This document shows, one piece after another, positions 1 through 64,000 of a DNA stretch of 64,000 nucleotides (the stretch's first letter is position 1; each line of letters opens with the position of its first letter). Below the pieces are notes generated by a model. That model was not told the origin of the DNA, did not search any database, and worked only from the letters and a program-made list of their open reading frames with translations. Location of the stretch: positions 62,001 through 126,000 of IMG/VR virus record IMGVR_UViG_3300042889_001272; one strand, 5' to 3'. Position numbers and translations under genes: made by a program.

Positions 1-1111
1 GGGCATTCCTTTACACGAACGTGCCAAACTTGCAGGCGTAGCAGTTGATGCTGTGTTTGACAGTGTCAGTATTGGCACAACATACAAAGCTAAACTAGCA
101 GAAGAAGGAATTATCTTTTGCAGTTTTACAGAAGCAGTACAAGATCATCCGGAACTAGTTAAAGAATATCTAGGATCAGTTGTGCCTCAAGGTGACAACT
201 GGTTTGCCTGCATCAATTCAGCAGTGTTCAGTGATGGTAGTTTTGTATATATTCCTGAAGGTAAACGATGCCCTTTGGAGTTAAGCACTTACTTTAGAAT
301 TAACAGTGCCGGTAGCGGTCAATTTGAACGCACCTTAATTATAGCAGACAAGGATAGTTATGTATCTTACTTGGAGGGATGTACAGCACCCCAACGTGAC
401 GAGAATCAGTTACATGCCGCAGTGGTCGAACTTATTGCCCTTGATAGGGCAGAGATTAAATATTCAACTGTACAAAATTGGTACCCCGGCAACGAACACG
501 GGATTGGCGGAGTCTACAACTTTGTCACAAAACGTGCCCATTGTCGAGGAATTAAAAGTAGAGTTAGTTGGACTCAAGTGGAAACAGGATCAGCCATTAC
601 CTGGAAGTATCCAAGTTGCATATTGCAAGGTGACGGGAGTACCGGAGAGTTTTACTCAGTGGCGGTTACCAAAGGCCATCAACAAGCTGACACTGGTACA
701 AAAATGATTCACATTGGTGCTAATACTCGCAGTAAAATTATCAGCAAGGGTATTAGCATAGGTAACAGCACGATGACTTATCGTGGACTTGTGCGAATGA
801 ATCCCGGTGCTAAAAATGCTCGTAACTATACGCAATGCGATAGTTTGATGATTGGCAATAACAGTCGTAGTAACACTGTGCCTTACACAGATTGCAGAAA
901 TGATTCAGCGCAGATTGAACACGAAGCGACAACTGGCAGAGTAAGTGATGAAGAATTATATTATCTAGCCACTAGAGGATTAGATCCTGAACAGGCAGCA
1001 AGTGCCATTGTAAACGGCTTTTGCCGTAGTGTATTAAACACATTACCTTTAGAATTTGCGGCGGAAGCGAATAAATTACTAGCAGTAACCATGGAAGGAA
1101 GCATAGGATGA
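1..1111 (+). CDS. sufB: Fe-S cluster assembly scaffold SufB (5'-truncated by window edge)
   Basis: Frame open from base 2 ([23 protein letters not shown]...); SufB motifs [61 protein letters not shown]. Confidence 0.96.
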
Positions 1112-1413
1112 ACTTAGAAGAGATTAAACAATTGGTAGAAACAAACAAGGTAGTACTGTTTATGAAAGGTACACCACAATTTCCAGAATGCGGATTTAGT
1201 CAGCAGGCCACAAAAATTTTACGGGCTTGTAATGTTGAACAATTTGAAAGTCGCAATGTTTTAGCCGACGAGGCTTTGAGATCAAACATCAAACAATTCA
1301 GCAATTGGCCCACTGTTCCACAATTATATATCAAGGGCGAATTTATTGGCGGCAGTGATATTATGATGGAAATGTACCAAGCTGGCGAACTGGAAGTTTT
1401 ATTAAATGATTAA
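1108..1413 (+). CDS. grxD: Monothiol glutaredoxin (Grx4/GrxD)
   Basis: [17 protein letters not shown] (CGFS motif), [21 protein letters not shown]. Confidence 0.93.
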
Positions 1414-2059
1414 AGTAAGCAATCTATCAGCAAGTATCGGCAATAAACAAATTTTAAACAAGATTAGTTTTACAGTAGAACCCGGAGAATGTTTGTTGAT
1501 CACAGGACCAAACGGCAGCGGCAAATCAACCTTGCTACATACTATTATGGGTAGACCAGATATTAATGCCACAGGTAGTATTAAAATTCGCAGTGGAGAA
1601 ATAATTGACATGCTTTGTCATGATCGTAGTCAAGCAGGAGTATTCATGGCGCATCAAAGTCCTCCTGCCATCGATGGTATCAACACTATGACATTGTTTA
1701 AAGAAATACAAAAAGTTCAAAACGTTGCAGGCAGTACCGGTGAATTAATTAAACTTACCAAGTCATTATTTAAATGGATTGGCTTGCCCGAAGGCTGGGA
1801 GAAAAGACAGTTCAATAATGGTGCCAGCGGCGGTGAGCGTAAAAAAAATGAACTCACACAGGCCGTATATCTACAAGGCAAAACACAAGTCTTACTATTG
1901 GACGAACCCGACAGCGGATTAGAACAAAGCAGCCGTCAAAAAATAATTGATTTAATTCAAGAAACTAAAAATCGACGCGGATGTGTATTATTAGTCACAC
2001 ATGATAAAGAACTACAAGAATTATATAGTGCTAACAAATTGGATTTAAGTAATGCGTAA
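1406..2059 (+). CDS. sufC: Fe-S assembly ABC ATPase SufC
   Basis: Walker A GPNGSGKST, signature GASGGERKKNE, Walker B LLLDEPDSG; operon position. Confidence 0.87.
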   Translation: MIKVSNLSASIGNKQILNKISFTVEPGECLLITGPNGSGKSTLLHTIMGRPDINATGSIKIRSGEIIDMLCHDRSQAGVFMAHQSPPAIDGINTMTLFKEIQKVQNVAGSTGELIKLTKSLFKWIGLPEGWEKRQFNNGASGGERKKNELTQAVYLQGKTQVLLLDEPDSGLEQSSRQKIIDLIQETKNRRGCVLLVTHDKELQELYSANKLDLSNA

Positions 2060-2483
2060 AGTATATTTAGATGCTGACAGTTTGGATTTAGTATTGGTTC
2101 CTACACGACCCGAGTATGAATTTGTATTCATTCAGACTGAAGGTAAATGTATTGCTAACATCAAACTAAAACCTTTTCCCGATACAAAATTCAAAGTTAA
2201 GATTTATATCTACGCAGAAGGCACCAGCGAAGTAGATTGTGTTTGTACATTAGATGTACCTAAAGATGTCAGCGGAGTTGAAACAGATATTCAAATTCGC
2301 AGTTGGCCTTTTGATAAGAGTAAAATTAAAGCTCGTCCTGAAATGTTTATTGCTAATAGTAATATTATTGCTAATCATGGCAATGCTCTGGGAACATTAA
2401 AACCTGAGGATAATTATTATCTTGCCAGTAGAGGTATCACTGATTACAAAGAATTAGTTAAACAAAGTTTATTAAATGCGTGA
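2052..2483 (+). CDS. sufD: Short SufD-like protein (143 aa)
   Basis: KARPEMFIANSNIIANHGNALGTLKPEDNYYLASRGI resembles the SufD C-terminus (PxLeI..ddV.asHgat.G...lfYL.SRGi); lies between sufC and sufS. Confidence 0.65.
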   Translation: MRKVYLDADSLDLVLVPTRPEYEFVFIQTEGKCIANIKLKPFPDTKFKVKIYIYAEGTSEVDCVCTLDVPKDVSGVETDIQIRSWPFDKSKIKARPEMFIANSNIIANHGNALGTLKPEDNYYLASRGITDYKELVKQSLLNA

Positions 2484-3660
2484 ATATTTTCCTTTCTTCA
2501 AACGTAGACAAGATATAATTTATCTCGACAGTGCAGCCACAAGTCAAACTTTGTACACCGTTGTCGAAGATATGCAAGATTTTATGTTGAGTAATAAAAG
2601 CAATGCACATCGAAGCGGCAATAGCATGGGCACTTATGTTGACCAACAATATCAATCTAGCAAAGAACTCATAGGCAAATGGTTAAACATTAACAAACCC
2701 GAACAGCGTATTGTGTTTAACAGTGGCACGACACAGGGATTGAATGATGCCGCGTCAATGATTATGTGTGCAATGTCATCCGGTGTAGTATTTATTGGCA
2801 TCGATAGTCATCACAGTTTAATCTTGCCCTGGACACAGTCTGGTAATTCTAAATGGCGAGTTGTTTTCATTGAGTTAGACAAAGATGGCCGTTTAGATCT
2901 AAATGATTTAAAAACAAAAATTAAAGAAGAACCAATGGCTTTGGCAAAAGTCATTGCTGTAAATGCCGTTAGCAATGTACTTGGCCTAGTCAACGATTTA
3001 GATGGCATTAAAAAGATTGCTTTAGAATATGCCGCAGTAAGTTTAATCGATGCCAGTCAAGTCGTTAGTAAGCGTCGAATAGACATCAGTGGCTTTGATT
3101 TTGTTGCTTGGAGTTGGCACAAAGTTTACGGACCCATGGGTCTAGGATGCTTGCTCATAGACCCAGTGTGGCTAAACTTCAATCCAGTTCGCCCCGGAGG
3201 AGGAACAGTCACCAGTGTAAGCATGGATTCAGTGACTTGGCAAACCAATGCCGGCAAGTTTGAAAGTGGTACACAGAATCTTGCGGCTATTTGCACATTG
3301 CCTAAACTCGTTAATTGGTTAATCGAACATCAAGATGAAATAGAATCTCATGATATTGGACTTGCTAGAATCACTAATGACCACATATCCTTGGCACAAT
3401 TTACTCCGGTTAGTCGAACAGACTCCGGACTGATCTGCTTAGATCCGGTTGTTGGCGCAGTAGAAGATTATACAATGATGTTGGATGCCAAGAACATTAT
3501 GATTCGTAGTGGAAAATTGTGTGCCGAACCACTGATAGCACAAATTAGTAATAATGGCCTGTTAAGACTAAGCTGGGCTTGTTATACCACCAGACAAGAA
3601 ATAGAACAAGCATTTGACAGCTTGGGAGACATACATGCAAGACTTTCAAAACATGTTTAA
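2476..3660 (+). CDS. sufS: Cysteine desulfurase SufS (class V PLP enzyme)
   Basis: IYLDSAATSQ, SNAHRSG, LIDASQ, SWHKVYGPMGLG (PLP lysine), FESGTQN, RSGKLCAEP (catalytic Cys). Confidence 0.88.
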   Translation: MREYFPFFKRRQDIIYLDSAATSQTLYTVVEDMQDFMLSNKSNAHRSGNSMGTYVDQQYQSSKELIGKWLNINKPEQRIVFNSGTTQGLNDAASMIMCAMSSGVVFIGIDSHHSLILPWTQSGNSKWRVVFIELDKDGRLDLNDLKTKIKEEPMALAKVIAVNAVSNVLGLVNDLDGIKKIALEYAAVSLIDASQVVSKRRIDISGFDFVAWSWHKVYGPMGLGCLLIDPVWLNFNPVRPGGGTVTSVSMDSVTWQTNAGKFESGTQNLAAICTLPKLVNWLIEHQDEIESHDIGLARITNDHISLAQFTPVSRTDSGLICLDPVVGAVEDYTMMLDAKNIMIRSGKLCAEPLIAQISNNGLLRLSWACYTTRQEIEQAFDSLGDIHARLSKHV

Positions 3661-4009
3661 AGATTTATTTGAACTAGATGATGCCATGGACAAGTACGAA
3701 TGGATCATGGAATATGATGCCATTACCAAACCTGTGTTTACTGTTGTTAAGTCAGATGCAAATTTAGTTCAAGGTTGCACTAGTAATTTATGGGTTGAAA
3801 AGATTGATGAATGTATCTATTGCTATGGCGAAAGTTTAATTGTGCAGGGCATTGCATCAATGATCTGCGATTGGTTCAATCAAGCAAATAAAAAACAACA
3901 AATGGACTTTAGCTTAAATACACTTACTAATATAGGATTAGCACCATTGCTAAGTATGGGTAGACAAAACGGTGTTGCTAATTTAATAGCAAAGATTAAA
4001 ACATTATGA
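3653..4009 (+). CDS. sufE: Sulfur acceptor SufE
   Basis: NLVQGCTSNLW, GESLIVQGIA, LSMGRQNG; start moved to ATG 3653, which overlaps the sufS stop. Confidence 0.82.
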   Translation: MFKDLFELDDAMDKYEWIMEYDAITKPVFTVVKSDANLVQGCTSNLWVEKIDECIYCYGESLIVQGIASMICDWFNQANKKQQMDFSLNTLTNIGLAPLLSMGRQNGVANLIAKIKTL

Positions 4010-4185
4010 ACGAACTCGAAACTTTGTTGAAAATGCATGACTGGGGTCATGCGGGATACATTACTCGGCCAGCAGTGGATCAAGCCATGCGAGCTAATGC
4101 AGGTGCAGAAGCCACTGCACTATGGGAAAAATACTGTCCTTGGAGTGAGACTAACGGCGGATACATTGCCTGGAGCAAACAATGA
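4006..4185 (+). CDS. Small hypothetical protein (59 aa), not in ORF track
   Basis: ATG 4006 to TGA 4185 (MNELETLLKMHDWGHAGY...IAWSKQ); ATGA overlaps with both neighbours indicate translational coupling. Confidence 0.6.
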   Translation: MNELETLLKMHDWGHAGYITRPAVDQAMRANAGAEATALWEKYCPWSETNGGYIAWSKQ

Positions 4186-4541
4186 ACGAACAAATTGAAC
4201 AAGGTATTGTTGCTGGTTTAAAAACAGTATACGATCCGGAGATCCCAGTAAATATCTATGACTTGGGATTGATATACAAAATTGACGTTGATGATGTCGA
4301 TGTTAAAATTTTAATGACACTGACATCAGCATTTTGTCCCAGTGCGGAAGAGATTCCAGCAGAGGTGCGGGTTGTGGTAGAAAACGCTTTAAAAGAGTTA
4401 AATACTACGAGAACTATTTCAGTAGAAGTAGTGTTTGATCCTCCGTGGACTCCTGAAAGAGTATCCGAAGAGGCAAGATTAGAAATGGGAATGTACGATT
4501 ATGATCAAGAAAATTCTAGCCTGGATCACTGGCAAGAGTGA
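4182..4541 (+). CDS. sufT: DUF59/SufT-type Fe-S maturation protein
   Basis: LKTVYDPEIPVNIYDLGLIY, MTLTSAFCP, VFDPPWTPERVSEEARLEMG. Confidence 0.88.
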   Translation: MNEQIEQGIVAGLKTVYDPEIPVNIYDLGLIYKIDVDDVDVKILMTLTSAFCPSAEEIPAEVRVVVENALKELNTTRTISVEVVFDPPWTPERVSEEARLEMGMYDYDQENSSLDHWQE

Positions 4542-4866
4542 TACAGCAGTGGCAGAAGCCGCTCCTTATAAAGTTGAAGTAGTTACACCAAAAGCAGAAG
4601 AAATTCCACTTGGTACAGAAGCAACAATTATTGCAGTTTCGCATTCAGACATGCCGATTAATGCTTTAACAGTTGAAGTTGTTCCAAACGCAGTGGTACC
4701 AGCCGCAATTGAAACTTCTACAGTTACAGTTAAAGCAAAATATAAAAAAGCTGACTTGACTGCAATGACTAAAGCACAGTTAATGGAACTTGTTACAAAA
4801 CATGGTGTAGAAGTTAAAGCTCGCAGTACCAAAGAAGAACTAGTAAAAGTATTAGTAAAAGTATGA
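4501..4866 (+). CDS. Hypothetical protein with C-terminal HeH/LEM- or Rho-N-like helical domain
   Basis: C-terminal DLTAMTKAQLMELVTKHGVEVKARSTKEELVKVL. Confidence 0.55.
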   Translation: MIKKILAWITGKSDTAVAEAAPYKVEVVTPKAEEIPLGTEATIIAVSHSDMPINALTVEVVPNAVVPAAIETSTVTVKAKYKKADLTAMTKAQLMELVTKHGVEVKARSTKEELVKVLVKV

Positions 4867-5192
4867 TAGTTCTCACTGTCACCGACGAAGCCAAGAAGCA
4901 TATTATTGACATGTTGGATCGGTCCAATATGCCAGCAGTTCAGCTTGGTTTAGAAGCTCAGGGTTGTAATGGATACATGTATACCTGGACACCCATTTCT
5001 GATGCCTACGGTGAAGTAATAGAGCTTGACGACACACATAGTATAGTGTATAATAAATCTATTGTGCCACATATCATAGACAGCGTGGTAGAGATTGAAA
5101 AAACTGGATTTAATTCTAGATTAGTTTTGAACAATCCCAACGTTGCTTATGCGTGTGGTTGTGGCGAAAGTGTAAACTTTAAAAATGACTGA
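4863..5192 (+). CDS. sufA: A-type Fe-S carrier (IscA/SufA/HesB family)
   Basis: LTVTDEAKKHI, QGCNGYMY, NNPNVAYACGCGESV (three conserved Cys). Confidence 0.88.
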   Translation: MIVLTVTDEAKKHIIDMLDRSNMPAVQLGLEAQGCNGYMYTWTPISDAYGEVIELDDTHSIVYNKSIVPHIIDSVVEIEKTGFNSRLVLNNPNVAYACGCGESVNFKND

Positions 5193-5412
5193 ACCTGATT
5201 TAAACAAACAATTAAATGAGTTGATTGAACGTGAACGTGAGATTCTTAAAAAGATGAATGTTGCACGCCGCGCAGGCGTCAGCGAGGGTATTATCAGTCA
5301 GCTGACATATATGTTAGACGAAGTGCAATTTGCACAACAAGACATTAGAGCCAAGCAGGCTGCTGGCACAGGCAAAGACAATGATTTTGGTAGTTTTATC
5401 AGTATCGGATAA
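5185..5412 (+). CDS. Hypothetical protein
   Basis: ORF coupled to its neighbours; coiled-coil-like. Confidence 0.6.
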   Translation: MTEPDLNKQLNELIEREREILKKMNVARRAGVSEGIISQLTYMLDEVQFAQQDIRAKQAAGTGKDNDFGSFISIG

Positions 5413-5891
5413 TGTTAGACAACAAAGGCAATATGTACGTTGAAGAAGATGACATCATTGAATTAATGCTGTTGAATAGGCAAGCAAAAATTCTTCCTCG
5501 CAATATTCAAAGTTTTAAAATATTTGAATCAACTTGTAAATCGTATGGAATTAAAAATCCATTCGAGTTAGACAGTTCCACAGAAGATATAACTTGGAAT
5601 ATGCCCGAAGAGTATCGCAGACTCGATATTAGACAACATATAGAATCTAACTATACGTTGAGTAATATGCAGTTGGCAAGAGTTAATTTAGAATTAGATG
5701 AATTTGAAAAAAGAAACTTAACTGATCTATTAAGATTTTTAGTTTATTTTATCGACACAGTAAGAAAAAACAATATTGTCTATGGTGTTGGCCGAGGTAG
5801 TAGTATCGCAAGTTATGTATTATATTTGCTTAAAGTGCATCGTATAGATAGCATTAAATATAATTTAGATATCAAGGAATTTTTAAAATGA
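5412..5891 (+). CDS. DNA polymerase III alpha (DnaE)-like fragment
   Basis: RVNLELDEF...FLVYFIDTVRKNNIVYGVGRGSSIASYVLYLLKVHRIDSIKYNL matches the DnaE GxGRGS..GSlvaY.LgIt.iDP.ky.L segment; stops before the PDID catalytic motif. Confidence 0.7.
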   Translation: MLDNKGNMYVEEDDIIELMLLNRQAKILPRNIQSFKIFESTCKSYGIKNPFELDSSTEDITWNMPEEYRRLDIRQHIESNYTLSNMQLARVNLELDEFEKRNLTDLLRFLVYFIDTVRKNNIVYGVGRGSSIASYVLYLLKVHRIDSIKYNLDIKEFLK

Positions 5892-6268
5892 GTAATCATA
5901 GAACAGCCAGAGGTAGAGAATTTAATATGCAGGGTTTTGTCTCAGATAAAGGACAGACAACTGCTGTTGGAAACTCTAATAGAAATGCTCAGGGAGATTT
6001 ACTAGGCCGAGGAGGTAAAATTGTTGCCAACTCGAAAGAAATAACAAACGCTGTCTATAATAATAACAAAAGACCGGCCAGTAAAACAGTGAAGATTAAT
6101 CCCATGGAGCAGGAAATCAGCCGCAAGGATATCATAGGCGCTGACGGTGTTGGCCGTGTTGAAATAACATATGCAGACGGCAGCGTAGAGATTCAAACTA
6201 AAGAAGATGCTGTTGCGCCTTCTAAGCCATTAGATTTTGATTTTAACAATATTAGCAAGGAACTATAA
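5888..6268 (+). CDS. Hypothetical protein
   Basis: Coupled ORF; no recognised motif. Confidence 0.65.
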   Translation: MSNHRTARGREFNMQGFVSDKGQTTAVGNSNRNAQGDLLGRGGKIVANSKEITNAVYNNNKRPASKTVKINPMEQEISRKDIIGADGVGRVEITYADGSVEIQTKEDAVAPSKPLDFDFNNISKEL

Positions 6269-6639
6269 TGAAGGTTAGACCATTACCAGGTAATATTTTT
6301 GCCGTACTAGAACAGGGCGAACGTGTGACTAAAGGCGGTATCGTACTCAAAGACGATAACGGTAAAATGGAAGGTATTCGCCCACGTTGGGGCCGAGTAT
6401 GGCAGGTCTCTGAAGATATCACAGATGTTAAAATTGGTGACTGGATTCTCTGCGAACACGGACGTTGGACCATGACCATTGAAATTAAAGATGATGCTGG
6501 TGAAACATTTAAATTTCAAAAGATTGATCCCAACGGTATTCTTATGGTGTCGGATCATAAACCCAATGATTCAATGTTTGGCGAAGGTTTCGACGCCAGT
6601 GCTCCTGCTCATCGAGCCGAAGACTTCGGCGCTAGATAA
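6268..6639 (+). CDS. groES: Co-chaperonin GroES (Cpn10)-like
   Basis: MKVRPLPGNI, TKGGIVL, GRVWQV, DVKIGDWIL. Confidence 0.8.
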   Translation: MKVRPLPGNIFAVLEQGERVTKGGIVLKDDNGKMEGIRPRWGRVWQVSEDITDVKIGDWILCEHGRWTMTIEIKDDAGETFKFQKIDPNGILMVSDHKPNDSMFGEGFDASAPAHRAEDFGAR

Positions 6640-6642
6640 GTC

Positions 6643-6671
6643 TTGACATTCGTCAGGGCTTAGTATATAAT
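6643..6671 (+). promoter_or_regulatory. sigma70-type promoter
   Basis: TTGACA (6643) - 17 nt - TATAAT (6666). Confidence 0.85.
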
Positions 6672-6677
6672 AATACT

Positions 6678-7619
6678 ATGACTACACAAAATTATCTCTG
6701 GGTTGAGAAGTATAGACCCGCCACTATTAAAGACTATGTTTGGATTAATCCTAGTCAAAAACTTATGGTCGAGGGCTGGGTTAAAGATAAAAATATTCCG
6801 CACTTGCTATTAAGCGGACCGCCTGGCACAGGAAAAACTACTTTAGCCAAAGTTCTATGCAATGAACTAGAAGTTCAAAAGGCGGACATCATGTTTATTA
6901 ATGCCAGTCACGAAACTGGTGTTGATAACCTGCGTGAGAAAGTCGGTAACTTCTGTCGCAGTATGAGCTTTGGTGACTTTCGTGTTATTATACTTGACGA
7001 GGCAGATTATCTAAGTCCTAATGCACAGGGTGTACTGCGTGGTATGTTAGAGCAGTACAGTAATGTAGCAAAGTTTATTCTAACTTGCAATATGCCACAT
7101 AAGGTCATGCCAGCGTTGCATAGTCGTTGTCAGGGGTTTAGTTTCAACAACTTAGATGAAACAGATTTTACAGTTAGATTAGGACAAATCCTAGCCGATG
7201 AAGGCTGTGACTTTGATGTAGACACGTTAACTAATTTTGTTAAAGCAACATATCCGGATCTGCGTAAAGCAATTAACACAGCGCAACAATACAGCCGCAG
7301 TGGTAAGTTAGAAATGCCAGGTGCTGGTCAAAGTACAGACAGCAGTGAGTGGAAGTTAGAAGCCATTGCGTTATTTCAAAATGGCAAAGTTAGACAAGCA
7401 CGTGAAATGATCTGTAAGAAAATTACATTAGAGGAATACGAAGAAGTTTATAAGTTCTTGTATCGTAATTTAGCGTTTTGGGGTGACGATGAAGACACAC
7501 AAGATGCAGCCATTATCATCATTAAAGAAGGAATGGTGAATCACAGTTTGTGTGCTGACCCTGAAATCAATTTAAGTGCTACTATTGTCAAACTAGACCG
7601 TATGCGCCGCGGATTATAA
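6678..7619 (+). CDS. Clamp loader AAA+ subunit (RFC small / T4 gp44-like)
   Basis: LWVEKYRP, GPPGTGKTT, IILDEAD, SRC motif, DLRKAIN. Confidence 0.9.
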   Translation: MTTQNYLWVEKYRPATIKDYVWINPSQKLMVEGWVKDKNIPHLLLSGPPGTGKTTLAKVLCNELEVQKADIMFINASHETGVDNLREKVGNFCRSMSFGDFRVIILDEADYLSPNAQGVLRGMLEQYSNVAKFILTCNMPHKVMPALHSRCQGFSFNNLDETDFTVRLGQILADEGCDFDVDTLTNFVKATYPDLRKAINTAQQYSRSGKLEMPGAGQSTDSSEWKLEAIALFQNGKVRQAREMICKKITLEEYEEVYKFLYRNLAFWGDDEDTQDAAIIIIKEGMVNHSLCADPEINLSATIVKLDRMRRGL

Positions 7620-7659
7620 AGTAAAGTGGACTAACCCCAAGTTAACTATTACTTACAAT

Positions 7660-8385
7660 TTACTCTTCACCGTAAATCTTTAATACCTCAGCTACAGCGG
7701 CGTGGCGTTCTACGTCACATCGCTCGAACTCTACTACACCTATCATCTTTGACGATGATTTCTTTAGTCGTGCAGTAAAATCTCTTAATCCGTTTTCTTC
7801 AAAACCGCGATCATGCTGGGCCAAGTCGCCAGTTGCAAAGATTCTACTTGCATCACCAATACGAGTCAAAAGCATTTTCATTTGACTTGGCGTAGCGTTC
7901 TGCATTTCGTCTGCTAGAATGATTGATTTTTTAAATGTTCTTCCCCTCATGTAGGCTAAAGGAGCTACCTCGATTACATTCTCCTCGATCATATTCTCTA
8001 TGTATTTCGGAGCCCAATATTCTTCGAATACGTCGAATATAGGTCGAGTCCACGGAGCCATCTTTTCGATTAATGTGCCAGGCAAAAAGCCGTGTTGTTC
8101 GTCGACACTGACTGCTGGTCTTGTAATAATAATCTTTTCAATTCTGCCAGCTTTTAGTTCGCGAATAGCCATCATACAAGCTAATAGAGTCTTGCCCGTT
8201 CCGGCAGGACCCACTGCAAATACAATACTTTTTCTTTGATCTTCTAAAAGCGCAAGATAGTCTTCTTGTCTAATATTCTTAGGCAAGATTTCTACATGTC
8301 GACTGCGGTCCTTACGGAACTTTTCAATGTGCAGAACAGATGCGTGTTCTTGTGGTTGAACACGTTTTTGTTGTCGTTTCGTCAT
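7660..8385 (-). CDS. phoH: PhoH family ATPase
   Basis: GPAGTGKT, ITRPAV, GFLPG, APLAYMRGRT, DEMQN, TGDLAQHD; start at ATG 8385 with a GGAGG SD. Confidence 0.92.
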   Translation of the reverse strand: MTKRQQKRVQPQEHASVLHIEKFRKDRSRHVEILPKNIRQEDYLALLEDQRKSIVFAVGPAGTGKTLLACMMAIRELKAGRIEKIIITRPAVSVDEQHGFLPGTLIEKMAPWTRPIFDVFEEYWAPKYIENMIEENVIEVAPLAYMRGRTFKKSIILADEMQNATPSQMKMLLTRIGDASRIFATGDLAQHDRGFEENGLRDFTARLKKSSSKMIGVVEFERCDVERHAAVAEVLKIYGEE

Positions 8386-8517
8386 TCTAATACCTCCAAT
8401 TTGGATTTGATTAGTTAGACTTGGGGTTTGTTTGTCCACAAAAGTATTTAACCAACTTGTCATTTTGAGCAAAGATATATGCACAAAAACGGTAAATACT
8501 AGAAACAGGAATATTCT

Positions 8518-9198
8518 ATGTCATTGATTACAAAAAGCACGTATTTAAGAGGCCCAAAGGGCGATATTGGACTACAAGGACCACGCGGTGACCGCGGTCT
8601 ATCCGGTGCCCTAGGTCCACAAGGCCCACAAGGGGAAACATCCGTTCCCGCTAGCACTGACGATATATTAGAAGGCTTTAATAATCTATTTTTTACCAAC
8701 GAAAGAGCTGATGCAAGAGTTACCATTGGTATTAATAATTTAATCAACAGTGCTCCTAATTCATTAGACACATTAAATGAATTAGCCACTGCTTTAAACA
8801 ATGATTCAAATTTTGGCAGCACAGTTGTTACTAGTTTGGCAGGCAAATTGGCTATTGCAGGCGGCACGATGACTGGTGCATTAATATTAAATGCTGATCC
8901 TATTACAGAATTGGGTGCAGCCACAAAGCAATATGTAGATAATTTATCTACATCAGATATAGCAGAATCAACTAATTTATATTTTACAACGGTACGAGCA
9001 CGTAATAGTATTAATGTCACAGGAAGTTTAAGCTATAACAGCGAAACCGGAATTATTAGCTATGTAACTCCACTTACTGTAGCAAGCATTGGTAATCATA
9101 GCACTTCTGATCTAGCAGAAGGTTCGAATCTGTATTTTACAGAGCAACGAGTACTAAACGTTATAGAACAAGCTAATATGGACGGCGGCGAATATTAA
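8518..9198 (+). CDS. Collagen-like virion fibre/decoration protein
   Basis: GXY run (GPKGDIGLQGPRGDRG...), APNSLDTLNELATAL and GGTMTGAL motifs, three DxxEGxNLYFT-type repeats; TAAATA at 8493. Confidence 0.7.
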   Translation: MSLITKSTYLRGPKGDIGLQGPRGDRGLSGALGPQGPQGETSVPASTDDILEGFNNLFFTNERADARVTIGINNLINSAPNSLDTLNELATALNNDSNFGSTVVTSLAGKLAIAGGTMTGALILNADPITELGAATKQYVDNLSTSDIAESTNLYFTTVRARNSINVTGSLSYNSETGIISYVTPLTVASIGNHSTSDLAEGSNLYFTEQRVLNVIEQANMDGGEY

Positions 9199-9219
9199 TC
9201 TATAAGCATAAATATTACT

Positions 9220-9774
9220 ATGATTGATATCGACACAATATACACAACACTAGACGATGTTTACGGCAGCGAAAACATTCTAGACATTCTCGTTGAATTT
9301 GAACGTATCTTTGATCAACTTGACATCTATGTATTCAAGAATTGGATCAAGGGTGAAATCGTTGAAGGTCCGAAGATCGACCGCTACTGGATTACAGTTA
9401 CATTAATGTATCCTTACAAAATGATGCCAGATCCAGCAGGTGCAGAACGTCTAATGGATCGAGGCTGTAAAGTTTGGTATGGACAGGATACGCTACAGCA
9501 CGTTGCTAACATCCGAGGTCCAGAAAGCTACGAAACAGATGAAGAAGGACACTTAGAGCCAAAGTTAATTAAAAGTCCAGTATGGACAGTTAAAGTAACT
9601 ATGCCACGTCACTTTGTCGATGAAATTCAAACAAACAAAGTTGAAGCAGGTAATCAAACCATTGACATGGATGAAGTAACCAGTGCTTATGACGAAAACT
9701 TAAATGATGCCGAAGTAGCAAAAGGTAATGCCGCAGATGAAACCCAAGAACCAGCACCACAACAACCTCAGTGA
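9220..9774 (+). CDS. Conserved phage hypothetical protein
   Basis: Clean ORF; late-promoter-like TAAATA at 9209. Confidence 0.7.
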   Translation: MIDIDTIYTTLDDVYGSENILDILVEFERIFDQLDIYVFKNWIKGEIVEGPKIDRYWITVTLMYPYKMMPDPAGAERLMDRGCKVWYGQDTLQHVANIRGPESYETDEEGHLEPKLIKSPVWTVKVTMPRHFVDEIQTNKVEAGNQTIDMDEVTSAYDENLNDAEVAKGNAADETQEPAPQQPQ

Positions 9775-10312
9775 AAGCCTATTCGAAGACGACCTTAAAT
9801 GGTTAGTCGACGATGGTGTTCTCATTGACATGCACAAAACTAAATTAGGTGCCAACAAAGATTATATCGTATTGGCTATCATTGTCAATGACAGAACTCC
9901 TGCACATGATCTAGCAAGTTTTATTGAAAACTCTGTGTATGATTTTGAAGATGTAGAAGTCAGCAGTGCCACTGATACAAAAGGTCGATATTTGATTTAT
10001 GTTGAATTAAATCGTGATCCTGGTGCATTTAAAACTATTAACGGTATTTTAAATGACAGTAAAAAATTAACAGGCATTGAAGAATGGAAATTCAAAGGCA
10101 TGGGAATGTCTAACATGGTTCCCTTTGACGAAGAAACATTTAATTCTTCTATTATAGTTGACCCCATTGAATATGATCGACTTCATCCCGAAGTTGAAGA
10201 AACTACAAAAGAAGAACCAAGCACAGAAGCCGAACCCAGCGAAGAAGAAATGCAACAAGAAGCAGTAAGAGAATCTATCAAAAATAGATTAAAATTTTTA
10301 ATGAGTTATTAA
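9728..10312 (+). CDS. Hypothetical protein
   Basis: ORF; start uncertain (9728 or 9737). Confidence 0.65.
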   Translation: MPQMKPKNQHHNNLSESLFEDDLKWLVDDGVLIDMHKTKLGANKDYIVLAIIVNDRTPAHDLASFIENSVYDFEDVEVSSATDTKGRYLIYVELNRDPGAFKTINGILNDSKKLTGIEEWKFKGMGMSNMVPFDEETFNSSIIVDPIEYDRLHPEVEETTKEEPSTEAEPSEEEMQQEAVRESIKNRLKFLMSY

Positions 10313-10315
10313 TTA

Positions 10316-10540
10316 ATGAGCAAAGAAGAAACAATTAAACTTGAAGGACAAGTTATAGAATGTTTGCCAAACGCAACATTTAGAGTTAAGTTAAACAGCA
10401 CACAGACAGTTATCACAGCAGTGATCAGTGGCAAGATTAGAAAACATAATATCAATATTTTAAATCTTGATAGAGTGGAAGTAGAAATGAGCCCTTACGA
10501 TTTAACTAAAGGCAGAATTACCTTTAGATTCAAAGGATAA
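10316..10540 (+). CDS. infA: Translation initiation factor IF-1
   Basis: [56 protein letters not shown]. Confidence 0.95.
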
Positions 10541-10544
10541 ATTT

Positions 10545-11003
10545 ATGTGGATATTTGAATGGTTGCCAGATGCAGTAATTCATACTATATTTCTAGTAGG
10601 AGCAGTTGGCGTATTTGCTGGCTTTATTTTAACATTCATTCCGTTTGTTAAGCAATACAAAATAGCAATACAAATTGCCAGTATCTTTATATTTGCCTTG
10701 GGTGTTTACTTGGAAGGCGGATTAGCAGACAACAAAGAATGGACTGCAAAAGTCAAAGAATTAGAATTAAAAATTGCAGTTGCTGAAGAGAAAAGCAAAA
10801 CTGCCAATGTCATTGTCGAAGAAAAGATTGTTACGAAAACTCAAATCGTCAAACAAAAGGGCAAGGACATTATTCAATATATTGACAGAGAAGTTGTTAA
10901 GAACAACGAAATCATTAAGTATGTTGAGAATTGCCCAGTTCCAAAATCAATTATTGACGCTCACAATCAAGCCGCTACAATGAATCAAGGAGATAAAAAA
11001 TGA
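10545..11003 (+). CDS. Putative inner-membrane spanin (Rz-like)
   Basis: N-terminal hydrophobic helices followed by coiled-coil; directly upstream of a lipoprotein gene. Confidence 0.6.
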   Translation: MWIFEWLPDAVIHTIFLVGAVGVFAGFILTFIPFVKQYKIAIQIASIFIFALGVYLEGGLADNKEWTAKVKELELKIAVAEEKSKTANVIVEEKIVTKTQIVKQKGKDIIQYIDREVVKNNEIIKYVENCPVPKSIIDAHNQAATMNQGDKK

Positions 11004-11269
11004 AATACCTAATATTAAGTTTAGCTATTTTATTATCTGCTTGTTCAACGGTGGTTCCAGTCAAGCAAAAGTTTCCAGAAGCACCGGCGAAACTAATGAC
11101 CAAATGCCCGAATCTAAAAACAGTCGAAGGCGATAAAGTGTCAATCACCGACATGCTCAAAGTAGTAGTCGAAAACTATTCTACATATTACCAATGTGCA
11201 GTTGTCACAGACGGTTGGCAGGAATGGTATCAAATACAAAAGATTATTTCCGATCAAGCTGCCAAATAA
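11000..11269 (+). CDS. Putative outer-membrane spanin lipoprotein (Rz1-like)
   Basis: Signal peptide with lipobox LLSA-C; Pro-rich P..P..LMTKCP.L segment. Confidence 0.65.
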   Translation: MKYLILSLAILLSACSTVVPVKQKFPEAPAKLMTKCPNLKTVEGDKVSITDMLKVVVENYSTYYQCAVVTDGWQEWYQIQKIISDQAAK

Positions 11270-11308
11270 TATAATAGCACTGAATTAACGTTTCGATATA
11301 TTAAATAG

Positions 11309-11337
11309 TTGACAATAAACTAACTATTTGTTATACT
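11309..11337 (+). promoter_or_regulatory. sigma70-type promoter
   Basis: TTGACA (11309) - 17 nt - TATACT (11332). Confidence 0.8.
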
Positions 11338-11376
11338 AGTCGTAACACTACGTTTCTGTGCTATTTAAGGATTATT

Positions 11377-13578
11377 ATGGAAGACAATCAACATCACTCA
11401 ATCAATGAGATTTTAGAACAAGCATTTAAACTTGCTCTACATCGCGAACACGAATATGTTACACTGGAACATTTAACTATTGTACTTCTGGAAAATGAAG
11501 AAATTCGAGAATACTGTAAATTGATGACAGCTATTCCAGATGCAATTATAGACGATTTAACAGTGTTTTTAACCGGGCAAGATTATCTAGTAGTTGCCGG
11601 TTTAACTCGTCCACGTAAAACACAAACATTAGAGCGAGCATTTAATCGTGCATTTACACAAGCCATCTTTAATGGTCGTGCAGGTATTGCTCCACAAGAC
11701 ATGTTACTGAGTATTCTCAGTGAACGTAATAGTCATGCCTGCTATTACCTAGCACAGCATAATGTTAGTAAAGAAACATTCTTAGAAGTACTAGGGAAAA
11801 ATGCAAAGCAAGAAACTAAAGTTAAAAATAGTGCTGAAAAGATTTTAAATGAGTTTTGTATTAATTTAAACGAGGAAGCAAAAAATCTAAAAATCGATCC
11901 ATTAATTGGACGTAATCGAGAAGTTGAAAAACTTACACAGATTCTTGCTCGACGTAAAAAAAGAAATGCTATTCTGGTAGGCGAACCTGGTGTGGGTAAG
12001 ACCGCTATTGTAGAAGGTCTTGCTCGCAAGATTCATGAGAAAACTGTGCCGCACACACTCAAGGATTGTATAATTTATAGCTTAGACATGGGCGCATTAA
12101 TGGCAGGCACAAAATATCGAGGTGACTTCGAGGAACGTGTTAAACAAGTTATTGATGCATTAGAATCCCGCACAGATGTAATCTTATTCATTGATGAAAT
12201 TCACACAATGGTAGGCGCTGGTGCCGCTGGAAATAGCAACACGGACATGGCTAACTTGCTTAAACCTGCGCTGACCCGGGGCAAAGTACAGATAGTTGGC
12301 GCCACTACCTACGAAGAATATCGTGAAACAATTGAGCCAGAACGTGCTCTTGCTCGCCGTTTTACCAAACTTGATGTGGAAGAAATGTCACCCGAAGATT
12401 GCAAGAACATGCTTCACTGCATCATGCCCGAATATGAAAAATATCACGACATTGATGTCGACAGTGATGCCATTGACGCAGTAGTTGATTTAACTGTTGA
12501 ACACATGCACGACAAGTATCTGCCTGACAAAGCCATTGATATTTTAGACAGTGCCATGGCTAAAATAAAAGTCGACAGTAGAGAAACTTTAGTAACATTA
12601 TTTCATGTTAAACAAGAAATCAGTGCTCAAGCTAAAGTTCCTATGGAACAACTTAATACTCAAATTGAACCAATGAACTTGGACTATGAATCACAGATCA
12701 AACGGTTTGTTTTTGGACAAGATCAAGCTGTGGAAAAATTATTAGACAGTGTATATATTGCCAAAGCGGGGTTAAAGGATTTAACTAAACCGATGGGTAG
12801 TTATTTGTTTGTGGGACCAACCGGTGTTGGTAAAACAGAACTTGCAAATCAACTTGCATCCAGCTTGGGTATGCATCTTCTTCGCTATGACATGAGCGAG
12901 TACATGGAAAGTCATAAAGTTGCTAGTTTAATTGGTGCGCCGCCGGGCTATGTTGGCTATGGCGAAGGCGGCACAGGTGCAGGTAAACTCATCAATGATT
13001 TAGAAGAACATCCCAGTTCGGTGCTGTTATTAGACGAAGTTGAAAAGGCTCATCCAGATGTTCTTAATATTTTGTTAGGCGTCATGGATAATGGCATGCT
13101 TACCAGTAGTGGTGGCAAGACTGTGAGTTGCCGTAATTTGATTCTTATCATGACCAGTAACTTGGGTGCCCGTGATGGAGAACGAAATAAAATTGGTTTC
13201 AATAACAGCATCAATGGCACAGCCAGCCTTGAAGCAGTTAATAAACACTTTACTCCGGAGTTCCGCAATCGTTTAGATGCTATTATAGAATTTAACAGAC
13301 TTACAACTGAACAAATTACACCAATTGCCATCAAGTTTGTCAATGAGCTCAACGATCTATTGGCTGCTAAAAATATTACTCTTACATTGAATAATTCAGC
13401 GTTAGATCGTTTAGTAGCAGAAGGCTTTGACGAAAAAATGGGGGCCCGTCCAATGAAGCGTTTAATTGCGGATAAAATTAAAAAGCCTTTAAGTAAGCGT
13501 ATTGTCTTTGAAAATCTCAGCAACTGTAGCTTGGTAGTTTCGCACAACGGTGTTGATTATGAACTTAATAATACCTAA
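11377..13578 (+). CDS. clpA: ATP-dependent Clp protease ATPase subunit ClpA-like
   Basis: HEYVTLEHL N-domain; two AAA modules GEPGVGKT / FIDEIH and GPTGVGKT / LLDEVEKAHPDV; GARPMKR. Confidence 0.92.
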   Translation: MEDNQHHSINEILEQAFKLALHREHEYVTLEHLTIVLLENEEIREYCKLMTAIPDAIIDDLTVFLTGQDYLVVAGLTRPRKTQTLERAFNRAFTQAIFNGRAGIAPQDMLLSILSERNSHACYYLAQHNVSKETFLEVLGKNAKQETKVKNSAEKILNEFCINLNEEAKNLKIDPLIGRNREVEKLTQILARRKKRNAILVGEPGVGKTAIVEGLARKIHEKTVPHTLKDCIIYSLDMGALMAGTKYRGDFEERVKQVIDALESRTDVILFIDEIHTMVGAGAAGNSNTDMANLLKPALTRGKVQIVGATTYEEYRETIEPERALARRFTKLDVEEMSPEDCKNMLHCIMPEYEKYHDIDVDSDAIDAVVDLTVEHMHDKYLPDKAIDILDSAMAKIKVDSRETLVTLFHVKQEISAQAKVPMEQLNTQIEPMNLDYESQIKRFVFGQDQAVEKLLDSVYIAKAGLKDLTKPMGSYLFVGPTGVGKTELANQLASSLGMHLLRYDMSEYMESHKVASLIGAPPGYVGYGEGGTGAGKLINDLEEHPSSVLLLDEVEKAHPDVLNILLGVMDNGMLTSSGGKTVSCRNLILIMTSNLGARDGERNKIGFNNSINGTASLEAVNKHFTPEFRNRLDAIIEFNRLTTEQITPIAIKFVNELNDLLAAKNITLTLNNSALDRLVAEGFDEKMGARPMKRLIADKIKKPLSKRIVFENLSNCSLVVSHNGVDYELNNT

Positions 13579-14224
13579 ATTTGTCAAGCAATTTTCCATT
13601 GAAAGAAAATACTATAAAAAGTACTTCTATAAAATAGTTCTCAAAGTTGACGAAAGTAAACCCGGAGTTCCTAGGATAAGTCGTCCTTACGGATTTACTG
13701 CATTGTATGGCGCACGTCTGGATCTTTTAAAAGAAATCACTGCCTTGCCAATTCAAGATGCTGATTGTAAAATTCGCAGTGAAAATAAGTGGGTCAGCGT
13801 GTTTACCAATGACACTGAATTCATTGAATTATTATTTAGAGACTTGGGACATCGTATCGCTGAATACCACAGACCTGTCAGCGACGAACACAAAGATGTC
13901 ATAGATCAAAATCGACGGATTCGAGTTAGAAAACGGCTATTCGAAAATGACTTCAAATATAAAGTTTATTTTACTCAAGACTGGAAGTACAGAACAGATC
14001 AGTATGTTGATGTTAAAAATTGGTTGTATGGATTGGATAATACCAATGGTGTTCGCTGGGAAGTCAACAAAACACTAAGACAATATTTTGATAGTATTCC
14101 GGGATATAAGGGTTATACGGCAGCGGTTTATTTAAATGAACCAGAAGACTTGATGATATGTCAAATGCGCTTTCACAGCGAGATTCAATACATCGAGGAA
14201 GCCGTGCTTATTGACAGTTTGTAA
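13559..14224 (+). CDS. Hypothetical protein
   Basis: ORF; ATG at 13559. Confidence 0.7.
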   Translation: MNLIIPKFVKQFSIERKYYKKYFYKIVLKVDESKPGVPRISRPYGFTALYGARLDLLKEITALPIQDADCKIRSENKWVSVFTNDTEFIELLFRDLGHRIAEYHRPVSDEHKDVIDQNRRIRVRKRLFENDFKYKVYFTQDWKYRTDQYVDVKNWLYGLDNTNGVRWEVNKTLRQYFDSIPGYKGYTAAVYLNEPEDLMICQMRFHSEIQYIEEAVLIDSL

Positions 14225-14245
14225 GCTGATTTTCGTAGAAATACC

Positions 14246-14278
14246 AAAAGGTGTAATTTCGGTTACACCTTTTCTTTT
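14246..14278 (+). terminator. Intrinsic terminator
   Basis: AAAAGGTGTAA-TTTCGG-TTACACCTTTT stem followed by a T-rich tail. Confidence 0.85.
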
Positions 14279-14304
14279 GACTAAATACTGTAACGGAGAA
14301 TAAA

Positions 14305-14478
14305 ATGGCAAAGATCCAAGAAGAACTAATTGTTATTAAACTTAGCAAACTACACAAGGATAGTCAAACACAAACTTCTAACCTAGCCGGCGACGATGTT
14401 GTTATCGGATTAGAAGCGGTTGTACAGGAATTGGTGGGCGCTGATGTAATTGTAGAGGTCATACAAGACAATGAATAA
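14305..14478 (+). CDS. Small hypothetical protein (57 aa), not in ORF track
   Basis: TAAATA at 14282, GGAG SD, ATG 14305: MAKIQEELIVIKLSKLHKD...VIQDNE*. Confidence 0.7.
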   Translation: MAKIQEELIVIKLSKLHKDSQTQTSNLAGDDVVIGLEAVVQELVGADVIVEVIQDNE

Positions 14479-14839
14479 TACCACTGTAGCAACATTAATG
14501 TTGGGCGATGACGAAGTCGATCAACTCAGCGATCCACTGCGCGGCGACGGTTATTATGGCTATAGAGATGGCAGTCAAACAATAGCAGTTACTTTTAATA
14601 ATTTTATAGGTAGAATTCAAATCGAAGCAACATTAGAGATTAATCCAACTGAACAAGATTGGTTCCCAGTTTGGATGAATCGTGCGACTCCGTACAAACA
14701 ATATGCAGCCGCTACCAACGGAACCGAAAGCTTCAGTGTTCGCGGTAATTTTGTTTTGATACGATTTAGAAAAATGCGTAGTTATTTGAGCGGCACATCA
14801 TCAGTAGGTGATATTACTAAAGTAATGTTGAGTATTTAA
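14471..14839 (+). CDS. Hypothetical (probably virion) protein
   Basis: Coupled ORF in a late operon; beta-rich. Confidence 0.65.
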   Translation: MNNTTVATLMLGDDEVDQLSDPLRGDGYYGYRDGSQTIAVTFNNFIGRIQIEATLEINPTEQDWFPVWMNRATPYKQYAAATNGTESFSVRGNFVLIRFRKMRSYLSGTSSVGDITKVMLSI

Positions 14840-14842
14840 AAT

Positions 14843-18241
<3,399 letters not shown>

Positions 18242-18250
18242 GGGTAAAAA

Positions 18251-20251
18251 ATGACAATTAATGCTTGGAAAACTAATTTTATAGGATTAAACAAGCCAGC
18301 TAAAGTACTTTCGGGTACTGCGAATTCTGTGGTATCACTGAGTTCGTGGCCATATGCTAACAGCAGTGATGATCCGTATTGGAGTGGTGGTGCTAACCCA
18401 CAATACTATCGCTGGCAAGTTTCTTTTACTGTTGCGGAAAGAACACATGGTAGTAATTTAACTCGTACACCTTTTAGATTTGATGCTCAAGATATTGAAG
18501 TAGGTGACTTTGTTGGAGGAGCCGCGGACGGTAAAGTTCTGCAAATTATGAGTGTTATATCTAAAACAAACAGCGAAGTAGTTGCTGTTGTCGAGGATAG
18601 ACTTCGTTATAATACATTCAGGGATCCAAACGGTTTAGGTATTTTTAACGCACCAGGTCCTGTTATCTTCTTCCAGATCAATGAACTGGGATTCCCAATG
18701 TTGGATCCTATTCCGGGAGATGCTGCCGCAGACTTCTTTACCAACGTAATGAGTAGATTCCAGTACATGAATCCGCTGACAAATTATTTGTTGGAACAGG
18801 CTAATCATAATTTTGAACAAGGTGATGCAATCTGTATCGAAGATGGTGTATTTGCATTAAGCAATGAAGACAATATTGGCAGATTCATTGGTACCGTGAT
18901 ATTTCCAGGCCCTGGACCAGATCAATTTATTCTACGACCAGCCAATGGTATCATTGACTTTGTTCCAGGACTCCCTGGCAACATTGGAGATTATATATAT
19001 CCTAGTTTGAATGGCACAGGAGATTTAACAACCAACGATAACAGTCGTCGTCCAATTTACATGAAGATTGCCGATGCTATTACAACATCAACTACCGGCA
19101 CGGGCATAGATCCCGCTGGTACAGACGGAGATATAGTTGAAATTAACAGAGTTCAAGTTACATTGGCTAGTGGCAATGGTACATATGATGTGGAAGATGC
19201 TGTTACATTAATTAATGCACAAACTACCGAACACAAAGTAACCGCAGTTAAAGTTGGTGCTGCCACCGAAGTATTCAGCGACATAGCCGGACAAGGTAGT
19301 GCATATGGTATTATTGCTGGCTATACTCCTTTCAGCGCAAGTATTAACGGAGTAACAATCAACTTTACAACAACTACCAATGGTAGTGCAGCCTATGGCG
19401 ATCCAATCGTAGCCGATGCCAACGATATGGTCTTTGATATTAATGCTGCCAAGATCACAGACATTGTTGCCAGTGTAGTCAATGGCAGCGATATTAAACT
19501 ACGTCATAATGCAGGCGGCGCAATTACTATTGTAAATATTACACCAGATGTAAGTGGTAATAACTTTGCCGGCGCAGTCTCTTTATCTAGTTTGCCGGAA
19601 AGCACACCTGCAAACACAACAACATCTGCACTGCGATTAATGCGCTTAGATGGTGGCCCTTTAACTATACGAGACTTTGCTGGTTCATTCTTAGACACGG
19701 CAGGAGTGTTAAGTGGACAAAACGGTCGCTATGCACTGGGCCTAAACATTGAACAAGGTCTACGTTCTAGTGGCACTGCGGTTGTTGCAAATATCATGGC
19801 ACGTAATGCATTAAATGCATTGGTCGGAGATAATTGCTATGTCATAGATGATGGCAATGGTGACTGGGCTACATTTACCTATGATGGACAACAATGGATT
19901 AAAGTCGGTGGCGAGCGAAGTGTTGCAACAGATGCAAGAACATTAGTATTAGATGTAGATTTAAGTACAACAACAGGCACACAGAGTATTGGGTTTATCA
20001 CAGCAGACAGAACCGTTATTGGTGTTAGAGTATTAGTGACTACTACTTCACCTTCAGATGCAGAAGTTACTGTAGGAACTAGAGCAAATACTTCGGAATT
20101 TGCACAGCCAAGAGATAGTATATTATCAGAAATTGGACAATATACTACTAACCCAAATTATAGAACAACAGCCTACACAGAAGTCGTAGCAGAAATTACT
20201 AATCCAACACCGGGTGCTGGACAGTTTACAATTATATTAACATACGTATAA
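18251..20251 (+). CDS. Putative virion structural protein
   Basis: Long beta-rich, Gly/Thr-rich ORF downstream of the fibre gene. Confidence 0.6.
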   Translation: MTINAWKTNFIGLNKPAKVLSGTANSVVSLSSWPYANSSDDPYWSGGANPQYYRWQVSFTVAERTHGSNLTRTPFRFDAQDIEVGDFVGGAADGKVLQIMSVISKTNSEVVAVVEDRLRYNTFRDPNGLGIFNAPGPVIFFQINELGFPMLDPIPGDAAADFFTNVMSRFQYMNPLTNYLLEQANHNFEQGDAICIEDGVFALSNEDNIGRFIGTVIFPGPGPDQFILRPANGIIDFVPGLPGNIGDYIYPSLNGTGDLTTNDNSRRPIYMKIADAITTSTTGTGIDPAGTDGDIVEINRVQVTLASGNGTYDVEDAVTLINAQTTEHKVTAVKVGAATEVFSDIAGQGSAYGIIAGYTPFSASINGVTINFTTTTNGSAAYGDPIVADANDMVFDINAAKITDIVASVVNGSDIKLRHNAGGAITIVNITPDVSGNNFAGAVSLSSLPESTPANTTTSALRLMRLDGGPLTIRDFAGSFLDTAGVLSGQNGRYALGLNIEQGLRSSGTAVVANIMARNALNALVGDNCYVIDDGNGDWATFTYDGQQWIKVGGERSVATDARTLVLDVDLSTTTGTQSIGFITADRTVIGVRVLVTTTSPSDAEVTVGTRANTSEFAQPRDSILSEIGQYTTNPNYRTTAYTEVVAEITNPTPGAGQFTIILTYV

Positions 20252-20261
20252 GGATTTAATT

Positions 20262-20822
20262 ATGCCAAAAATGGAAGAAGACGATATTATTGACACGGGC
20301 AGATTGCCGCAGATTGCCGCAACTAGAGGACCGCCTGGACCAGAGAGTTCATTCAGTGGAGGATTTGGAGGATCATCAAATGGCTTTGGAAACACATCAT
20401 CGAGCGGGTCTTCAGCATATGGCTCACCTGCGGCAGGAGGATTCGGCTCATCCAGTTCGTATGGTTCATCAGCACCAAGCAACTTTGCATCAGCACCAGT
20501 TAACAATACCAGCGGACAAGCCGCAGGAGCAATGCATGCCGGTGGTGAATCAACTGTTGCCCTAGACAAAGATGCACAAGATTGGATCAACAAAAAATGG
20601 CGACCAGTTATGGGTTGGATCTATATGCTGACTTGTACTATGGACTTTGTTATATTCCCAATCTTATGGAGTTTATTACAAGCTCTAAGTAAAGGTGCAG
20701 TAACAAGTCAATGGCAACCACTGACACTACAAGGTGCTGGACTGTATCACATTGCCATGGGTGCTGTTCTTGGTATTGCCGCTTATGGTCGAACAAAAGA
20801 AAAAGTTGAAGGCAAAGCGTAA
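20262..20822 (+). CDS. Putative holin (3TM/GTA-holin-like) with Gly/Ser-rich N-terminus
   Basis: WINKKWRPVMGWIY...FVIFPILW...WQPLTL...YHIAMGAVLGIAAYGRTKEK. Confidence 0.6.
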   Translation: MPKMEEDDIIDTGRLPQIAATRGPPGPESSFSGGFGGSSNGFGNTSSSGSSAYGSPAAGGFGSSSSYGSSAPSNFASAPVNNTSGQAAGAMHAGGESTVALDKDAQDWINKKWRPVMGWIYMLTCTMDFVIFPILWSLLQALSKGAVTSQWQPLTLQGAGLYHIAMGAVLGIAAYGRTKEKVEGKA

Positions 20823-20830
20823 GTAACACT

Positions 20831-21187
20831 ATGATAATAGATGAATTTGACCACTACTTTAGATTATGCTTAAATCGAACACTTAGCAGTGAAGAAGCTC
20901 GAGCATATCTAATGGTGGTCAATGAACTTGCGGATGTTGAACCAGAAGATGACGATACTGTAATGGTTTATCATTTAGACGACAAAGAAGAAGATGGCAA
21001 TCCACATTGTTATGATGTTCGATTAGCCGAGAGCATAGACGCAGAGCAAGGAGACCAAATCCTTGCCAGTCTAGAAGAAATGTTCCCTGATGATGATTTC
21101 GACTGTGAAAGCAGTATGGAAACAGTCGAAGAACAAAGTTACTTACACAATGCTGTAATGGAACAATTAAGTAAAAAATTATTCTAA
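20831..21187 (+). CDS. Acidic hypothetical protein
   Basis: ORF. Confidence 0.65.
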   Translation: MIIDEFDHYFRLCLNRTLSSEEARAYLMVVNELADVEPEDDDTVMVYHLDDKEEDGNPHCYDVRLAESIDAEQGDQILASLEEMFPDDDFDCESSMETVEEQSYLHNAVMEQLSKKLF

Positions 21188-21214
21188 ATAACGATTCTGC
21201 ATTTTAAATAGTAG

Positions 21215-21577
21215 ATGGAACGCATCTACGAACTACCTATTTCATTTACATTTGAGCAAGTTATTGCATTTGGAAATCTAACTGGAGATAATAGCCCTGT
21301 TCATAGTATAGATGGAGTTGTACAAGGCGGATTTATTTTAAGTATGTTACCACAATGGTTAAAAATGACCAATGATGGACAGGAATTCATTAAAGATTCA
21401 AAACAAGCTGTAAGCATAATGCTAGATGTTAAATTTAGAAACAAATTAATTTCAAACCAAAATATTTTTGTTAAATTTACATACACTCCAAATACAAGAT
21501 TCACTAAAATACTTTGGAAAATATATGACAACGAAAAAGAGTATTGTAGCGGTAATTGGATAATTCATAAAATTTGA
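21215..21577 (+). CDS. MaoC-like hot-dog fold dehydratase/hydratase
   Basis: FTFEQVIAFGNLTGDNSPVH (D-x4-H hydratase motif), VVQGGF, VKFRNKL. Confidence 0.65.
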   Translation: MERIYELPISFTFEQVIAFGNLTGDNSPVHSIDGVVQGGFILSMLPQWLKMTNDGQEFIKDSKQAVSIMLDVKFRNKLISNQNIFVKFTYTPNTRFTKILWKIYDNEKEYCSGNWIIHKI

Positions 21578-21602
21578 CATAAATTGAATTATAGTGTATA
21601 AT
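21574..21602 (+). promoter_or_regulatory. sigma70-type promoter
   Basis: TTGACA (21574) - 17 nt - TATAAT (21597). Confidence 0.85.
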
Positions 21603-21609
21603 ATATACT

Positions 21610-22629
21610 ATGACTAAACGAATTGGTTTTGCTTGCAAATGGATTGACCACCCAGAACAAGTCGATGGAATTAAACCCAAAGACAATGCTAAAAAATATA
21701 ACACTGGCAGTACTACTATCACTTGGCTTAACCGTCAAACTCGTGAAGTAGCTGAACAAAAGTTATGGGACCTAATGGTTCAAAATCTCGAAGCTACACG
21801 TAAACTCGTAGAAAGAGTAGGACAACTTGAAGAAAATCTTAGGATGGTGCGCCTTGGCAGTGATCAGCTACCTGCTTATACCGAACCCAGCTGGAGTTAT
21901 TTCTGGCGCAGGCCAGATGTTATGGACTACTGTAGTAGAGTTTTTTCGAGTATTGGTGACATTGCTAGGACTACTGCTGTTCGCCTTAGCTTTCATCCTG
22001 GACAGTTTTGTGTTCTTGCTAGCGAAACTCCTGGAATTGTTGACCGGAGCATAGAAGAATTTGAATATCACACAGACATGGCTCGCTACATGGGCTATGG
22101 CCGTACGTTTCAAGACTTTAAGATTAATGTGCATATCGCAGGCCGTCGTGGTCCTCAAGGTATTAAAGATGTTATGCAACGTTTAACACCAGAAGCACGA
22201 AACATGATTACCATCGAGAACGATGAGATTTCTTGGGGCATTGACTCGAGCATAGAATTAGTGGATACTTGTGCATTAGTACTTGACATCCACCACCATT
22301 GGATTAAAACAGGAGAATATATTGAAAACAATGACGACCGTATTAAAAGGATTAGTGATAGCTGGCGCGGTGTGCGCCCTGTTATTCACTATAGTCTCAG
22401 CAGGGAAGATTATCTTGTCGAACACACCCGACACGAACGTCCCGCCTATGATGCGCTGATGGCTAGTGGCTACAAGCGCGGCAAGCTCAGAGCGCACAGT
22501 GATTTCTATTGGAATGACGCAGTAAATAACTGGGCCATAACACACAGCTCATGGGCAGATATTATGTGCGAAGCCAAGGGTAAAAACCTTGCCAGCTTTA
22601 AATTAAAGGAATTATTAAATGGAGTTTAG
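21610..22629 (+). CDS. uvsE: UV damage endonuclease UvsE/UVDE
   Basis: RIGFACK, RLSFHPGQFCVLAS, INVHIAG, ITIENDE, LVLDIHHH, HYSLSR, AHSDF, DIMCEAKGKNLA. Confidence 0.9.
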   Translation: MTKRIGFACKWIDHPEQVDGIKPKDNAKKYNTGSTTITWLNRQTREVAEQKLWDLMVQNLEATRKLVERVGQLEENLRMVRLGSDQLPAYTEPSWSYFWRRPDVMDYCSRVFSSIGDIARTTAVRLSFHPGQFCVLASETPGIVDRSIEEFEYHTDMARYMGYGRTFQDFKINVHIAGRRGPQGIKDVMQRLTPEARNMITIENDEISWGIDSSIELVDTCALVLDIHHHWIKTGEYIENNDDRIKRISDSWRGVRPVIHYSLSREDYLVEHTRHERPAYDALMASGYKRGKLRAHSDFYWNDAVNNWAITHSSWADIMCEAKGKNLASFKLKELLNGV

Positions 22630-23932
22630 ATTTGTTATTAGGGACGATATCAATGTTCGAGCAAGATCATTGATTGATTTGAAATATAAAGATTATTCTA
22701 AAGAAGATATAGGTCGTGCTGTGGCATTTTATTTGGACTTGATATTAGATTCCAAATATGAAAAAATAGCAGTTGGATTTGGAAATTTATCTTTACTGTC
22801 AGTGGCATTCATGTTGGCATTGCACAAAAGCGGTAAAGAATATACCATGGTCTATCATGACGGCACATTTAACTTTAATGACTACAGTCATTTATATTCT
22901 CATTTATTTTTTACTGGTGTACCTGATATTAACGGTGTTAAAAAATTAGATGAAATTGTCAAAGATGAAATTATCAAAATTGATCCAAGTAGTATTACAT
23001 TAACTGATTTTTTAGAAAGTTCTGCATTTTCATATTACAAACAAGATGATTTAGTATTTGATTATAACAAGAATAAAAAAGTTAATATTGTCAATCATAT
23101 TAAAGCCAACGATGTTGCATTACTGTATACCACAGAAAAGATAGAAGGCAGTAGCATTTCCGCCGCCATGCAAAATTACTTTATTGAAGACGATTATGTA
23201 GTTATGTTTCGGCCATTTAGTCATTTAGGTGTTGGTACACTGTCTATCTATCCAGCATTTTTTAAAGTTAAAAATATTTCAATATGTACATTTCCTCTTG
23301 ATTGGGCCGAAGAATATCATAAGGCTACTCACATTCATATTGCAAAACAAATGATGGATTATAAATGTGATTTGCCAAAAAAATTAAGAATGCTGACTTC
23401 GGGCGGTTATAATTTTAATTCCGAATGTGTTAACTATGTGACCAGCAGATCAGAAATTGAAAACATTATAGATTGTTTTGGTACTGCTAAATGCCCTCCT
23501 CCGATGGCAATTAGACACACATTAAAAGATACAAACTTTGAATGGATCAATGAATTTATCAGGCTTGGTATTGACGAAGGCACTAATCAATTGATGTTTT
23601 CTGCTGATCAGGACATGGTATTCAATGAAATGCCTGGTTCATTGGGAAATAGTATAACAACTGATGATACCATTGAATTATTGGATAATGGCCGTAGATT
23701 TTCTTTAACTGGAAAGGTAATTCTTACAATAAGAATGGCACATGTATTATATGAGCTTAAAGATTTTGAACGCTTGTTCTCAGAACGCAGTGGCATTGAT
23801 GATTTCAATATAAAATTTGAAGTAATTGACGGATTAAAAAATCCAGTTCTTTATGTAAATGAAAAAGATTTTGATCACGCAAACGCTGTTTTTAATAAAT
23901 TTTTCATCGAATCTAAATTAAAAATTAAATGA
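22619..23932 (+). CDS. Divergent adenylate-forming (AMP-binding/acyl-CoA synthetase-like) protein
   Basis: PFSHLGVGTL, LRMLTSGG, IIDCFGTAKCPP, TDDTIE, LTGK resemble degenerate ANL motifs; AT-rich. Confidence 0.45.
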   Translation: MEFRFVIRDDINVRARSLIDLKYKDYSKEDIGRAVAFYLDLILDSKYEKIAVGFGNLSLLSVAFMLALHKSGKEYTMVYHDGTFNFNDYSHLYSHLFFTGVPDINGVKKLDEIVKDEIIKIDPSSITLTDFLESSAFSYYKQDDLVFDYNKNKKVNIVNHIKANDVALLYTTEKIEGSSISAAMQNYFIEDDYVVMFRPFSHLGVGTLSIYPAFFKVKNISICTFPLDWAEEYHKATHIHIAKQMMDYKCDLPKKLRMLTSGGYNFNSECVNYVTSRSEIENIIDCFGTAKCPPPMAIRHTLKDTNFEWINEFIRLGIDEGTNQLMFSADQDMVFNEMPGSLGNSITTDDTIELLDNGRRFSLTGKVILTIRMAHVLYELKDFERLFSERSGIDDFNIKFEVIDGLKNPVLYVNEKDFDHANAVFNKFFIESKLKIK

Positions 23933-24078
23933 CCAACGAACAAGTATTAGAATTGTATTCAGCAATGGAAGCAGAATTTGGTGAGTTGCCAAACTTTGAA
24001 CACTATCCTCGACAATTCATTTATTATTATAAACTTTTTAGATTGATTCAGAATGTTCAAAAACCTAATCCTAAGTAA
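23929..24078 (+). CDS. Small hypothetical protein (49 aa), not in ORF track
   Basis: ATGA overlap with the upstream stop; MTNEQVLELYSAMEAEFGELPNFEHYPRQFIYYYKLF... Confidence 0.6.
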   Translation: MTNEQVLELYSAMEAEFGELPNFEHYPRQFIYYYKLFRLIQNVQKPNPK

Positions 24079-24673
24079 TATATTTGACGATTTCGCAGAT
24101 ACACTGCCATCAAAGCGTGGCAAAGAACCTTCATTAAAAAACATTGTAGATACTATTTACAAAGATAGTACACAAGAACAAGGTCCGTGGATTGCCGGCG
24201 GCATGGGACGTCAACTTGCAGTCGATCCCACTTGTCAAGAGTTCGCTGATATTGATGTATGGTTCTCAGGGCCCACTATCTACGAACAATGTATGATTAG
24301 ATTGAACAATACATTTGGTAATTATATGTATGAAACATTTAGCAGTGACAACGCTAAAACATATACAATCGGTGATTATAAAGTTCAGTTAATTCGTAGA
24401 GCATACTATGATAGCCTAGACGATGTGTTTGATAGTTTCGACTTTACCTGCTGTCAAGTTGCTGTGGATCAAAACTTTAAATTGTCTGGGCCTGGATTAG
24501 ATGATGCTAGAAACAATGTTCTTAAACTAAACAAATTGGATCACCGCGGGTTCTTGGCACGTTATGCCAAGTATGTGGGCTATGGCTATGTTATGCCCAA
24601 CGAAGAATTTTTAGACATTATCAACAATGAAGAAATCAATTATGAATTTGACGCAACAACTCTTGGATACTGA
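24053..24673 (+). CDS. Nucleotidyltransferase (CCA/poly(A) polymerase head-like)
   Basis: PWIAGG, DIDVWF, FDSFDFTCCQVA. Confidence 0.6.
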   Translation: MFKNLILSNIFDDFADTLPSKRGKEPSLKNIVDTIYKDSTQEQGPWIAGGMGRQLAVDPTCQEFADIDVWFSGPTIYEQCMIRLNNTFGNYMYETFSSDNAKTYTIGDYKVQLIRRAYYDSLDDVFDSFDFTCCQVAVDQNFKLSGPGLDDARNNVLKLNKLDHRGFLARYAKYVGYGYVMPNEEFLDIINNEEINYEFDATTLGY

Positions 24674-25034
24674 GCTAGGGCAAGCGGCTTTAATTAGCAA
24701 ACTTAGCGGCAGGCCTGCCCATGTCTTCGATGATATATTTGCTTGGAACGGTAAAGTTGTAGATCGTGCCACTGCCGTTATTGCTTTATTAAAAGTGTAT
24801 AATCAAGTGCCGGTCAGCGACGGCGTTAAAATAAGTGTATTTGAAAAATACGCAAATAGATTTGATGCTATCAAGGAAAGTGATTTCTTCATTGATGTTT
24901 ATTTTGACGACACTCGCGACCCTACTAGAGAAGCAAAAATCTGGTTTAATAAAGTCTGTACAGCAATCAAAGGAGATGTTACAGAATTATCTTCTGACAA
25001 AATTAAAGATATTTTGGTTACATTACATAGTTAA
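24627..25034 (+). CDS. Hypothetical protein
   Basis: ORF; start uncertain. Confidence 0.55.
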   Translation: MKKSIMNLTQQLLDTELGQAALISKLSGRPAHVFDDIFAWNGKVVDRATAVIALLKVYNQVPVSDGVKISVFEKYANRFDAIKESDFFIDVYFDDTRDPTREAKIWFNKVCTAIKGDVTELSSDKIKDILVTLHS

Positions 25035-25071
25035 ATTAGTGATCAATCACTAATAAAGTATGATAAAAATG

Positions 25072-25100
25072 TTGCACTGCCGCATAAATAATGTTATAAT
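25072..25100 (+). promoter_or_regulatory. sigma70-type promoter with nested TAAATA late element
   Basis: TTGCAC (25072) - 17 nt - TATAAT (25095); TAAATA at 25085. Confidence 0.65.
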
Positions 25101-25159
25101 AAACACATAGCGTCTAAGATAGAGCTATTTTATTACTTGCTTACATTAAGGAGAAAATT

Positions 25160-25435
25160 ATGTTTACAGTAGATCAATCAGTAGATACCATTCAAAATGG
25201 TAAAAAACAATTCGTTAAGACATTTGTTCAGAACGAGACAGCGGCAACAGCGATGAATGAGTTCATTGATGCACAAGCTGATTACACAAAGAAAGCTGCC
25301 AAAGTTGGCATGGATACATTCACAGTATTGGCCAGCGAAACAACTAAAGCCATGCAGAATGCCATGAAATTTGACTACACCAAGTTCGGTGAAGGCATTA
25401 TGAAGGCTTACACAGCTAACACAAATAAGAAATAA
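25160..25435 (+). CDS. Small amphipathic helical protein, possibly phasin-like
   Basis: AGGAG SD; Ala/Thr/Lys-rich all-helical pattern (AMNEFIDAQADYTKKAAK). Confidence 0.5.
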   Translation: MFTVDQSVDTIQNGKKQFVKTFVQNETAATAMNEFIDAQADYTKKAAKVGMDTFTVLASETTKAMQNAMKFDYTKFGEGIMKAYTANTNKK

Positions 25436-25455
25436 TTAAATTTCACTTTGTGACC

Positions 25456-25493
25456 AATCCTTGCTAAATAACATATTAGCAAGGATTTTTTTT
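25456..25493 (+). terminator. Intrinsic terminator overlapping a late promoter
   Basis: 12-bp stem AATCCTTGCTAA / TTAGCAAGGATT followed by a T run; TAAATA at 25465. Confidence 0.7.
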
Positions 25494-27320
25494 ATGCGTT
25501 TTAACGAATTAACAGAACAATCACAATTAGATGAATTTCAATTGAATCCGACTGGTGCATTAGCCAGCATTATTAGATGGGGTGCTGAAAATCCAGCCGT
25601 GCTGGCGGCATTGGGTATTGCAGCCGGCGGCGGCGCATTCGCATTAACAAGTGGTGCAGCCGCACTAGGTCCATTGATGGCTGCTGTTACTTCTATTAAT
25701 GCGGGACAAGGCGCATTAGGTTTACTTAGTCTAGATAAACTCAAAGATTTAATTCAACAAAATCCCAGTCAGGCAGAAGGTTACATTAAAAAGTTAATTT
25801 ACAAATATGTAGGTGATCAATCAGACGTTGAAGAATTTGAAAAACTACACGCACAAACTGCTTATAAAGGTGAAACAGAATTCCGATGGAGAGCAGAAAA
25901 TTGGCCAGTAACAATGGACAAGAATGCCGCCGAAAGTTATTTAGAAAAGAATGACAAATATTGGTTGGATACTTACAATCAACCGCAAGGTGTGGCGGAA
26001 GGCGGCAGCGATTACGAAGAGTTACAGGACAAAATAGAGTGGTTAATGGGTGCGCCAAATTATCTAAAATCTGACGAGGCCAGAGAAACAGCAGCCTATA
26101 CACCAGATACTGATTCTGTCTGGGCCGGTTATCGTGATGACCAATTGACTAAGAAAAATGAATCAGTAACCGAAGCAAAGAGCTTACATAAGCGTGTTAA
26201 AATCGTCAAAGGACCGTATGCCGGAAAGTACGGCTGGATCCGCGAAATCAAACATGGCGCCTACAAAGGTGCGCCAAAAACATATTATGTCGATGTTGAA
26301 GGCGGTGGACAAGCTAACAACTTATCATCAAGTGAGTTGCGTTTGGCAAAAGAGCAAAATGTAACTGAATCCCAAGAAGATATGACTCCGAATTGGGCCA
26401 AGTATGTACTGGATCAAATTTACAACAGTGATGGCGCAGTCACACTGACTGACCTGTTTGACGAAGGTATCCCGGGCTTGCACGACATGTTCATGGCAAC
26501 TGCTAAAGCACATGGCCTTGATCCAGAAGAAGAATTTGAAGATGTTCAACATGAACTAACTGTAGAATTAGAAGATATCATCAAAGGTGGCCATGGATTG
26601 GACGAAGGCTATTACGATCTTAACAGTGATCTTCCAGGAATGGAACCAATTGACTTTTCATCTAATCCAAGTTTTAAAGATCTTATTACTCGTTATACAC
26701 AACTTGTATATCAAGGTCATGCCAGTGAAACAAGCCCAGAAGAAGATCAAGAACACGACGAGATCGAACAGTATGTTGCCAAACGTTTCGGTGAAAAAGG
26801 TTCTGCACATTTACAAAAAGCAGGCGAAGTTAGTTATTGGGGTCGAGATGACGGTAAAGGTAGCGGACACATTCGTTCCAGCAACTTAGGTCGTCCAAAT
26901 CAACCAGGTGGTAATTTCCGCACAACAAAATCAGGCAAGATGCACGGTCAAGATGTTAAAATGATGAAGAACAAAGTTGCAGATAGATTAGGTCGTCATC
27001 CTGAACCATCATTACCAGAAGGTAGATATGATAACCGCGATGCTTATCAACGTGATTATGACAACAGTGTAGCAGGTATGGGCAAGCGCCAATCTTATGC
27101 TTATAGTCAAGACGGCGGTGCCAACGATGAAGGATGGAACAATTATAAAGAACCAGAACCTAAGCGTAAAATTTACTCTTTGCAAATCAACGGAAAAACA
27201 TGGACACAGGATGGCAATACTGTTACGTTCTTTACACGAGAACGTGCAGAATCTGCAAAAAATTCTATACTGAACAAGCGTCCAGAAACAAAAATTGTAG
27301 TAATGGTACAAGAAGTTTAA
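25494..27320 (+). CDS. Modular putative internal head polyprotein
   Basis: Starts MRFNELTE (ATG 25494); modules joined by QGVAEG, ESVTEA, QNVTES, LDEG, LPEG. Confidence 0.7.
   Translation: MRFNELTEQSQLDEFQLNPTGALASIIRWGAENPAVLAALGIAAGGGAFALTSGAAALGPLMAAVTSINAGQGALGLLSLDKLKDLIQQNPSQAEGYIKKLIYKYVGDQSDVEEFEKLHAQTAYKGETEFRWRAENWPVTMDKNAAESYLEKNDKYWLDTYNQPQGVAEGGSDYEELQDKIEWLMGAPNYLKSDEARETAAYTPDTDSVWAGYRDDQLTKKNESVTEAKSLHKRVKIVKGPYAGKYGWIREIKHGAYKGAPKTYYVDVEGGGQANNLSSSELRLAKEQNVTESQEDMTPNWAKYVLDQIYNSDGAVTLTDLFDEGIPGLHDMFMATAKAHGLDPEEEFEDVQHELTVELEDIIKGGHGLDEGYYDLNSDLPGMEPIDFSSNPSFKDLITRYTQLVYQGHASETSPEEDQEHDEIEQYVAKRFGEKGSAHLQKAGEVSYWGRDDGKGSGHIRSSNLGRPNQPGGNFRTTKSGKMHGQDVKMMKNKVADRLGRHPEPSLPEGRYDNRDAYQRDYDNSVAGMGKRQSYAYSQDGGANDEGWNNYKEPEPKRKIYSLQINGKTWTQDGNTVTFFTRERAESAKNSILNKRPETKIVVMVQEV
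25986..26003 (+). repeat. GVAEG junction repeat, copy 1
   Basis: CAAGGTGTGGCGGAAGGC. Confidence 0.9.
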
Positions 27321-27321
27321 T

Positions 27322-27720
27322 ATGAGACTAAATGAATTCTTAGACAACGATGTTCCTGAAATAGGCGACATTTTAGAAGTAGAGATAGGCGACGAAGTTG
27401 TTGAAACTGTGATCACTGCCATAGACAATGGTGACTACATCTGTGAAACAGACAACAACACTAGTATGTCATTGCTTGAAGCAGAATATCACGGACGCAA
27501 AGTAAAATTGGGCAAACCCATGCCAGGCGATGTTAAAAAATCAAAAGTCTATGTTAGAAATCCTAAAACAGGTAAAGTAATCAAAGTAAACTTTGGTGAT
27601 CCTAATATGCGTATTAAAAAATCTAACCCTGCACGTCGTAAGAGTTTTAGAGCAAGACACAACTGTGCCAATCCCGGGCCGCGAACTAAAGCCCGTTACT
27701 GGAGTTGCAGTAAGTGGTAA
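27322..27720 (+). CDS. Putative internal head protein with basic C-terminal module
   Basis: MRLNEF start; LLEAEYHGRKVKL...KVNFGDPNM...RRKSFRARHNC...ARYWSC. Confidence 0.7.
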   Translation: MRLNEFLDNDVPEIGDILEVEIGDEVVETVITAIDNGDYICETDNNTSMSLLEAEYHGRKVKLGKPMPGDVKKSKVYVRNPKTGKVIKVNFGDPNMRIKKSNPARRKSFRARHNCANPGPRTKARYWSCSKW

Positions 27721-27737
27721 ACATTATAAATAATACT

Positions 27738-28187
27738 ATGAAAAAACTATTAATCTTAACCCTGCTAGCTATTAGCTCATTTGCATTTGCACAAACTGCA
27801 CCTAAAGAAAAACCCATGGTCATATATGACTGGAAAATAAACCGTGTTGTAGATGGTGACACAGTAGAAGTGGCCACACCTTGGGTACCAGATCCATTAC
27901 CTAAAAAGATCAGCATTCGTGTATTTGGGGTAGACACTCCGGAAAAAGGACACAGAGCGTTATGTCCCAGCGAAGCACAGCGTGGCGAAGCCGCCAGTGC
28001 ATTTACTAAAAAAGTTATCACAGAAAGCAAGACTGCCCGAGTGGCAGTCTTGAGCTGGGACAAATACGGTGGCCGTATGCTGGGCGATATCATTTTAGAT
28101 AATAATGTTAGCCTACGTGCGCTATTAATCAAGAATGGTTTTGCTCGAGAATACTATGGCGAAGCCAAGCAAAGTTGGTGTAATTAA
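27738..28187 (+). CDS. Thermonuclease (SNase-like) with signal peptide
   Basis: MKKLLILTLLAISSFAFA; RVVDGDT, IRVFGVDTPE, DKYGGRMLG, LIKNGFAR; TATAAATA at 27725. Confidence 0.88.
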   Translation: MKKLLILTLLAISSFAFAQTAPKEKPMVIYDWKINRVVDGDTVEVATPWVPDPLPKKISIRVFGVDTPEKGHRALCPSEAQRGEAASAFTKKVITESKTARVAVLSWDKYGGRMLGDIILDNNVSLRALLIKNGFAREYYGEAKQSWCN

Positions 28188-28199
28188 TTAAAATTTAAC

Positions 28200-28228
28200 T
28201 TGATATTTCATATGCTTTATGTTATAAT
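28200..28228 (+). promoter_or_regulatory. sigma70-type promoter
   Basis: TTGATA (28200) - 17 nt - TATAAT (28223). Confidence 0.75.
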
Positions 28229-28239
28229 AGTTGCACGAA

Positions 28240-28318
28240 ACACTCTACCTTAGGACCTTTGCGTTATAAGAGTGTAGGCGGCTGCTGCCTAGAATGTAAG
28301 TTACGCCAGACTTCATTC
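28240..28318 (+). promoter_or_regulatory. Structured 5' leader (candidate cis-regulatory RNA)
   Basis: Three consecutive stems: ACACTCT/AGAGTGT, TAGGC/GCCTA, GAATG-AAGT/ACTT-CATTC. Confidence 0.55.
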
Positions 28319-28343
28319 AAAGTGAGCATTAATTTTGGATATT

Positions 28344-29087
28344 ATGTTTACAGAAAAAGTCACTTGGGTTCATCACTGGAGTGATCGTACATTTAGTTTT
28401 AAATGCACTCGCAGTACAGCATTTAGATTTGTTGCCGGCGAATTTGCCATGATTGGCTTAATGATTGATGGCAAACGTGTGATCCGTGCATACAGTATAG
28501 TAAGTCCTCCCTGGAGTGAGGAACTGGAATTTCTCAGTATTAAAATACAAGACGGTGAATTAACCAGCAAACTTCAACACATAGAAGTTGGCAGTGAAGT
28601 CGTAGTCATGCCCAAATGCACAGGCACATTAGTAAATTCTGCATTAACACCTGGCGGAGAATTATGGATGCTGGCCACTGGTACAGGGCTTGCGCCATTC
28701 ATGAGTTTGATTCGTGATTTAGAAACACTGGAAACTTGGACGAAGATTCATATTGTACATAGTGTTAGACATAGTTCAGATTTAGCGTATAATGTAGACT
28801 TATCAACAGCGTTCAAACTTCATCCGGTAGATGGAGAGTTGCACGACTTGGTTGATGCTGTATTGGAATATCATCCTATACTTACTGGGCAAGGTGAACC
28901 CAGAATCGGCTATCAATTAACCACAGGCATGCTAAAGATTAACACTGACATAGATAAAATAATGCTATGCGGCAATTTAGAATTTAATCATCAAGTCTCC
29001 GATTGGTGCGAAGCTCGGGGTATGATGGAAGGAAGTATCCGTGAACCAGGAACATTTGTAGTAGAAAGAGCATTCGTAGAAAAATAA
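28344..29087 (+). CDS. fpr: Ferredoxin(flavodoxin)-NADP+ reductase
   Basis: FVAGEFAMIG, RAYSIVS, GELTSKL, LWMLATGTGLAPFMS, MLCGN, FVVERAF. Confidence 0.92.
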   Translation: MFTEKVTWVHHWSDRTFSFKCTRSTAFRFVAGEFAMIGLMIDGKRVIRAYSIVSPPWSEELEFLSIKIQDGELTSKLQHIEVGSEVVVMPKCTGTLVNSALTPGGELWMLATGTGLAPFMSLIRDLETLETWTKIHIVHSVRHSSDLAYNVDLSTAFKLHPVDGELHDLVDAVLEYHPILTGQGEPRIGYQLTTGMLKINTDIDKIMLCGNLEFNHQVSDWCEARGMMEGSIREPGTFVVERAFVEK

Positions 29088-29102
29088 GCAATAAATACTA
29101 CT

Positions 29103-29954
29103 ATGAAGACAGCAATCATAGTTAATGGAATGTGTCGACAAACATTAGTATCGTCAATGTCTTGGGACATATTTCCTTTTGAAGCTGATTGGTATCTTAG
29201 TACTTGGGATTACACACAAGAAACATATTTTCCAGACTCATTCACAAGCAAGAAAGAAATCGACAATATTAGGCATTTTTTTAAGCACATAGAAATAAAC
29301 AATTACGAAGAATATTTTACAAATTTTATAATTAAAGGTCGCGTCAACCCAATGTTTCGAAGTTTTAAATTATTAGATTCTATTAGAGATATAATTTTAT
29401 CACAGAAGTATGAAAGAATTATTATATTTCGACCAGATTTATACTTTAAAAAATTAGAACATCTTAATAATAATGACTTTGAAATTAATAATAACACAGT
29501 TAGAATTTTAGGAAGACATGAACCAGATAGTTTCTATGATAGAAAAAGAAGCACAGCAGATGATGTATTTTTTGTAATGCCCACTAATATATTTAAGATG
29601 TATTCAGATTTAAATTATATGTCTGAATTAAATGACAAATTTAATATTAGATCCGATGTACATAAATTAACATTTCATTTTTTCGACTCTTTGGGTTGTA
29701 ATGTAAAACTCATAGAAAAAATTAGATCGACTATTGTACGTAAGGACGCCGGCGACTATTATACAGAACATAACAATATCGATTTTACAATAATTGCAAG
29801 AATATTCGACAAAATGTATGATGAAAAAGATATGACAGGTGTTGGAAAGTTTTGGTGGCAATTTAATAAAATTATTATACATGAGCCAGCAGATCCAGAA
29901 AAGATTAGAATATCACAAGAGACTGGTGGAATTTTGAAATTAAGGAAACAATGA
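29103..29954 (+). CDS. AT-rich hypothetical protein, possibly glycosyltransferase-like
   Basis: ADWYLSTWD, IIFRPDLYF, DDVFF; TAAATA at 29092. Confidence 0.45.
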   Translation: MKTAIIVNGMCRQTLVSSMSWDIFPFEADWYLSTWDYTQETYFPDSFTSKKEIDNIRHFFKHIEINNYEEYFTNFIIKGRVNPMFRSFKLLDSIRDIILSQKYERIIIFRPDLYFKKLEHLNNNDFEINNNTVRILGRHEPDSFYDRKRSTADDVFFVMPTNIFKMYSDLNYMSELNDKFNIRSDVHKLTFHFFDSLGCNVKLIEKIRSTIVRKDAGDYYTEHNNIDFTIIARIFDKMYDEKDMTGVGKFWWQFNKIIIHEPADPEKIRISQETGGILKLRKQ

Positions 29955-30484
29955 AAACATTGATATTAGTAGCGTTACCGGAAGAGTTAGATAAGAATTT
30001 AGTAGATTGCCCTGTTGTTTATACAGGTGTAGGTGTGGCAAATGCCGCGATGCATACAACGTTGGCTTTACTTAAACATCGCCCTGACTTAGTTATTAAC
30101 TATGGCAGTGCTGGCAGTTTAAAAGGTATCACAGGATTAAACAGCGTAGCCAGTGTTTGTCAACGGGATGCTGATTGCAGTCCACTTCGCCAAAGAGGTT
30201 ACATGTTAGGCGAAAATGTGTTATACTATCACAGTGAAGAAGTAGGCGTTAGAGTAGGAAGTGGTAATAACTTTGTCACAGATCCTGATGCTTGGACACT
30301 TGAGCATTGTGATTTAGTGGACATGGAACTTTGGAGTATTGCTAAAGTCTGCGATCATGTTAAGATACCGTGGATAAGCCGTAAGTGGGTCAGCGACAAT
30401 GCTGACGGAGATGCTGGTGCAACATGGGAAGATGCACTACTAGCTGGACAAACAGAATTTGTTAATTGGTTTAATAACCGTTAA
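29951..30484 (+). CDS. MTA/SAH nucleosidase-like (PNP_UDP_1 family)
   Basis: LILVALPEE, YTGVGVANAA, VINYGSAG, GSGNNF, VDMELWSIAKVC, KWVSDNADG. Confidence 0.8.
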   Translation: MKTLILVALPEELDKNLVDCPVVYTGVGVANAAMHTTLALLKHRPDLVINYGSAGSLKGITGLNSVASVCQRDADCSPLRQRGYMLGENVLYYHSEEVGVRVGSGNNFVTDPDAWTLEHCDLVDMELWSIAKVCDHVKIPWISRKWVSDNADGDAGATWEDALLAGQTEFVNWFNNR

Positions 30485-30499
30485 TAATTACTTTTAATT

Positions 30500-30960
30500 T
30501 ACACATATGTTTGATTAGCGATGGCTAATCCCTATTGAGGTTGTACAGATTGTGCTGTGCCGTCGGAGTCTTAGGTTGTGTACGTCAGGAACTAACGAAA
30601 GGTTCTAAAAGATTGCGGCTCTGTGAAAAAGATACAACCGCAGATATTCACAGTTTCGCTGTATGGGATTGTGGAGTCACCGCTGACAGTCAAGTCTTGA
30701 GTAAGGGGTACCGGTCAACCGCCTCTGTTTTAATTAAATCTCATCAATACAGTATGAAAACGAACTCACGAAATGTTTTTATTTTTTGCCGGTTAACGGC
30801 AAATTATGACTTGAATCTACGAAATATTAAACCAGTGTTAAATCAAAATTCAAAACAATAAAGAGAATAGAAAATTGTTTCGAATACGAAGTATGAAGAA
30901 ACAATGTGCAGAGCACATACTAAGATGCGTGTAATATATGGATAGTTACGACTATCAGAT
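30500..30960 (+). ncRNA. Candidate large structured non-coding RNA (or origin-like element)
   Basis: ~500-nt gap in dense coding sequence with many hairpins (GATTAGC-GATG-GCTAATC, TGCGG/CCGCA, TTTGCCG-GTTAA-CGGCAAA, ATGTGC-AGA-GCACAT, GATAGT-TACG-ACTATC); strand not established. Confidence 0.5.
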
Positions 30961-30986
30961 AAATATTCATAATTACAGGAGCTTTT

Positions 30987-32396
30987 ATGTCAACAGATAA
31001 CTTTGGCGCATTAGGCGCAGACTTTTTTATAAGAACATTTGACAAGAGCTCGTTGATGAGTCAGTCAGATCTAGATCAACTCATTCAATATGTACAATTA
31101 ACCACAACGATTATAGCCGTAGGAGAATTTACTCCCGGTGTACAACAAAGTGTTTGGATGATACTTGAACGTGTAGATGTGCCATCAGCGCCAGGATACA
31201 CAGTAACTAACAACACAGAAGTTACAATGACTTCCGGCGGCTTGGTGACAATTGACTCGATACCGTGGACAAAGATAACAGGCAAGCCAAGTATCCCAAC
31301 AGATATTAACGATCTAACAGACACAGGTGGTCTGTTAGCAAATACAGGTGACTTTACATTCACTGGCGGTACTGCTAGTTTGCCGGCAGACAGTACTATG
31401 ATTCTTGATACTTTTCAAGTTGGTGGAAACAAGCAATCTACTTTAACTCTAAGTACTGCTACAATATCCAGTTTAGATGCTGGAAATAATCTAAGACTTA
31501 GAACTGGTTATGGAACTGGATTTGAAAAAGATTGGATACTTGGCGCTGATGGTTCTATTAGATTCCCCGATGCCAGTGTACAGACAACTGCTTATACTGG
31601 CAGTGATCATGCAGCCTATGAAATAACAAACACAAGTCCAGAAGGCTCTATATATTCTGTTAGCGTAGGCACTGATGGCGTTGTTAGTATGGTTACAAGT
31701 CGTGGTGGCATTGAGTTTGGCGCCATGCCAGAAGTTGGCGGACCAACACACTTCCACATTATGCGACCTGCTGGTGATAATGGTACAGACTTGTACTTCG
31801 GTGACGACTACAACTATGTTCTTCAACGCCCATCCGCATACGGCGGCGCCCCAGCATACGGTGTAGAGATTGGTGCCAACGATAATAATGGTGGTGCTCA
31901 ACAGGTATGGCGTTTTGGCACAGACGGCCACTTAACATTGCCAGCAGGTGGCGATATTAAAGACAGTACAGGTGCTAGTGTATTAGGTGGTGGTTTCAGT
32001 GGTGACTATGATGACTTAACCAACAAGCCAACATACAGAATAGCTGTGCCAACTGGCACAGGCCCTGGTGGCAACTTGCAAGCAGATTCACTGGCACTGG
32101 CTGGTCTTAATCCTGTTACAGATATACCATCAACTTGGGGTGGCGACTTGATACTTCAAGGTGGTGTAGGTGGCGCCAACAGCGACTTATATGGTGAAGT
32201 TAGAATCAAAAGCGGCCAGATTGGTGCAAATTATGAATGGCACTTTACCACTGATAAAAAGATTAAACTACCAGCAGGTGGTAGCATTGTTGACAGCACT
32301 GGTGCAAATGTATTTGTTTCTTTGACTACTCTCAAACAAGTTGTTGCAGACAGTACAGACTTTGCTGATTTTCAAACTAGAATTGCAGGTATGTAA
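30987..32396 (+). CDS. Putative tail fibre/virion protein
   Basis: WTKITGKP, repeated W.FG.DG.L.LPAGG.I.DSTGA motifs, DYDDLTNKP; TAAATA at 30960. Confidence 0.65.
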   Translation: MSTDNFGALGADFFIRTFDKSSLMSQSDLDQLIQYVQLTTTIIAVGEFTPGVQQSVWMILERVDVPSAPGYTVTNNTEVTMTSGGLVTIDSIPWTKITGKPSIPTDINDLTDTGGLLANTGDFTFTGGTASLPADSTMILDTFQVGGNKQSTLTLSTATISSLDAGNNLRLRTGYGTGFEKDWILGADGSIRFPDASVQTTAYTGSDHAAYEITNTSPEGSIYSVSVGTDGVVSMVTSRGGIEFGAMPEVGGPTHFHIMRPAGDNGTDLYFGDDYNYVLQRPSAYGGAPAYGVEIGANDNNGGAQQVWRFGTDGHLTLPAGGDIKDSTGASVLGGGFSGDYDDLTNKPTYRIAVPTGTGPGGNLQADSLALAGLNPVTDIPSTWGGDLILQGGVGGANSDLYGEVRIKSGQIGANYEWHFTTDKKIKLPAGGSIVDSTGANVFVSLTTLKQVVADSTDFADFQTRIAGM

Positions 32397-32412
32397 TAGA
32401 CCCTAGCATAAT

Positions 32413-32436
32413 AAAAGCCCCTTGCGGGGCTTTTTT
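32413..32436 (+). terminator. Intrinsic terminator
   Basis: AAAAGCCCC-TTGC-GGGGCTTTTTT. Confidence 0.9.
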
Positions 32437-32503
32437 ACGACTATAATTTATATCAATTAAATGTTTTATTTCTAATAAATACTAGTTATATATTGGAGTT
32501 AGT

Positions 32504-33286
32504 ATGATATTAAATGAGGGCGGTGATGTATTTGCAGACACCGAAGAATATGACCAAAAAGAAGCAACCGCTTTACAGGCTGTTGTAGATAAGGAATTAT
32601 CTTCTATTGGTCTATCATCCGTTATGATTGGCAGCGGTTTTCATCCTACTCCTGGACAAATGAGCGGGGATTTGGATCTACAAATAGAATTACAAGATAT
32701 CATTGATCGCTTCGATGTACAACCTGACCCTGCTGTTAAAAAAGATACTATAGAAAATGCTGCCCGCAGAACGCTGGCAGCACATCTACAAAGTAAAGGA
32801 TATCAAACAAAACGAGCAGGTATAAATGTTTTTATTCGTGTTCCTTATCAAGGTAAGTTTTATCAAGTAGACTTGGAATGTATATATAAGGTAGCAAAAG
32901 TAAGCAAATATCATCAGCATAAAATTCCTCAAGGTAGTACATACAAAGGCGTGGGCAAACAAATAATGATATCTATGTTGGCCAAAGAAAAAAATATGAT
33001 GTGGAGTGGTTGGGAAGGTTTATTTCAACGTACTCCTGATAATAAAAAAGGCGACATGGTCGCCGATGACTTTGATGATATAGCAAAAGTATTACTCGGG
33101 CCGCAATATGGTGAAGAAGATTTAGGCAGTGTAGAATCTATATTGGCTGCGCTGCCAAGTGCAAAAGCACAAGATTTATTGGCCAGGGCCAAGGCCGACA
33201 AAGCATGGAAAGAACGTGTGCCACGTGTAGAAAGTCTGCGTGTTGGCACCAATGAATGGTTCCGTAATATGATGAACAAGTTATGA
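32504..33286 (+). CDS. Pol-beta-superfamily nucleotidyltransferase-like protein
   Basis: MILNEGG start; GS...SGDLDL and FYQVDL motifs; TAAATA at 32476. Confidence 0.55.
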   Translation: MILNEGGDVFADTEEYDQKEATALQAVVDKELSSIGLSSVMIGSGFHPTPGQMSGDLDLQIELQDIIDRFDVQPDPAVKKDTIENAARRTLAAHLQSKGYQTKRAGINVFIRVPYQGKFYQVDLECIYKVAKVSKYHQHKIPQGSTYKGVGKQIMISMLAKEKNMMWSGWEGLFQRTPDNKKGDMVADDFDDIAKVLLGPQYGEEDLGSVESILAALPSAKAQDLLARAKADKAWKERVPRVESLRVGTNEWFRNMMNKL

Positions 33287-33942
33287 AAATAAACGACATT
33301 TTACGCGAGTACGACCAAGACTCTGCCAATAGTAAACAAATCATAGCAAAGCTGAAACAACTTGGATACAAGAGTGTTGGCAGCGGATATGATGCAACTG
33401 TATGGACCAAAGAAGAAGGCAGTGTTATTAAAATCATTATGCCGCAGGAGTTGTCTCGAGCAGAAGGAGACGCATCGTTTTTAGGGTTTTATGAGTTTTA
33501 TACTACACATAAGAAGTCACCATTCCTGCCAAGATTTATCAGCATTGGTGGCGCCGATCATACTGTGTTTACACTCAATGGAGTAGACTATAGACAAATA
33601 TCAATGGAGAATCTTGAACCCATTGCTAATAACAGCTTTATGGAACAGATGGTGTGGGCACTCAGTGACTTGTCCATTATACCTTTTATGAAATGGAGAG
33701 ACGCTAAAGAGCAACTGCTTAACTCTGAGTTTTGGACAAATTTTGAAGGACCAGGTAGAGAAAGCGACATCGTAAAAGGACTAAGTAATTCGGCAGTAGA
33801 GAAGATGTATGCAAGTTTATTTGCAGTGATGCAAGAGCTTTTTCAATTTGGAAAAAGTCAAGGACTGGGTTGGGATTTACACACTGAAAATGTTATGCGT
33901 CGAGGTGATACACCAGTTATCACTGACCCGTTTACCGGATAA
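33283..33942 (+). CDS. Kinase-like protein (protein kinase/APH fold)
   Basis: MKINDILRE start; GSGYDATVW, VIKII, WDLHTENVM, VITDP. Confidence 0.65.
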   Translation: MKINDILREYDQDSANSKQIIAKLKQLGYKSVGSGYDATVWTKEEGSVIKIIMPQELSRAEGDASFLGFYEFYTTHKKSPFLPRFISIGGADHTVFTLNGVDYRQISMENLEPIANNSFMEQMVWALSDLSIIPFMKWRDAKEQLLNSEFWTNFEGPGRESDIVKGLSNSAVEKMYASLFAVMQELFQFGKSQGLGWDLHTENVMRRGDTPVITDPFTG

Positions 33943-33946
33943 TAGT

Positions 33947-34375
33947 ATGCTAATTAAAGAACTAACAGAAAACGAAGAGCCAACAAGAATCAAACTAGCT
34001 GACAATTCAGCCGCCAAGTCTTGGATTCAAAAAGTCTATAATTTATATCCGCAACAGTTTCAAAACAACCACGTCATGCCCATGGGTGGTCAAGGCGATG
34101 ATCAACAGTTTGCCATGTTTGAACTTGTTCCAAGTTTTAGCAAACGTGGTGCAGTGGAAGTAAAATGGTTTCAAGCATATCCGCTACGTGCAGGAGTAGG
34201 CAGTCGTGCCATGAAAGAATTACAGAGCTTGGCCAGTGAAGATGGTATTTCACTTACATTATTCCCGTGGGATAAAGGACAAGTCAGTCAAAGTAAGCTA
34301 ACCAAGTTCTACCAAGGTCGGGGATTTAAGCCCGCTGTCAAAGGCAGCAAAAGTATGCAATGGAGTCCTGAATGA
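33947..34375 (+). CDS. GNAT acetyltransferase-like protein
   Basis: Starts MLIKELTE (ATG 33947); RAGVGSRAM acetyl-CoA motif A, LTKFYQGRGF. Confidence 0.6.
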   Translation: MLIKELTENEEPTRIKLADNSAAKSWIQKVYNLYPQQFQNNHVMPMGGQGDDQQFAMFELVPSFSKRGAVEVKWFQAYPLRAGVGSRAMKELQSLASEDGISLTLFPWDKGQVSQSKLTKFYQGRGFKPAVKGSKSMQWSPE

Positions 34376-35520
34376 GATTATTGGAACTAAAAGAATTAAT
34401 GGAAGCAGTGGATCCCAAGCTGGGTCGTGCTTTTAATCACTTAGAGGATCTTGTATTCTTCTATGGTAGTGCTGGTACTATTGAAGCATTGGAACATTTA
34501 AAAGATATGAACACAGAACAAGGTAGTTCGAGTGTTCGTATGAAGTGGGACGGCAATCCTCAAATTTACTGGGGTCGTGAGCGTGGTGTATTTGTTCCTC
34601 CGCATGGTCATAATCAGTGGAGTCGAAAAGCAATGCCTGCTAATCCAACGGATGTATCAGACTTTATTATGTCTAGTGGTAAAGCGGTTACTCCGGAAGA
34701 AGTCAGTGCGAGACAACAGTTTGCAGATAAGTTTGCCAGTTTAGCACCATTATTTGAACCAGGCACTCCTGCAGACTTGGATGGCAACAGCACATTCTAT
34801 GTCTATGCTGATGCACTATTCTTATCACCACCCGAGTTAAAGGACGGAGTTTATAGTTTCAATCCTAATCCAAAAAGTCAAACAACATATCATGTGCGAG
34901 CAGACAGTGATCTAGGACGTAGAATTGCAGGTGCAGAAGTTATGGTTGTTGGCCATGCTTACTTTACTGAACACGGCGCACCTGATTCAGCACAAATTCC
35001 TATCAAAGACTTTACAATGTTTAATGCTAATCCAAAACTAATTGTCCTGGGTCCAATATATAATGTAGCACCAGTTAAAGTTGATAATACAATGATTCAA
35101 CAAGTAGAGAATCATATCAAGCAACATGCAAATCAAGTTGATACATTCCTACAAAGTGTTGCAGGTTTAAGTGACTTAAAACAAATCATTTATAACTATG
35201 TAAATCAAAGTGCTAAGGCAAAACAATTAGATAGTTTAAGTGCTAATCACTTCTTCCAATGGATGACTTCAAAAGTCAGTGCTCCGAAACAAGCAAAGAT
35301 CAAAGAATTAAATTCTGCACAGGGCAATGTATTAGAAGAGATATTTAAAATTGTTCGTGCTATACAAATATTAAAAGACAATGTCATTGACCAAATTGAG
35401 TCAGGACCTCGAGCAGATATCTGGGACACCAACGGCGAAGGTCGTGTGCGTTATGCAGATGGAAATAAACAATTCGGCAACGTGAAGTTTGTACCGAGAA
35501 AGCGTTGGACACCACAATGA
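34372..35520 (+). CDS. Ligase-like nucleotidyltransferase (KxDG motif)
   Basis: MRLLELKE start; NHLEDL, VRMKWDGNP, GEGRV, VKFVPR. Confidence 0.55.
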   Translation: MRLLELKELMEAVDPKLGRAFNHLEDLVFFYGSAGTIEALEHLKDMNTEQGSSSVRMKWDGNPQIYWGRERGVFVPPHGHNQWSRKAMPANPTDVSDFIMSSGKAVTPEEVSARQQFADKFASLAPLFEPGTPADLDGNSTFYVYADALFLSPPELKDGVYSFNPNPKSQTTYHVRADSDLGRRIAGAEVMVVGHAYFTEHGAPDSAQIPIKDFTMFNANPKLIVLGPIYNVAPVKVDNTMIQQVENHIKQHANQVDTFLQSVAGLSDLKQIIYNYVNQSAKAKQLDSLSANHFFQWMTSKVSAPKQAKIKELNSAQGNVLEEIFKIVRAIQILKDNVIDQIESGPRADIWDTNGEGRVRYADGNKQFGNVKFVPRKRWTPQ

Positions 35521-35915
35521 GAATAAACGAATTAGATACAGCAAAACCAAAGACCAATGCAAAACAATTGCCTGGTTATGATAGTTCCAATCCCTTACAC
35601 TCTACTTGGAGTCGCGTGTACAGTAGGCAAACATATGAAGCTAAAAGAAAAGGTTTTGCAGTGAATATAACAGCAGCCGATGCATGGGAAGTTATTAATA
35701 AACAAGGATGGCGATGTGCTTTAACTGGAGTGGCGTTTGTTCCAGCCGGTGCTGCCAGTCCAAATCAAGCTAGTTTAGATAGAATAAATTCCAACCAAGG
35801 TTACATACATGGTAATATTCGCTATGTAACATATCGTGTAAATATGTTTAAGAAAGATTGGCCGGATGATGTATTTTTTGCTCTTTGCAAACAAATTGCG
35901 GCACACGTAGGATAA
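35517..35915 (+). CDS. HNH-like endonuclease
   Basis: MRINEL start; WRCALTG, SLDRINSNQGYIHGNIRYVTYRVN. Confidence 0.6.
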   Translation: MRINELDTAKPKTNAKQLPGYDSSNPLHSTWSRVYSRQTYEAKRKGFAVNITAADAWEVINKQGWRCALTGVAFVPAGAASPNQASLDRINSNQGYIHGNIRYVTYRVNMFKKDWPDDVFFALCKQIAAHVG

Positions 35916-35923
35916 AAGAAATT

Positions 35924-38482
35924 ATGAAAATAAATCAAGTATTAGTAGAATCAGCAAGCGCAACAGTGGCGTTTGCTTTTGGCAGATTTAATCCTGCACA
36001 TCAAGGACATATTGAAGTATGGCGCACAGTGGAACAAGCTGGCGCAAATTGGTTCATTGGAACCAATGCCACTACCATTGGTCCTAATGATCCACTTACA
36101 TTCCAACAAAAATCTGCTTGGATGGAAGAAATTTATCCTCCTATCTCTGGACATATTGTTCCTGAACAAAGCGTATTGACATTGGCAGCTTACATCTTTA
36201 AGAAGACACGTAAGAATGAACGTGCCACGGTAGCTTATATTACTGATGAAACCGATTGGGCTTGGAGTGGTAAGTTATTAAATCAATACAATGGTGTCGA
36301 AGGTGTTCACGGTTATTACAAGTTTGCACAGATTATTCATGAGCCAAGCCCACGTGTAAGTAGTGCCACAGCATTACGTGATGCGGCTCGTGCCGATGAC
36401 AAGGTTGCGTTCTATCATGCCAGTGGAACTGATCCTAAATCAAAGGTCGCTGGACTAACATACTTTGACACAGTTAAACAAGCAGTTGAGAAATATCCAT
36501 TGCCAGTTAAACGTGGACAAAAAGTTAAAGAGCCTATTGTGGCGGAAGGCTCGGACGATGTTGCTAGTGCTACACCAGCAAAAAACGAACGCGGAAGATT
36601 CACGGCGTGGGATGATGATGAACCGATGCGTTTGAAATGTGAAGATGGTGAGTTTAGAACCATACAAGAAATCAATATGCTTAGACAGAAAATAGGAATG
36701 AAACCTTTTTCTATCAAAAGTCAGCAAGGTGTGGCGGAAGGTAACTTAAACGAATTTGCACCTGGTGCTGGCGATGAAGGTGGCGGCGAAGATCCATACA
36801 AGTACCCCAAGCCAGAGCGGTATCGTCGTAGTGTAGATTTCTTTGGTCAGTTTGAAGCAGATCATTTTGATCGTGAAGACATGGATGACGCCAAGGGCGA
36901 GTTCAAAGGCTATTGGGGCAAAGATCAAATTGCCTATTTTAAATTTGATAACCCCAAGCGCACAGGCAGCGATGACCCGGGCATGGGCTGGTACTATGAA
37001 CCCCAGTTGAGCGGTCATGGTGATAATACCAGTGTGACACCTGCTGTTGATAATACCGAACAACGCAAGCAACAAGAATTAAGCATGATTCGTGCGTTTT
37101 TAAAATCTGGCAATCGACCAAATCCAGACAGTCAAATTTATAATTTAATGAAACGACATGGTATAGCGGAAAGCGACGAAGATCGTATAGCATACAAATT
37201 ACAATGGCCCGAACTTGTCAACAAAGTTAACAGTGCAATGAGGGCCATGGGTTGGAAAGGCCAACGTAAAGACGATGGTTCTTTTATGTTCATCACTAAA
37301 GGCCAACTCGACGATGAGTTTTACATTGTTATTATAGACAACAAAGGCAATGACATGTTTACCTATGCATTAGGCACAGTCGAAGAAGGTTCCCCACATA
37401 TCGGCGAACAAGATACATTGCCCAATACAGAAGCTAGCATAAGTGAATTGATGAATTCTATTAGGGAAGGATTTGGATTAAATGAAAATGCTGAACAACC
37501 TAATAATCCATATGGTTACAAAGTAGGTCAAACAGTCAAACTACATAACAAGCTACAGGGTCGTGTAATTGATATTTTCGATGACAGTATCGAAGTATTA
37601 TTAACTGACGGGCGCACTGTTACGGTGAACTTCCGTGACGCTGAAGTTCTAGGAGAGCACAGTGTAGCCGAAGCAGAACAACAAACTGTGGCCAAGACCT
37701 GGGATCAAATGACAAGTCAAGAGAAACTAAGTGGTGTTAAAGGTCGCACAGTATGGAATGAAAAAACACAGAGATATTACACAGTGTTTGATGTTCCAAT
37801 AAAACAGCCCACAGACGAAGCAAGTTTAGCAACTATGCGTGATTACTTTGCTGGTGATCAAAATGCTCAAGATCCTACTACGCTGGCAAAACAACGTACT
37901 TGGTTTGATAAAACTAAAGATAAAAACGGGCGTGCCATTGTAGATAAAAGATTTAGAAGTCCAGAAGAATTTCGACTATGGTTAAAACAAAACAAATTAA
38001 AACAAATTTCCGGCGTTAAAGAAGATGAAGAGCAGGGAGAAGTTGAACAACAAGGACAACTTATTCCATGGCCGGCAGGTACTGCTAAAGTTCATGTCAG
38101 CGATGTATACGATTGGTATAAGCTAGGACAAGTTATCAGTGATTTAGATGATGCTAATCCTGAAGCATTTGGACAAGGTGCTCCGCAGACAGTTATTGCT
38201 TTTGGCAGCGAAGAAGAAGAAAGCAAACTAATGCCAATGTTAAAGCGTTTAGGTCTGCGTATAGATGATATAGATCCTGCGGGCGCCGAATTAGATGAAG
38301 CATATCACGCAGGAGAACTTTATGAATACTTAAAGAAAGTTCATGGCAAGTGGGCATTAGTAAGTAAAAGCAATCCAAAGAAAGTATTACAATACTATCG
38401 TGGCGGAGATGAAAAACCCAGTGATGAATGGGTTAATAAAGTAGAACGTCGTGTACATAGCTTTGAAAGTAAAAAGAAATGA
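35924..38482 (+). CDS. Cytidylyltransferase-like (HxGH) enzyme fused to multiple small modules
   Basis: Starts MKINQVLVE (ATG 35924); FGRFNPAHQGH, RVSSATALR; C-terminal modules joined by IVAEG, QGVAEG, HGIAES, HSVAEA, LDEA. Confidence 0.7.
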   Translation: MKINQVLVESASATVAFAFGRFNPAHQGHIEVWRTVEQAGANWFIGTNATTIGPNDPLTFQQKSAWMEEIYPPISGHIVPEQSVLTLAAYIFKKTRKNERATVAYITDETDWAWSGKLLNQYNGVEGVHGYYKFAQIIHEPSPRVSSATALRDAARADDKVAFYHASGTDPKSKVAGLTYFDTVKQAVEKYPLPVKRGQKVKEPIVAEGSDDVASATPAKNERGRFTAWDDDEPMRLKCEDGEFRTIQEINMLRQKIGMKPFSIKSQQGVAEGNLNEFAPGAGDEGGGEDPYKYPKPERYRRSVDFFGQFEADHFDREDMDDAKGEFKGYWGKDQIAYFKFDNPKRTGSDDPGMGWYYEPQLSGHGDNTSVTPAVDNTEQRKQQELSMIRAFLKSGNRPNPDSQIYNLMKRHGIAESDEDRIAYKLQWPELVNKVNSAMRAMGWKGQRKDDGSFMFITKGQLDDEFYIVIIDNKGNDMFTYALGTVEEGSPHIGEQDTLPNTEASISELMNSIREGFGLNENAEQPNNPYGYKVGQTVKLHNKLQGRVIDIFDDSIEVLLTDGRTVTVNFRDAEVLGEHSVAEAEQQTVAKTWDQMTSQEKLSGVKGRTVWNEKTQRYYTVFDVPIKQPTDEASLATMRDYFAGDQNAQDPTTLAKQRTWFDKTKDKNGRAIVDKRFRSPEEFRLWLKQNKLKQISGVKEDEEQGEVEQQGQLIPWPAGTAKVHVSDVYDWYKLGQVISDLDDANPEAFGQGAPQTVIAFGSEEEESKLMPMLKRLGLRIDDIDPAGAELDEAYHAGELYEYLKKVHGKWALVSKSNPKKVLQYYRGGDEKPSDEWVNKVERRVHSFESKKK
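36538..36550 (+). repeat. GVAEG junction repeat, copy 2
   Basis: TGTGGCGGAAGGC. Confidence 0.85.
36719..36742 (+). repeat. GVAEG junction repeat, copy 3
   Basis: AGTCAGCAAGGTGTGGCGGAAGG; 23 nt identical to 44407-44429. Confidence 0.9.
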
Positions 38483-38736
38483 GATCCGTAAATCAAAGTT
38501 ATACAACTATTGATATCATTGTCGATGAATTTGACGAACAAATTATTGATATGTTAAAACAACGGTATCCTGCTTTATCTATTGCAAGAGTAAATGCTAC
38601 TAGATTTAACAAAGATTCTACTAACTTGTTAAAGTTTTATCTATATCATTGGATATTTGATAACTATGAATCTGCTATCGTTGACATTAATAATTATTAC
38701 AATAAATATACTATTAGCACGAAAGTCGTAGCATGA
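38479..38736 (+). CDS. AT-rich hypothetical protein
   Basis: Coupled ORF lacking the shared N-terminal tag. Confidence 0.45.
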   Translation: MRSVNQSYTTIDIIVDEFDEQIIDMLKQRYPALSIARVNATRFNKDSTNLLKFYLYHWIFDNYESAIVDINNYYNKYTISTKVVA

Positions 38737-40949
38737 AATATCTAGAACTAAAAGAACAACTACTCAACGAAATTAATATGAGCCCCAGTGCTTTACGCCG
38801 TGCTGCCAAAGACATTGGTGCTAAGGCAGGCATGGAATTTGAAATGATTGTTCCCGGTGCTGCCGAAAGCGAAGAAGGTGATGACTATCAAGAACCAGAC
38901 TACGACAGTGATGAAAGCATTCGCAGTATTCAAGATGCCTATGATTTCTTCTACGATGGTGATTTTAATAGCCGTAGAGATGCAGAGCGCCTACGTGATC
39001 AAATGACAGACAACTACACTGATTGGCTGGGCACTCAATCTGGGGATCGCTGGGAATCTGATAAAGAAGAAATGATATATGATTGGCTGCGCTACAATGC
39101 CGCGCCCAGCGATGTATTTGGTATACTAGAAGTAGCTGCCAGCGCCAGCGGAGATTATCCTGATCCCTCTAAAGAAGATTACAGAAATGCTGCCGCCAAA
39201 GTAGCTGAAGATAGAATAGATCCATGGTATGACGATGCTTATCAAGATTTTACTGACAATTTCTACAGAGATGCAGACATGGAAAGTGAATGGCTCGAAC
39301 ATGAAGCTATAGAAAGTATGGTCGACGTTGAACAGAATTATAACATTGTTTGGCCACATTATCATAATCCGGATAACTCAGGCGGTGATGTTAGTATACA
39401 AGATGCCGCAGACAGTTTCAGTAATGCCATTGGTAAAGAAGTACAGGCCAGCGACAATTATCACAGTCGTAGTATAACAAGACCCAGTGCCACAGAATTA
39501 CACTATGTTGTGGAACCTGACGGTAGCTTAGAAGCAGATGAACCCGGAGATGGCGGTTTAGAATTTGTCAGTCCAGCATTGCCCATAGATGAATTATTAG
39601 ATGACTTGAAAAAAGTTAAAGCATGGGCAGATAAGTTTGGCTGTTATACAAATGACAGCACAGGTTTGCACATCAACGTCAGTGTTCCAAAATGGCAAGG
39701 TGATTTGCAAAATCTAGACTATGTTAAACTTGCTATTTTAATGGGCGACGAATATGTTTTAGAAAACTTTGGACGCAGTGGTAATACCTATGCCAAAAGC
39801 GCACTAAAGATTGTTAAAGATAATATCACACAGCGTCCAGAAGATGTCAAACGTTTGTTAGACACTATGAAAGAGCACTTAAACACCAGCGCCGCAAAAT
39901 TAATACACAGTGGCGCCACTAGTAAATACACCAGCGTTAATACCAAAGATGGTTACATTGAATTCCGTAGTCCAGGTGGTGATTGGTTAAACAGTAACTT
40001 TGATAAGATTGAATCTACATTATTACGTTTTGTTGTAGCCATGGATGCTGCCGCAGACGAAACAAAATACAAAGAAGAATACGCCAAGAAACTTTATAAG
40101 TTATTAGCAGGCAATGACAAAGATACTACAAATACCATGGTTTACTTTGCCAAATATGCCGCAGGTGAATTGCCTCAGAGCGCATTAAAGAGTTTTATTA
40201 AACAAGCACAGTTTGAACGTAAGGCAGGCAAAGAACCCAATGGTAAAAAAATGTGGTATCGTGTTGACAAAGAAGGACGTGGTAAGAGTGGTGCAAGCAT
40301 TGAAGTTGTTGCTAGATCAAAAGAAGAGGCATTAGAAAAAGCAGCCAGTAATTGGAGTTTAAAGCTAAGTGCATTAACTGCGGCCGCTGTTTATCCAGTT
40401 CGCCCCTATGAAGAGCAACGCTACGAAATATTTAATTTAAACACAAACAATAGCGTAGAAGATGCTGAAGGTATTACTAATGATAGAGATGCATTAGTGC
40501 GTTTGCAGGATTACATTGAACATGGTCCTCACGGATTACAACGTGGACAAGCAACAGATATGTTTGGCATAAGACGAGTTGGCGGAGATGGCGAACCTAT
40601 ACAACCAAATCCAATTCGTGCTACTGTAGGCGCTCCACAACCTGCTGGTAGTGTTGGACAATCAACTCCTAGACCTATTCCCGGTGTTATTGATATTGAG
40701 CCTGATATAGAACAGAACTTTACACCTGTACCAGGTAGCACAACAAACTTACAGCAACAACGTGCAACACCCGGCACGTTTACAGGTGCTTGGAAAGTAA
40801 TGAATGTCGACACTGGACAAGAATTATATAGATTCAGCGGCATTGGTAATTCGCAGTCAGATGCTAATGGTGTCGCTTTACAATGGATAAGACAACATGC
40901 CCCGAACACAGACTTGGTACAAATTGAAGTTGTGCCCATAATGAGCTAA
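38733..40949 (+). CDS. Putative amidoligase (COOH-NH2 ligase type 2) with C-terminal modules
   Basis: MKYLELKE start; GMEFE, VEPDGSL, GLEFVSP, STGLHINVS, IEFRSPGG. Confidence 0.7.
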   Translation: MKYLELKEQLLNEINMSPSALRRAAKDIGAKAGMEFEMIVPGAAESEEGDDYQEPDYDSDESIRSIQDAYDFFYDGDFNSRRDAERLRDQMTDNYTDWLGTQSGDRWESDKEEMIYDWLRYNAAPSDVFGILEVAASASGDYPDPSKEDYRNAAAKVAEDRIDPWYDDAYQDFTDNFYRDADMESEWLEHEAIESMVDVEQNYNIVWPHYHNPDNSGGDVSIQDAADSFSNAIGKEVQASDNYHSRSITRPSATELHYVVEPDGSLEADEPGDGGLEFVSPALPIDELLDDLKKVKAWADKFGCYTNDSTGLHINVSVPKWQGDLQNLDYVKLAILMGDEYVLENFGRSGNTYAKSALKIVKDNITQRPEDVKRLLDTMKEHLNTSAAKLIHSGATSKYTSVNTKDGYIEFRSPGGDWLNSNFDKIESTLLRFVVAMDAAADETKYKEEYAKKLYKLLAGNDKDTTNTMVYFAKYAAGELPQSALKSFIKQAQFERKAGKEPNGKKMWYRVDKEGRGKSGASIEVVARSKEEALEKAASNWSLKLSALTAAAVYPVRPYEEQRYEIFNLNTNNSVEDAEGITNDRDALVRLQDYIEHGPHGLQRGQATDMFGIRRVGGDGEPIQPNPIRATVGAPQPAGSVGQSTPRPIPGVIDIEPDIEQNFTPVPGSTTNLQQQRATPGTFTGAWKVMNVDTGQELYRFSGIGNSQSDANGVALQWIRQHAPNTDLVQIEVVPIMS

Positions 40950-40950
40950 T

Positions 40951-42030
40951 ATGAGACTACTAGAATTAAAAGAAGATAAATCATACCAACCTACTAGCAT
41001 TGATGTAGGTGACGAAGTACTTGTGGGTAAGTTTAAAAATCGCAGAGCAGAAGTTAAAGGGTTTACCACTGATGATAATAATCAGCCTGTGCTAAAAACT
41101 TCCAAAGGTGATCAACATTTATTCAAGCCACGCATTGCTAAACTTATGCCCAACGAGGTTAATGAAGATTCCGGTAACAGCCTTCAAACTATTATTCAAT
41201 CCTTTGTCAATAGTCCTTTAGGACAAAAATATAAACAATACGATTGTAAAACTGTAACCAGAGCATTTGTACAATGGACAGAACAAAATAAGATTTCAAC
41301 GCAGGTAGTTTCATTGGCTCCTCCCAGTGCTGATTTTATTGCAAAGAATCCAAGATATAAAGGCAAGAGTGGACAGGGCGATGGACACATTATGCCTATA
41401 GTAAATGGCAATGCCATTGACTTCACTGTTAGACAATTTGGTGTTAGTAGACCTTTTAACAATCCACTAGTAACGCCAACCAATAGTCTGCCAGCAGTAT
41501 ACGGCAAATTCGGATATTTTACAGACAAGCCTGAATGGTTTTTAGGAGGCAAGTCCCATTGGATTGGTGCATTGAACGCAATACCAAAAGAAATCTTTAA
41601 TCAAAATTTTGGCGATGAAATGTTAGAGCATACTATGACAGAAAACTTTGCCGATGGTCGAGTAAAAGGTAAGAGTAGTCCTGGACGTGTTAAGCGTAGT
41701 GGCGCAAGCTGTGACGGAAGTGTCTCTGATCTAAGATCAAAAGCAAAAGATGCCAGTAGTGAACGTGCTAAAATGTATCACTGGTGTGCTAACATGAAAA
41801 ACGGCCGTGCTAAAAACGAATCAGAAATGTTAGAAGATTTAAACGTTATATGGAAAGATGTATTAGAAGCAGGTGTATATAAAGGTTATCCTTGTACCAA
41901 AGACTGTAGCGGACATGCCGCAGGCGATCGTTGGGCAGATGCTAGAGATATAACAGATCCCAACGAGTGCCCTTACAGTAACAACAGTTTCTGGGAAGGC
42001 TGTCTAGCGCATACCGATGAACAAGAATAA
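40951..42030 (+). CDS. Modular putative internal head polyprotein
   Basis: MRLLELKE start; modules separated by VNED, MTENF, MLED, VLEA. Confidence 0.65.
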   Translation: MRLLELKEDKSYQPTSIDVGDEVLVGKFKNRRAEVKGFTTDDNNQPVLKTSKGDQHLFKPRIAKLMPNEVNEDSGNSLQTIIQSFVNSPLGQKYKQYDCKTVTRAFVQWTEQNKISTQVVSLAPPSADFIAKNPRYKGKSGQGDGHIMPIVNGNAIDFTVRQFGVSRPFNNPLVTPTNSLPAVYGKFGYFTDKPEWFLGGKSHWIGALNAIPKEIFNQNFGDEMLEHTMTENFADGRVKGKSSPGRVKRSGASCDGSVSDLRSKAKDASSERAKMYHWCANMKNGRAKNESEMLEDLNVIWKDVLEAGVYKGYPCTKDCSGHAAGDRWADARDITDPNECPYSNNSFWEGCLAHTDEQE

Positions 42031-42047
42031 CGAATAAATATACTATT

Positions 42048-43403
42048 ATGCGATTACTAGACCTTAAACTAACAGAAGCGGCACTTAGTGCAGGCGAACT
42101 AACAAAATACTTTGACTCTGAAACAGAGCCGACAAAGTGGAAACGTCTTAACGTTTTCTTAAACAAAGTCCTACAAAAAGAACCATTCGAATTAGTAGAT
42201 GGCAGCACAGCATTAGTTAATACATCTGAATACAAACGTATAGCAGATATTTTTAATTTAGGAACTGTGCCAAGTAATTTTAAAGTTGACACAGATAAAG
42301 GCCCAATGGGTTTAAGTAAGTTTTTTAAATCAGCAGAACTGGGAGGCAAGGGTGCTGGCGGCGCCGGTTTGTCTAACAAAGGTGAAGTCAGTGAGGGTAT
42401 TCTAGGTGCTAGTTTATTTGCTAAACTTATAGCAAGGACTCGTGGTAAGATTGATATTATCAGTGGTAATGACATTTGGAACGTCATTGACATGTTAAAT
42501 CAAACACAGGAAGATCATTACGGTGTTAAAGTTAAAGATGCTAGTAAATCTGCTGTTAATGATAGTATTCAATATACATTAAAGTTAAAGCCAGGACCAT
42601 ATGCAGACTTAATGGACGAAGCAAAACGAGCATTGTTAAGTGATGTAACTAACAGCGCAGTAGCATATGCTAATAGTGCAGATGCTCAAGCATACTGTGA
42701 ATATTTTTACTTAAATGGTAAGCCGGATATTATTCATGTTATTACAGACGGTATCAGCGGAAGCACTACTAAGAAATCTGACATTGAAGTTGTTGTCACA
42801 GATCCAAAAACTGGTAAAACTACACATCAACAACTTAACATTAGTCTTAAAGCAGGCAGTGACCAAATGGGTCAAGTCGGTCAAGGTGATGTTGGCGAAG
42901 AATTTGATGCTCAGAAGAAACTATGGAACTCTTTTGGCATTGACATCGAATCAAGCAGAGCTGAATTTAATAAAGTATTAGAGAAAAAAGGTTTAATAGC
43001 AGCCATAGAATCTATCTATCGTGATGCTGCCACATTCCTTCAAGACTTGTTAGCAGGCAGTTTTGATGATGCCGAATACTTGTTTTTAAAAGACTTGGTA
43101 AAAGGCATTGACTATTTTGCTACATTAAACGATCCCTCAGTTATTTTAGTTAGTTTAGAGCGCGGAACTTATGAAGTTATGAGCTTTGCTAACTTAGAAA
43201 AACAATTAAATAACATTGATTTAGACGCTAGTTATAACGAAAACTCTGCTACTCCTCAGATAGAAATATTTGATAAAAATAGTGGCAGTCAGTTATTTAG
43301 AATAAGAACAAAACGTGAAACTAAAAAGGGCGGTGGCATTTATGTCCGTAATTACATTGAAAAAGGTCCTTTGTTAAAACAGTTGACCAGCATCAAGAAG
43401 TAA
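42048..43403 (+). CDS. Possible PD-(D/E)xK nuclease-fold protein
   Basis: MRLLDLKLTE start; SEGILG...KSDIEV...NISLKAG spacing; TAAATA at 42035. Confidence 0.45.
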   Translation: MRLLDLKLTEAALSAGELTKYFDSETEPTKWKRLNVFLNKVLQKEPFELVDGSTALVNTSEYKRIADIFNLGTVPSNFKVDTDKGPMGLSKFFKSAELGGKGAGGAGLSNKGEVSEGILGASLFAKLIARTRGKIDIISGNDIWNVIDMLNQTQEDHYGVKVKDASKSAVNDSIQYTLKLKPGPYADLMDEAKRALLSDVTNSAVAYANSADAQAYCEYFYLNGKPDIIHVITDGISGSTTKKSDIEVVVTDPKTGKTTHQQLNISLKAGSDQMGQVGQGDVGEEFDAQKKLWNSFGIDIESSRAEFNKVLEKKGLIAAIESIYRDAATFLQDLLAGSFDDAEYLFLKDLVKGIDYFATLNDPSVILVSLERGTYEVMSFANLEKQLNNIDLDASYNENSATPQIEIFDKNSGSQLFRIRTKRETKKGGGIYVRNYIEKGPLLKQLTSIKK

Positions 43404-43439
43404 TACGTTATATTGACATAAATTGGCATAAATAAACAT

Positions 43440-43649
43440 ATGAAAATAAAAGAACTTATCAGCGAAGACGGCAGCGCAGGCGGTATTAGCAGTGGCGCTA
43501 TAGCTTCTGCTCCAGCCAGCAATTTGTTTGCTGTACCTATGAAACGCAATATGGCAATGACTCGCAAGCGACCTAAAAAGGAAGCTGAAGAATTTAAAAC
43601 TAAAAAAGATAAGTCTAATGTTTTAGAAAATGGAACTAACAATGGATAA
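43440..43649 (+). CDS. Small putative internal head protein
   Basis: MKIKELISE start; TAAATA at 43429. Confidence 0.65.
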   Translation: MKIKELISEDGSAGGISSGAIASAPASNLFAVPMKRNMAMTRKRPKKEAEEFKTKKDKSNVLENGTNNG

Positions 43650-45024
43650 GCAAAGAGCCAGACAGCTTTATGAACTAGCAGATCGTTTAAGCAAGCTAGA
43701 CATTAATTCGCTGTCAGAACAACAATTAGAACAACGTAATACAATGATTTCTAAGTTGCAAGAAGAAGTTAAAACAATTAAAGAGTTTGCTCCTGACGAT
43801 GGCGACGATGGCGCAGGTGGCGAAGAAGATACATTACACAAATATGCCCGTATGTGGTATAATGGCAATGAAACTACACAACAACAAGTTGAAAAAATAT
43901 TAGACCGTATGGGTTGGGAAATTGGCGAATTAGAATCAGAAGAAGGTGGCGCTTTTGTTGTACAATCAGGTGACGAAAATGGTAATAGTTATATTGGCTT
44001 TGCAGTCGCTGACTTGTTAGAAGGTATTACTGATAATAAAGACGCTGGCGAATATGATCAAGAAGGCGATATGGCTCGTCAAGATCTTGCCACTGCCGCT
44101 AATGCCGCAGAAGAATTACGCAGTATTTTAGACAGCGATGAGAACTTGCCAGAATGGGTTCAATCAAAGATTACTAAAGCAGTTGACTATTTAGATACTG
44201 TTCGTGATTATATGAAAAGTAAAGATCAAGATGTAACAGAAGCTTCACAGCGAGTTGATTCACTGGTCACTGACGCATTAAAAATAATGCGTGGTTCATC
44301 AATGAATGATGCTGTTCAAGCATTAAAGACTGTGCTTGGTGATAGAGAATACAATGGCCGACGCAATCATTACAATTTCTATGTTAGACAAATCATGGAT
44401 ATGTATAGTCAGCAAGGTGTGGCGGAAGGCGTTGAGGAATCCAATGTAAAGATTTTACAAAAGTTGCTTGCAGACGAAGGTTACACTTATCCAATTGGAA
44501 TACTAAGTCGAAGATTAAAACTTCTTTCCACAAATCAATCAAAAGTGCTTGCGAGATTGTTTGTGAATGCTCAAAGGGCACAAGATGAAGAATTAAAACT
44601 TGAATTGATTGATAAAATTGATGGTGTAATTTCCAGGGAAGCAGAGAGAAGAAGCGATCCATGGAAAGGTGTGGCGGAAGGCGTTGCAGAAACTTTGTCA
44701 ATGGACGAAGCCAAAAAAGTGCTACGTCATTATGGTGCTGATAATTTCAAAACAACCAGCAACGAATTGCATTTTTATAAAAACGGCCGCCCATTCAGTG
44801 TTGACTTGATCATGAACGATGATGCAACTCGCAGTGTAAGTCTAAGCCAGTTAAATTCAGCTACTCGTAGATTAAAAGGCCAAGGTGTGACTGAAACTAA
44901 AAAGACAAGCCCAAAACTCACGCCAGTTAATATCAAAAAAACTGACCCAGTCAGTGAAGAAATAAATACAGAAGCATACGAAAGACTACAAAAGGTTTTC
45001 GCATTTAAGAATTATGAAAGTTAA
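43630..45024 (+). CDS. Modular polyprotein with GVAEG junctions
   Basis: Junctions IKEFAP, LLEG, QDVTEA, QGVAEG, KGVAEG, QGVTET; start 43630 or 43642. Confidence 0.7.
   Translation: MELTMDKQRARQLYELADRLSKLDINSLSEQQLEQRNTMISKLQEEVKTIKEFAPDDGDDGAGGEEDTLHKYARMWYNGNETTQQQVEKILDRMGWEIGELESEEGGAFVVQSGDENGNSYIGFAVADLLEGITDNKDAGEYDQEGDMARQDLATAANAAEELRSILDSDENLPEWVQSKITKAVDYLDTVRDYMKSKDQDVTEASQRVDSLVTDALKIMRGSSMNDAVQALKTVLGDREYNGRRNHYNFYVRQIMDMYSQQGVAEGVEESNVKILQKLLADEGYTYPIGILSRRLKLLSTNQSKVLARLFVNAQRAQDEELKLELIDKIDGVISREAERRSDPWKGVAEGVAETLSMDEAKKVLRHYGADNFKTTSNELHFYKNGRPFSVDLIMNDDATRSVSLSQLNSATRRLKGQGVTETKKTSPKLTPVNIKKTDPVSEEINTEAYERLQKVFAFKNYES
44407..44434 (+). repeat. GVAEG junction repeat, copy 4
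   Basis: AGTCAGCAAGGTGTGGCGGAAGGCGTTG. Confidence 0.9.
44666..44686 (+). repeat. GVAEG junction repeat, copy 5
   Basis: AAGGTGTGGCGGAAGGCGTTG; 21 nt identical to 44414-44434, 252 nt apart. Confidence 0.9.
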
Positions 45025-45026
45025 TT

Positions 45027-46433
45027 ATGAAACTATTTGAACTATATCAACAAAATACCCTACAAGGTACTAATAACTTAAAACAGATCTCAGAAGCTGT
45101 GGCCAATAAGACTGGTGCAGTTATTACTGTAGGTAACACTCAAGTTAGACTTGGCATTAACAGTGCTAAGTACGTTCTTGGTTTATATGAAACCGCAGTT
45201 GCCAATGGCACCAGCGAACAATTCTTAGAAGGCCTGGCCAATCTAAATCCAACAATGGTCATGGAAAACGATAACACAATGCGTCACATTGTCAGCAAGT
45301 TCAAGCATGAAGTTAAAAACTTCTTAGCTGGTGATGATATGAGCGATGACTTATATCATGCATTGTATGACTACTACAGCGACCACGGTGAAATGCCATA
45401 TGGTATTGCTAAAGCTCGCGACGGTGATCCTTATGAATGGGTTCACATGAGATTCGATCGTGATGTACATGATTACGTTGGCGGCAACAATCCAGATGTT
45501 CCAGCATTACCACAAGCAAATATGTCAATGATGCCGCGTCAAGAAAGCATGTACGAAGCATCTACTATCAATGGTAAAGTACAAGACCCTAAAAGCCTAA
45601 CTTGGAAACAAACTAGTATGAGCTATGAAAAAGCTGTAGAAAAATACGGTAAAGACAAAGTCAGAAAAGAAGGTAAAAATCGTATAGGCAACGAAGTAAT
45701 TGCAGTACATGTTCCGCTAGAGGAAAGCAATATGTATGAATCTAAGAAAACAAAGATGAAAGAAGGATGGGATGAGATGATGGCCGCCGTTCGAGCCAGT
45801 GCTCAAGATGAAAAAAGTGCTACTGGTAAGTTTTCCAGATCAAAGAATCCTGACTCAGGCGGAACAGTTTATAGCCGCAAATATAATGCAGACACGGGTC
45901 AATCCATTGAGCCAACTAAAGATCCAGAAGGTAAATCTCCTATCAAGCGTAGTGTAGGTCGTCCTAATGCTGGAGTTACAGGCTCAGATGAAGCAGGAAC
46001 TAAATTTGGCGATTATTCAAGCTGGTATCATAAATCCAAACGCACACACGGCGATCGTAAAATTGTTGGCGGTAGAACTGGTGCTATGGCAGTTATTGAA
46101 AAAGGTAAAAAATATCTAGTAGTCGGTAAGTGGGAAAACGACGAAGGTGTTATGTTTGATAAACCCAGTGAATTGGTTACATTAGATGCATTGAAATCTT
46201 ACAAAAGCGGTAAAGGTCGTCCGAAGAAAGTTCGTGAATGGATTGAAACTCTGCGTTTTGTATCTGAGGGTGAAACAACTAAAACAGCAACTGGTATTAA
46301 ACATAGTGCTAAAGGCAAATATGGCGCCAGTGAGGAAGAAGAAAAAGAACCGGAAAGTCTAAACAAAAGTTTGACCAGCAAGTTAGATAAGAGTATGGGC
46401 ATTAAACACGATCACGGAAATAAAAAGAAATGA
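45027..46433 (+). CDS. Modular putative internal head polyprotein
   Basis: MKLFEL start; ISEA, VMEN, MYEA, LEES, MKEG, VSEG junction-like sites. Confidence 0.65.
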   Translation: MKLFELYQQNTLQGTNNLKQISEAVANKTGAVITVGNTQVRLGINSAKYVLGLYETAVANGTSEQFLEGLANLNPTMVMENDNTMRHIVSKFKHEVKNFLAGDDMSDDLYHALYDYYSDHGEMPYGIAKARDGDPYEWVHMRFDRDVHDYVGGNNPDVPALPQANMSMMPRQESMYEASTINGKVQDPKSLTWKQTSMSYEKAVEKYGKDKVRKEGKNRIGNEVIAVHVPLEESNMYESKKTKMKEGWDEMMAAVRASAQDEKSATGKFSRSKNPDSGGTVYSRKYNADTGQSIEPTKDPEGKSPIKRSVGRPNAGVTGSDEAGTKFGDYSSWYHKSKRTHGDRKIVGGRTGAMAVIEKGKKYLVVGKWENDEGVMFDKPSELVTLDALKSYKSGKGRPKKVREWIETLRFVSEGETTKTATGIKHSAKGKYGASEEEEKEPESLNKSLTSKLDKSMGIKHDHGNKKK

Positions 46434-46810
46434 AAATTGCTGAAATTCTTAGTGAGATGAAATGTTGGCCTGGACATCGAAAAGTCGGCACACAACCTGG
46501 CACAGGTAAGAATAAAGGCAAGCGTGTCAACGACTGCGAAAAGATCAAAGAAGAATTAGATGACGATCAAAAGCGTGTAGGACAAGTCGGTGCAAAAGAA
46601 AAAGCAAAAAAGATTGGAACAGTATTAGGCACAGCTCCTAAGCAACATTCATTTAAAGGTCGATTAGTAGGTGAGTCTGAAATAAAAGAAGTTGCTCCTC
46701 CTGGTATGGAAGACTGGATCAAAGATCGTAAAGCAGACTTCAAAAAGCGTTATGGCGATAAGTGGGAAGAACGTTTATACGCCACTGCTTGGAAACAGCA
46801 TAATAAGTAA
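46430..46810 (+). CDS. Small modular putative internal head protein
   Basis: MKIAEILSE start; IKEE, IKEVAPPG junctions. Confidence 0.65.
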   Translation: MKIAEILSEMKCWPGHRKVGTQPGTGKNKGKRVNDCEKIKEELDDDQKRVGQVGAKEKAKKIGTVLGTAPKQHSFKGRLVGESEIKEVAPPGMEDWIKDRKADFKKRYGDKWEERLYATAWKQHNK

Positions 46811-47221
46811 ATGACACATTGGCAAGAATACATTCGCAGTAGTTATGAATTGATTCTTGACGCAGAGGGTAAGACTGCTACTTACTTAAACGAACCGTTA
46901 GAATACTATCTAGTTAACTTAATGGCCAAGTGGTTTGACAAACCTAATATTCCTCCCGATACTCCTGTGGCAATACTAATGCTCACTGCCATGCAAAATC
47001 CTAGAAAAGAAAACTTATCGGAAGTGGCAGATATTTGTTTATTCTACGACAGCTTTAAAATAAAACAACGCAAATGGCCTACGCTTAAATACTACAAAGA
47101 CATGGGTACTACGGCATACGGAATGGCTTATGTTGCTAGCAATGATAATGTATACAGTCAACTAGAAAACAGCTTTGATATGTGTAGTAGGATTTTATCT
47201 AATACTATTAAACAAGTCTAA
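46811..47221 (+). CDS. Hypothetical protein
   Basis: ORF. Confidence 0.65.
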   Translation: MTHWQEYIRSSYELILDAEGKTATYLNEPLEYYLVNLMAKWFDKPNIPPDTPVAILMLTAMQNPRKENLSEVADICLFYDSFKIKQRKWPTLKYYKDMGTTAYGMAYVASNDNVYSQLENSFDMCSRILSNTIKQV

Positions 47222-47308
47222 CTATAGTATGAGTCAATTTTATATAAAAAACTTTAAGTATTTAAGTATTAGTCAATAGAACTAAATATACTTATAGGAT
47301 AACATATC

Positions 47309-47749
47309 ATGGATGAATTAGTACAATCAATGAAAAAGGCACTGGCAGATACATTTGCCTTTTATTTAAAAGCACACGGCTTTCACTGGAACGTAGAAGG
47401 TCGCACATTCTGTCAAGACCACCAAATGTTTAGTAACATCTACGAAGAAGTATACGGCAGCATCGATCAATTCGCAGAAGAAATTCGTGCTATGGATGCT
47501 TATGCTCCGGCAAGTTTTGTTCGCTTCAGTGAACTAACTAGTATCGAAGACGAAGTTAAAATTCTTAATGCCCAGGGTATGTTCGAGAAATTACTAGCAG
47601 ATAACTCCGTTGTATTAGCCAGTGTTGAACAAGCATACGCATTAGCTGAAGCAGCCGGTAATCATGGATTGAGCAACTTCTTAGCAGAGCGCCAAGATGC
47701 ACATGCCAAACATGGTTGGATGTTGAGATCTACACTAAAACAAAGATAA
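47309..47749 (+). CDS. dps: Dps / DNA-binding ferritin-like protein
   Basis: YLKAHGFHWNVEG, DHQMF..IYEE, DQFAEEIRA, KHGWMLRS; TAAATA at 47283. Confidence 0.92.
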   Translation: MDELVQSMKKALADTFAFYLKAHGFHWNVEGRTFCQDHQMFSNIYEEVYGSIDQFAEEIRAMDAYAPASFVRFSELTSIEDEVKILNAQGMFEKLLADNSVVLASVEQAYALAEAAGNHGLSNFLAERQDAHAKHGWMLRSTLKQR

Positions 47750-47995
47750 ATGAATCCTACAATCAAAGAGTTAGTTCGGACTGAGCTAACTAAAAATCAA
47801 ATCCTTGCCCTTGAGTCTTTTATTTCAGATCGGGGCGAGGAAATTTTCAAAAACAGCAATCTACTCAAAGTCATTAACCGCAGTGACTTTGATGCTGTGC
47901 CCAACGAATTGGCAAAATGGGTCGTAGACAATGGAAAACGTTGTCCCGAACTTGCCGAACTTCGTGAAAAAGAAATATCCTTGTTTACCAAATAA
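47750..47995 (+). CDS. Truncated GH24 lysozyme-like protein (C-terminal lobe only)
   Basis: LTKNQILALESF..DRG...FKNSNLLKVIN..DFDAVPNELAKWV..NGKRCPEL..LREKE..LF parallels the lysozyme C-lobe; catalytic N-lobe absent. Confidence 0.55.
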   Translation: MNPTIKELVRTELTKNQILALESFISDRGEEIFKNSNLLKVINRSDFDAVPNELAKWVVDNGKRCPELAELREKEISLFTK

Positions 47996-47998
47996 CAC

Positions 47999-48027
47999 TT
48001 GACTGATGATGCGTGATACTATATAAT
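47999..48027 (+). promoter_or_regulatory. sigma70-type promoter
   Basis: TTGACT (47999) - 17 nt - TATAAT (48022). Confidence 0.8.
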
Positions 48028-48056
48028 AGTATAACACATTTTATTAAGGAGTGTTT

Positions 48057-48314
48057 ATGGAACCGCGTATGTTTTCTGGCGATGAGAAAGCCAAAATTAA
48101 AAAACTATTTGCTGAAGGCATTCAAGTCTTGAGTGAAGTTAATGCACTCAACGAAGGACTAACTGAAACTATCAAAGCCATTGCTGAAGAACTTGATATG
48201 AAACCCAGTGTACTTAAAAAAGCATTGCGTATCGCTTACAAAAATGAGTTTGCAAAAGAACAAGATGCATTCACTGAAGTAGAAGAAGTATTGCAAGTAG
48301 CAGGCCATCTTTGA
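48057..48314 (+). CDS. dsDNA-binding protein (T4 DsbA/GapR-like)
   Basis: AAGGAG SD; LNEGLTETIKAIAEELDMKPSVLKKALRIAYK helical pattern. Confidence 0.55.
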   Translation: MEPRMFSGDEKAKIKKLFAEGIQVLSEVNALNEGLTETIKAIAEELDMKPSVLKKALRIAYKNEFAKEQDAFTEVEEVLQVAGHL

Positions 48315-48598
48315 TCAAATTCCTAAAAGAACAAACGTGGCAGTTCTGGTTTGAATGGATTGCCACAGCTATATTAATAATTGGTGTTTACCAATCTTCT
48401 TTTAATATATTTCCATCTTACTTATGGTTTTCTTTTGTAGGAAACTTGTGTTGGATGGTGCTAGGAATTGTTTGGAAAAAATGGAGTTTGTTTGTTGTTG
48501 AATTGATCATTGTTGGTATATACTTTGTAGGATTAGTAAATGAATACTTAAAGGACGAAGTAGAAATGATTATGGCATTGATTAGGACTGTAATATGA
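48311..48598 (+). CDS. Small membrane protein (PnuC-like half?)
   Basis: TTG start; three hydrophobic helices, GNLCWMVLG..WKKWSL. Confidence 0.45.
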   Translation: MIKFLKEQTWQFWFEWIATAILIIGVYQSSFNIFPSYLWFSFVGNLCWMVLGIVWKKWSLFVVELIIVGIYFVGLVNEYLKDEVEMIMALIRTVI

Positions 48599-51240
48599 GT
48601 TATGTTGACGCAGTTTATGTAAAAGATAAAGACCTTATCAATGTCGTAGAGCGAGTTGACGGTGTGAGAAAGTTTAAAAGTTTCCCGGCACATTACTTGT
48701 TTTACTATCAAGACAACAAAGGTCAATACATGGGTATTGATGGCAAGAGACTGACTAAAGTTGCTGTAAATAGCAACAAGGCCTTTGAAAAAGAAAAGCG
48801 TATTTACGGACATAAACAACTTTATGAAAGTGATATCAAACCTGTTAACCGTTGTTTGGAAACAAATTATCTAAACAGTGATGCGCCAAAAGTCAACAAG
48901 GCATTCTTCGACATTGAAGTTGCTTATAATAAGATCAAGGGCTTTGCTGATCCCAGCGATCCTTTTAATCCCATCACTGCTATCTCTGTACACTGCGGCT
49001 GGCTAGACAAACTAATCACTTTAGTTATTAAGCCAGACAAAATGGCACAAGATCAAGCAGAAGCTATTGTAGCTCGCTTTGATAACACTATTCTTTGTAG
49101 CACTGAAGAAGAAATGTTGGACATGTTTCTAAGTCTAATTGAAGACGCCGATATTGTCAGTGGTTGGAACAGTGGCGGATATGACATTCCTTACACAGTG
49201 AATCGTGTTATCAAACTAATGGGCTCTGATCATAGTCGTAGATTTTGTTTGTGGAATGCCAAACCTAAAAAGCGTGAATATGAACGCTATGGCAAAATCA
49301 GTGCTACATACGATCTCATTGGTCGTGTGCATTTAGACTATCTTGATTTATATCGCAAGTTTACATATCACGAACTTCATACATATCGTCTTGACTATGT
49401 AGGTGAGATTGAATTAGGTGAAAATAAAATTCAGTATGAAGGCACATTGGATCAACTGTATAACAATGACTTTGAAAAGTTCATTGCTTATAATAGACAA
49501 GATACTATGTTACTGTACAAGATGGATGCCAAGCTACAATATATTGACTTGGTTAATGTATTGGCACATGCGAATACCGTTACGTTCCTTACCACAATGG
49601 GTGCGGTTGCTATGACCGACCAAGCTATTATCAATGAAGCTCACGGAAGAGGAGTAATGGTAATGGATCGTAAGCGTGGTGATGGCATTGAAACACAAGC
49701 GGCAGGTGCGTATGTTGCTTACCCAGAAAAAGGTGTTCATGACTGGATCGGTAGCATGGACTTGAACAGTCTGTATCCAAGTTTGATTCGTGCTCTTAAT
49801 ATGAGTCCAGAAACAATTATTGGACAAGTGCGCCAACAACAAACTAAACCAGAAATTAAAGCATGGTTAGACAGTGGTAAAGGCTTTGCTGACTATTGGG
49901 ATGGTAAGTTTGCTGTTCACGAGTACAATGAGATTGTTGCCAAGAACAAAGGCTACAACATTGTCATCGACTGGGAGAATGGTACTAGCACAGAACTCAG
50001 TGCGGCAGAAGCATATGACTTGATTTACTTGCAAGGCAATCCTTGGATGCTAACTGCCAATGGTACAATCTTTACCTACGAGAACCAAGGAGTTATTCCC
50101 GGATTGCTGACTCGTTGGTATGCCGAACGTAAAGAACTACAAGCAAAAGCCAAAGAAGCATATGGCACTGATATGTTCGAGTATTGGGACAAGCGACAGT
50201 TAGTTAAGAAAATTAATTTGAACTCGTTGTATGGCGCTTTGCTTAATGCAGGAAGTAGGTTTTTCGATCTTCGTCTTGGACAAAGTACAACGTTGCTAGG
50301 TCGTAGTGTTGCTCGACACATGGCGGCCCAAGTTAATGCCGTATTTGATGGTGACTACAATCATAAAGGTCGAACTATTATCTATGGTGACACTGACAGT
50401 TGTTACTTTAGTGCTTATCCTGTGTTCAAAGGTCAAATTGACAGAGGTGAAATTGATTGGACTCGTGATAAGATCATTGAGCTATATGACATGGTTGCCG
50501 ACGAAGTCAATGCCACCTTTCCACAGTTTATGAACACAGCATTTAACTGTCCCACTAACTTGGGCGAGATTATCAAAGCTGGTCGAGAAGTTGTTGCTAG
50601 TAAAGGCTTGTTCATTACTAAAAAGCGTTATGCTGTTCTTATCTATGATAAAGAAGGTAAACGCAAAGACAAAGATGGAAGCCTTGGCGAGATCAAAGCC
50701 ATGGGTCTTGACTTAAAGAGAGCAGATACTCCTGAATTTATGCAACGGTTCTTGGAAACAATTCTTCTAATGGTTCTTAACGGACAGGACAAGCAAGACG
50801 TTATTGATGCTATCAATGAATTCAGAACGGCATTTAAAAGTCGTCCGGGCTGGGAGAAAGGTACACCCAAGCGTGTTAACAACTTAACTAAACATACTGA
50901 AGTCTTTGAAAAGACTGGCAAGTGCGGAGTTGGACATGCTATGGCAGCTATCAATTGGAATAGATTTAAGAAGGCACATGGTGACCAAGCAAGTTTGGAT
51001 ATTACAGATGGTATGAAAGTTATTGTCTGCAAGTTAAAATCTAACCCCATGGGCATCACAAGTATTGCTCATCCAATTGACGAAATGAGATTGCCAGAAT
51101 GGTTTAAGGACATGCCTTTCGACCATGGCGCAATGGAAGAAACAATCATCAACAATAAAGTGGAAAACTTAATTGGTGTTCTTGATTGGGATATTCGAGC
51201 AAGTGATCAAACAAACACCTTCGAAAGTTTGTTTGCGTAA
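48595..51240 (+). CDS. Family B DNA polymerase
   Basis: Exonuclease FFDIE, GWNSGGYD, YNRQD; polymerase DLNSLYPS, KINLNSLYG, YGDTDS. Confidence 0.95.
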   Translation: MSYVDAVYVKDKDLINVVERVDGVRKFKSFPAHYLFYYQDNKGQYMGIDGKRLTKVAVNSNKAFEKEKRIYGHKQLYESDIKPVNRCLETNYLNSDAPKVNKAFFDIEVAYNKIKGFADPSDPFNPITAISVHCGWLDKLITLVIKPDKMAQDQAEAIVARFDNTILCSTEEEMLDMFLSLIEDADIVSGWNSGGYDIPYTVNRVIKLMGSDHSRRFCLWNAKPKKREYERYGKISATYDLIGRVHLDYLDLYRKFTYHELHTYRLDYVGEIELGENKIQYEGTLDQLYNNDFEKFIAYNRQDTMLLYKMDAKLQYIDLVNVLAHANTVTFLTTMGAVAMTDQAIINEAHGRGVMVMDRKRGDGIETQAAGAYVAYPEKGVHDWIGSMDLNSLYPSLIRALNMSPETIIGQVRQQQTKPEIKAWLDSGKGFADYWDGKFAVHEYNEIVAKNKGYNIVIDWENGTSTELSAAEAYDLIYLQGNPWMLTANGTIFTYENQGVIPGLLTRWYAERKELQAKAKEAYGTDMFEYWDKRQLVKKINLNSLYGALLNAGSRFFDLRLGQSTTLLGRSVARHMAAQVNAVFDGDYNHKGRTIIYGDTDSCYFSAYPVFKGQIDRGEIDWTRDKIIELYDMVADEVNATFPQFMNTAFNCPTNLGEIIKAGREVVASKGLFITKKRYAVLIYDKEGKRKDKDGSLGEIKAMGLDLKRADTPEFMQRFLETILLMVLNGQDKQDVIDAINEFRTAFKSRPGWEKGTPKRVNNLTKHTEVFEKTGKCGVGHAMAAINWNRFKKAHGDQASLDITDGMKVIVCKLKSNPMGITSIAHPIDEMRLPEWFKDMPFDHGAMEETIINNKVENLIGVLDWDIRASDQTNTFESLFA

Positions 51241-51325
51241 CTAAATAGAATACGCGACATGCTTGGCGCATGTCGTATCAAAGGTCAACTTAATCGTGTT
51301 TTGGTAACATGGATAGTTATAATAG

Positions 51326-51354
51326 TTGACACTACAACCTAAATACGCTATACT
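51326..51354 (+). promoter_or_regulatory. sigma70-type promoter with nested TAAATA
   Basis: TTGACA (51326) - 17 nt - TATACT (51349); TAAATA at 51340. Confidence 0.8.
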
Positions 51355-51373
51355 AGCGTATAGGAGAGAAATA

Positions 51374-52111
51374 ATGAAAGACGCAATTTTTGATATCGTG
51401 CGACACACAGCCAGCCTCGGCTTCTTTGACTTGGCAAAGATCACAGGCACTGATGCTAGCACAGAAATATGGACCTGTGACGAAAAACGTAACGTAGTCC
51501 TTGAAGCCGAATTAAAGAATCCAGTGGCATCCTTGATTGGTGAAGTTGGTTTAGGTAATTTAAGTTTCTTAAATGGTTTAACTGGTCTTTATAATAAAGA
51601 TGGCGTTGAAGTCGAAGTATCTACAGTAAGTAAAAATGGTGCAGAGATTCCAGATTACTTTATCTTTAAAGATGCTGATGGCAACAACGACAAGTATCGT
51701 TTGATGAGTAAAGAAATCATCGACACACAACTGCAACAAAGCAAGTTTAAAGGTGTTAAGTGGGATATTAGCTTTGAACCAAAGAAAAGTAAAGTAAGTG
51801 AAATGAGTCAGAAGGCAGGTATCTATTCTGCATTAGAGCCTACATTTACTGTTAAGACAGAAAACAATGATCTTGTTTTCATCTTCGGTAGTGACACAGG
51901 TGGCAGTCACTTTGGACGTATGACCTTTGCAAGTAATGTAACAGGCTCTATGAAAGAAGGTTATTCTTGGCCCATTGACAAGTTTTTGAGTATTCTTAAA
52001 CTTGGTATGAGTGGCGAATGTAAAGTACAATTCTGTCAAGTGGCTTGTATGATTACCATTGACAGCGGCACTGGTGTTTATAACTACATCTTGCCGGGAC
52101 ATACTCGTTAA
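51374..52111 (+). CDS. Putative sliding clamp (T4 gp45-like)
   Basis: AGGAG SD and ATG 51374; ~245 aa alternating alpha/beta; follows PolB; C-terminal GVYNYIL. Confidence 0.55.
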   Translation: MKDAIFDIVRHTASLGFFDLAKITGTDASTEIWTCDEKRNVVLEAELKNPVASLIGEVGLGNLSFLNGLTGLYNKDGVEVEVSTVSKNGAEIPDYFIFKDADGNNDKYRLMSKEIIDTQLQQSKFKGVKWDISFEPKKSKVSEMSQKAGIYSALEPTFTVKTENNDLVFIFGSDTGGSHFGRMTFASNVTGSMKEGYSWPIDKFLSILKLGMSGECKVQFCQVACMITIDSGTGVYNYILPGHTR

Positions 52112-52120
52112 GGAATTATT

Positions 52121-52348
52121 ATGGTTACTAAAAAACTTACCCCAGTTAAACCAGAAGCATCAGAACCTGATTCGATTCAGGCGGCAATGTTATTAGAACT
52201 GCAAAAGCACACCGAATACATGCATCGCATGGATTGGAAACTATGGATGATTATGAATATGTTTCGTACTATCGGTGAAGAAAATGGTTATACATTCAGT
52301 GTTGTACACAGGGACGAAGACGACATAGATCCACGTCGAGAGGTATAA
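52121..52348 (+). CDS. Hypothetical protein
   Basis: ORF; DWKLW motif similar to DWKFW in the next gene. Confidence 0.6.
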   Translation: MVTKKLTPVKPEASEPDSIQAAMLLELQKHTEYMHRMDWKLWMIMNMFRTIGEENGYTFSVVHRDEDDIDPRREV

Positions 52349-52349
52349 T

Positions 52350-52631
52350 ATGACAGATAATCAAACAGAAAAAATTATATCCCTTCTTGAAAATATAGAA
52401 AAGCATCTTCAAGCAATCGATTGGAAATTTTGGAATTTGCATCAACAGTTTGATAAAGAGAAAACAAATCTCGATGTGGAAAATACTGAAAAACCAATCG
52501 AAGAAATAATTGTCAACGATGAACTAGAAAGTCTTGCAGAAATAGTCAGTGCTCCGGCCACTGTTCCTGAGCCTGAAAGACCTGTAGTAAAGCACACGCT
52601 GAAATATCCAAGTATCGAGGTTTTGAAATGA
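52350..52631 (+). CDS. Hypothetical protein
   Basis: ORF; HLQAIDWKFW. Confidence 0.6.
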   Translation: MTDNQTEKIISLLENIEKHLQAIDWKFWNLHQQFDKEKTNLDVENTEKPIEEIIVNDELESLAEIVSAPATVPEPERPVVKHTLKYPSIEVLK

Positions 52632-53002
52632 AAAAAATGATTTGGGTTACCTTTCAAAAAGAAGGCATACACAAGTATCCAGCAGCTCTAACTGATCCTA
52701 ACTTGGCTACTGGCGATGAATATGATGTCAGCTTTCTTGGCTATCCCCACAGACATACATTTCATTTCAAAGTATCCATTGAAGTATTTCATGATGATCG
52801 TGACATTGAATTTATTCAATTCAAACGCTGGTTGGAAAATCTTTATAAAGGTGCTATACTAGCATTAGACTTTAAAAGTTGCGAGATGATCGCAGAAGAT
52901 TTGTACACACAAATTAATGCTCGCCATCCCGGTAGAGCAGTGACAATAGAAGTAAGTGAGGACGGTGAAAATGGATGCTACATTCAATTTGAACAGAAGT
53001 AA
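52628..53002 (+). CDS. queD: QueD-like (6-carboxytetrahydropterin synthase, T-fold) protein
   Basis: GYPHRHTFHF, IEFIQFKR, KSCEMIAEDL, VSEDGEN; context with folE, queE and a TGT-fold gene. Confidence 0.65.
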   Translation: MKKMIWVTFQKEGIHKYPAALTDPNLATGDEYDVSFLGYPHRHTFHFKVSIEVFHDDRDIEFIQFKRWLENLYKGAILALDFKSCEMIAEDLYTQINARHPGRAVTIEVSEDGENGCYIQFEQK

Positions 53003-53048
53003 GGTGAGAACAGTGCATAACAATAATAATTCTTATGTTAGTCGTGCT

Positions 53049-53372
53049 ATGATCAATATCAACGATATCAAATATGATTTGTTGAAGATCAGTGAAATGT
53101 ACGATGGAGTGTTACAAGATGGTCTTGGACACATTGCCGCAGACATGTTCTGGAAATATCTACAAGATATGTGTGACCAACGTTGGATGCACAGTTTCGA
53201 AATTACAGAGATTGTGTTGAAAGAACACAGTTACACATACGACATTAATATCCAAATTACTAATGATCGTACTCCAAAGAAATTAAAGATCCATGTGGGT
53301 CTTTATAAGAGTGCATGGTTTGACTTGTCTAAGTCAATGAAAAATACAGCAAACGGTTACGTAAATGCTTAA
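53049..53372 (+). CDS. Hypothetical protein
   Basis: ORF; start uncertain (53004 GTG or 53049 ATG). Confidence 0.55.
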   Translation: MININDIKYDLLKISEMYDGVLQDGLGHIAADMFWKYLQDMCDQRWMHSFEITEIVLKEHSYTYDINIQITNDRTPKKLKIHVGLYKSAWFDLSKSMKNTANGYVNA

Positions 53373-54927
53373 TCATAAAACCCGTGTAGATTTAAAAACT
53401 CGCAATAAAGACTATGCAGTCTTTTTGCCAAGTATCAGCGGGTTCTATCAAACCTTTATTAGTAAACAACAAAAAGAAGAATTCGTTCCTTTGAATAGAA
53501 TTCCAAAAGAGTTTGAAAACGGTATTGAAGGTATGAACTTCCTTAACAAGGAACAGGCATATTTTTACTACCCCGATGCGCTATATTCTGCAGGTCACGC
53601 ACAGTTAGATGTGACCAAAAGCTATGTTGAAGAATCCATGGTTCAACAACGTGATAAAACTAACCCCGATAGTTTTATCCTTGGCGACAGTGGCGGGTTC
53701 CAGATTGGTAAAGGTGTTATTAACTTTGACTGGCAGCACTTCTGGGAGAAGCAGGGCGATGCAGGTTATGTAGGTGCCGCGGATAAAACCCGTATGGCAA
53801 TTCTTAACTGGCTAGAGTTCACTGCTGATTATAGCATGGTACTTGACTTGCCAACTTGGAGTGCCGCGCCTATTAACCAAGCACGTACAGGACTTAAAGA
53901 CTTTGGCGATTGCCTACGTGGAACATTGTTTAACAACGATTTCTTCTTAAAACATCGTCAGGGTAAGACTAAGTTCCTAAACGTGCTACAAGGTGGTACT
54001 AATGAGGATGCTGACACTTGGTATGAAGCTGTCAAGCATTATCCATTTGAAGGCTGGGCCATGGGTGGTAATAACATGAAGGACGCAGACTTGATGTTAC
54101 GTAGACTTGTCAAACTACGTGATGAAAAATTACTGGAACCAGGACGCGATGTTATTCACTTCTTGGGTACTAGTAAACTTGAATTGGCTTGTTTGTTAAC
54201 TGCGGTTCAACGCAATTTACGTGAGCACGTTAATCCTAATATGAAGATTACGTTTGACTGTGCTAGTCCATTTTTAGCCACTGCTTATGGTCAGGCTTAC
54301 ACACAGCACGTTCATCGTAATAATCGTTTTAGTTACATTATGGATAAGGCCATTGATGACAGACGTCTTGCTGGTAGTGATACGCCATGGCCTTGGAATA
54401 GTCCTGTGGGCGAGCGTATGACCATGGGCGATGCTTGTTACTATAAGCCAGGTGATTTGAATAAGTTGGGTAAAGAAAGTAGAACATCTTGGGATAGTTT
54501 TGCTTACTTCTTAATGATGGGACATAACGTGTATCAACACATTGAATCAGTGCAACGTGCCAATGCGTTAAATGATACTGCCTGTGTTTTACATAAACCT
54601 GACCCTGGACATTGGCATCCTACTAAAGGCACCAACGGTGAACTTAGTAACTGGGTTCCACGCAATGTTATCTACATCACAGAATTAGTTAATCGTGTGT
54701 TTACCAGTGAAACACCTTTTACTGAACTTGATAGAGCTTCTAAGTTACTTGCCGACTTTAACAATAAGAAAACTCTTAAGACCAATGCCAAAGCCAACAA
54801 CATGCTTTTCGAAATTAAAGATTCGAAAACAGGCGAAAAGATCATTGACAAAGGCAGCGACAACGATTCTGCCATCGTTGATGACTGGGATCTAACCGAA
54901 GCCGAAAATATTTTAAAAGCCGCATAA
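53365..54927 (+). CDS. TGT-fold transglycosylase (DpdA-like, probably inserts 7-deazaguanine into DNA)
   Basis: LGDSGGFQ catalytic motif, MVLDLP, LNVLQG, GWAMGG, IHFLGTS, TFDCAS. Confidence 0.75.
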   Translation: MLNHKTRVDLKTRNKDYAVFLPSISGFYQTFISKQQKEEFVPLNRIPKEFENGIEGMNFLNKEQAYFYYPDALYSAGHAQLDVTKSYVEESMVQQRDKTNPDSFILGDSGGFQIGKGVINFDWQHFWEKQGDAGYVGAADKTRMAILNWLEFTADYSMVLDLPTWSAAPINQARTGLKDFGDCLRGTLFNNDFFLKHRQGKTKFLNVLQGGTNEDADTWYEAVKHYPFEGWAMGGNNMKDADLMLRRLVKLRDEKLLEPGRDVIHFLGTSKLELACLLTAVQRNLREHVNPNMKITFDCASPFLATAYGQAYTQHVHRNNRFSYIMDKAIDDRRLAGSDTPWPWNSPVGERMTMGDACYYKPGDLNKLGKESRTSWDSFAYFLMMGHNVYQHIESVQRANALNDTACVLHKPDPGHWHPTKGTNGELSNWVPRNVIYITELVNRVFTSETPFTELDRASKLLADFNNKKTLKTNAKANNMLFEIKDSKTGEKIIDKGSDNDSAIVDDWDLTEAENILKAA

Positions 54928-55811
54928 TGAAAGCACTTATAATTGGTCTAGGTTTCGGCCAGGCTGTTTATCTGCCTGTGCTAACTCAACTTGGTTATGA
55001 AGTAATTACTGTTGACATGGATACATCTAAAGGTGCTGATTTTTCAGACATTGAAGATGCTATTCGTGTTCACAGTAAATTTGATACTGTGAACATATGT
55101 ACTCCAAACTTTACGCATATCAAATTAGCAAGAGCTGTGGCTCCTCACGCGAATATTGTATTTGTTGAAAAGCCAGGTGTTGTTAACAGCGAAGCATGGC
55201 GATGGCTTTGTGCTGATTATCCCGGGACTCGTTTTATGATGGTAAAGAATAATCAATATCGTGATACTATTACACAGTTTAAAACACTTGCAGATCAAAG
55301 TCATACTGTTAGGGTTGTTTGGAATAATAAAAATCGTATTCCAAATCCAGGTAGTTGGTTTACTACAAAGGAACTGGCCTTTGGTGGTGTTAGTCGAGAT
55401 TTGATACCTCATATGTTAAGTTACTATGTAGCATTGACAGACTACACAAAAGGTAATAAACTATATGGTAACGCAACACAAAGACATGAACTCAAAGATC
55501 TTATTGATACTGATTATGGTAGCGTCAATCATGATGGCACTTACAATGTCGACGACTTCTGTGAATTTGAATTCAAAAACGGAGATACTACTTGGATATT
55601 AACTGCCAATTGGAAAGATGACAAAGCAGATGATGTTTATATTAGTTTTGACATGAAGAATTCTGCTGTTAGACATAAGTTAGGATTATGTCCAGAATCT
55701 GCATACAAAGCAATGATAGAAAACGCTGTTACAAACCTAAATAATGATATGTTCTGGAAAGAACAATTACAACAGGATCTTTGGATTCACCGACAAATAG
55801 AAAACTTATGA
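54927..55811 (+). CDS. Gfo/Idh/MocA family oxidoreductase
   Basis: IIGLGFG, ICTPNFTH, VFVEKP, GGVSRDLIPH. Confidence 0.8.
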   Translation: MKALIIGLGFGQAVYLPVLTQLGYEVITVDMDTSKGADFSDIEDAIRVHSKFDTVNICTPNFTHIKLARAVAPHANIVFVEKPGVVNSEAWRWLCADYPGTRFMMVKNNQYRDTITQFKTLADQSHTVRVVWNNKNRIPNPGSWFTTKELAFGGVSRDLIPHMLSYYVALTDYTKGNKLYGNATQRHELKDLIDTDYGSVNHDGTYNVDDFCEFEFKNGDTTWILTANWKDDKADDVYISFDMKNSAVRHKLGLCPESAYKAMIENAVTNLNNDMFWKEQLQQDLWIHRQIENL

Positions 55812-56956
55812 ACGCACGATCAATAACACGTAATACTCTAGCTGGTATTACTACTAGTCTTGCTATGGTGCCGGAAGTTGTTGCCTTTGCGCTGTTAGCA
55901 CACGTCAATCCTTTAGTGGGATTATATGCCGCAGTAATACTGGGATTAGTCACTGCTATATTTGGCGGACGTCCCGGACTTATCAGTGGAGGCGCCGGTA
56001 GCCTTGCAGTTGTCAGCGTGGCATTAGTAATCACACACGGAGTTGAATATCTATTTGCTTGTATTGTACTCATGGGCATTATACAATTCGCATTTGGTGC
56101 ATTTAAGTTAGGCAAGTTAATTAAATTAGTTAGTCCTAGTGTAATGACTGGTTTTGTCAACGGCTTGGCACTAGTAATTTTTACAGCACAGTTTCATCAA
56201 ATTCCTACACAAGGATTTGAATTGTATTATATGTTAGGTTTAATTGTAGTTACAATAGTTGGCGTAATTGTTGCTCCTATGATTACACGACATATTCCTG
56301 GTAGTTTGTTGGGCATTGTTCTTGTAACTGCTGTGGTATATATCTTTGGTATCAGTACAAAGACAGTGGGAGACATTGCACATATCAGCGGAGCATTACC
56401 TAGTTTCCATTTGCCCGATGTTCCTTTTACATTAGAAACACTACAGATAGTATTACCTTATAGTTTGATCCTTGCGGCAATTGGTTTGATTGAAACTTTA
56501 CTCACTGCTAACTTAGTAGATAAGACAATTGGCGGAGTTAATCAACCCAATAAAGAAAGCATAGCACAAGGTGCAGGTAATGTGTTGACAGGCCTGTTTG
56601 GTGGTATGGGAGGTTGTGCTATGATTGGACAAACAGTTATTAATTTAGAAGCCGGTGGACATCAGCGTTTGGCAGGGGTGGTTGAAGCATTAGCTATTCT
56701 TGCTTACATTGTATTTGCTAGTTTTATAATTGAATCGATTCCTATTGCGGCTTTAATTGGTGTAATGTGTGTGGTATGTTATCATACATTTGATTGGAAC
56801 AGTTTGAACTTTAAGGACAAACCTAAAGAAGATATTGCTGTCATGCTAACTGTCACTGTAACTACATTTATATTCAATTTGGCTTTTGCCGTTTTGTTAG
56901 GCATTTTGCTAACAAGTATGTTATACTACTGGAAACACGTTAAAGAAGCAACATGA
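55808..56956 (+). CDS. SulP/SLC26 family anion transporter lacking a STAS domain
   Basis: LAGITTSLAMVPEVVAFA, GLYAA, GGRPGLISG, NKESIAQGAGN, GGCAMIGQT. Confidence 0.88.
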   Translation: MNARSITRNTLAGITTSLAMVPEVVAFALLAHVNPLVGLYAAVILGLVTAIFGGRPGLISGGAGSLAVVSVALVITHGVEYLFACIVLMGIIQFAFGAFKLGKLIKLVSPSVMTGFVNGLALVIFTAQFHQIPTQGFELYYMLGLIVVTIVGVIVAPMITRHIPGSLLGIVLVTAVVYIFGISTKTVGDIAHISGALPSFHLPDVPFTLETLQIVLPYSLILAAIGLIETLLTANLVDKTIGGVNQPNKESIAQGAGNVLTGLFGGMGGCAMIGQTVINLEAGGHQRLAGVVEALAILAYIVFASFIIESIPIAALIGVMCVVCYHTFDWNSLNFKDKPKEDIAVMLTVTVTTFIFNLAFAVLLGILLTSMLYYWKHVKEAT

Positions 56957-57858
56957 CAAGAATATTACAAACAACAGGCACTGGCAATTTTACAGAAACA
57001 ACTTGGATTAATCCAAAATGCAGTGACGATGAAATTACTGTACAAAGTATTATGACCGGTGTATGTCGCAGTGACATTGATATGATGGAAGGCAACTTCG
57101 GTCCTTTGCCAATTAATATGCAAGGGCACGAAGGCTTGGGTCGAGTAATTAAAGTAGGTAAAAACATTGAAGATGTAGTTGTAGGGGATATCGTAGCTAC
57201 TAGAGGTGAACCTGCGTATGCAGACAAATACAATGTTCGTAATAGAGAATATGTTGTTGTGCCAGAAGCACATCCAAAATATATATTAGAACCAGTTGCC
57301 TGCGGGATTAATATTATCCAGCAGCCTATTAGAGAAATTGCAGAACGTGCTGGATCAACTAAACGTTTACTGATACTGGGCAGTGGTTTCCTTGCGTGGG
57401 TTGCTTTCAACACTATTCTAATACATCACTTGGATTTTGAAATCACAGTAGTAGGTAACAGCAATAAAGAACTATGGGGAGAAATCCTGCATCAAAACTA
57501 TCAAGGTACTTTTGATGTCATTATTGACTTGAGCAGTAAGATGGATGTTTTTGAGAAACCTATTCTAAATAATGAAGCATTAGTGGTGTTTGGAAGTCAA
57601 AAACAAGTTAGCACAGACTTCAGTAATTTACTTTGGAAGGCTTGTACAATGATATTCCCAAGTCCGAGAACCGAAAACTTTTATCATCGCATGAAAGATG
57701 CGGCTTACTGGATTGAGCAAGGTGATATTGTAGTTGACAGCTTCTGGACTCGAGCGTATAATAGAGACACTGAATGGCAACAAGCATTTGCTGATGGCCT
57801 TGACCGCCCTGCTGGTTATAGCAGGGGATACATTTATTGGAACGAAAATGGCAATTGA
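56953..57858 (+). CDS. MDR-family (alcohol/sugar) dehydrogenase
   Basis: TGVCRSD, GHEGLG, VVVGDIV, LEPVAC, ILGSGFLA. Confidence 0.8.
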   Translation: MTRILQTTGTGNFTETTWINPKCSDDEITVQSIMTGVCRSDIDMMEGNFGPLPINMQGHEGLGRVIKVGKNIEDVVVGDIVATRGEPAYADKYNVRNREYVVVPEAHPKYILEPVACGINIIQQPIREIAERAGSTKRLLILGSGFLAWVAFNTILIHHLDFEITVVGNSNKELWGEILHQNYQGTFDVIIDLSSKMDVFEKPILNNEALVVFGSQKQVSTDFSNLLWKACTMIFPSPRTENFYHRMKDAAYWIEQGDIVVDSFWTRAYNRDTEWQQAFADGLDRPAGYSRGYIYWNENGN

Positions 57859-58357
57859 CACAATGGGCCGTAAGGCAACAACTTATTTTATTGGCACGGA
57901 AGTAGAACGTACTGCTATGTATGGCGAACGTACATTGTTCGTAGTGGGCGTTCAGCCTGTGGATAAAATTGTTAGTCTACTCAATGAACATAAGTTACGT
58001 CATGTTTATCTTGGTACAAGTCAAAGTTTTACTCCCACAGACTACGATGACTGGAAAGCCTGGGATAAGATGATCATCGAATTGTTAGATGCAGGTTACT
58101 GGGTAACTCTTGACTTTGGAGTAGAATATGCTGATACTTTTAACGAAGAAGGTTGGAGTGAGTACAATACGTTTATTCCTATGATCAGTGTTAAACTTCC
58201 GTATATTAAATTATATAACTATAACGCTACACTAAAGATTGATGACACTACTTGGGGTCATAGCAATCCAGGTGTATGGTGTCATAGTCTGCACGACTTA
58301 ATGGACAGAAAAGTTTACACAGACTGGAAGGATTATGTCGGAGACGAAAATGTCTAA
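57848..58357 (+). CDS. Conserved phage hypothetical protein
   Basis: ATG 57848; FIGTEVERT...TLFVVG, KIDD..WGHSNPGVW. Confidence 0.65.
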   Translation: MAIDTMGRKATTYFIGTEVERTAMYGERTLFVVGVQPVDKIVSLLNEHKLRHVYLGTSQSFTPTDYDDWKAWDKMIIELLDAGYWVTLDFGVEYADTFNEEGWSEYNTFIPMISVKLPYIKLYNYNATLKIDDTTWGHSNPGVWCHSLHDLMDRKVYTDWKDYVGDENV

Positions 58358-59423
58358 AGTATTTTTAGTTGATTTAGAAGCAGTTAGCACTCGCTATACT
58401 GGACAGTGGAAAGATCACGTTCCACAATTACTTAAAGAGGCAGGACACGATGTCAACATTATATCAGGTCCTACGGACATTCCTAGTGCTACCACTCCTG
58501 GGGCATTTCTCAACTTTGGCGGAACTAATATCTACAAGGCTAGTCAAGTTGAACAATTGGGTCGTTTATTTTGTAACGGAACCATTCGCTCAGGTGATCA
58601 CTTTATCTTTACTGATGCTTGGCATCCGGGCATTATAAATCTAAAGTACATGAGTGAGTTGTTGGGTATTCCAGTAACCACACATGGACTGTGGCATGCT
58701 GGCAGTTATGATCCTCAAGACTTTCTCGGACGCTTAGTTGGAGATAAACCTTGGGTAAGGCATGCAGAGAAAAGTTTTTACCATGCGTTTGATCACAACT
58801 ACTTTGCCACAGACTTTCACATTGATATGTTCTGCTTAAATCTATTACGAACCTCATCGGGTTTTTATAAAGACTGGATCAATAGTGGAAAGATTGTTCG
58901 TACCGGTTGGCCCATGGAGTATATGGAAGATACGTTAACAATGTATAAGAACATGACCAAACGTGATCTTATTTTGTTTCCACATCGCATTGCTCCAGAA
59001 AAACAAGTTGAGATATTCCGAGACTTAGCTACACACTTACCACAATATGAATTTGTAGTGTGTCAAGATCAGCAACTTACCAAGCACCAGTACCATACAT
59101 TATTGAGTCAAGCTAAGATGGTGTTTAGTTGTAGTCTACAAGAGACATTAGGCATTGGATGTTACGAAGGTGCTGTAGTAGATGCTATCCCAATGGTACC
59201 AGATAGACTTAGTTATACAGAAATGTATTTTGATACATTTAAATATAAGAGTGAATGGACAGAGTCTTGGGATGCTTACAATGTCTATCGTCCAGACTTA
59301 TGTCGTGCTATTATTACCCACATGGATTATTACAATACTAGATTACAGCAACTTAAAGAACAAGCAAGTTATTTGACTATGAATTTCTTTAGCGCGAAAG
59401 ATTTATTAAATAATTTAAAATGA
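58350..59423 (+). CDS. GT-B glycosyltransferase
   Basis: FTDAWHP, GLWHAGSYD, FPHRIAPEKQ, LQETLGIGCYEG, PMVPDRLSYTE (GT4-like ExFG..xE signature). Confidence 0.75.
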   Translation: MSKVFLVDLEAVSTRYTGQWKDHVPQLLKEAGHDVNIISGPTDIPSATTPGAFLNFGGTNIYKASQVEQLGRLFCNGTIRSGDHFIFTDAWHPGIINLKYMSELLGIPVTTHGLWHAGSYDPQDFLGRLVGDKPWVRHAEKSFYHAFDHNYFATDFHIDMFCLNLLRTSSGFYKDWINSGKIVRTGWPMEYMEDTLTMYKNMTKRDLILFPHRIAPEKQVEIFRDLATHLPQYEFVVCQDQQLTKHQYHTLLSQAKMVFSCSLQETLGIGCYEGAVVDAIPMVPDRLSYTEMYFDTFKYKSEWTESWDAYNVYRPDLCRAIITHMDYYNTRLQQLKEQASYLTMNFFSAKDLLNNLK

Positions 59424-60328
59424 TTTATACTAGCCAAGATAATTGGTATAAATGGAGTTATGGCGACACTCTTTGGGGCAGGCAAGTCGGCAACTTAAAA
59501 TGGAATACCAGTTACAAATGTACAAATGTACAGCATGTTGGTTCGTTTAAAGAAGAAATGTTGGCGGCTGCTCGCAGTACAATGGACCACTTTAGTGGAT
59601 TAAAGCCATGTGTACATTTTAGTGGAGGCTTGGATAGTGAGTTGGTGTTACGTTCATATATCAATATAGGTGCTGATCCTATTGTAAACATCTTTAGGTT
59701 TGAAGATCACATCAATGAATATGACGTAAGTTATGCTATTGTTATATGCGAAATACTTGACGTAAAGTATAATATTATTGATTTTAATATTAAAAAGTTT
59801 TTTGAAAATGATGCTGAATCTATTAGTGATATATCGCAAATAGACAGGCCACGGGGACTTCCTCAATTAAAGTTTTTAGATTATACTGAAGGATTTTCTG
59901 TTTTAGGTATTGGCGATCCGAGATGGACTCGTAGTGTAAAAGATAATACTCCTTGGATATTACTCGATCAAGAGCATGATACTGGATGGGACAAATATAT
60001 TTTATACAAAGACATTCCTGCTATTGCACAATGGTTTAAATGGACTCCTGAATTGGTACTAGCATATACTGAACTAGATTGGTTTAAGAATCTTGTGATA
60101 AACAACAAGTGGACAGGCAGAGAAGGTGTGACATCTACTAAGATCACAGGATACCGAGAAGCATATCCTGACTTATTACAACGAGATAAAAAAACTGGTA
60201 TGGAACCCGTTGACATTTTAATAAATGAGTTTGAGAAATTTCTAGAAAAGAAAAATAATGGACTGATTTATAGGCAAGTAGTACCCAGGACATTAGAAGA
60301 ACTTAGGAAAGAAATATTAAATGATTAA
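59420..60328 (+). CDS. PP-loop (SGGxDS) ATP pyrophosphatase-like protein
   Basis: VHFSGGLDSELV; otherwise divergent; AT-rich. Confidence 0.5.
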   Translation: MIYTSQDNWYKWSYGDTLWGRQVGNLKWNTSYKCTNVQHVGSFKEEMLAAARSTMDHFSGLKPCVHFSGGLDSELVLRSYINIGADPIVNIFRFEDHINEYDVSYAIVICEILDVKYNIIDFNIKKFFENDAESISDISQIDRPRGLPQLKFLDYTEGFSVLGIGDPRWTRSVKDNTPWILLDQEHDTGWDKYILYKDIPAIAQWFKWTPELVLAYTELDWFKNLVINNKWTGREGVTSTKITGYREAYPDLLQRDKKTGMEPVDILINEFEKFLEKKNNGLIYRQVVPRTLEELRKEILND

Positions 60329-60641
60329 AATACAAAGTTATGGACCAGTGCCGAGCTGGTATCAAGTTGATCAAAGTTATAACCTTCCTAGCATTACCGG
60401 AGTAGTTCAATGGAATGGTGCTAGCAAATGTTTTGAAGTTAGCAACGGTGTTAGTTGGCAACGAATAGATAATACTGTACAAATTAGCAATACTTATGAT
60501 ATGAGTATGATTGCTCAATGGGCAATGAAGAAGATGCAAGAGGAAGAAGAAACTAAGAAACTGCGTAGTAAATACCCAGCACTAGATGAAGCATACAATC
60601 ACTTAGATTTGATTAAAGCATTAGTTACAGAACAAAAATGA
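60321..60641 (+). CDS. Hypothetical protein
   Basis: ORF. Confidence 0.6.
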   Translation: MIKIQSYGPVPSWYQVDQSYNLPSITGVVQWNGASKCFEVSNGVSWQRIDNTVQISNTYDMSMIAQWAMKKMQEEEETKKLRSKYPALDEAYNHLDLIKALVTEQK

Positions 60642-61108
60642 TATTCAATAAAGTTAAAGACTTAAAAGCCAAGGGACTAAAGATAGGAATTACCTTTAGT
60701 ACCTTTGACTTGCTTCACGCTGGACATATTGCTATGTTAGCTGAAGCAAAGAATCACTGCGATTATTTAATCTGCGGCATTCAAACTGACCCTACTATTG
60801 ATAGACCCGACAGCAAGAATCCTCCTGTTCAGAGTATTGTCGAAAGACAAATACAGTTGTCGGCAGTTCGCTATGTTGATGAAACTGTAGTATATCAAAC
60901 TGAAAAAGATTTAGAAGATATTTTACTTACATTGCCTATCGATGTTCGTATCCTAGGCATCGAATACGAACAAAAAGACTTTACTGGTAGAGATATTTGT
61001 TATGATAGAGGCATCGAGTTAATATTCAACAAACGAGATCATAGCTTCAGTTCGAGTAATTTGCGGAAACGTGTAGCACAGGCAGAACTAATCAAGGAAA
61101 TAAAATGA
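60638..61108 (+). CDS. Cytidylyltransferase (TagD/RfaE-like)
   Basis: STFDLLHAGH, YLICGIQTD, PVQSIVER, YVDE, RDHSFSSS. Confidence 0.88.
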   Translation: MIFNKVKDLKAKGLKIGITFSTFDLLHAGHIAMLAEAKNHCDYLICGIQTDPTIDRPDSKNPPVQSIVERQIQLSAVRYVDETVVYQTEKDLEDILLTLPIDVRILGIEYEQKDFTGRDICYDRGIELIFNKRDHSFSSSNLRKRVAQAELIKEIK

Positions 61109-61905
61109 AAATTGGTATTATAGGACATGGATTTGTAGGCAGAGCTATTGCCAATGCACATGATCGGGACAACTTGTTGATCAATGATCCAAAACTATTT
61201 GACAGTGCCAGTATTGAAGAAATCAAAGATAACACAGACTGGATATACATTGCGGTGCCTACACCTATGTCAGACGCAGGTGAATTGGACACTAGTATAT
61301 TAGAAACAGTGCTAGACAGTTTAATTGATTATAAAGGTCTGGTTATTTCTAAATGCACTGCATTGCCTGACTATTACATTTCAGCTAAAAAGCATTATAA
61401 TTTTAGACTCGTGCATGTGCCTGAATTTTTAACTGCTGCCAATGCCAACATAGACTATATGACTCCAGAGATGATTGTCATGGGCGGCGGCATCGACGAC
61501 TGTCATTATTATAAAGACGTTGTGGTACAAGCAGATAAAACAAATACCATGGCAACTAAATTCATTGCCACTGACATTGGAACAGCAAGCGCCATGAAAT
61601 ATTATGCCAATAGTTTCCTAGCAACTAAAGTTGTATTCAACAATCAATTTGCGGCATGGTGTACTAGTCAAGGTATCGATTGGAACAACTTATCTGCTAT
61701 TAGCAAATTAGATAAAAGATTGGGTAATACACATTGGGCGGTGCCGGGCCCTGACGGCATGTTTGGTTATGGCGGATATTGTTTCCCAAAAGATGTCAGT
61801 GCGCTAACACACAGTGAACACGGCGAATCATTGTCTTTATTAAAACATCAATTCGAAGTAAACGAAAAAATTAGGTCTATTAAATCGTTGACAGAACCTA
61901 AATAA
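61105..61905 (+). CDS. UDP-glucose/GDP-mannose dehydrogenase-like (no C-terminal domain)
   Basis: GIIGHGFVG, IAVPTP, VPEFL, MKYYANSFLATKV, GYGGYCFPKD. Confidence 0.82.
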   Translation: MKIGIIGHGFVGRAIANAHDRDNLLINDPKLFDSASIEEIKDNTDWIYIAVPTPMSDAGELDTSILETVLDSLIDYKGLVISKCTALPDYYISAKKHYNFRLVHVPEFLTAANANIDYMTPEMIVMGGGIDDCHYYKDVVVQADKTNTMATKFIATDIGTASAMKYYANSFLATKVVFNNQFAAWCTSQGIDWNNLSAISKLDKRLGNTHWAVPGPDGMFGYGGYCFPKDVSALTHSEHGESLSLLKHQFEVNEKIRSIKSLTEPK

Positions 61906-61916
61906 TACTGTATAAT
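61888..61916 (+). promoter_or_regulatory. sigma70-type promoter with nested TAAATA
   Basis: TTGACA (61888) - 17 nt - TATAAT (61911); TAAATA at 61899. Confidence 0.85.
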
Positions 61917-61963
61917 AATACAATATGGCAACTACCTCTGCCTTAACATAGGAGAAAATTATA

Positions 61964-62794
61964 ATGACAGCAACATTCAAAAAAAACGAATCCATTCATG
62001 GAACTTCCTTTGCGTTTAAAAAAGACAATATTGTCGACTCTACGGAAATCACAACCGTGAATGAAACAGGTCTGGACGCAATGGCAGGCGATGGTGGATA
62101 CCAAGAAGCGTATCTCGGTGATCATCTTCGATTTAAGATGAAACGTGAGGGCAAACGTTTTTGGGCAGGCGATAACATCAGCGATTACCTGCACGAAGGC
62201 GATATAGAAAAACTAATCGACGAAGCAACTCCAGCATTTGAACAAGTGCTAGATAGTTTGCTAATTGATCGTGAGAATGATCCTAACAGTAAAGGTACTG
62301 CAAGACGACTTGCTAAAATGTACTTTAATGAAATTATGGCAGGAAGATATGAACAAGCTCCAGACGCAACAGCATTTCCAAATGATTCGGCAGACCGTTA
62401 TGAAGGCATGCTCGTGGTTCGCAGTGAACTTCGTAGTATGTGTAGTCATCATCACCAACCCGTTACTGGGGTTGCTTATATTGGCATTATCGCGGCAGAG
62501 AAACTGATCGGTCTTAGCAAGTACACTCGTATCGCACAATGGTGTGCTAGGCGTGGTACTTTACAAGAAGAACTTTGCAATGACATTGCCCGTGAGATTA
62601 GCAAAGCTACTGATTCGGAAAACGTAGCTGTGTATATCCAGGCTGTTCATGGATGCTGTGAGAATAGGGGTATTATGGCACATAGCAGTTTGACTCAAAC
62701 TACTGTACTTAAAGGATTCTTTAAAGAAGATCCGGGTGCAAAGAAAGAATTCTTTGATAATATTAAACTACAACAGGAGTTTGCACCAAGATGA
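61964..62794 (+). CDS. folE: GTP cyclohydrolase I
   Basis: TARRLAKMY, SMCSHHHQP, IGLSKYTR, LQEEL, HGCCENRG. Confidence 0.92.
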   Translation: MTATFKKNESIHGTSFAFKKDNIVDSTEITTVNETGLDAMAGDGGYQEAYLGDHLRFKMKREGKRFWAGDNISDYLHEGDIEKLIDEATPAFEQVLDSLLIDRENDPNSKGTARRLAKMYFNEIMAGRYEQAPDATAFPNDSADRYEGMLVVRSELRSMCSHHHQPVTGVAYIGIIAAEKLIGLSKYTRIAQWCARRGTLQEELCNDIAREISKATDSENVAVYIQAVHGCCENRGIMAHSSLTQTTVLKGFFKEDPGAKKEFFDNIKLQQEFAPR

Positions 62795-62994
62795 AAGATC
62801 CAGTAATAGAATCCAAAGCCAATGAATTAAAGTCGTTGGTTGATCAAGTTAATCAAATTATGAGTGATCTACAAGACATGAATGTAGAAGTTAGAATTGC
62901 ATATATTGATAAAAATGAACATAATCCTACTAATGAAAAATTAAGACAGGGCATCAAACTTTGGCGAGTAGAAGAGCACAATGGCTACCTCTAA
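62791..62994 (+). CDS. Hypothetical protein
   Basis: Coupled ORF. Confidence 0.55.
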   Translation: MKDPVIESKANELKSLVDQVNQIMSDLQDMNVEVRIAYIDKNEHNPTNEKLRQGIKLWRVEEHNGYL

Positions 62995-63346
62995 TCCAGG
63001 TTACGGTGCTATTCCACCTGGGCCACCTGGGCCACCTGGGCCACCTGGGCCGCAAGGATTAAGCGGACAGATTCTAACTGCTAATGGTATGAATGGTAGT
63101 AATTGGTCGCCGCAACATACTAATGCTGTTCAAATTGGTAGTCCTGATCCTGTTATTACATTTAAATTAGACGGTGACATCGTAACCAAAGCAGGAACTA
63201 TTACAGCAGATGATTGGATTTCTGTTATCAAAGTTATGAAACAGTTGATCATGGATATGAGCCAAGATGAGGAATTAGTATCTAAATATCCATATATACG
63301 AGATGCGGCACATATATGGATGATTAACAAACTTAAAGGAGAATAA
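62981..63346 (+). CDS. Hypothetical protein with short (PPG)n tract
   Basis: IPPGPPGPPGPPGPQG. Confidence 0.6.
   Translation: MATSNPGYGAIPPGPPGPPGPPGPQGLSGQILTANGMNGSNWSPQHTNAVQIGSPDPVITFKLDGDIVTKAGTITADDWISVIKVMKQLIMDMSQDEELVSKYPYIRDAAHIWMINKLKGE
63014..63051 (+). repeat. Perfect 9-nt tandem repeat
   Basis: (CCACCTGGG)x4 plus CC. Confidence 0.95.
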
Positions 63347-63347
63347 T

Positions 63348-63608
63348 ATGGCAACACGCAAAAAGAAATCAGACAGTATTACTTTAGAAATGCCCGGCAC
63401 TATTGGGGGTGCAAAAATAGTATTTGCAGAACCCACAGTGGTCAAAGGTAGTCATTTAACTGTTACTACTCACTCAGATGGCAAAACTACACTGGCGTGG
63501 GATGACGAAGCATTGCTTAATGATGTACGTGCGGCATTACTAAAAGCAGAGAGTACCATTCCTGCAACCACAGAAACTACACCAAAGCGATCTAAAAAAT
63601 CAAAATAA
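63348..63608 (+). CDS. Hypothetical protein
   Basis: AAGGAG SD; ORF. Confidence 0.65.
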   Translation: MATRKKKSDSITLEMPGTIGGAKIVFAEPTVVKGSHLTVTTHSDGKTTLAWDDEALLNDVRAALLKAESTIPATTETTPKRSKKSK

Positions 63609-63609
63609 A

Positions 63610-63879
63610 ATGCCAGCGGTAAAACATCAGCAGATGAAAACACAACAACTGATTTCTCTTAATTTTTGGGAATCTAAACAATTAGAATATTGGCTGGCTG
63701 ACAATTTTCCAGATTGTCGAGTTCGTTGCCTTTATGATACTTGGTCCGGACATCCAGAAGTAGTCGAATGGTATGCCATAGAAGGTGATATAACAGTTGA
63801 CATGGAGTGCCTTCTGAAGTTAAAATACGGTAACAAATTAAAAAGCTCAAACGCAGGAATAAGACATGGACAAAATTAA
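63610..63879 (+). CDS. Hypothetical protein
   Basis: ORF. Confidence 0.45.
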
Positions 63880-64000
63880 AGTAAGCGAAATATTTTACAG
63901 CGCACAAGGCGAAGGTCGCTTTATTGGCGTACCCAGTGTGTTCTTTAGAACATTCGGCTGTAACTTTAAATGTGGCGGCTTTGGCTTGCCCGTAGGTCAA
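63866..64000 (+). CDS. queE: 7-carboxy-7-deazaguanine synthase QueE (3'-truncated by window edge)
   Basis: [36 protein letters not shown]; not in ORF track. Confidence 0.85.

What the first reader, a model, noticed from the sequence alone, without database searches (positions are those of the whole stretch)
52628..64000. 7-deazaguanine DNA-modification genes interleaved with a sugar pathway: possible new hypermodified base
Seen: queD-like, a TGT-fold gene with DSGGFQ, folE and queE, interleaved with a Gfo/Idh/MocA oxidoreductase, an MDR dehydrogenase, a GT-B glycosyltransferase, a cytidylyltransferase and a UDP-sugar-dehydrogenase-like gene, all next to PolB and the clamp. Established: FolE, QueD and QueE make CDG (QueC converts it to preQ0), and phage DpdA inserts 7-deazaguanines into DNA. 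Inference: the sugar enzymes may build an activated sugar or polyol that is added to the deazaguanine, or to another base. I know of no described glycosylated 7-deazaguanine in phage DNA.
Basis: partly seen in the sequence, partly recalled or inferred. Interest (0 to 1): 0.76.

Follow-up and report, generated by a model that had tools for sequence, protein, structure and literature searches.

The report
Deazaguanine DNA module with built-in glycosyltransferase
A large lake-water phage carries the genes that swap guanine in its DNA for 7-deazaguanine, and this gene set always includes a sugar-transferring enzyme, so its DNA may carry a sugar-decorated guanine substitute of a kind not yet described.

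Summary
The 'queD-like' ORF is DpdL, the QueD paralog proposed as the 7-carboxy-7-deazaguanine decarboxylase. The true QueD lies outside the window, and the 235-kb record has no QueC. The DSGGFQ protein misses Pfam TGT and DpdA, but its model matches bacterial TGT (Z 18.7).

Main result: in all 43 related viral contigs with at least 6 kb downstream of the TGT-like gene, a GT4-type glycosyltransferase sits in the module (34 of the window's type, 9 of a divergent type). It also lies beside DpdL, in different gene orders, in the cultured phages PA5oct, ACP17, X1, BUDD, Phosso and BUCT-ZZ01. Cellulophaga phage phiST has DpdL, no detectable homolog of this glycosyltransferase and plain 7-deazaguanine DNA. 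The other sugar genes (Gfo+MDR, SulP, nucleotidyltransferase, truncated UGDH, PP-loop) occur only in some lineages and sit inside the module.

Best reading: a DpdL-type deazaguanine system extended by glycosylation of the base. The chemistry is unproven. PA5oct has a modified G of unknown structure, so the idea can be tested on a cultured phage. This is a new variant of a known kind.

The parts
48595..51240 (+). Family B DNA polymerase, upstream neighbour of the module
   Evidence: PF00136 7e-36 and PF03104 4e-15. It is syntenic in 72 related loci.
51326..52111 (+). Clamp-like protein; the likely start is M17 at 51374
   Evidence: phrog_12062. It is 35% identical (2e-50) to a Phosso protein annotated as a sliding clamp. 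No independent check was made.
52628..53002 (+).
   Evidence: Motif LGYPHRHTF matches LxxxHRHxF (PMC10516641). tblastn gives 36% to phiST CGPG_00067, 57% to ACP17 and 76% to Phosso. Atlas neighbours are PTPS-like. It is present in 43 of 43 loci with at least 6 kb downstream.
52956..53372 (+). g138, an unknown protein that follows DpdL in 18 loci
   Evidence: tblastn matrix. No family hit.
53365..54927 (+). TGT-fold, DpdA-like transglycosylase (520 aa)
   Evidence: DSGGFQ (D108) and FDCASP (D298) are invariant in 23 homologs. The AF2 model has pLDDT 83. The top 50 Foldseek PDB hits are all bacterial TGT (E 6e-9), and VIA gives Z 18.7 over 300 residues. It is 37% identical to PA5oct EST35_0316 in the same position. 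No Pfam TGT or DpdA hit.
54927..55811 (+). Gfo/Idh/MocA oxidoreductase (accessory)
   Evidence: PF01408 2.5e-6, above the cut-off. It occurs in 8 of 80 loci, always with the MDR gene and always between the TGT-like gene and g165.
55808..56956 (+). SulP-family permease without a STAS domain (accessory cassette)
   Evidence: PF00916 2e-47 and TIGR00815 1e-53. Bacterial homologs are 48-57% identical and 516-522 aa long. It occurs in 2 other loci. A related phage skips exactly 55807 to 56953, and an independent lake sample holds an identical contig across the gene.
56953..57858 (+). Zn-type MDR dehydrogenase (accessory)
   Evidence: ADH_N 1.6e-10 and phrog_2640. It occurs in 8 of 80 loci, together with Gfo.
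57734..57762 (+). Perfect sigma-70 consensus promoter ahead of g165 and the glycosyltransferase
   Evidence: TTGACA-N17-TATAAT, 12 of 12. The window has 5 perfect sites against 0.09 expected. Sites with 0-1 mismatch are enriched upstream of g165 homologs, 19 of 70 against 20 of 400 random windows.
57848..58357 (+). g165, a conserved core protein of unknown function
   Evidence: Present in 39 of 43 loci and in ACP17 and PA5oct. 4690 homologs, none with a Pfam domain. Invariant residues include E18, E20, K130, D132 and D133. The model has pLDDT 88 with no clear PDB match; there is weak QueE-like similarity (TM 0.60; Z 6.0-6.4).
58350..59423 (+). GT4-type (GT-B) glycosyltransferase, type A, a core gene
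   Evidence: 44% identical to PA5oct EST35_0317, 48% to Phosso and 33% to ACP17. Its homologs pass Pfam PF00534: X1 at 45.5 bits and type B at 27 bits. hhalign against type B gives probability 96.9%. The EX7E and PHR..KQ motifs are invariant in 50 sequences. Atlas neighbours are GT4. A glycosyltransferase is present in 43 of 43 loci.
59420..60328 (+). PP-loop ATPase (SGGLDS motif), an accessory orphan
   Evidence: Motif. Weak hits to QueC, NAD synthase and LarE models (E about 0.007). It occurs in 2 other loci. No relative among isolated phages.
60321..60641 (+). g106, unknown accessory protein
   Evidence: Present in 6 loci. No family hit.
60638..61108 (+). Small nucleotidyltransferase of the HldE-domain-II/TagD type (accessory)
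   Evidence: PF01467 6e-11, TIGR02199 2e-22, TIGR01518 1e-15 and phrog_7878 1e-32. It occurs in 10 loci, with either glycosyltransferase type.
61105..61905 (+). Truncated nucleotide-sugar-dehydrogenase-like protein (accessory)
   Evidence: PF00984 and PF03721. TIGR03026 covers model positions 65-297 of 413, so the C-terminal UDP-binding domain is absent. The catalytic-Cys motif GYGGYCFPKD is present. It occurs in 11 loci and directly follows the glycosyltransferase in L026, L048 and L080.
61888..61916 (+). Perfect sigma-70 consensus promoter ahead of folE
61964..62794 (+). GTP cyclohydrolase I (FolE) with an N-terminal extension of about 90 aa
   Evidence: PF01227 3e-39 and NF006824 9e-40.
63866..64000 (+). 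QueE (7-carboxy-7-deazaguanine synthase), first 45 codons; the gene runs on to G000:C1:126726
   Evidence: Translation. The full 286 aa are read from the genome. Five QueE NCBIfam models hit, at 3.6e-12 to 2.7e-7.

Best explanation
This is a DpdL-type 7-deazaguanine DNA-modification module that has a glycosyltransferase as an integral part.

Inferred from the gene families: FolE, QueD (encoded elsewhere in the genome) and QueE convert GTP to 7-carboxy-7-deazaguanine (CDG). A phage SAM synthetase two genes after queE probably supplies SAM. There is no QueC, so the pathway stops before preQ0. DpdL then converts CDG to 7-deazaguanine; this is proposed in the literature but not shown. The large TGT-fold enzyme exchanges guanine in phage DNA for the deazapurine.

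My inference, from gene linkage only: the GT4-type, probably retaining, glycosyltransferase then transfers a sugar from a nucleotide sugar onto that base or a derivative of it, with the conserved unknown protein g165 taking part. Lineage-specific genes inside the module change the sugar or its donor, so the decoration differs between phage lineages. In the window's lineage these are Gfo+MDR, with or without SulP, a small nucleotidyltransferase, a UGDH-like enzyme without its UDP-binding domain, and a PP-loop ATPase. The divergent transferase type instead comes with a GalE-like epimerase. The presumed purpose is protection of the DNA from restriction enzymes and from defences that recognise plain deazaguanine.
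For: Pathway genes. No QueC. SAM synthetase two genes after queE.

DpdL identity: the signature motif plus homology to phiST and ACP17 DpdL. phiST has FolE, QueD, QueE, DpdL and DpdA3, and its DNA carries dDG in place of dG (PMC10516641).

TGT fold and conserved Asp pair.

Glycosyltransferase family.

Linkage: a glycosyltransferase is in the module in 43 of 43 loci. It lies next to DpdL in PA5oct, ACP17, Phosso and BUCT-ZZ01, and within about 3 kb of it in X1, BUDD and BCSR5, in different gene orders. The 13 genes from 52350 to 61905 overlap or abut. Sugar-nucleotide enzymes co-vary with transferase type: a GalE-like SDR accompanies 7 of 9 type B genes, and BUCT-ZZ01 has two GT4-like genes.

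No alternative acceptor route: no ThyA-type hydroxymethylase, TET/JBP or C5-methylase in the 235-kb record.

Experimental hints: PA5oct DNA resists five G-containing restriction enzymes and is attacked by nucleases that sense hypermodified DNA (PMC12191111). DpdL plus DpdA of ACP17 alone gave no dDG in E. coli, and the authors noted that other enzymes may be needed.
Against: There is no chemical evidence for a sugar on the base in any of these phages. 7-Deazaguanine has no hydroxyl, and GT4 enzymes normally glycosylate oxygen, so the acceptor atom is unexplained; it could be C7/C8, N2, a CDG carboxylate or an undescribed hydroxylated derivative. DpdL activity itself is unproven. The 43 loci share ancestry, so they amount to roughly six independent lineages, not 43. 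The window's own transferase and TGT-like proteins miss their Pfam models. The record is estimated to be only 66% complete, so absences are weak evidence. Complex prediction gave no answer.
Confidence: 0.5

Rival explanations
1. The DNA carries only plain 7-deazaguanine (or CDG), as in phiST. The glycosyltransferase and the sugar genes act on something else, such as another DNA base, a phage or host protein, or the cell envelope, and sit here only because the gene order was inherited.
For: phiST makes dDG with DpdL and no detectable homolog of this glycosyltransferase. 7-Deazaguanine offers no usual acceptor group. A distant homolog of the transferase in PhiXhv-12 sits with GlmS-like and deacetylase genes and no DpdL. 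The accessory sugar genes are patchy.
Against: The adjacency of the transferase to DpdL or the TGT-like gene persists through at least five different gene orders in unrelated phage groups. It is present in 43 of 43 loci. No other known base-hydroxymethylation route was found. The module lies among replication genes behind sigma-70-like promoters, not among structural or lysis genes.
Confidence: 0.25
2. Glycosylation, or another step carried out by DpdL, g165 and the transferase, happens on the free base or a nucleotide precursor. The unusually large TGT-fold enzyme then inserts the finished bulky base, as eukaryotic TGT inserts queuine, or the polymerase incorporates a modified nucleotide.
For: The TGT-like protein is 520 aa against 259 aa for phiST DpdA3. 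Phosphoribosyltransferase genes sit in the type B modules and in BUCT-ZZ01. g165 resembles the QueE fold weakly, which would suit binding of a small deazapurine or pterin. The literature model has DpdL acting on the free base.
Against: The known phage DNA glycosyltransferases act on DNA after replication (established knowledge for T4). The phosphoribosyltransferase could simply salvage the guanine that is released. No dGTPase or nucleotide kinase was seen among the ORFs scanned in and just after the module; the shortest ORFs were not all scanned. The g165 fold match is at background level.
Confidence: 0.17
3. The interleaved sugar genes are auxiliary metabolic genes unrelated to DNA, for example for host surface polysaccharide or anion uptake, and were captured by chance in a hotspot for gene insertion.
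For: SulP is a precise presence/absence cassette. Its nearest relatives are bacterial. The accessory genes differ between close relatives.
Against: In the loci that carry them, they are inserted at two fixed points inside the module, between the TGT-like gene and g165 and between the transferase and folE, and they overlap their neighbours. The UGDH-like gene directly follows the transferase in three distant loci. Gfo+MDR recur in loci whose TGT-like proteins are only about 50% identical to the window's.
Confidence: 0.08

Closest known systems
dDG system of Cellulophaga phage phiST (FolE, QueD, QueE, DpdL, DpdA3; Cui et al. 2023, PMC10516641)
   Same: The same precursor genes, DpdL with the LxxxHRHxF signature, no QueC, a TGT-superfamily enzyme, and a location next to replication genes.
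   Different: The transglycosylase here is twice as long and not detectably similar in sequence to DpdA3 (hhalign probability 10%). This module adds a universal GT4 glycosyltransferase and g165. tblastn finds neither in phiST, and the phiST ORF between its DpdL and DpdA3 is unrelated to g165.
Pseudomonas jumbo phage PA5oct (Wroclawvirus) and its modified G
   Same: The order PolB, clamp-like, TGT-like, glycosyltransferase, DpdL, then QueE is syntenic, with proteins 37-59% identical. PA5oct DNA behaves as G-modified and hypermodified (PMC12191111).
   Different: PA5oct lacks the Gfo, SulP, MDR, PP-loop, nucleotidyltransferase and UGDH-like genes in this region, and its g165 homolog lies 27 kb away. 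The structure of its modified base has not been reported in the papers I could search.
Glucosyl-hydroxymethylcytosine of T-even phages (alpha- and beta-glucosyltransferases)
   Same: The proposed logic is the same: a modified base in DNA is given a sugar by a phage GT-B enzyme, and the sugar pattern varies between lineages.
   Different: The base is a purine analogue, not hmC. The transferase is GT4-like and shows no sequence match to any solved structure, the T4 enzymes included. The acceptor group is unknown.
Mannosyl- and galactosyl-queuosine in vertebrate tRNA (QTMAN/GTDC1, QTGAL)
   Same: These are, from my own knowledge, the only known glycosylated 7-deazaguanines. QTMAN is also a GT4-type GT-B enzyme, and a close relative of the phage transferase has TM 0.74 to a QTMAN-like cluster.
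   Different: The substrate there is RNA, and the sugar goes on the cyclopentenediol of queuosine, which this pathway cannot make. The TM score is no higher than for generic GT4 enzymes (0.80). No QTMAN_N domain hit.
Bacterial Dpd system (DpdA/DpdB/DpdC; dPreQ0 and dADG)
   Same: A TGT-superfamily enzyme inserts a 7-deazaguanine into DNA.
   Different: No DpdB or DpdC was seen here, preQ0 is not made because there is no QueC, and this is a phage counter-defence rather than a host restriction-modification system.

Membership tests
TGT/DpdA superfamily (7-deazaguanine transglycosylases) | TGT-type (beta/alpha)8 barrel fold | tested here: met
   The model has pLDDT 83.4. The 50 best Foldseek PDB hits are all bacterial TGT (E 6e-9), and 188 hits have E below 1e-3. 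VIA gives Z 18.7 over 300 residues.
TGT/DpdA superfamily (7-deazaguanine transglycosylases) | The two catalytic aspartates (DSGGxQ and FDC motifs of TGT) | tested here: met
   D108 in DSGGFQ and D298 in FDCASP are invariant in 23 homologs. Their equivalence to TGT Asp102 and Asp280 is from motif knowledge; I did not inspect a superposition.
TGT/DpdA superfamily (7-deazaguanine transglycosylases) | Match to Pfam TGT (PF01702) or DpdA (PF23859) | tested here: not met
   No Pfam family at E 0.01. PF01702 finds nothing in the whole record. Support comes only from the Atlas, where clusters with TGT or DpdA domains are neighbours by features (0.94 and 0.89). hhalign to ACP17 ASP50403-position protein (ASD50403) gives probability 50% and to phiST DpdA3 10%. 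This is therefore a distinct, unnamed subfamily.
TGT/DpdA superfamily (7-deazaguanine transglycosylases) | Base exchange on DNA | not testable with these tools
   This needs an enzyme assay or LC-MS.
DpdL (QueD paralog, proposed CDG decarboxylase) | Signature LxxxHRHxF in place of the QueD motif CxxxHGH | tested here: met
   LGYPHRHTF in the 124-aa ORF. The signature is as defined in PMC10516641.
DpdL (QueD paralog, proposed CDG decarboxylase) | Homology to the founding members (phiST CGPG_00067, ACP17) | tested here: met
   tblastn gives 36% (4e-11) to phiST and 57% (4e-37) to ACP17.
DpdL (QueD paralog, proposed CDG decarboxylase) | Genome has FolE, QueD and QueE but no QueC | tested here: met
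   The record is about 66% complete, so the absence of QueC is not final.
DpdL (QueD paralog, proposed CDG decarboxylase) | PTPS-like T-fold | tested here: inconclusive
   No Pfam PTPS hit. Atlas neighbours include PTPS clusters (score 0.94), and a close relative's model has TM 0.82 to one of them. No model of this protein itself was made.
DpdL (QueD paralog, proposed CDG decarboxylase) | Decarboxylation of CDG | not testable with these tools
   This is also unproven in the literature.
GT4 / Glycos_transf_1 (GT-B) glycosyltransferases | Match to Pfam PF00534 | tested here: inconclusive
   The window protein does not match. Its homologs do: X1 at 45.5 bits and type B at 27.0 bits, against a cut-off of 26.4. 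They are linked to the window protein by tblastn (1e-18) and by hhalign (96.9%).
GT4 / Glycos_transf_1 (GT-B) glycosyltransferases | EX7E motif in the C-terminal domain | tested here: met
   E265 to E273, within QETLGIGCYE, is invariant in 50 type A sequences, as is PHR....KQ.
GT4 / Glycos_transf_1 (GT-B) glycosyltransferases | Two-Rossmann GT-B fold | tested here: inconclusive
   The evidence is only the Atlas model of a near relative, with TM 0.80 to a GT4 cluster.
Phage DNA glucosyltransferases of T4 (GT63, GT72) | Sequence relationship to T4 alpha- or beta-glucosyltransferase | tested here: not met
   Single-sequence and profile searches of all PDB chains gave nothing. That those chains include the T4 enzymes is from my own knowledge. 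This protein may work like those enzymes but is not a member of their families.
Nucleotide-sugar 6-dehydrogenases (UGDH) | N-terminal, central and C-terminal (UDP-binding) domains plus the catalytic Cys | tested here: not met
   The N-terminal and central domains and the GGxCxxKD cysteine are present. The C-terminal domain is absent, since TIGR03026 is matched only over positions 65-297 of 413.
SulP/SLC26 anion transporters | Transmembrane Sulfate_transp domain followed by a STAS domain | tested here: not met
   The transmembrane domain is present (2e-47). The protein ends at 382 aa, whereas bacterial homologs run to 516-522 aa.

The most novel reading that the evidence does not exclude
A very large group of freshwater and other phages, including the cultured phages PA5oct, ACP17, X1, Phosso and BUCT-ZZ01, replace guanine by a sugar-bearing 7-deazaguanine. 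This would be the first glycosylated purine analogue known in any DNA. The sugar would be attached by a GT4 enzyme to a position that needs unusual chemistry, for example a C- or N-glycoside on the pyrrolopyrimidine ring. Lineage-specific enzymes would then diversify the sugar: oxidation by a UDP-domain-less UGDH acting on the DNA-bound sugar, amidation by the PP-loop enzyme, epimerised donors, or a second sugar.
Probability: 0.4. Interest if true: 0.85.

Novelty: new variant of a known kind. Interest (0 to 1): 0.7.

Why it matters
Eight 7-deazaguanine derivatives are known in phage DNA, and none of them carries a sugar. If the transferase acts on the base, this adds a new chemical class of DNA modification. 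It would also parallel the glucosylation of hydroxymethylcytosine in T-even phages.

It could explain two open observations. One is the unidentified 'modified G' of the therapeutic-candidate phage PA5oct. The other is the failure to reconstitute ACP17 DpdL plus DpdA in E. coli.

The families are large: more than 7,400 TGT-like, at least 8,000 transferase and 4,690 g165 protein clusters in metagenomes. The modification would therefore be common in lakes and would matter for how such phages are sequenced, cloned and restricted. New deazapurine-directed glycosyltransferases would also be useful enzymes.

Tried and rejected
- Sequence searches of the TGT-like protein, the transferase and g165 against PDB, both single-sequence and profile, found nothing.
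- Pfam, PHROG and NCBIfam gave nothing for these three proteins.
- megablast of the region against isolated phages found no match.
- g165 fold searches (Foldseek PDB, AFDB clusters, VIA wide, Atlas, BFVD) found only unnamed homologs and background-level matches. The weak QueE-like and STAS-like similarities are kept as leads only. hhalign of g165 against the phage's own QueE was negative.
- g165 is not related to the phiST protein CGPG_00066, the Phosso 'glycosylase' or the BUCT-ZZ01 exonuclease that sit in comparable positions. The link to the X1 143-aa ORF is unconvincing.
- Complex prediction of the TGT-like protein, the transferase and g165 gave no answer.
- The PP-loop protein is unrelated to the PAPS-reductase-like gene in the X1 module and has no phage relatives.
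- Public runs holding this phage are kept only as contigs, so no read-level sign of a modified G could be sought.
- The supplementary tables of Cui et al. were not available, so I could not see how they classify the ACP17 or PA5oct transglycosylases.

Full report
WHAT IS THERE

The window is bases 62001-126000 of a 235.5-kb IMG/VR virus record, estimated 66% complete. Its DNA is found in lake-water metagenomes. All genes in 48-64 kb are on the + strand. From 52350 to 61905, thirteen ORFs overlap or abut.

- PolB.
- Gfo/Idh/MocA, 54927-55811.
- An MDR Zn-dehydrogenase, 56953-57858.
- A small HldE-II/TagD-type nucleotidyltransferase, 60638-61108.
- A nucleotide-sugar-dehydrogenase-like protein, 61105-61905.
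- FolE, 61964-62794.
- The start of QueE at 63866. The whole 286-aa protein, read from the genome, hits five QueE models.

CORRECTIONS TO THE OBSERVATION

(a) The 124-aa 'queD-like' ORF (52628-53002) has no PTPS hit. It carries LGYPHRHTF, which is exactly the LxxxHRHxF signature that Cui et al. 2023 give for DpdL, the QueD paralog they propose as the CDG decarboxylase. It is 36% identical to the founding phiST protein and 57% to the ACP17 one. The real QueD (PF01242, 2.6e-15) is about 68 kb upstream in the genome.

(b) No QueC was found in the record. The one weak hit lies inside a 998-aa frame and is below the cut-off.

(c) The DSGGFQ protein (53365-54927) is invisible to Pfam TGT and DpdA and to PDB sequence searches. 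An AlphaFold2 model built on 23 homologs (pLDDT 83, pTM 0.84) matches only bacterial tRNA-guanine transglycosylases at the top: Foldseek E 6e-9 with 188 hits below 1e-3, and VIA Z 18.7 over 300 residues. The aspartates of DSGGFQ and FDCASP are invariant.

One is a SulP permease without a STAS domain (55808-56956). One is a conserved 169-aa protein that I call g165 (57848-58357). One is a PP-loop ATPase with SGGLDS (59420-60328).

(e) The UGDH-like protein keeps the catalytic-cysteine motif but lacks the UDP-binding domain.

THE GLYCOSYLTRANSFERASE

The 357-aa protein (58350-59423) has no Pfam hit of its own. It is, however, homologous to proteins that pass the Glycos_transf_1 threshold:
- Xanthomonas phage X1: 45.5 bits.
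- A divergent 'type B' form from related contigs: 27 bits, linked to the window type by hhalign at 96.9% probability.

Across 50 type A sequences the GT4 hallmarks PHR....KQ and EX7E are invariant. Atlas neighbours are GT4 clusters. I accept it as a GT4-like GT-B transferase. Its fold was not modelled here.

COMPARATIVE GENOMICS, THE MAIN RESULT

The TGT-like protein, the transferase and g165 each have thousands of homologs in metagenomes, none with a Pfam annotation. I fetched eighty viral contigs through the TGT-like protein.

Their common order is PolB, clamp-like, TGT-like, g165, DpdL, (g138), transferase, FolE, then QueE. Among the 43 loci with at least 6 kb downstream:
- DpdL is present in 43.
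- g165 is present in 39.
- A transferase is present in all 43: 34 of type A and 9 of type B.
- Seven of the nine type B genes are followed by a GalE-like epimerase/dehydratase (PF01370, 3e-54).

These loci share descent, so the stronger argument comes from cultured phages with different gene orders:
- PA5oct: TGT-like, transferase, DpdL.
- ACP17: QueD, FolE, g165, TGT-like, transferase, DpdL, QueE as one block.
- X1: FolE, PP-loop, two unknowns, transferase, 'TGT', DpdL, QueE.
- Phosso: clamp, unknown, DpdL, transferase, unknown, FolE, with the TGT-like gene elsewhere.
- The cyanophage BUCT-ZZ01: QueE, phosphoribosyltransferase, unknown, QueD, FolE, a GT4-like gene, a 416-aa protein, DpdL, type B transferase.

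By contrast, phiST has DpdL and no detectable homolog of this transferase, and its DNA carries plain dDG in place of dG. A more distant homolog of the transferase (28% identity) in PhiXhv-12 lies in an unrelated sugar context. The link therefore holds for the closer family only.

THE OTHER SUGAR GENES ARE ACCESSORY

Their counts among the 80 fetched viral loci are:
- Gfo+MDR: 8 loci.
- SulP: 2 loci.
- PP-loop: 2 loci.
- Nucleotidyltransferase: 10 loci.
- UGDH-like: 11 loci.

In the loci that carry them, they enter at two fixed points inside the module. Gfo+MDR recur in loci whose TGT-like proteins are only about 50% identical to the window's, and the UGDH-like gene directly follows the transferase in three distant loci.

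SulP is a clean cassette. A related phage in a metatranscriptome run joins 55807 to 56953 exactly, while an independent lake sample has an identical contig across the gene. Its relatives are bacterial, 48-57% identical, and carry the STAS domain that the phage copy lacks.

WHAT ELSE BEARS ON THE MECHANISM

The record shows no ThyA-type hydroxymethylase, TET/JBP dioxygenase, C5-methyltransferase or second GT1-family hit. No known pyrimidine acceptor route is therefore visible.

A SAM synthetase lies two genes after QueE, which fits heavy use of the radical-SAM step.

Perfect sigma-70 consensus promoters stand before g165/transferase and before folE. There are five in the window against 0.09 expected, and near-perfect sites are enriched before g165, queE and the clamp-like gene in related loci. 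This suggests transcription by the host polymerase.

g165 folds confidently (pLDDT 88) but has no clear structural relative. A weak, repeated resemblance to QueE (Atlas TM 0.60; VIA Z 6.0-6.4), without the Fe-S cysteines and without sequence support, is a lead only.

LITERATURE

[quoted passage not shown] The authors inferred a modified G from QueE and a PTPS gene but did not identify the base (PMC12191111).

Cui et al. could not obtain dDG from ACP17 or phiST DpdL plus DpdA in E. coli and noted that other enzymes may be needed.

No paper in the held library mentions DpdL together with a glycosyltransferase, or describes a glycosylated deazaguanine in DNA.

INTERPRETATION

Inferred from well-supported family assignments: the module makes CDG from GTP.

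Inferred from the literature and the fold: DpdL processes CDG, and the TGT-fold enzyme puts the deazapurine into DNA (probability about 0.85 that the DNA carries a 7-deazaguanine).

My inference from linkage alone: the transferase and g165 belong to this pathway (about 0.65), and the product is a sugar-bearing deazaguanine (about 0.4-0.5).

The weak point is chemistry. 7-Deazaguanine has no hydroxyl, so either the sugar goes on carbon, nitrogen or a carboxylate, or an undescribed intermediate exists. The order of events (on DNA or before insertion) is open. The lack of a UDP-binding domain in the UGDH-like protein would fit action on a sugar already attached to DNA, but that is speculation.

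VERDICT

This is a new variant of a known kind of system, and it is directly testable in cultured phages.

Noticed in passing
window 55808-56956: A lytic-phage SulP-family permease that lacks the STAS domain of its bacterial relatives. It is a precise presence/absence cassette between the Gfo and MDR genes. Its substrate, and any link to the DNA modification, are unknown.
   Followed up: partly
window 6643-6671, 9861-9888 (-), 21574-21602, 57734-57762, 61888-61916: Five perfect TTGACA-N16-18-TATAAT sites against 0.09 expected by chance. Four are on the coding strand. The TTG 'start' of the 207-aa ORF at 57734 is really the -35 box of one of them.
   Followed up: partly
G000:C1:127064-128164 (L169:1265-2365), just past the window end: A phage-encoded S-adenosylmethionine synthetase (all three MetK domains) lies two genes after queE, followed by a 5'-3' exonuclease as in PA5oct.
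   Followed up: no
L169:8866-9615 (G000:C1:134665-135414): A PhyH-family Fe(II)/2-oxoglutarate dioxygenase (PF05721, 4e-16) lies 9 kb beyond queE. A hydroxylase could in principle create an acceptor group on a base. It is not linked to the module, and I did not check it in relatives.
   Followed up: no
window 62981-63346: A 121-aa ORF with a short collagen-like run (PGPPGPPGPPGPQG) lies between folE and queE. It is conserved in 7 related loci.
   Followed up: no
window 58440-58833: The summed contig depth in two lake metagenomes jumps three- to ninefold over this part of the transferase gene. Many related phages in the same samples share this very conserved N-terminal-domain segment.
   Followed up: partly
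L015:16121-16639 and L171:2093-2554: A phosphoribosyltransferase gene (PF00156) sits inside the type B modules and in cyanophage BUCT-ZZ01. It could salvage the guanine released by base exchange, or make a deazapurine nucleotide.
   Followed up: partly
L171:4010-5353 and L171:7001-8167: BUCT-ZZ01 has two GT4-like genes in its deazaguanine block, which hints at a second sugar.
   Followed up: partly
L013:15672-16322 and L013:16653-17657: One related contig has two radical-SAM proteins between its type B transferase and folE. Weaker copies lie upstream in several other loci.
   Followed up: no
window 61964-62240: FolE carries an N-terminal extension of about 90 residues with no family match. It is conserved in several related loci.
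   Followed up: no
L001:2605-7831: In PA5oct the family B polymerase gene is annotated as split in two by a homing-endonuclease gene. The window's PolB is a single 881-aa ORF.
   Followed up: no
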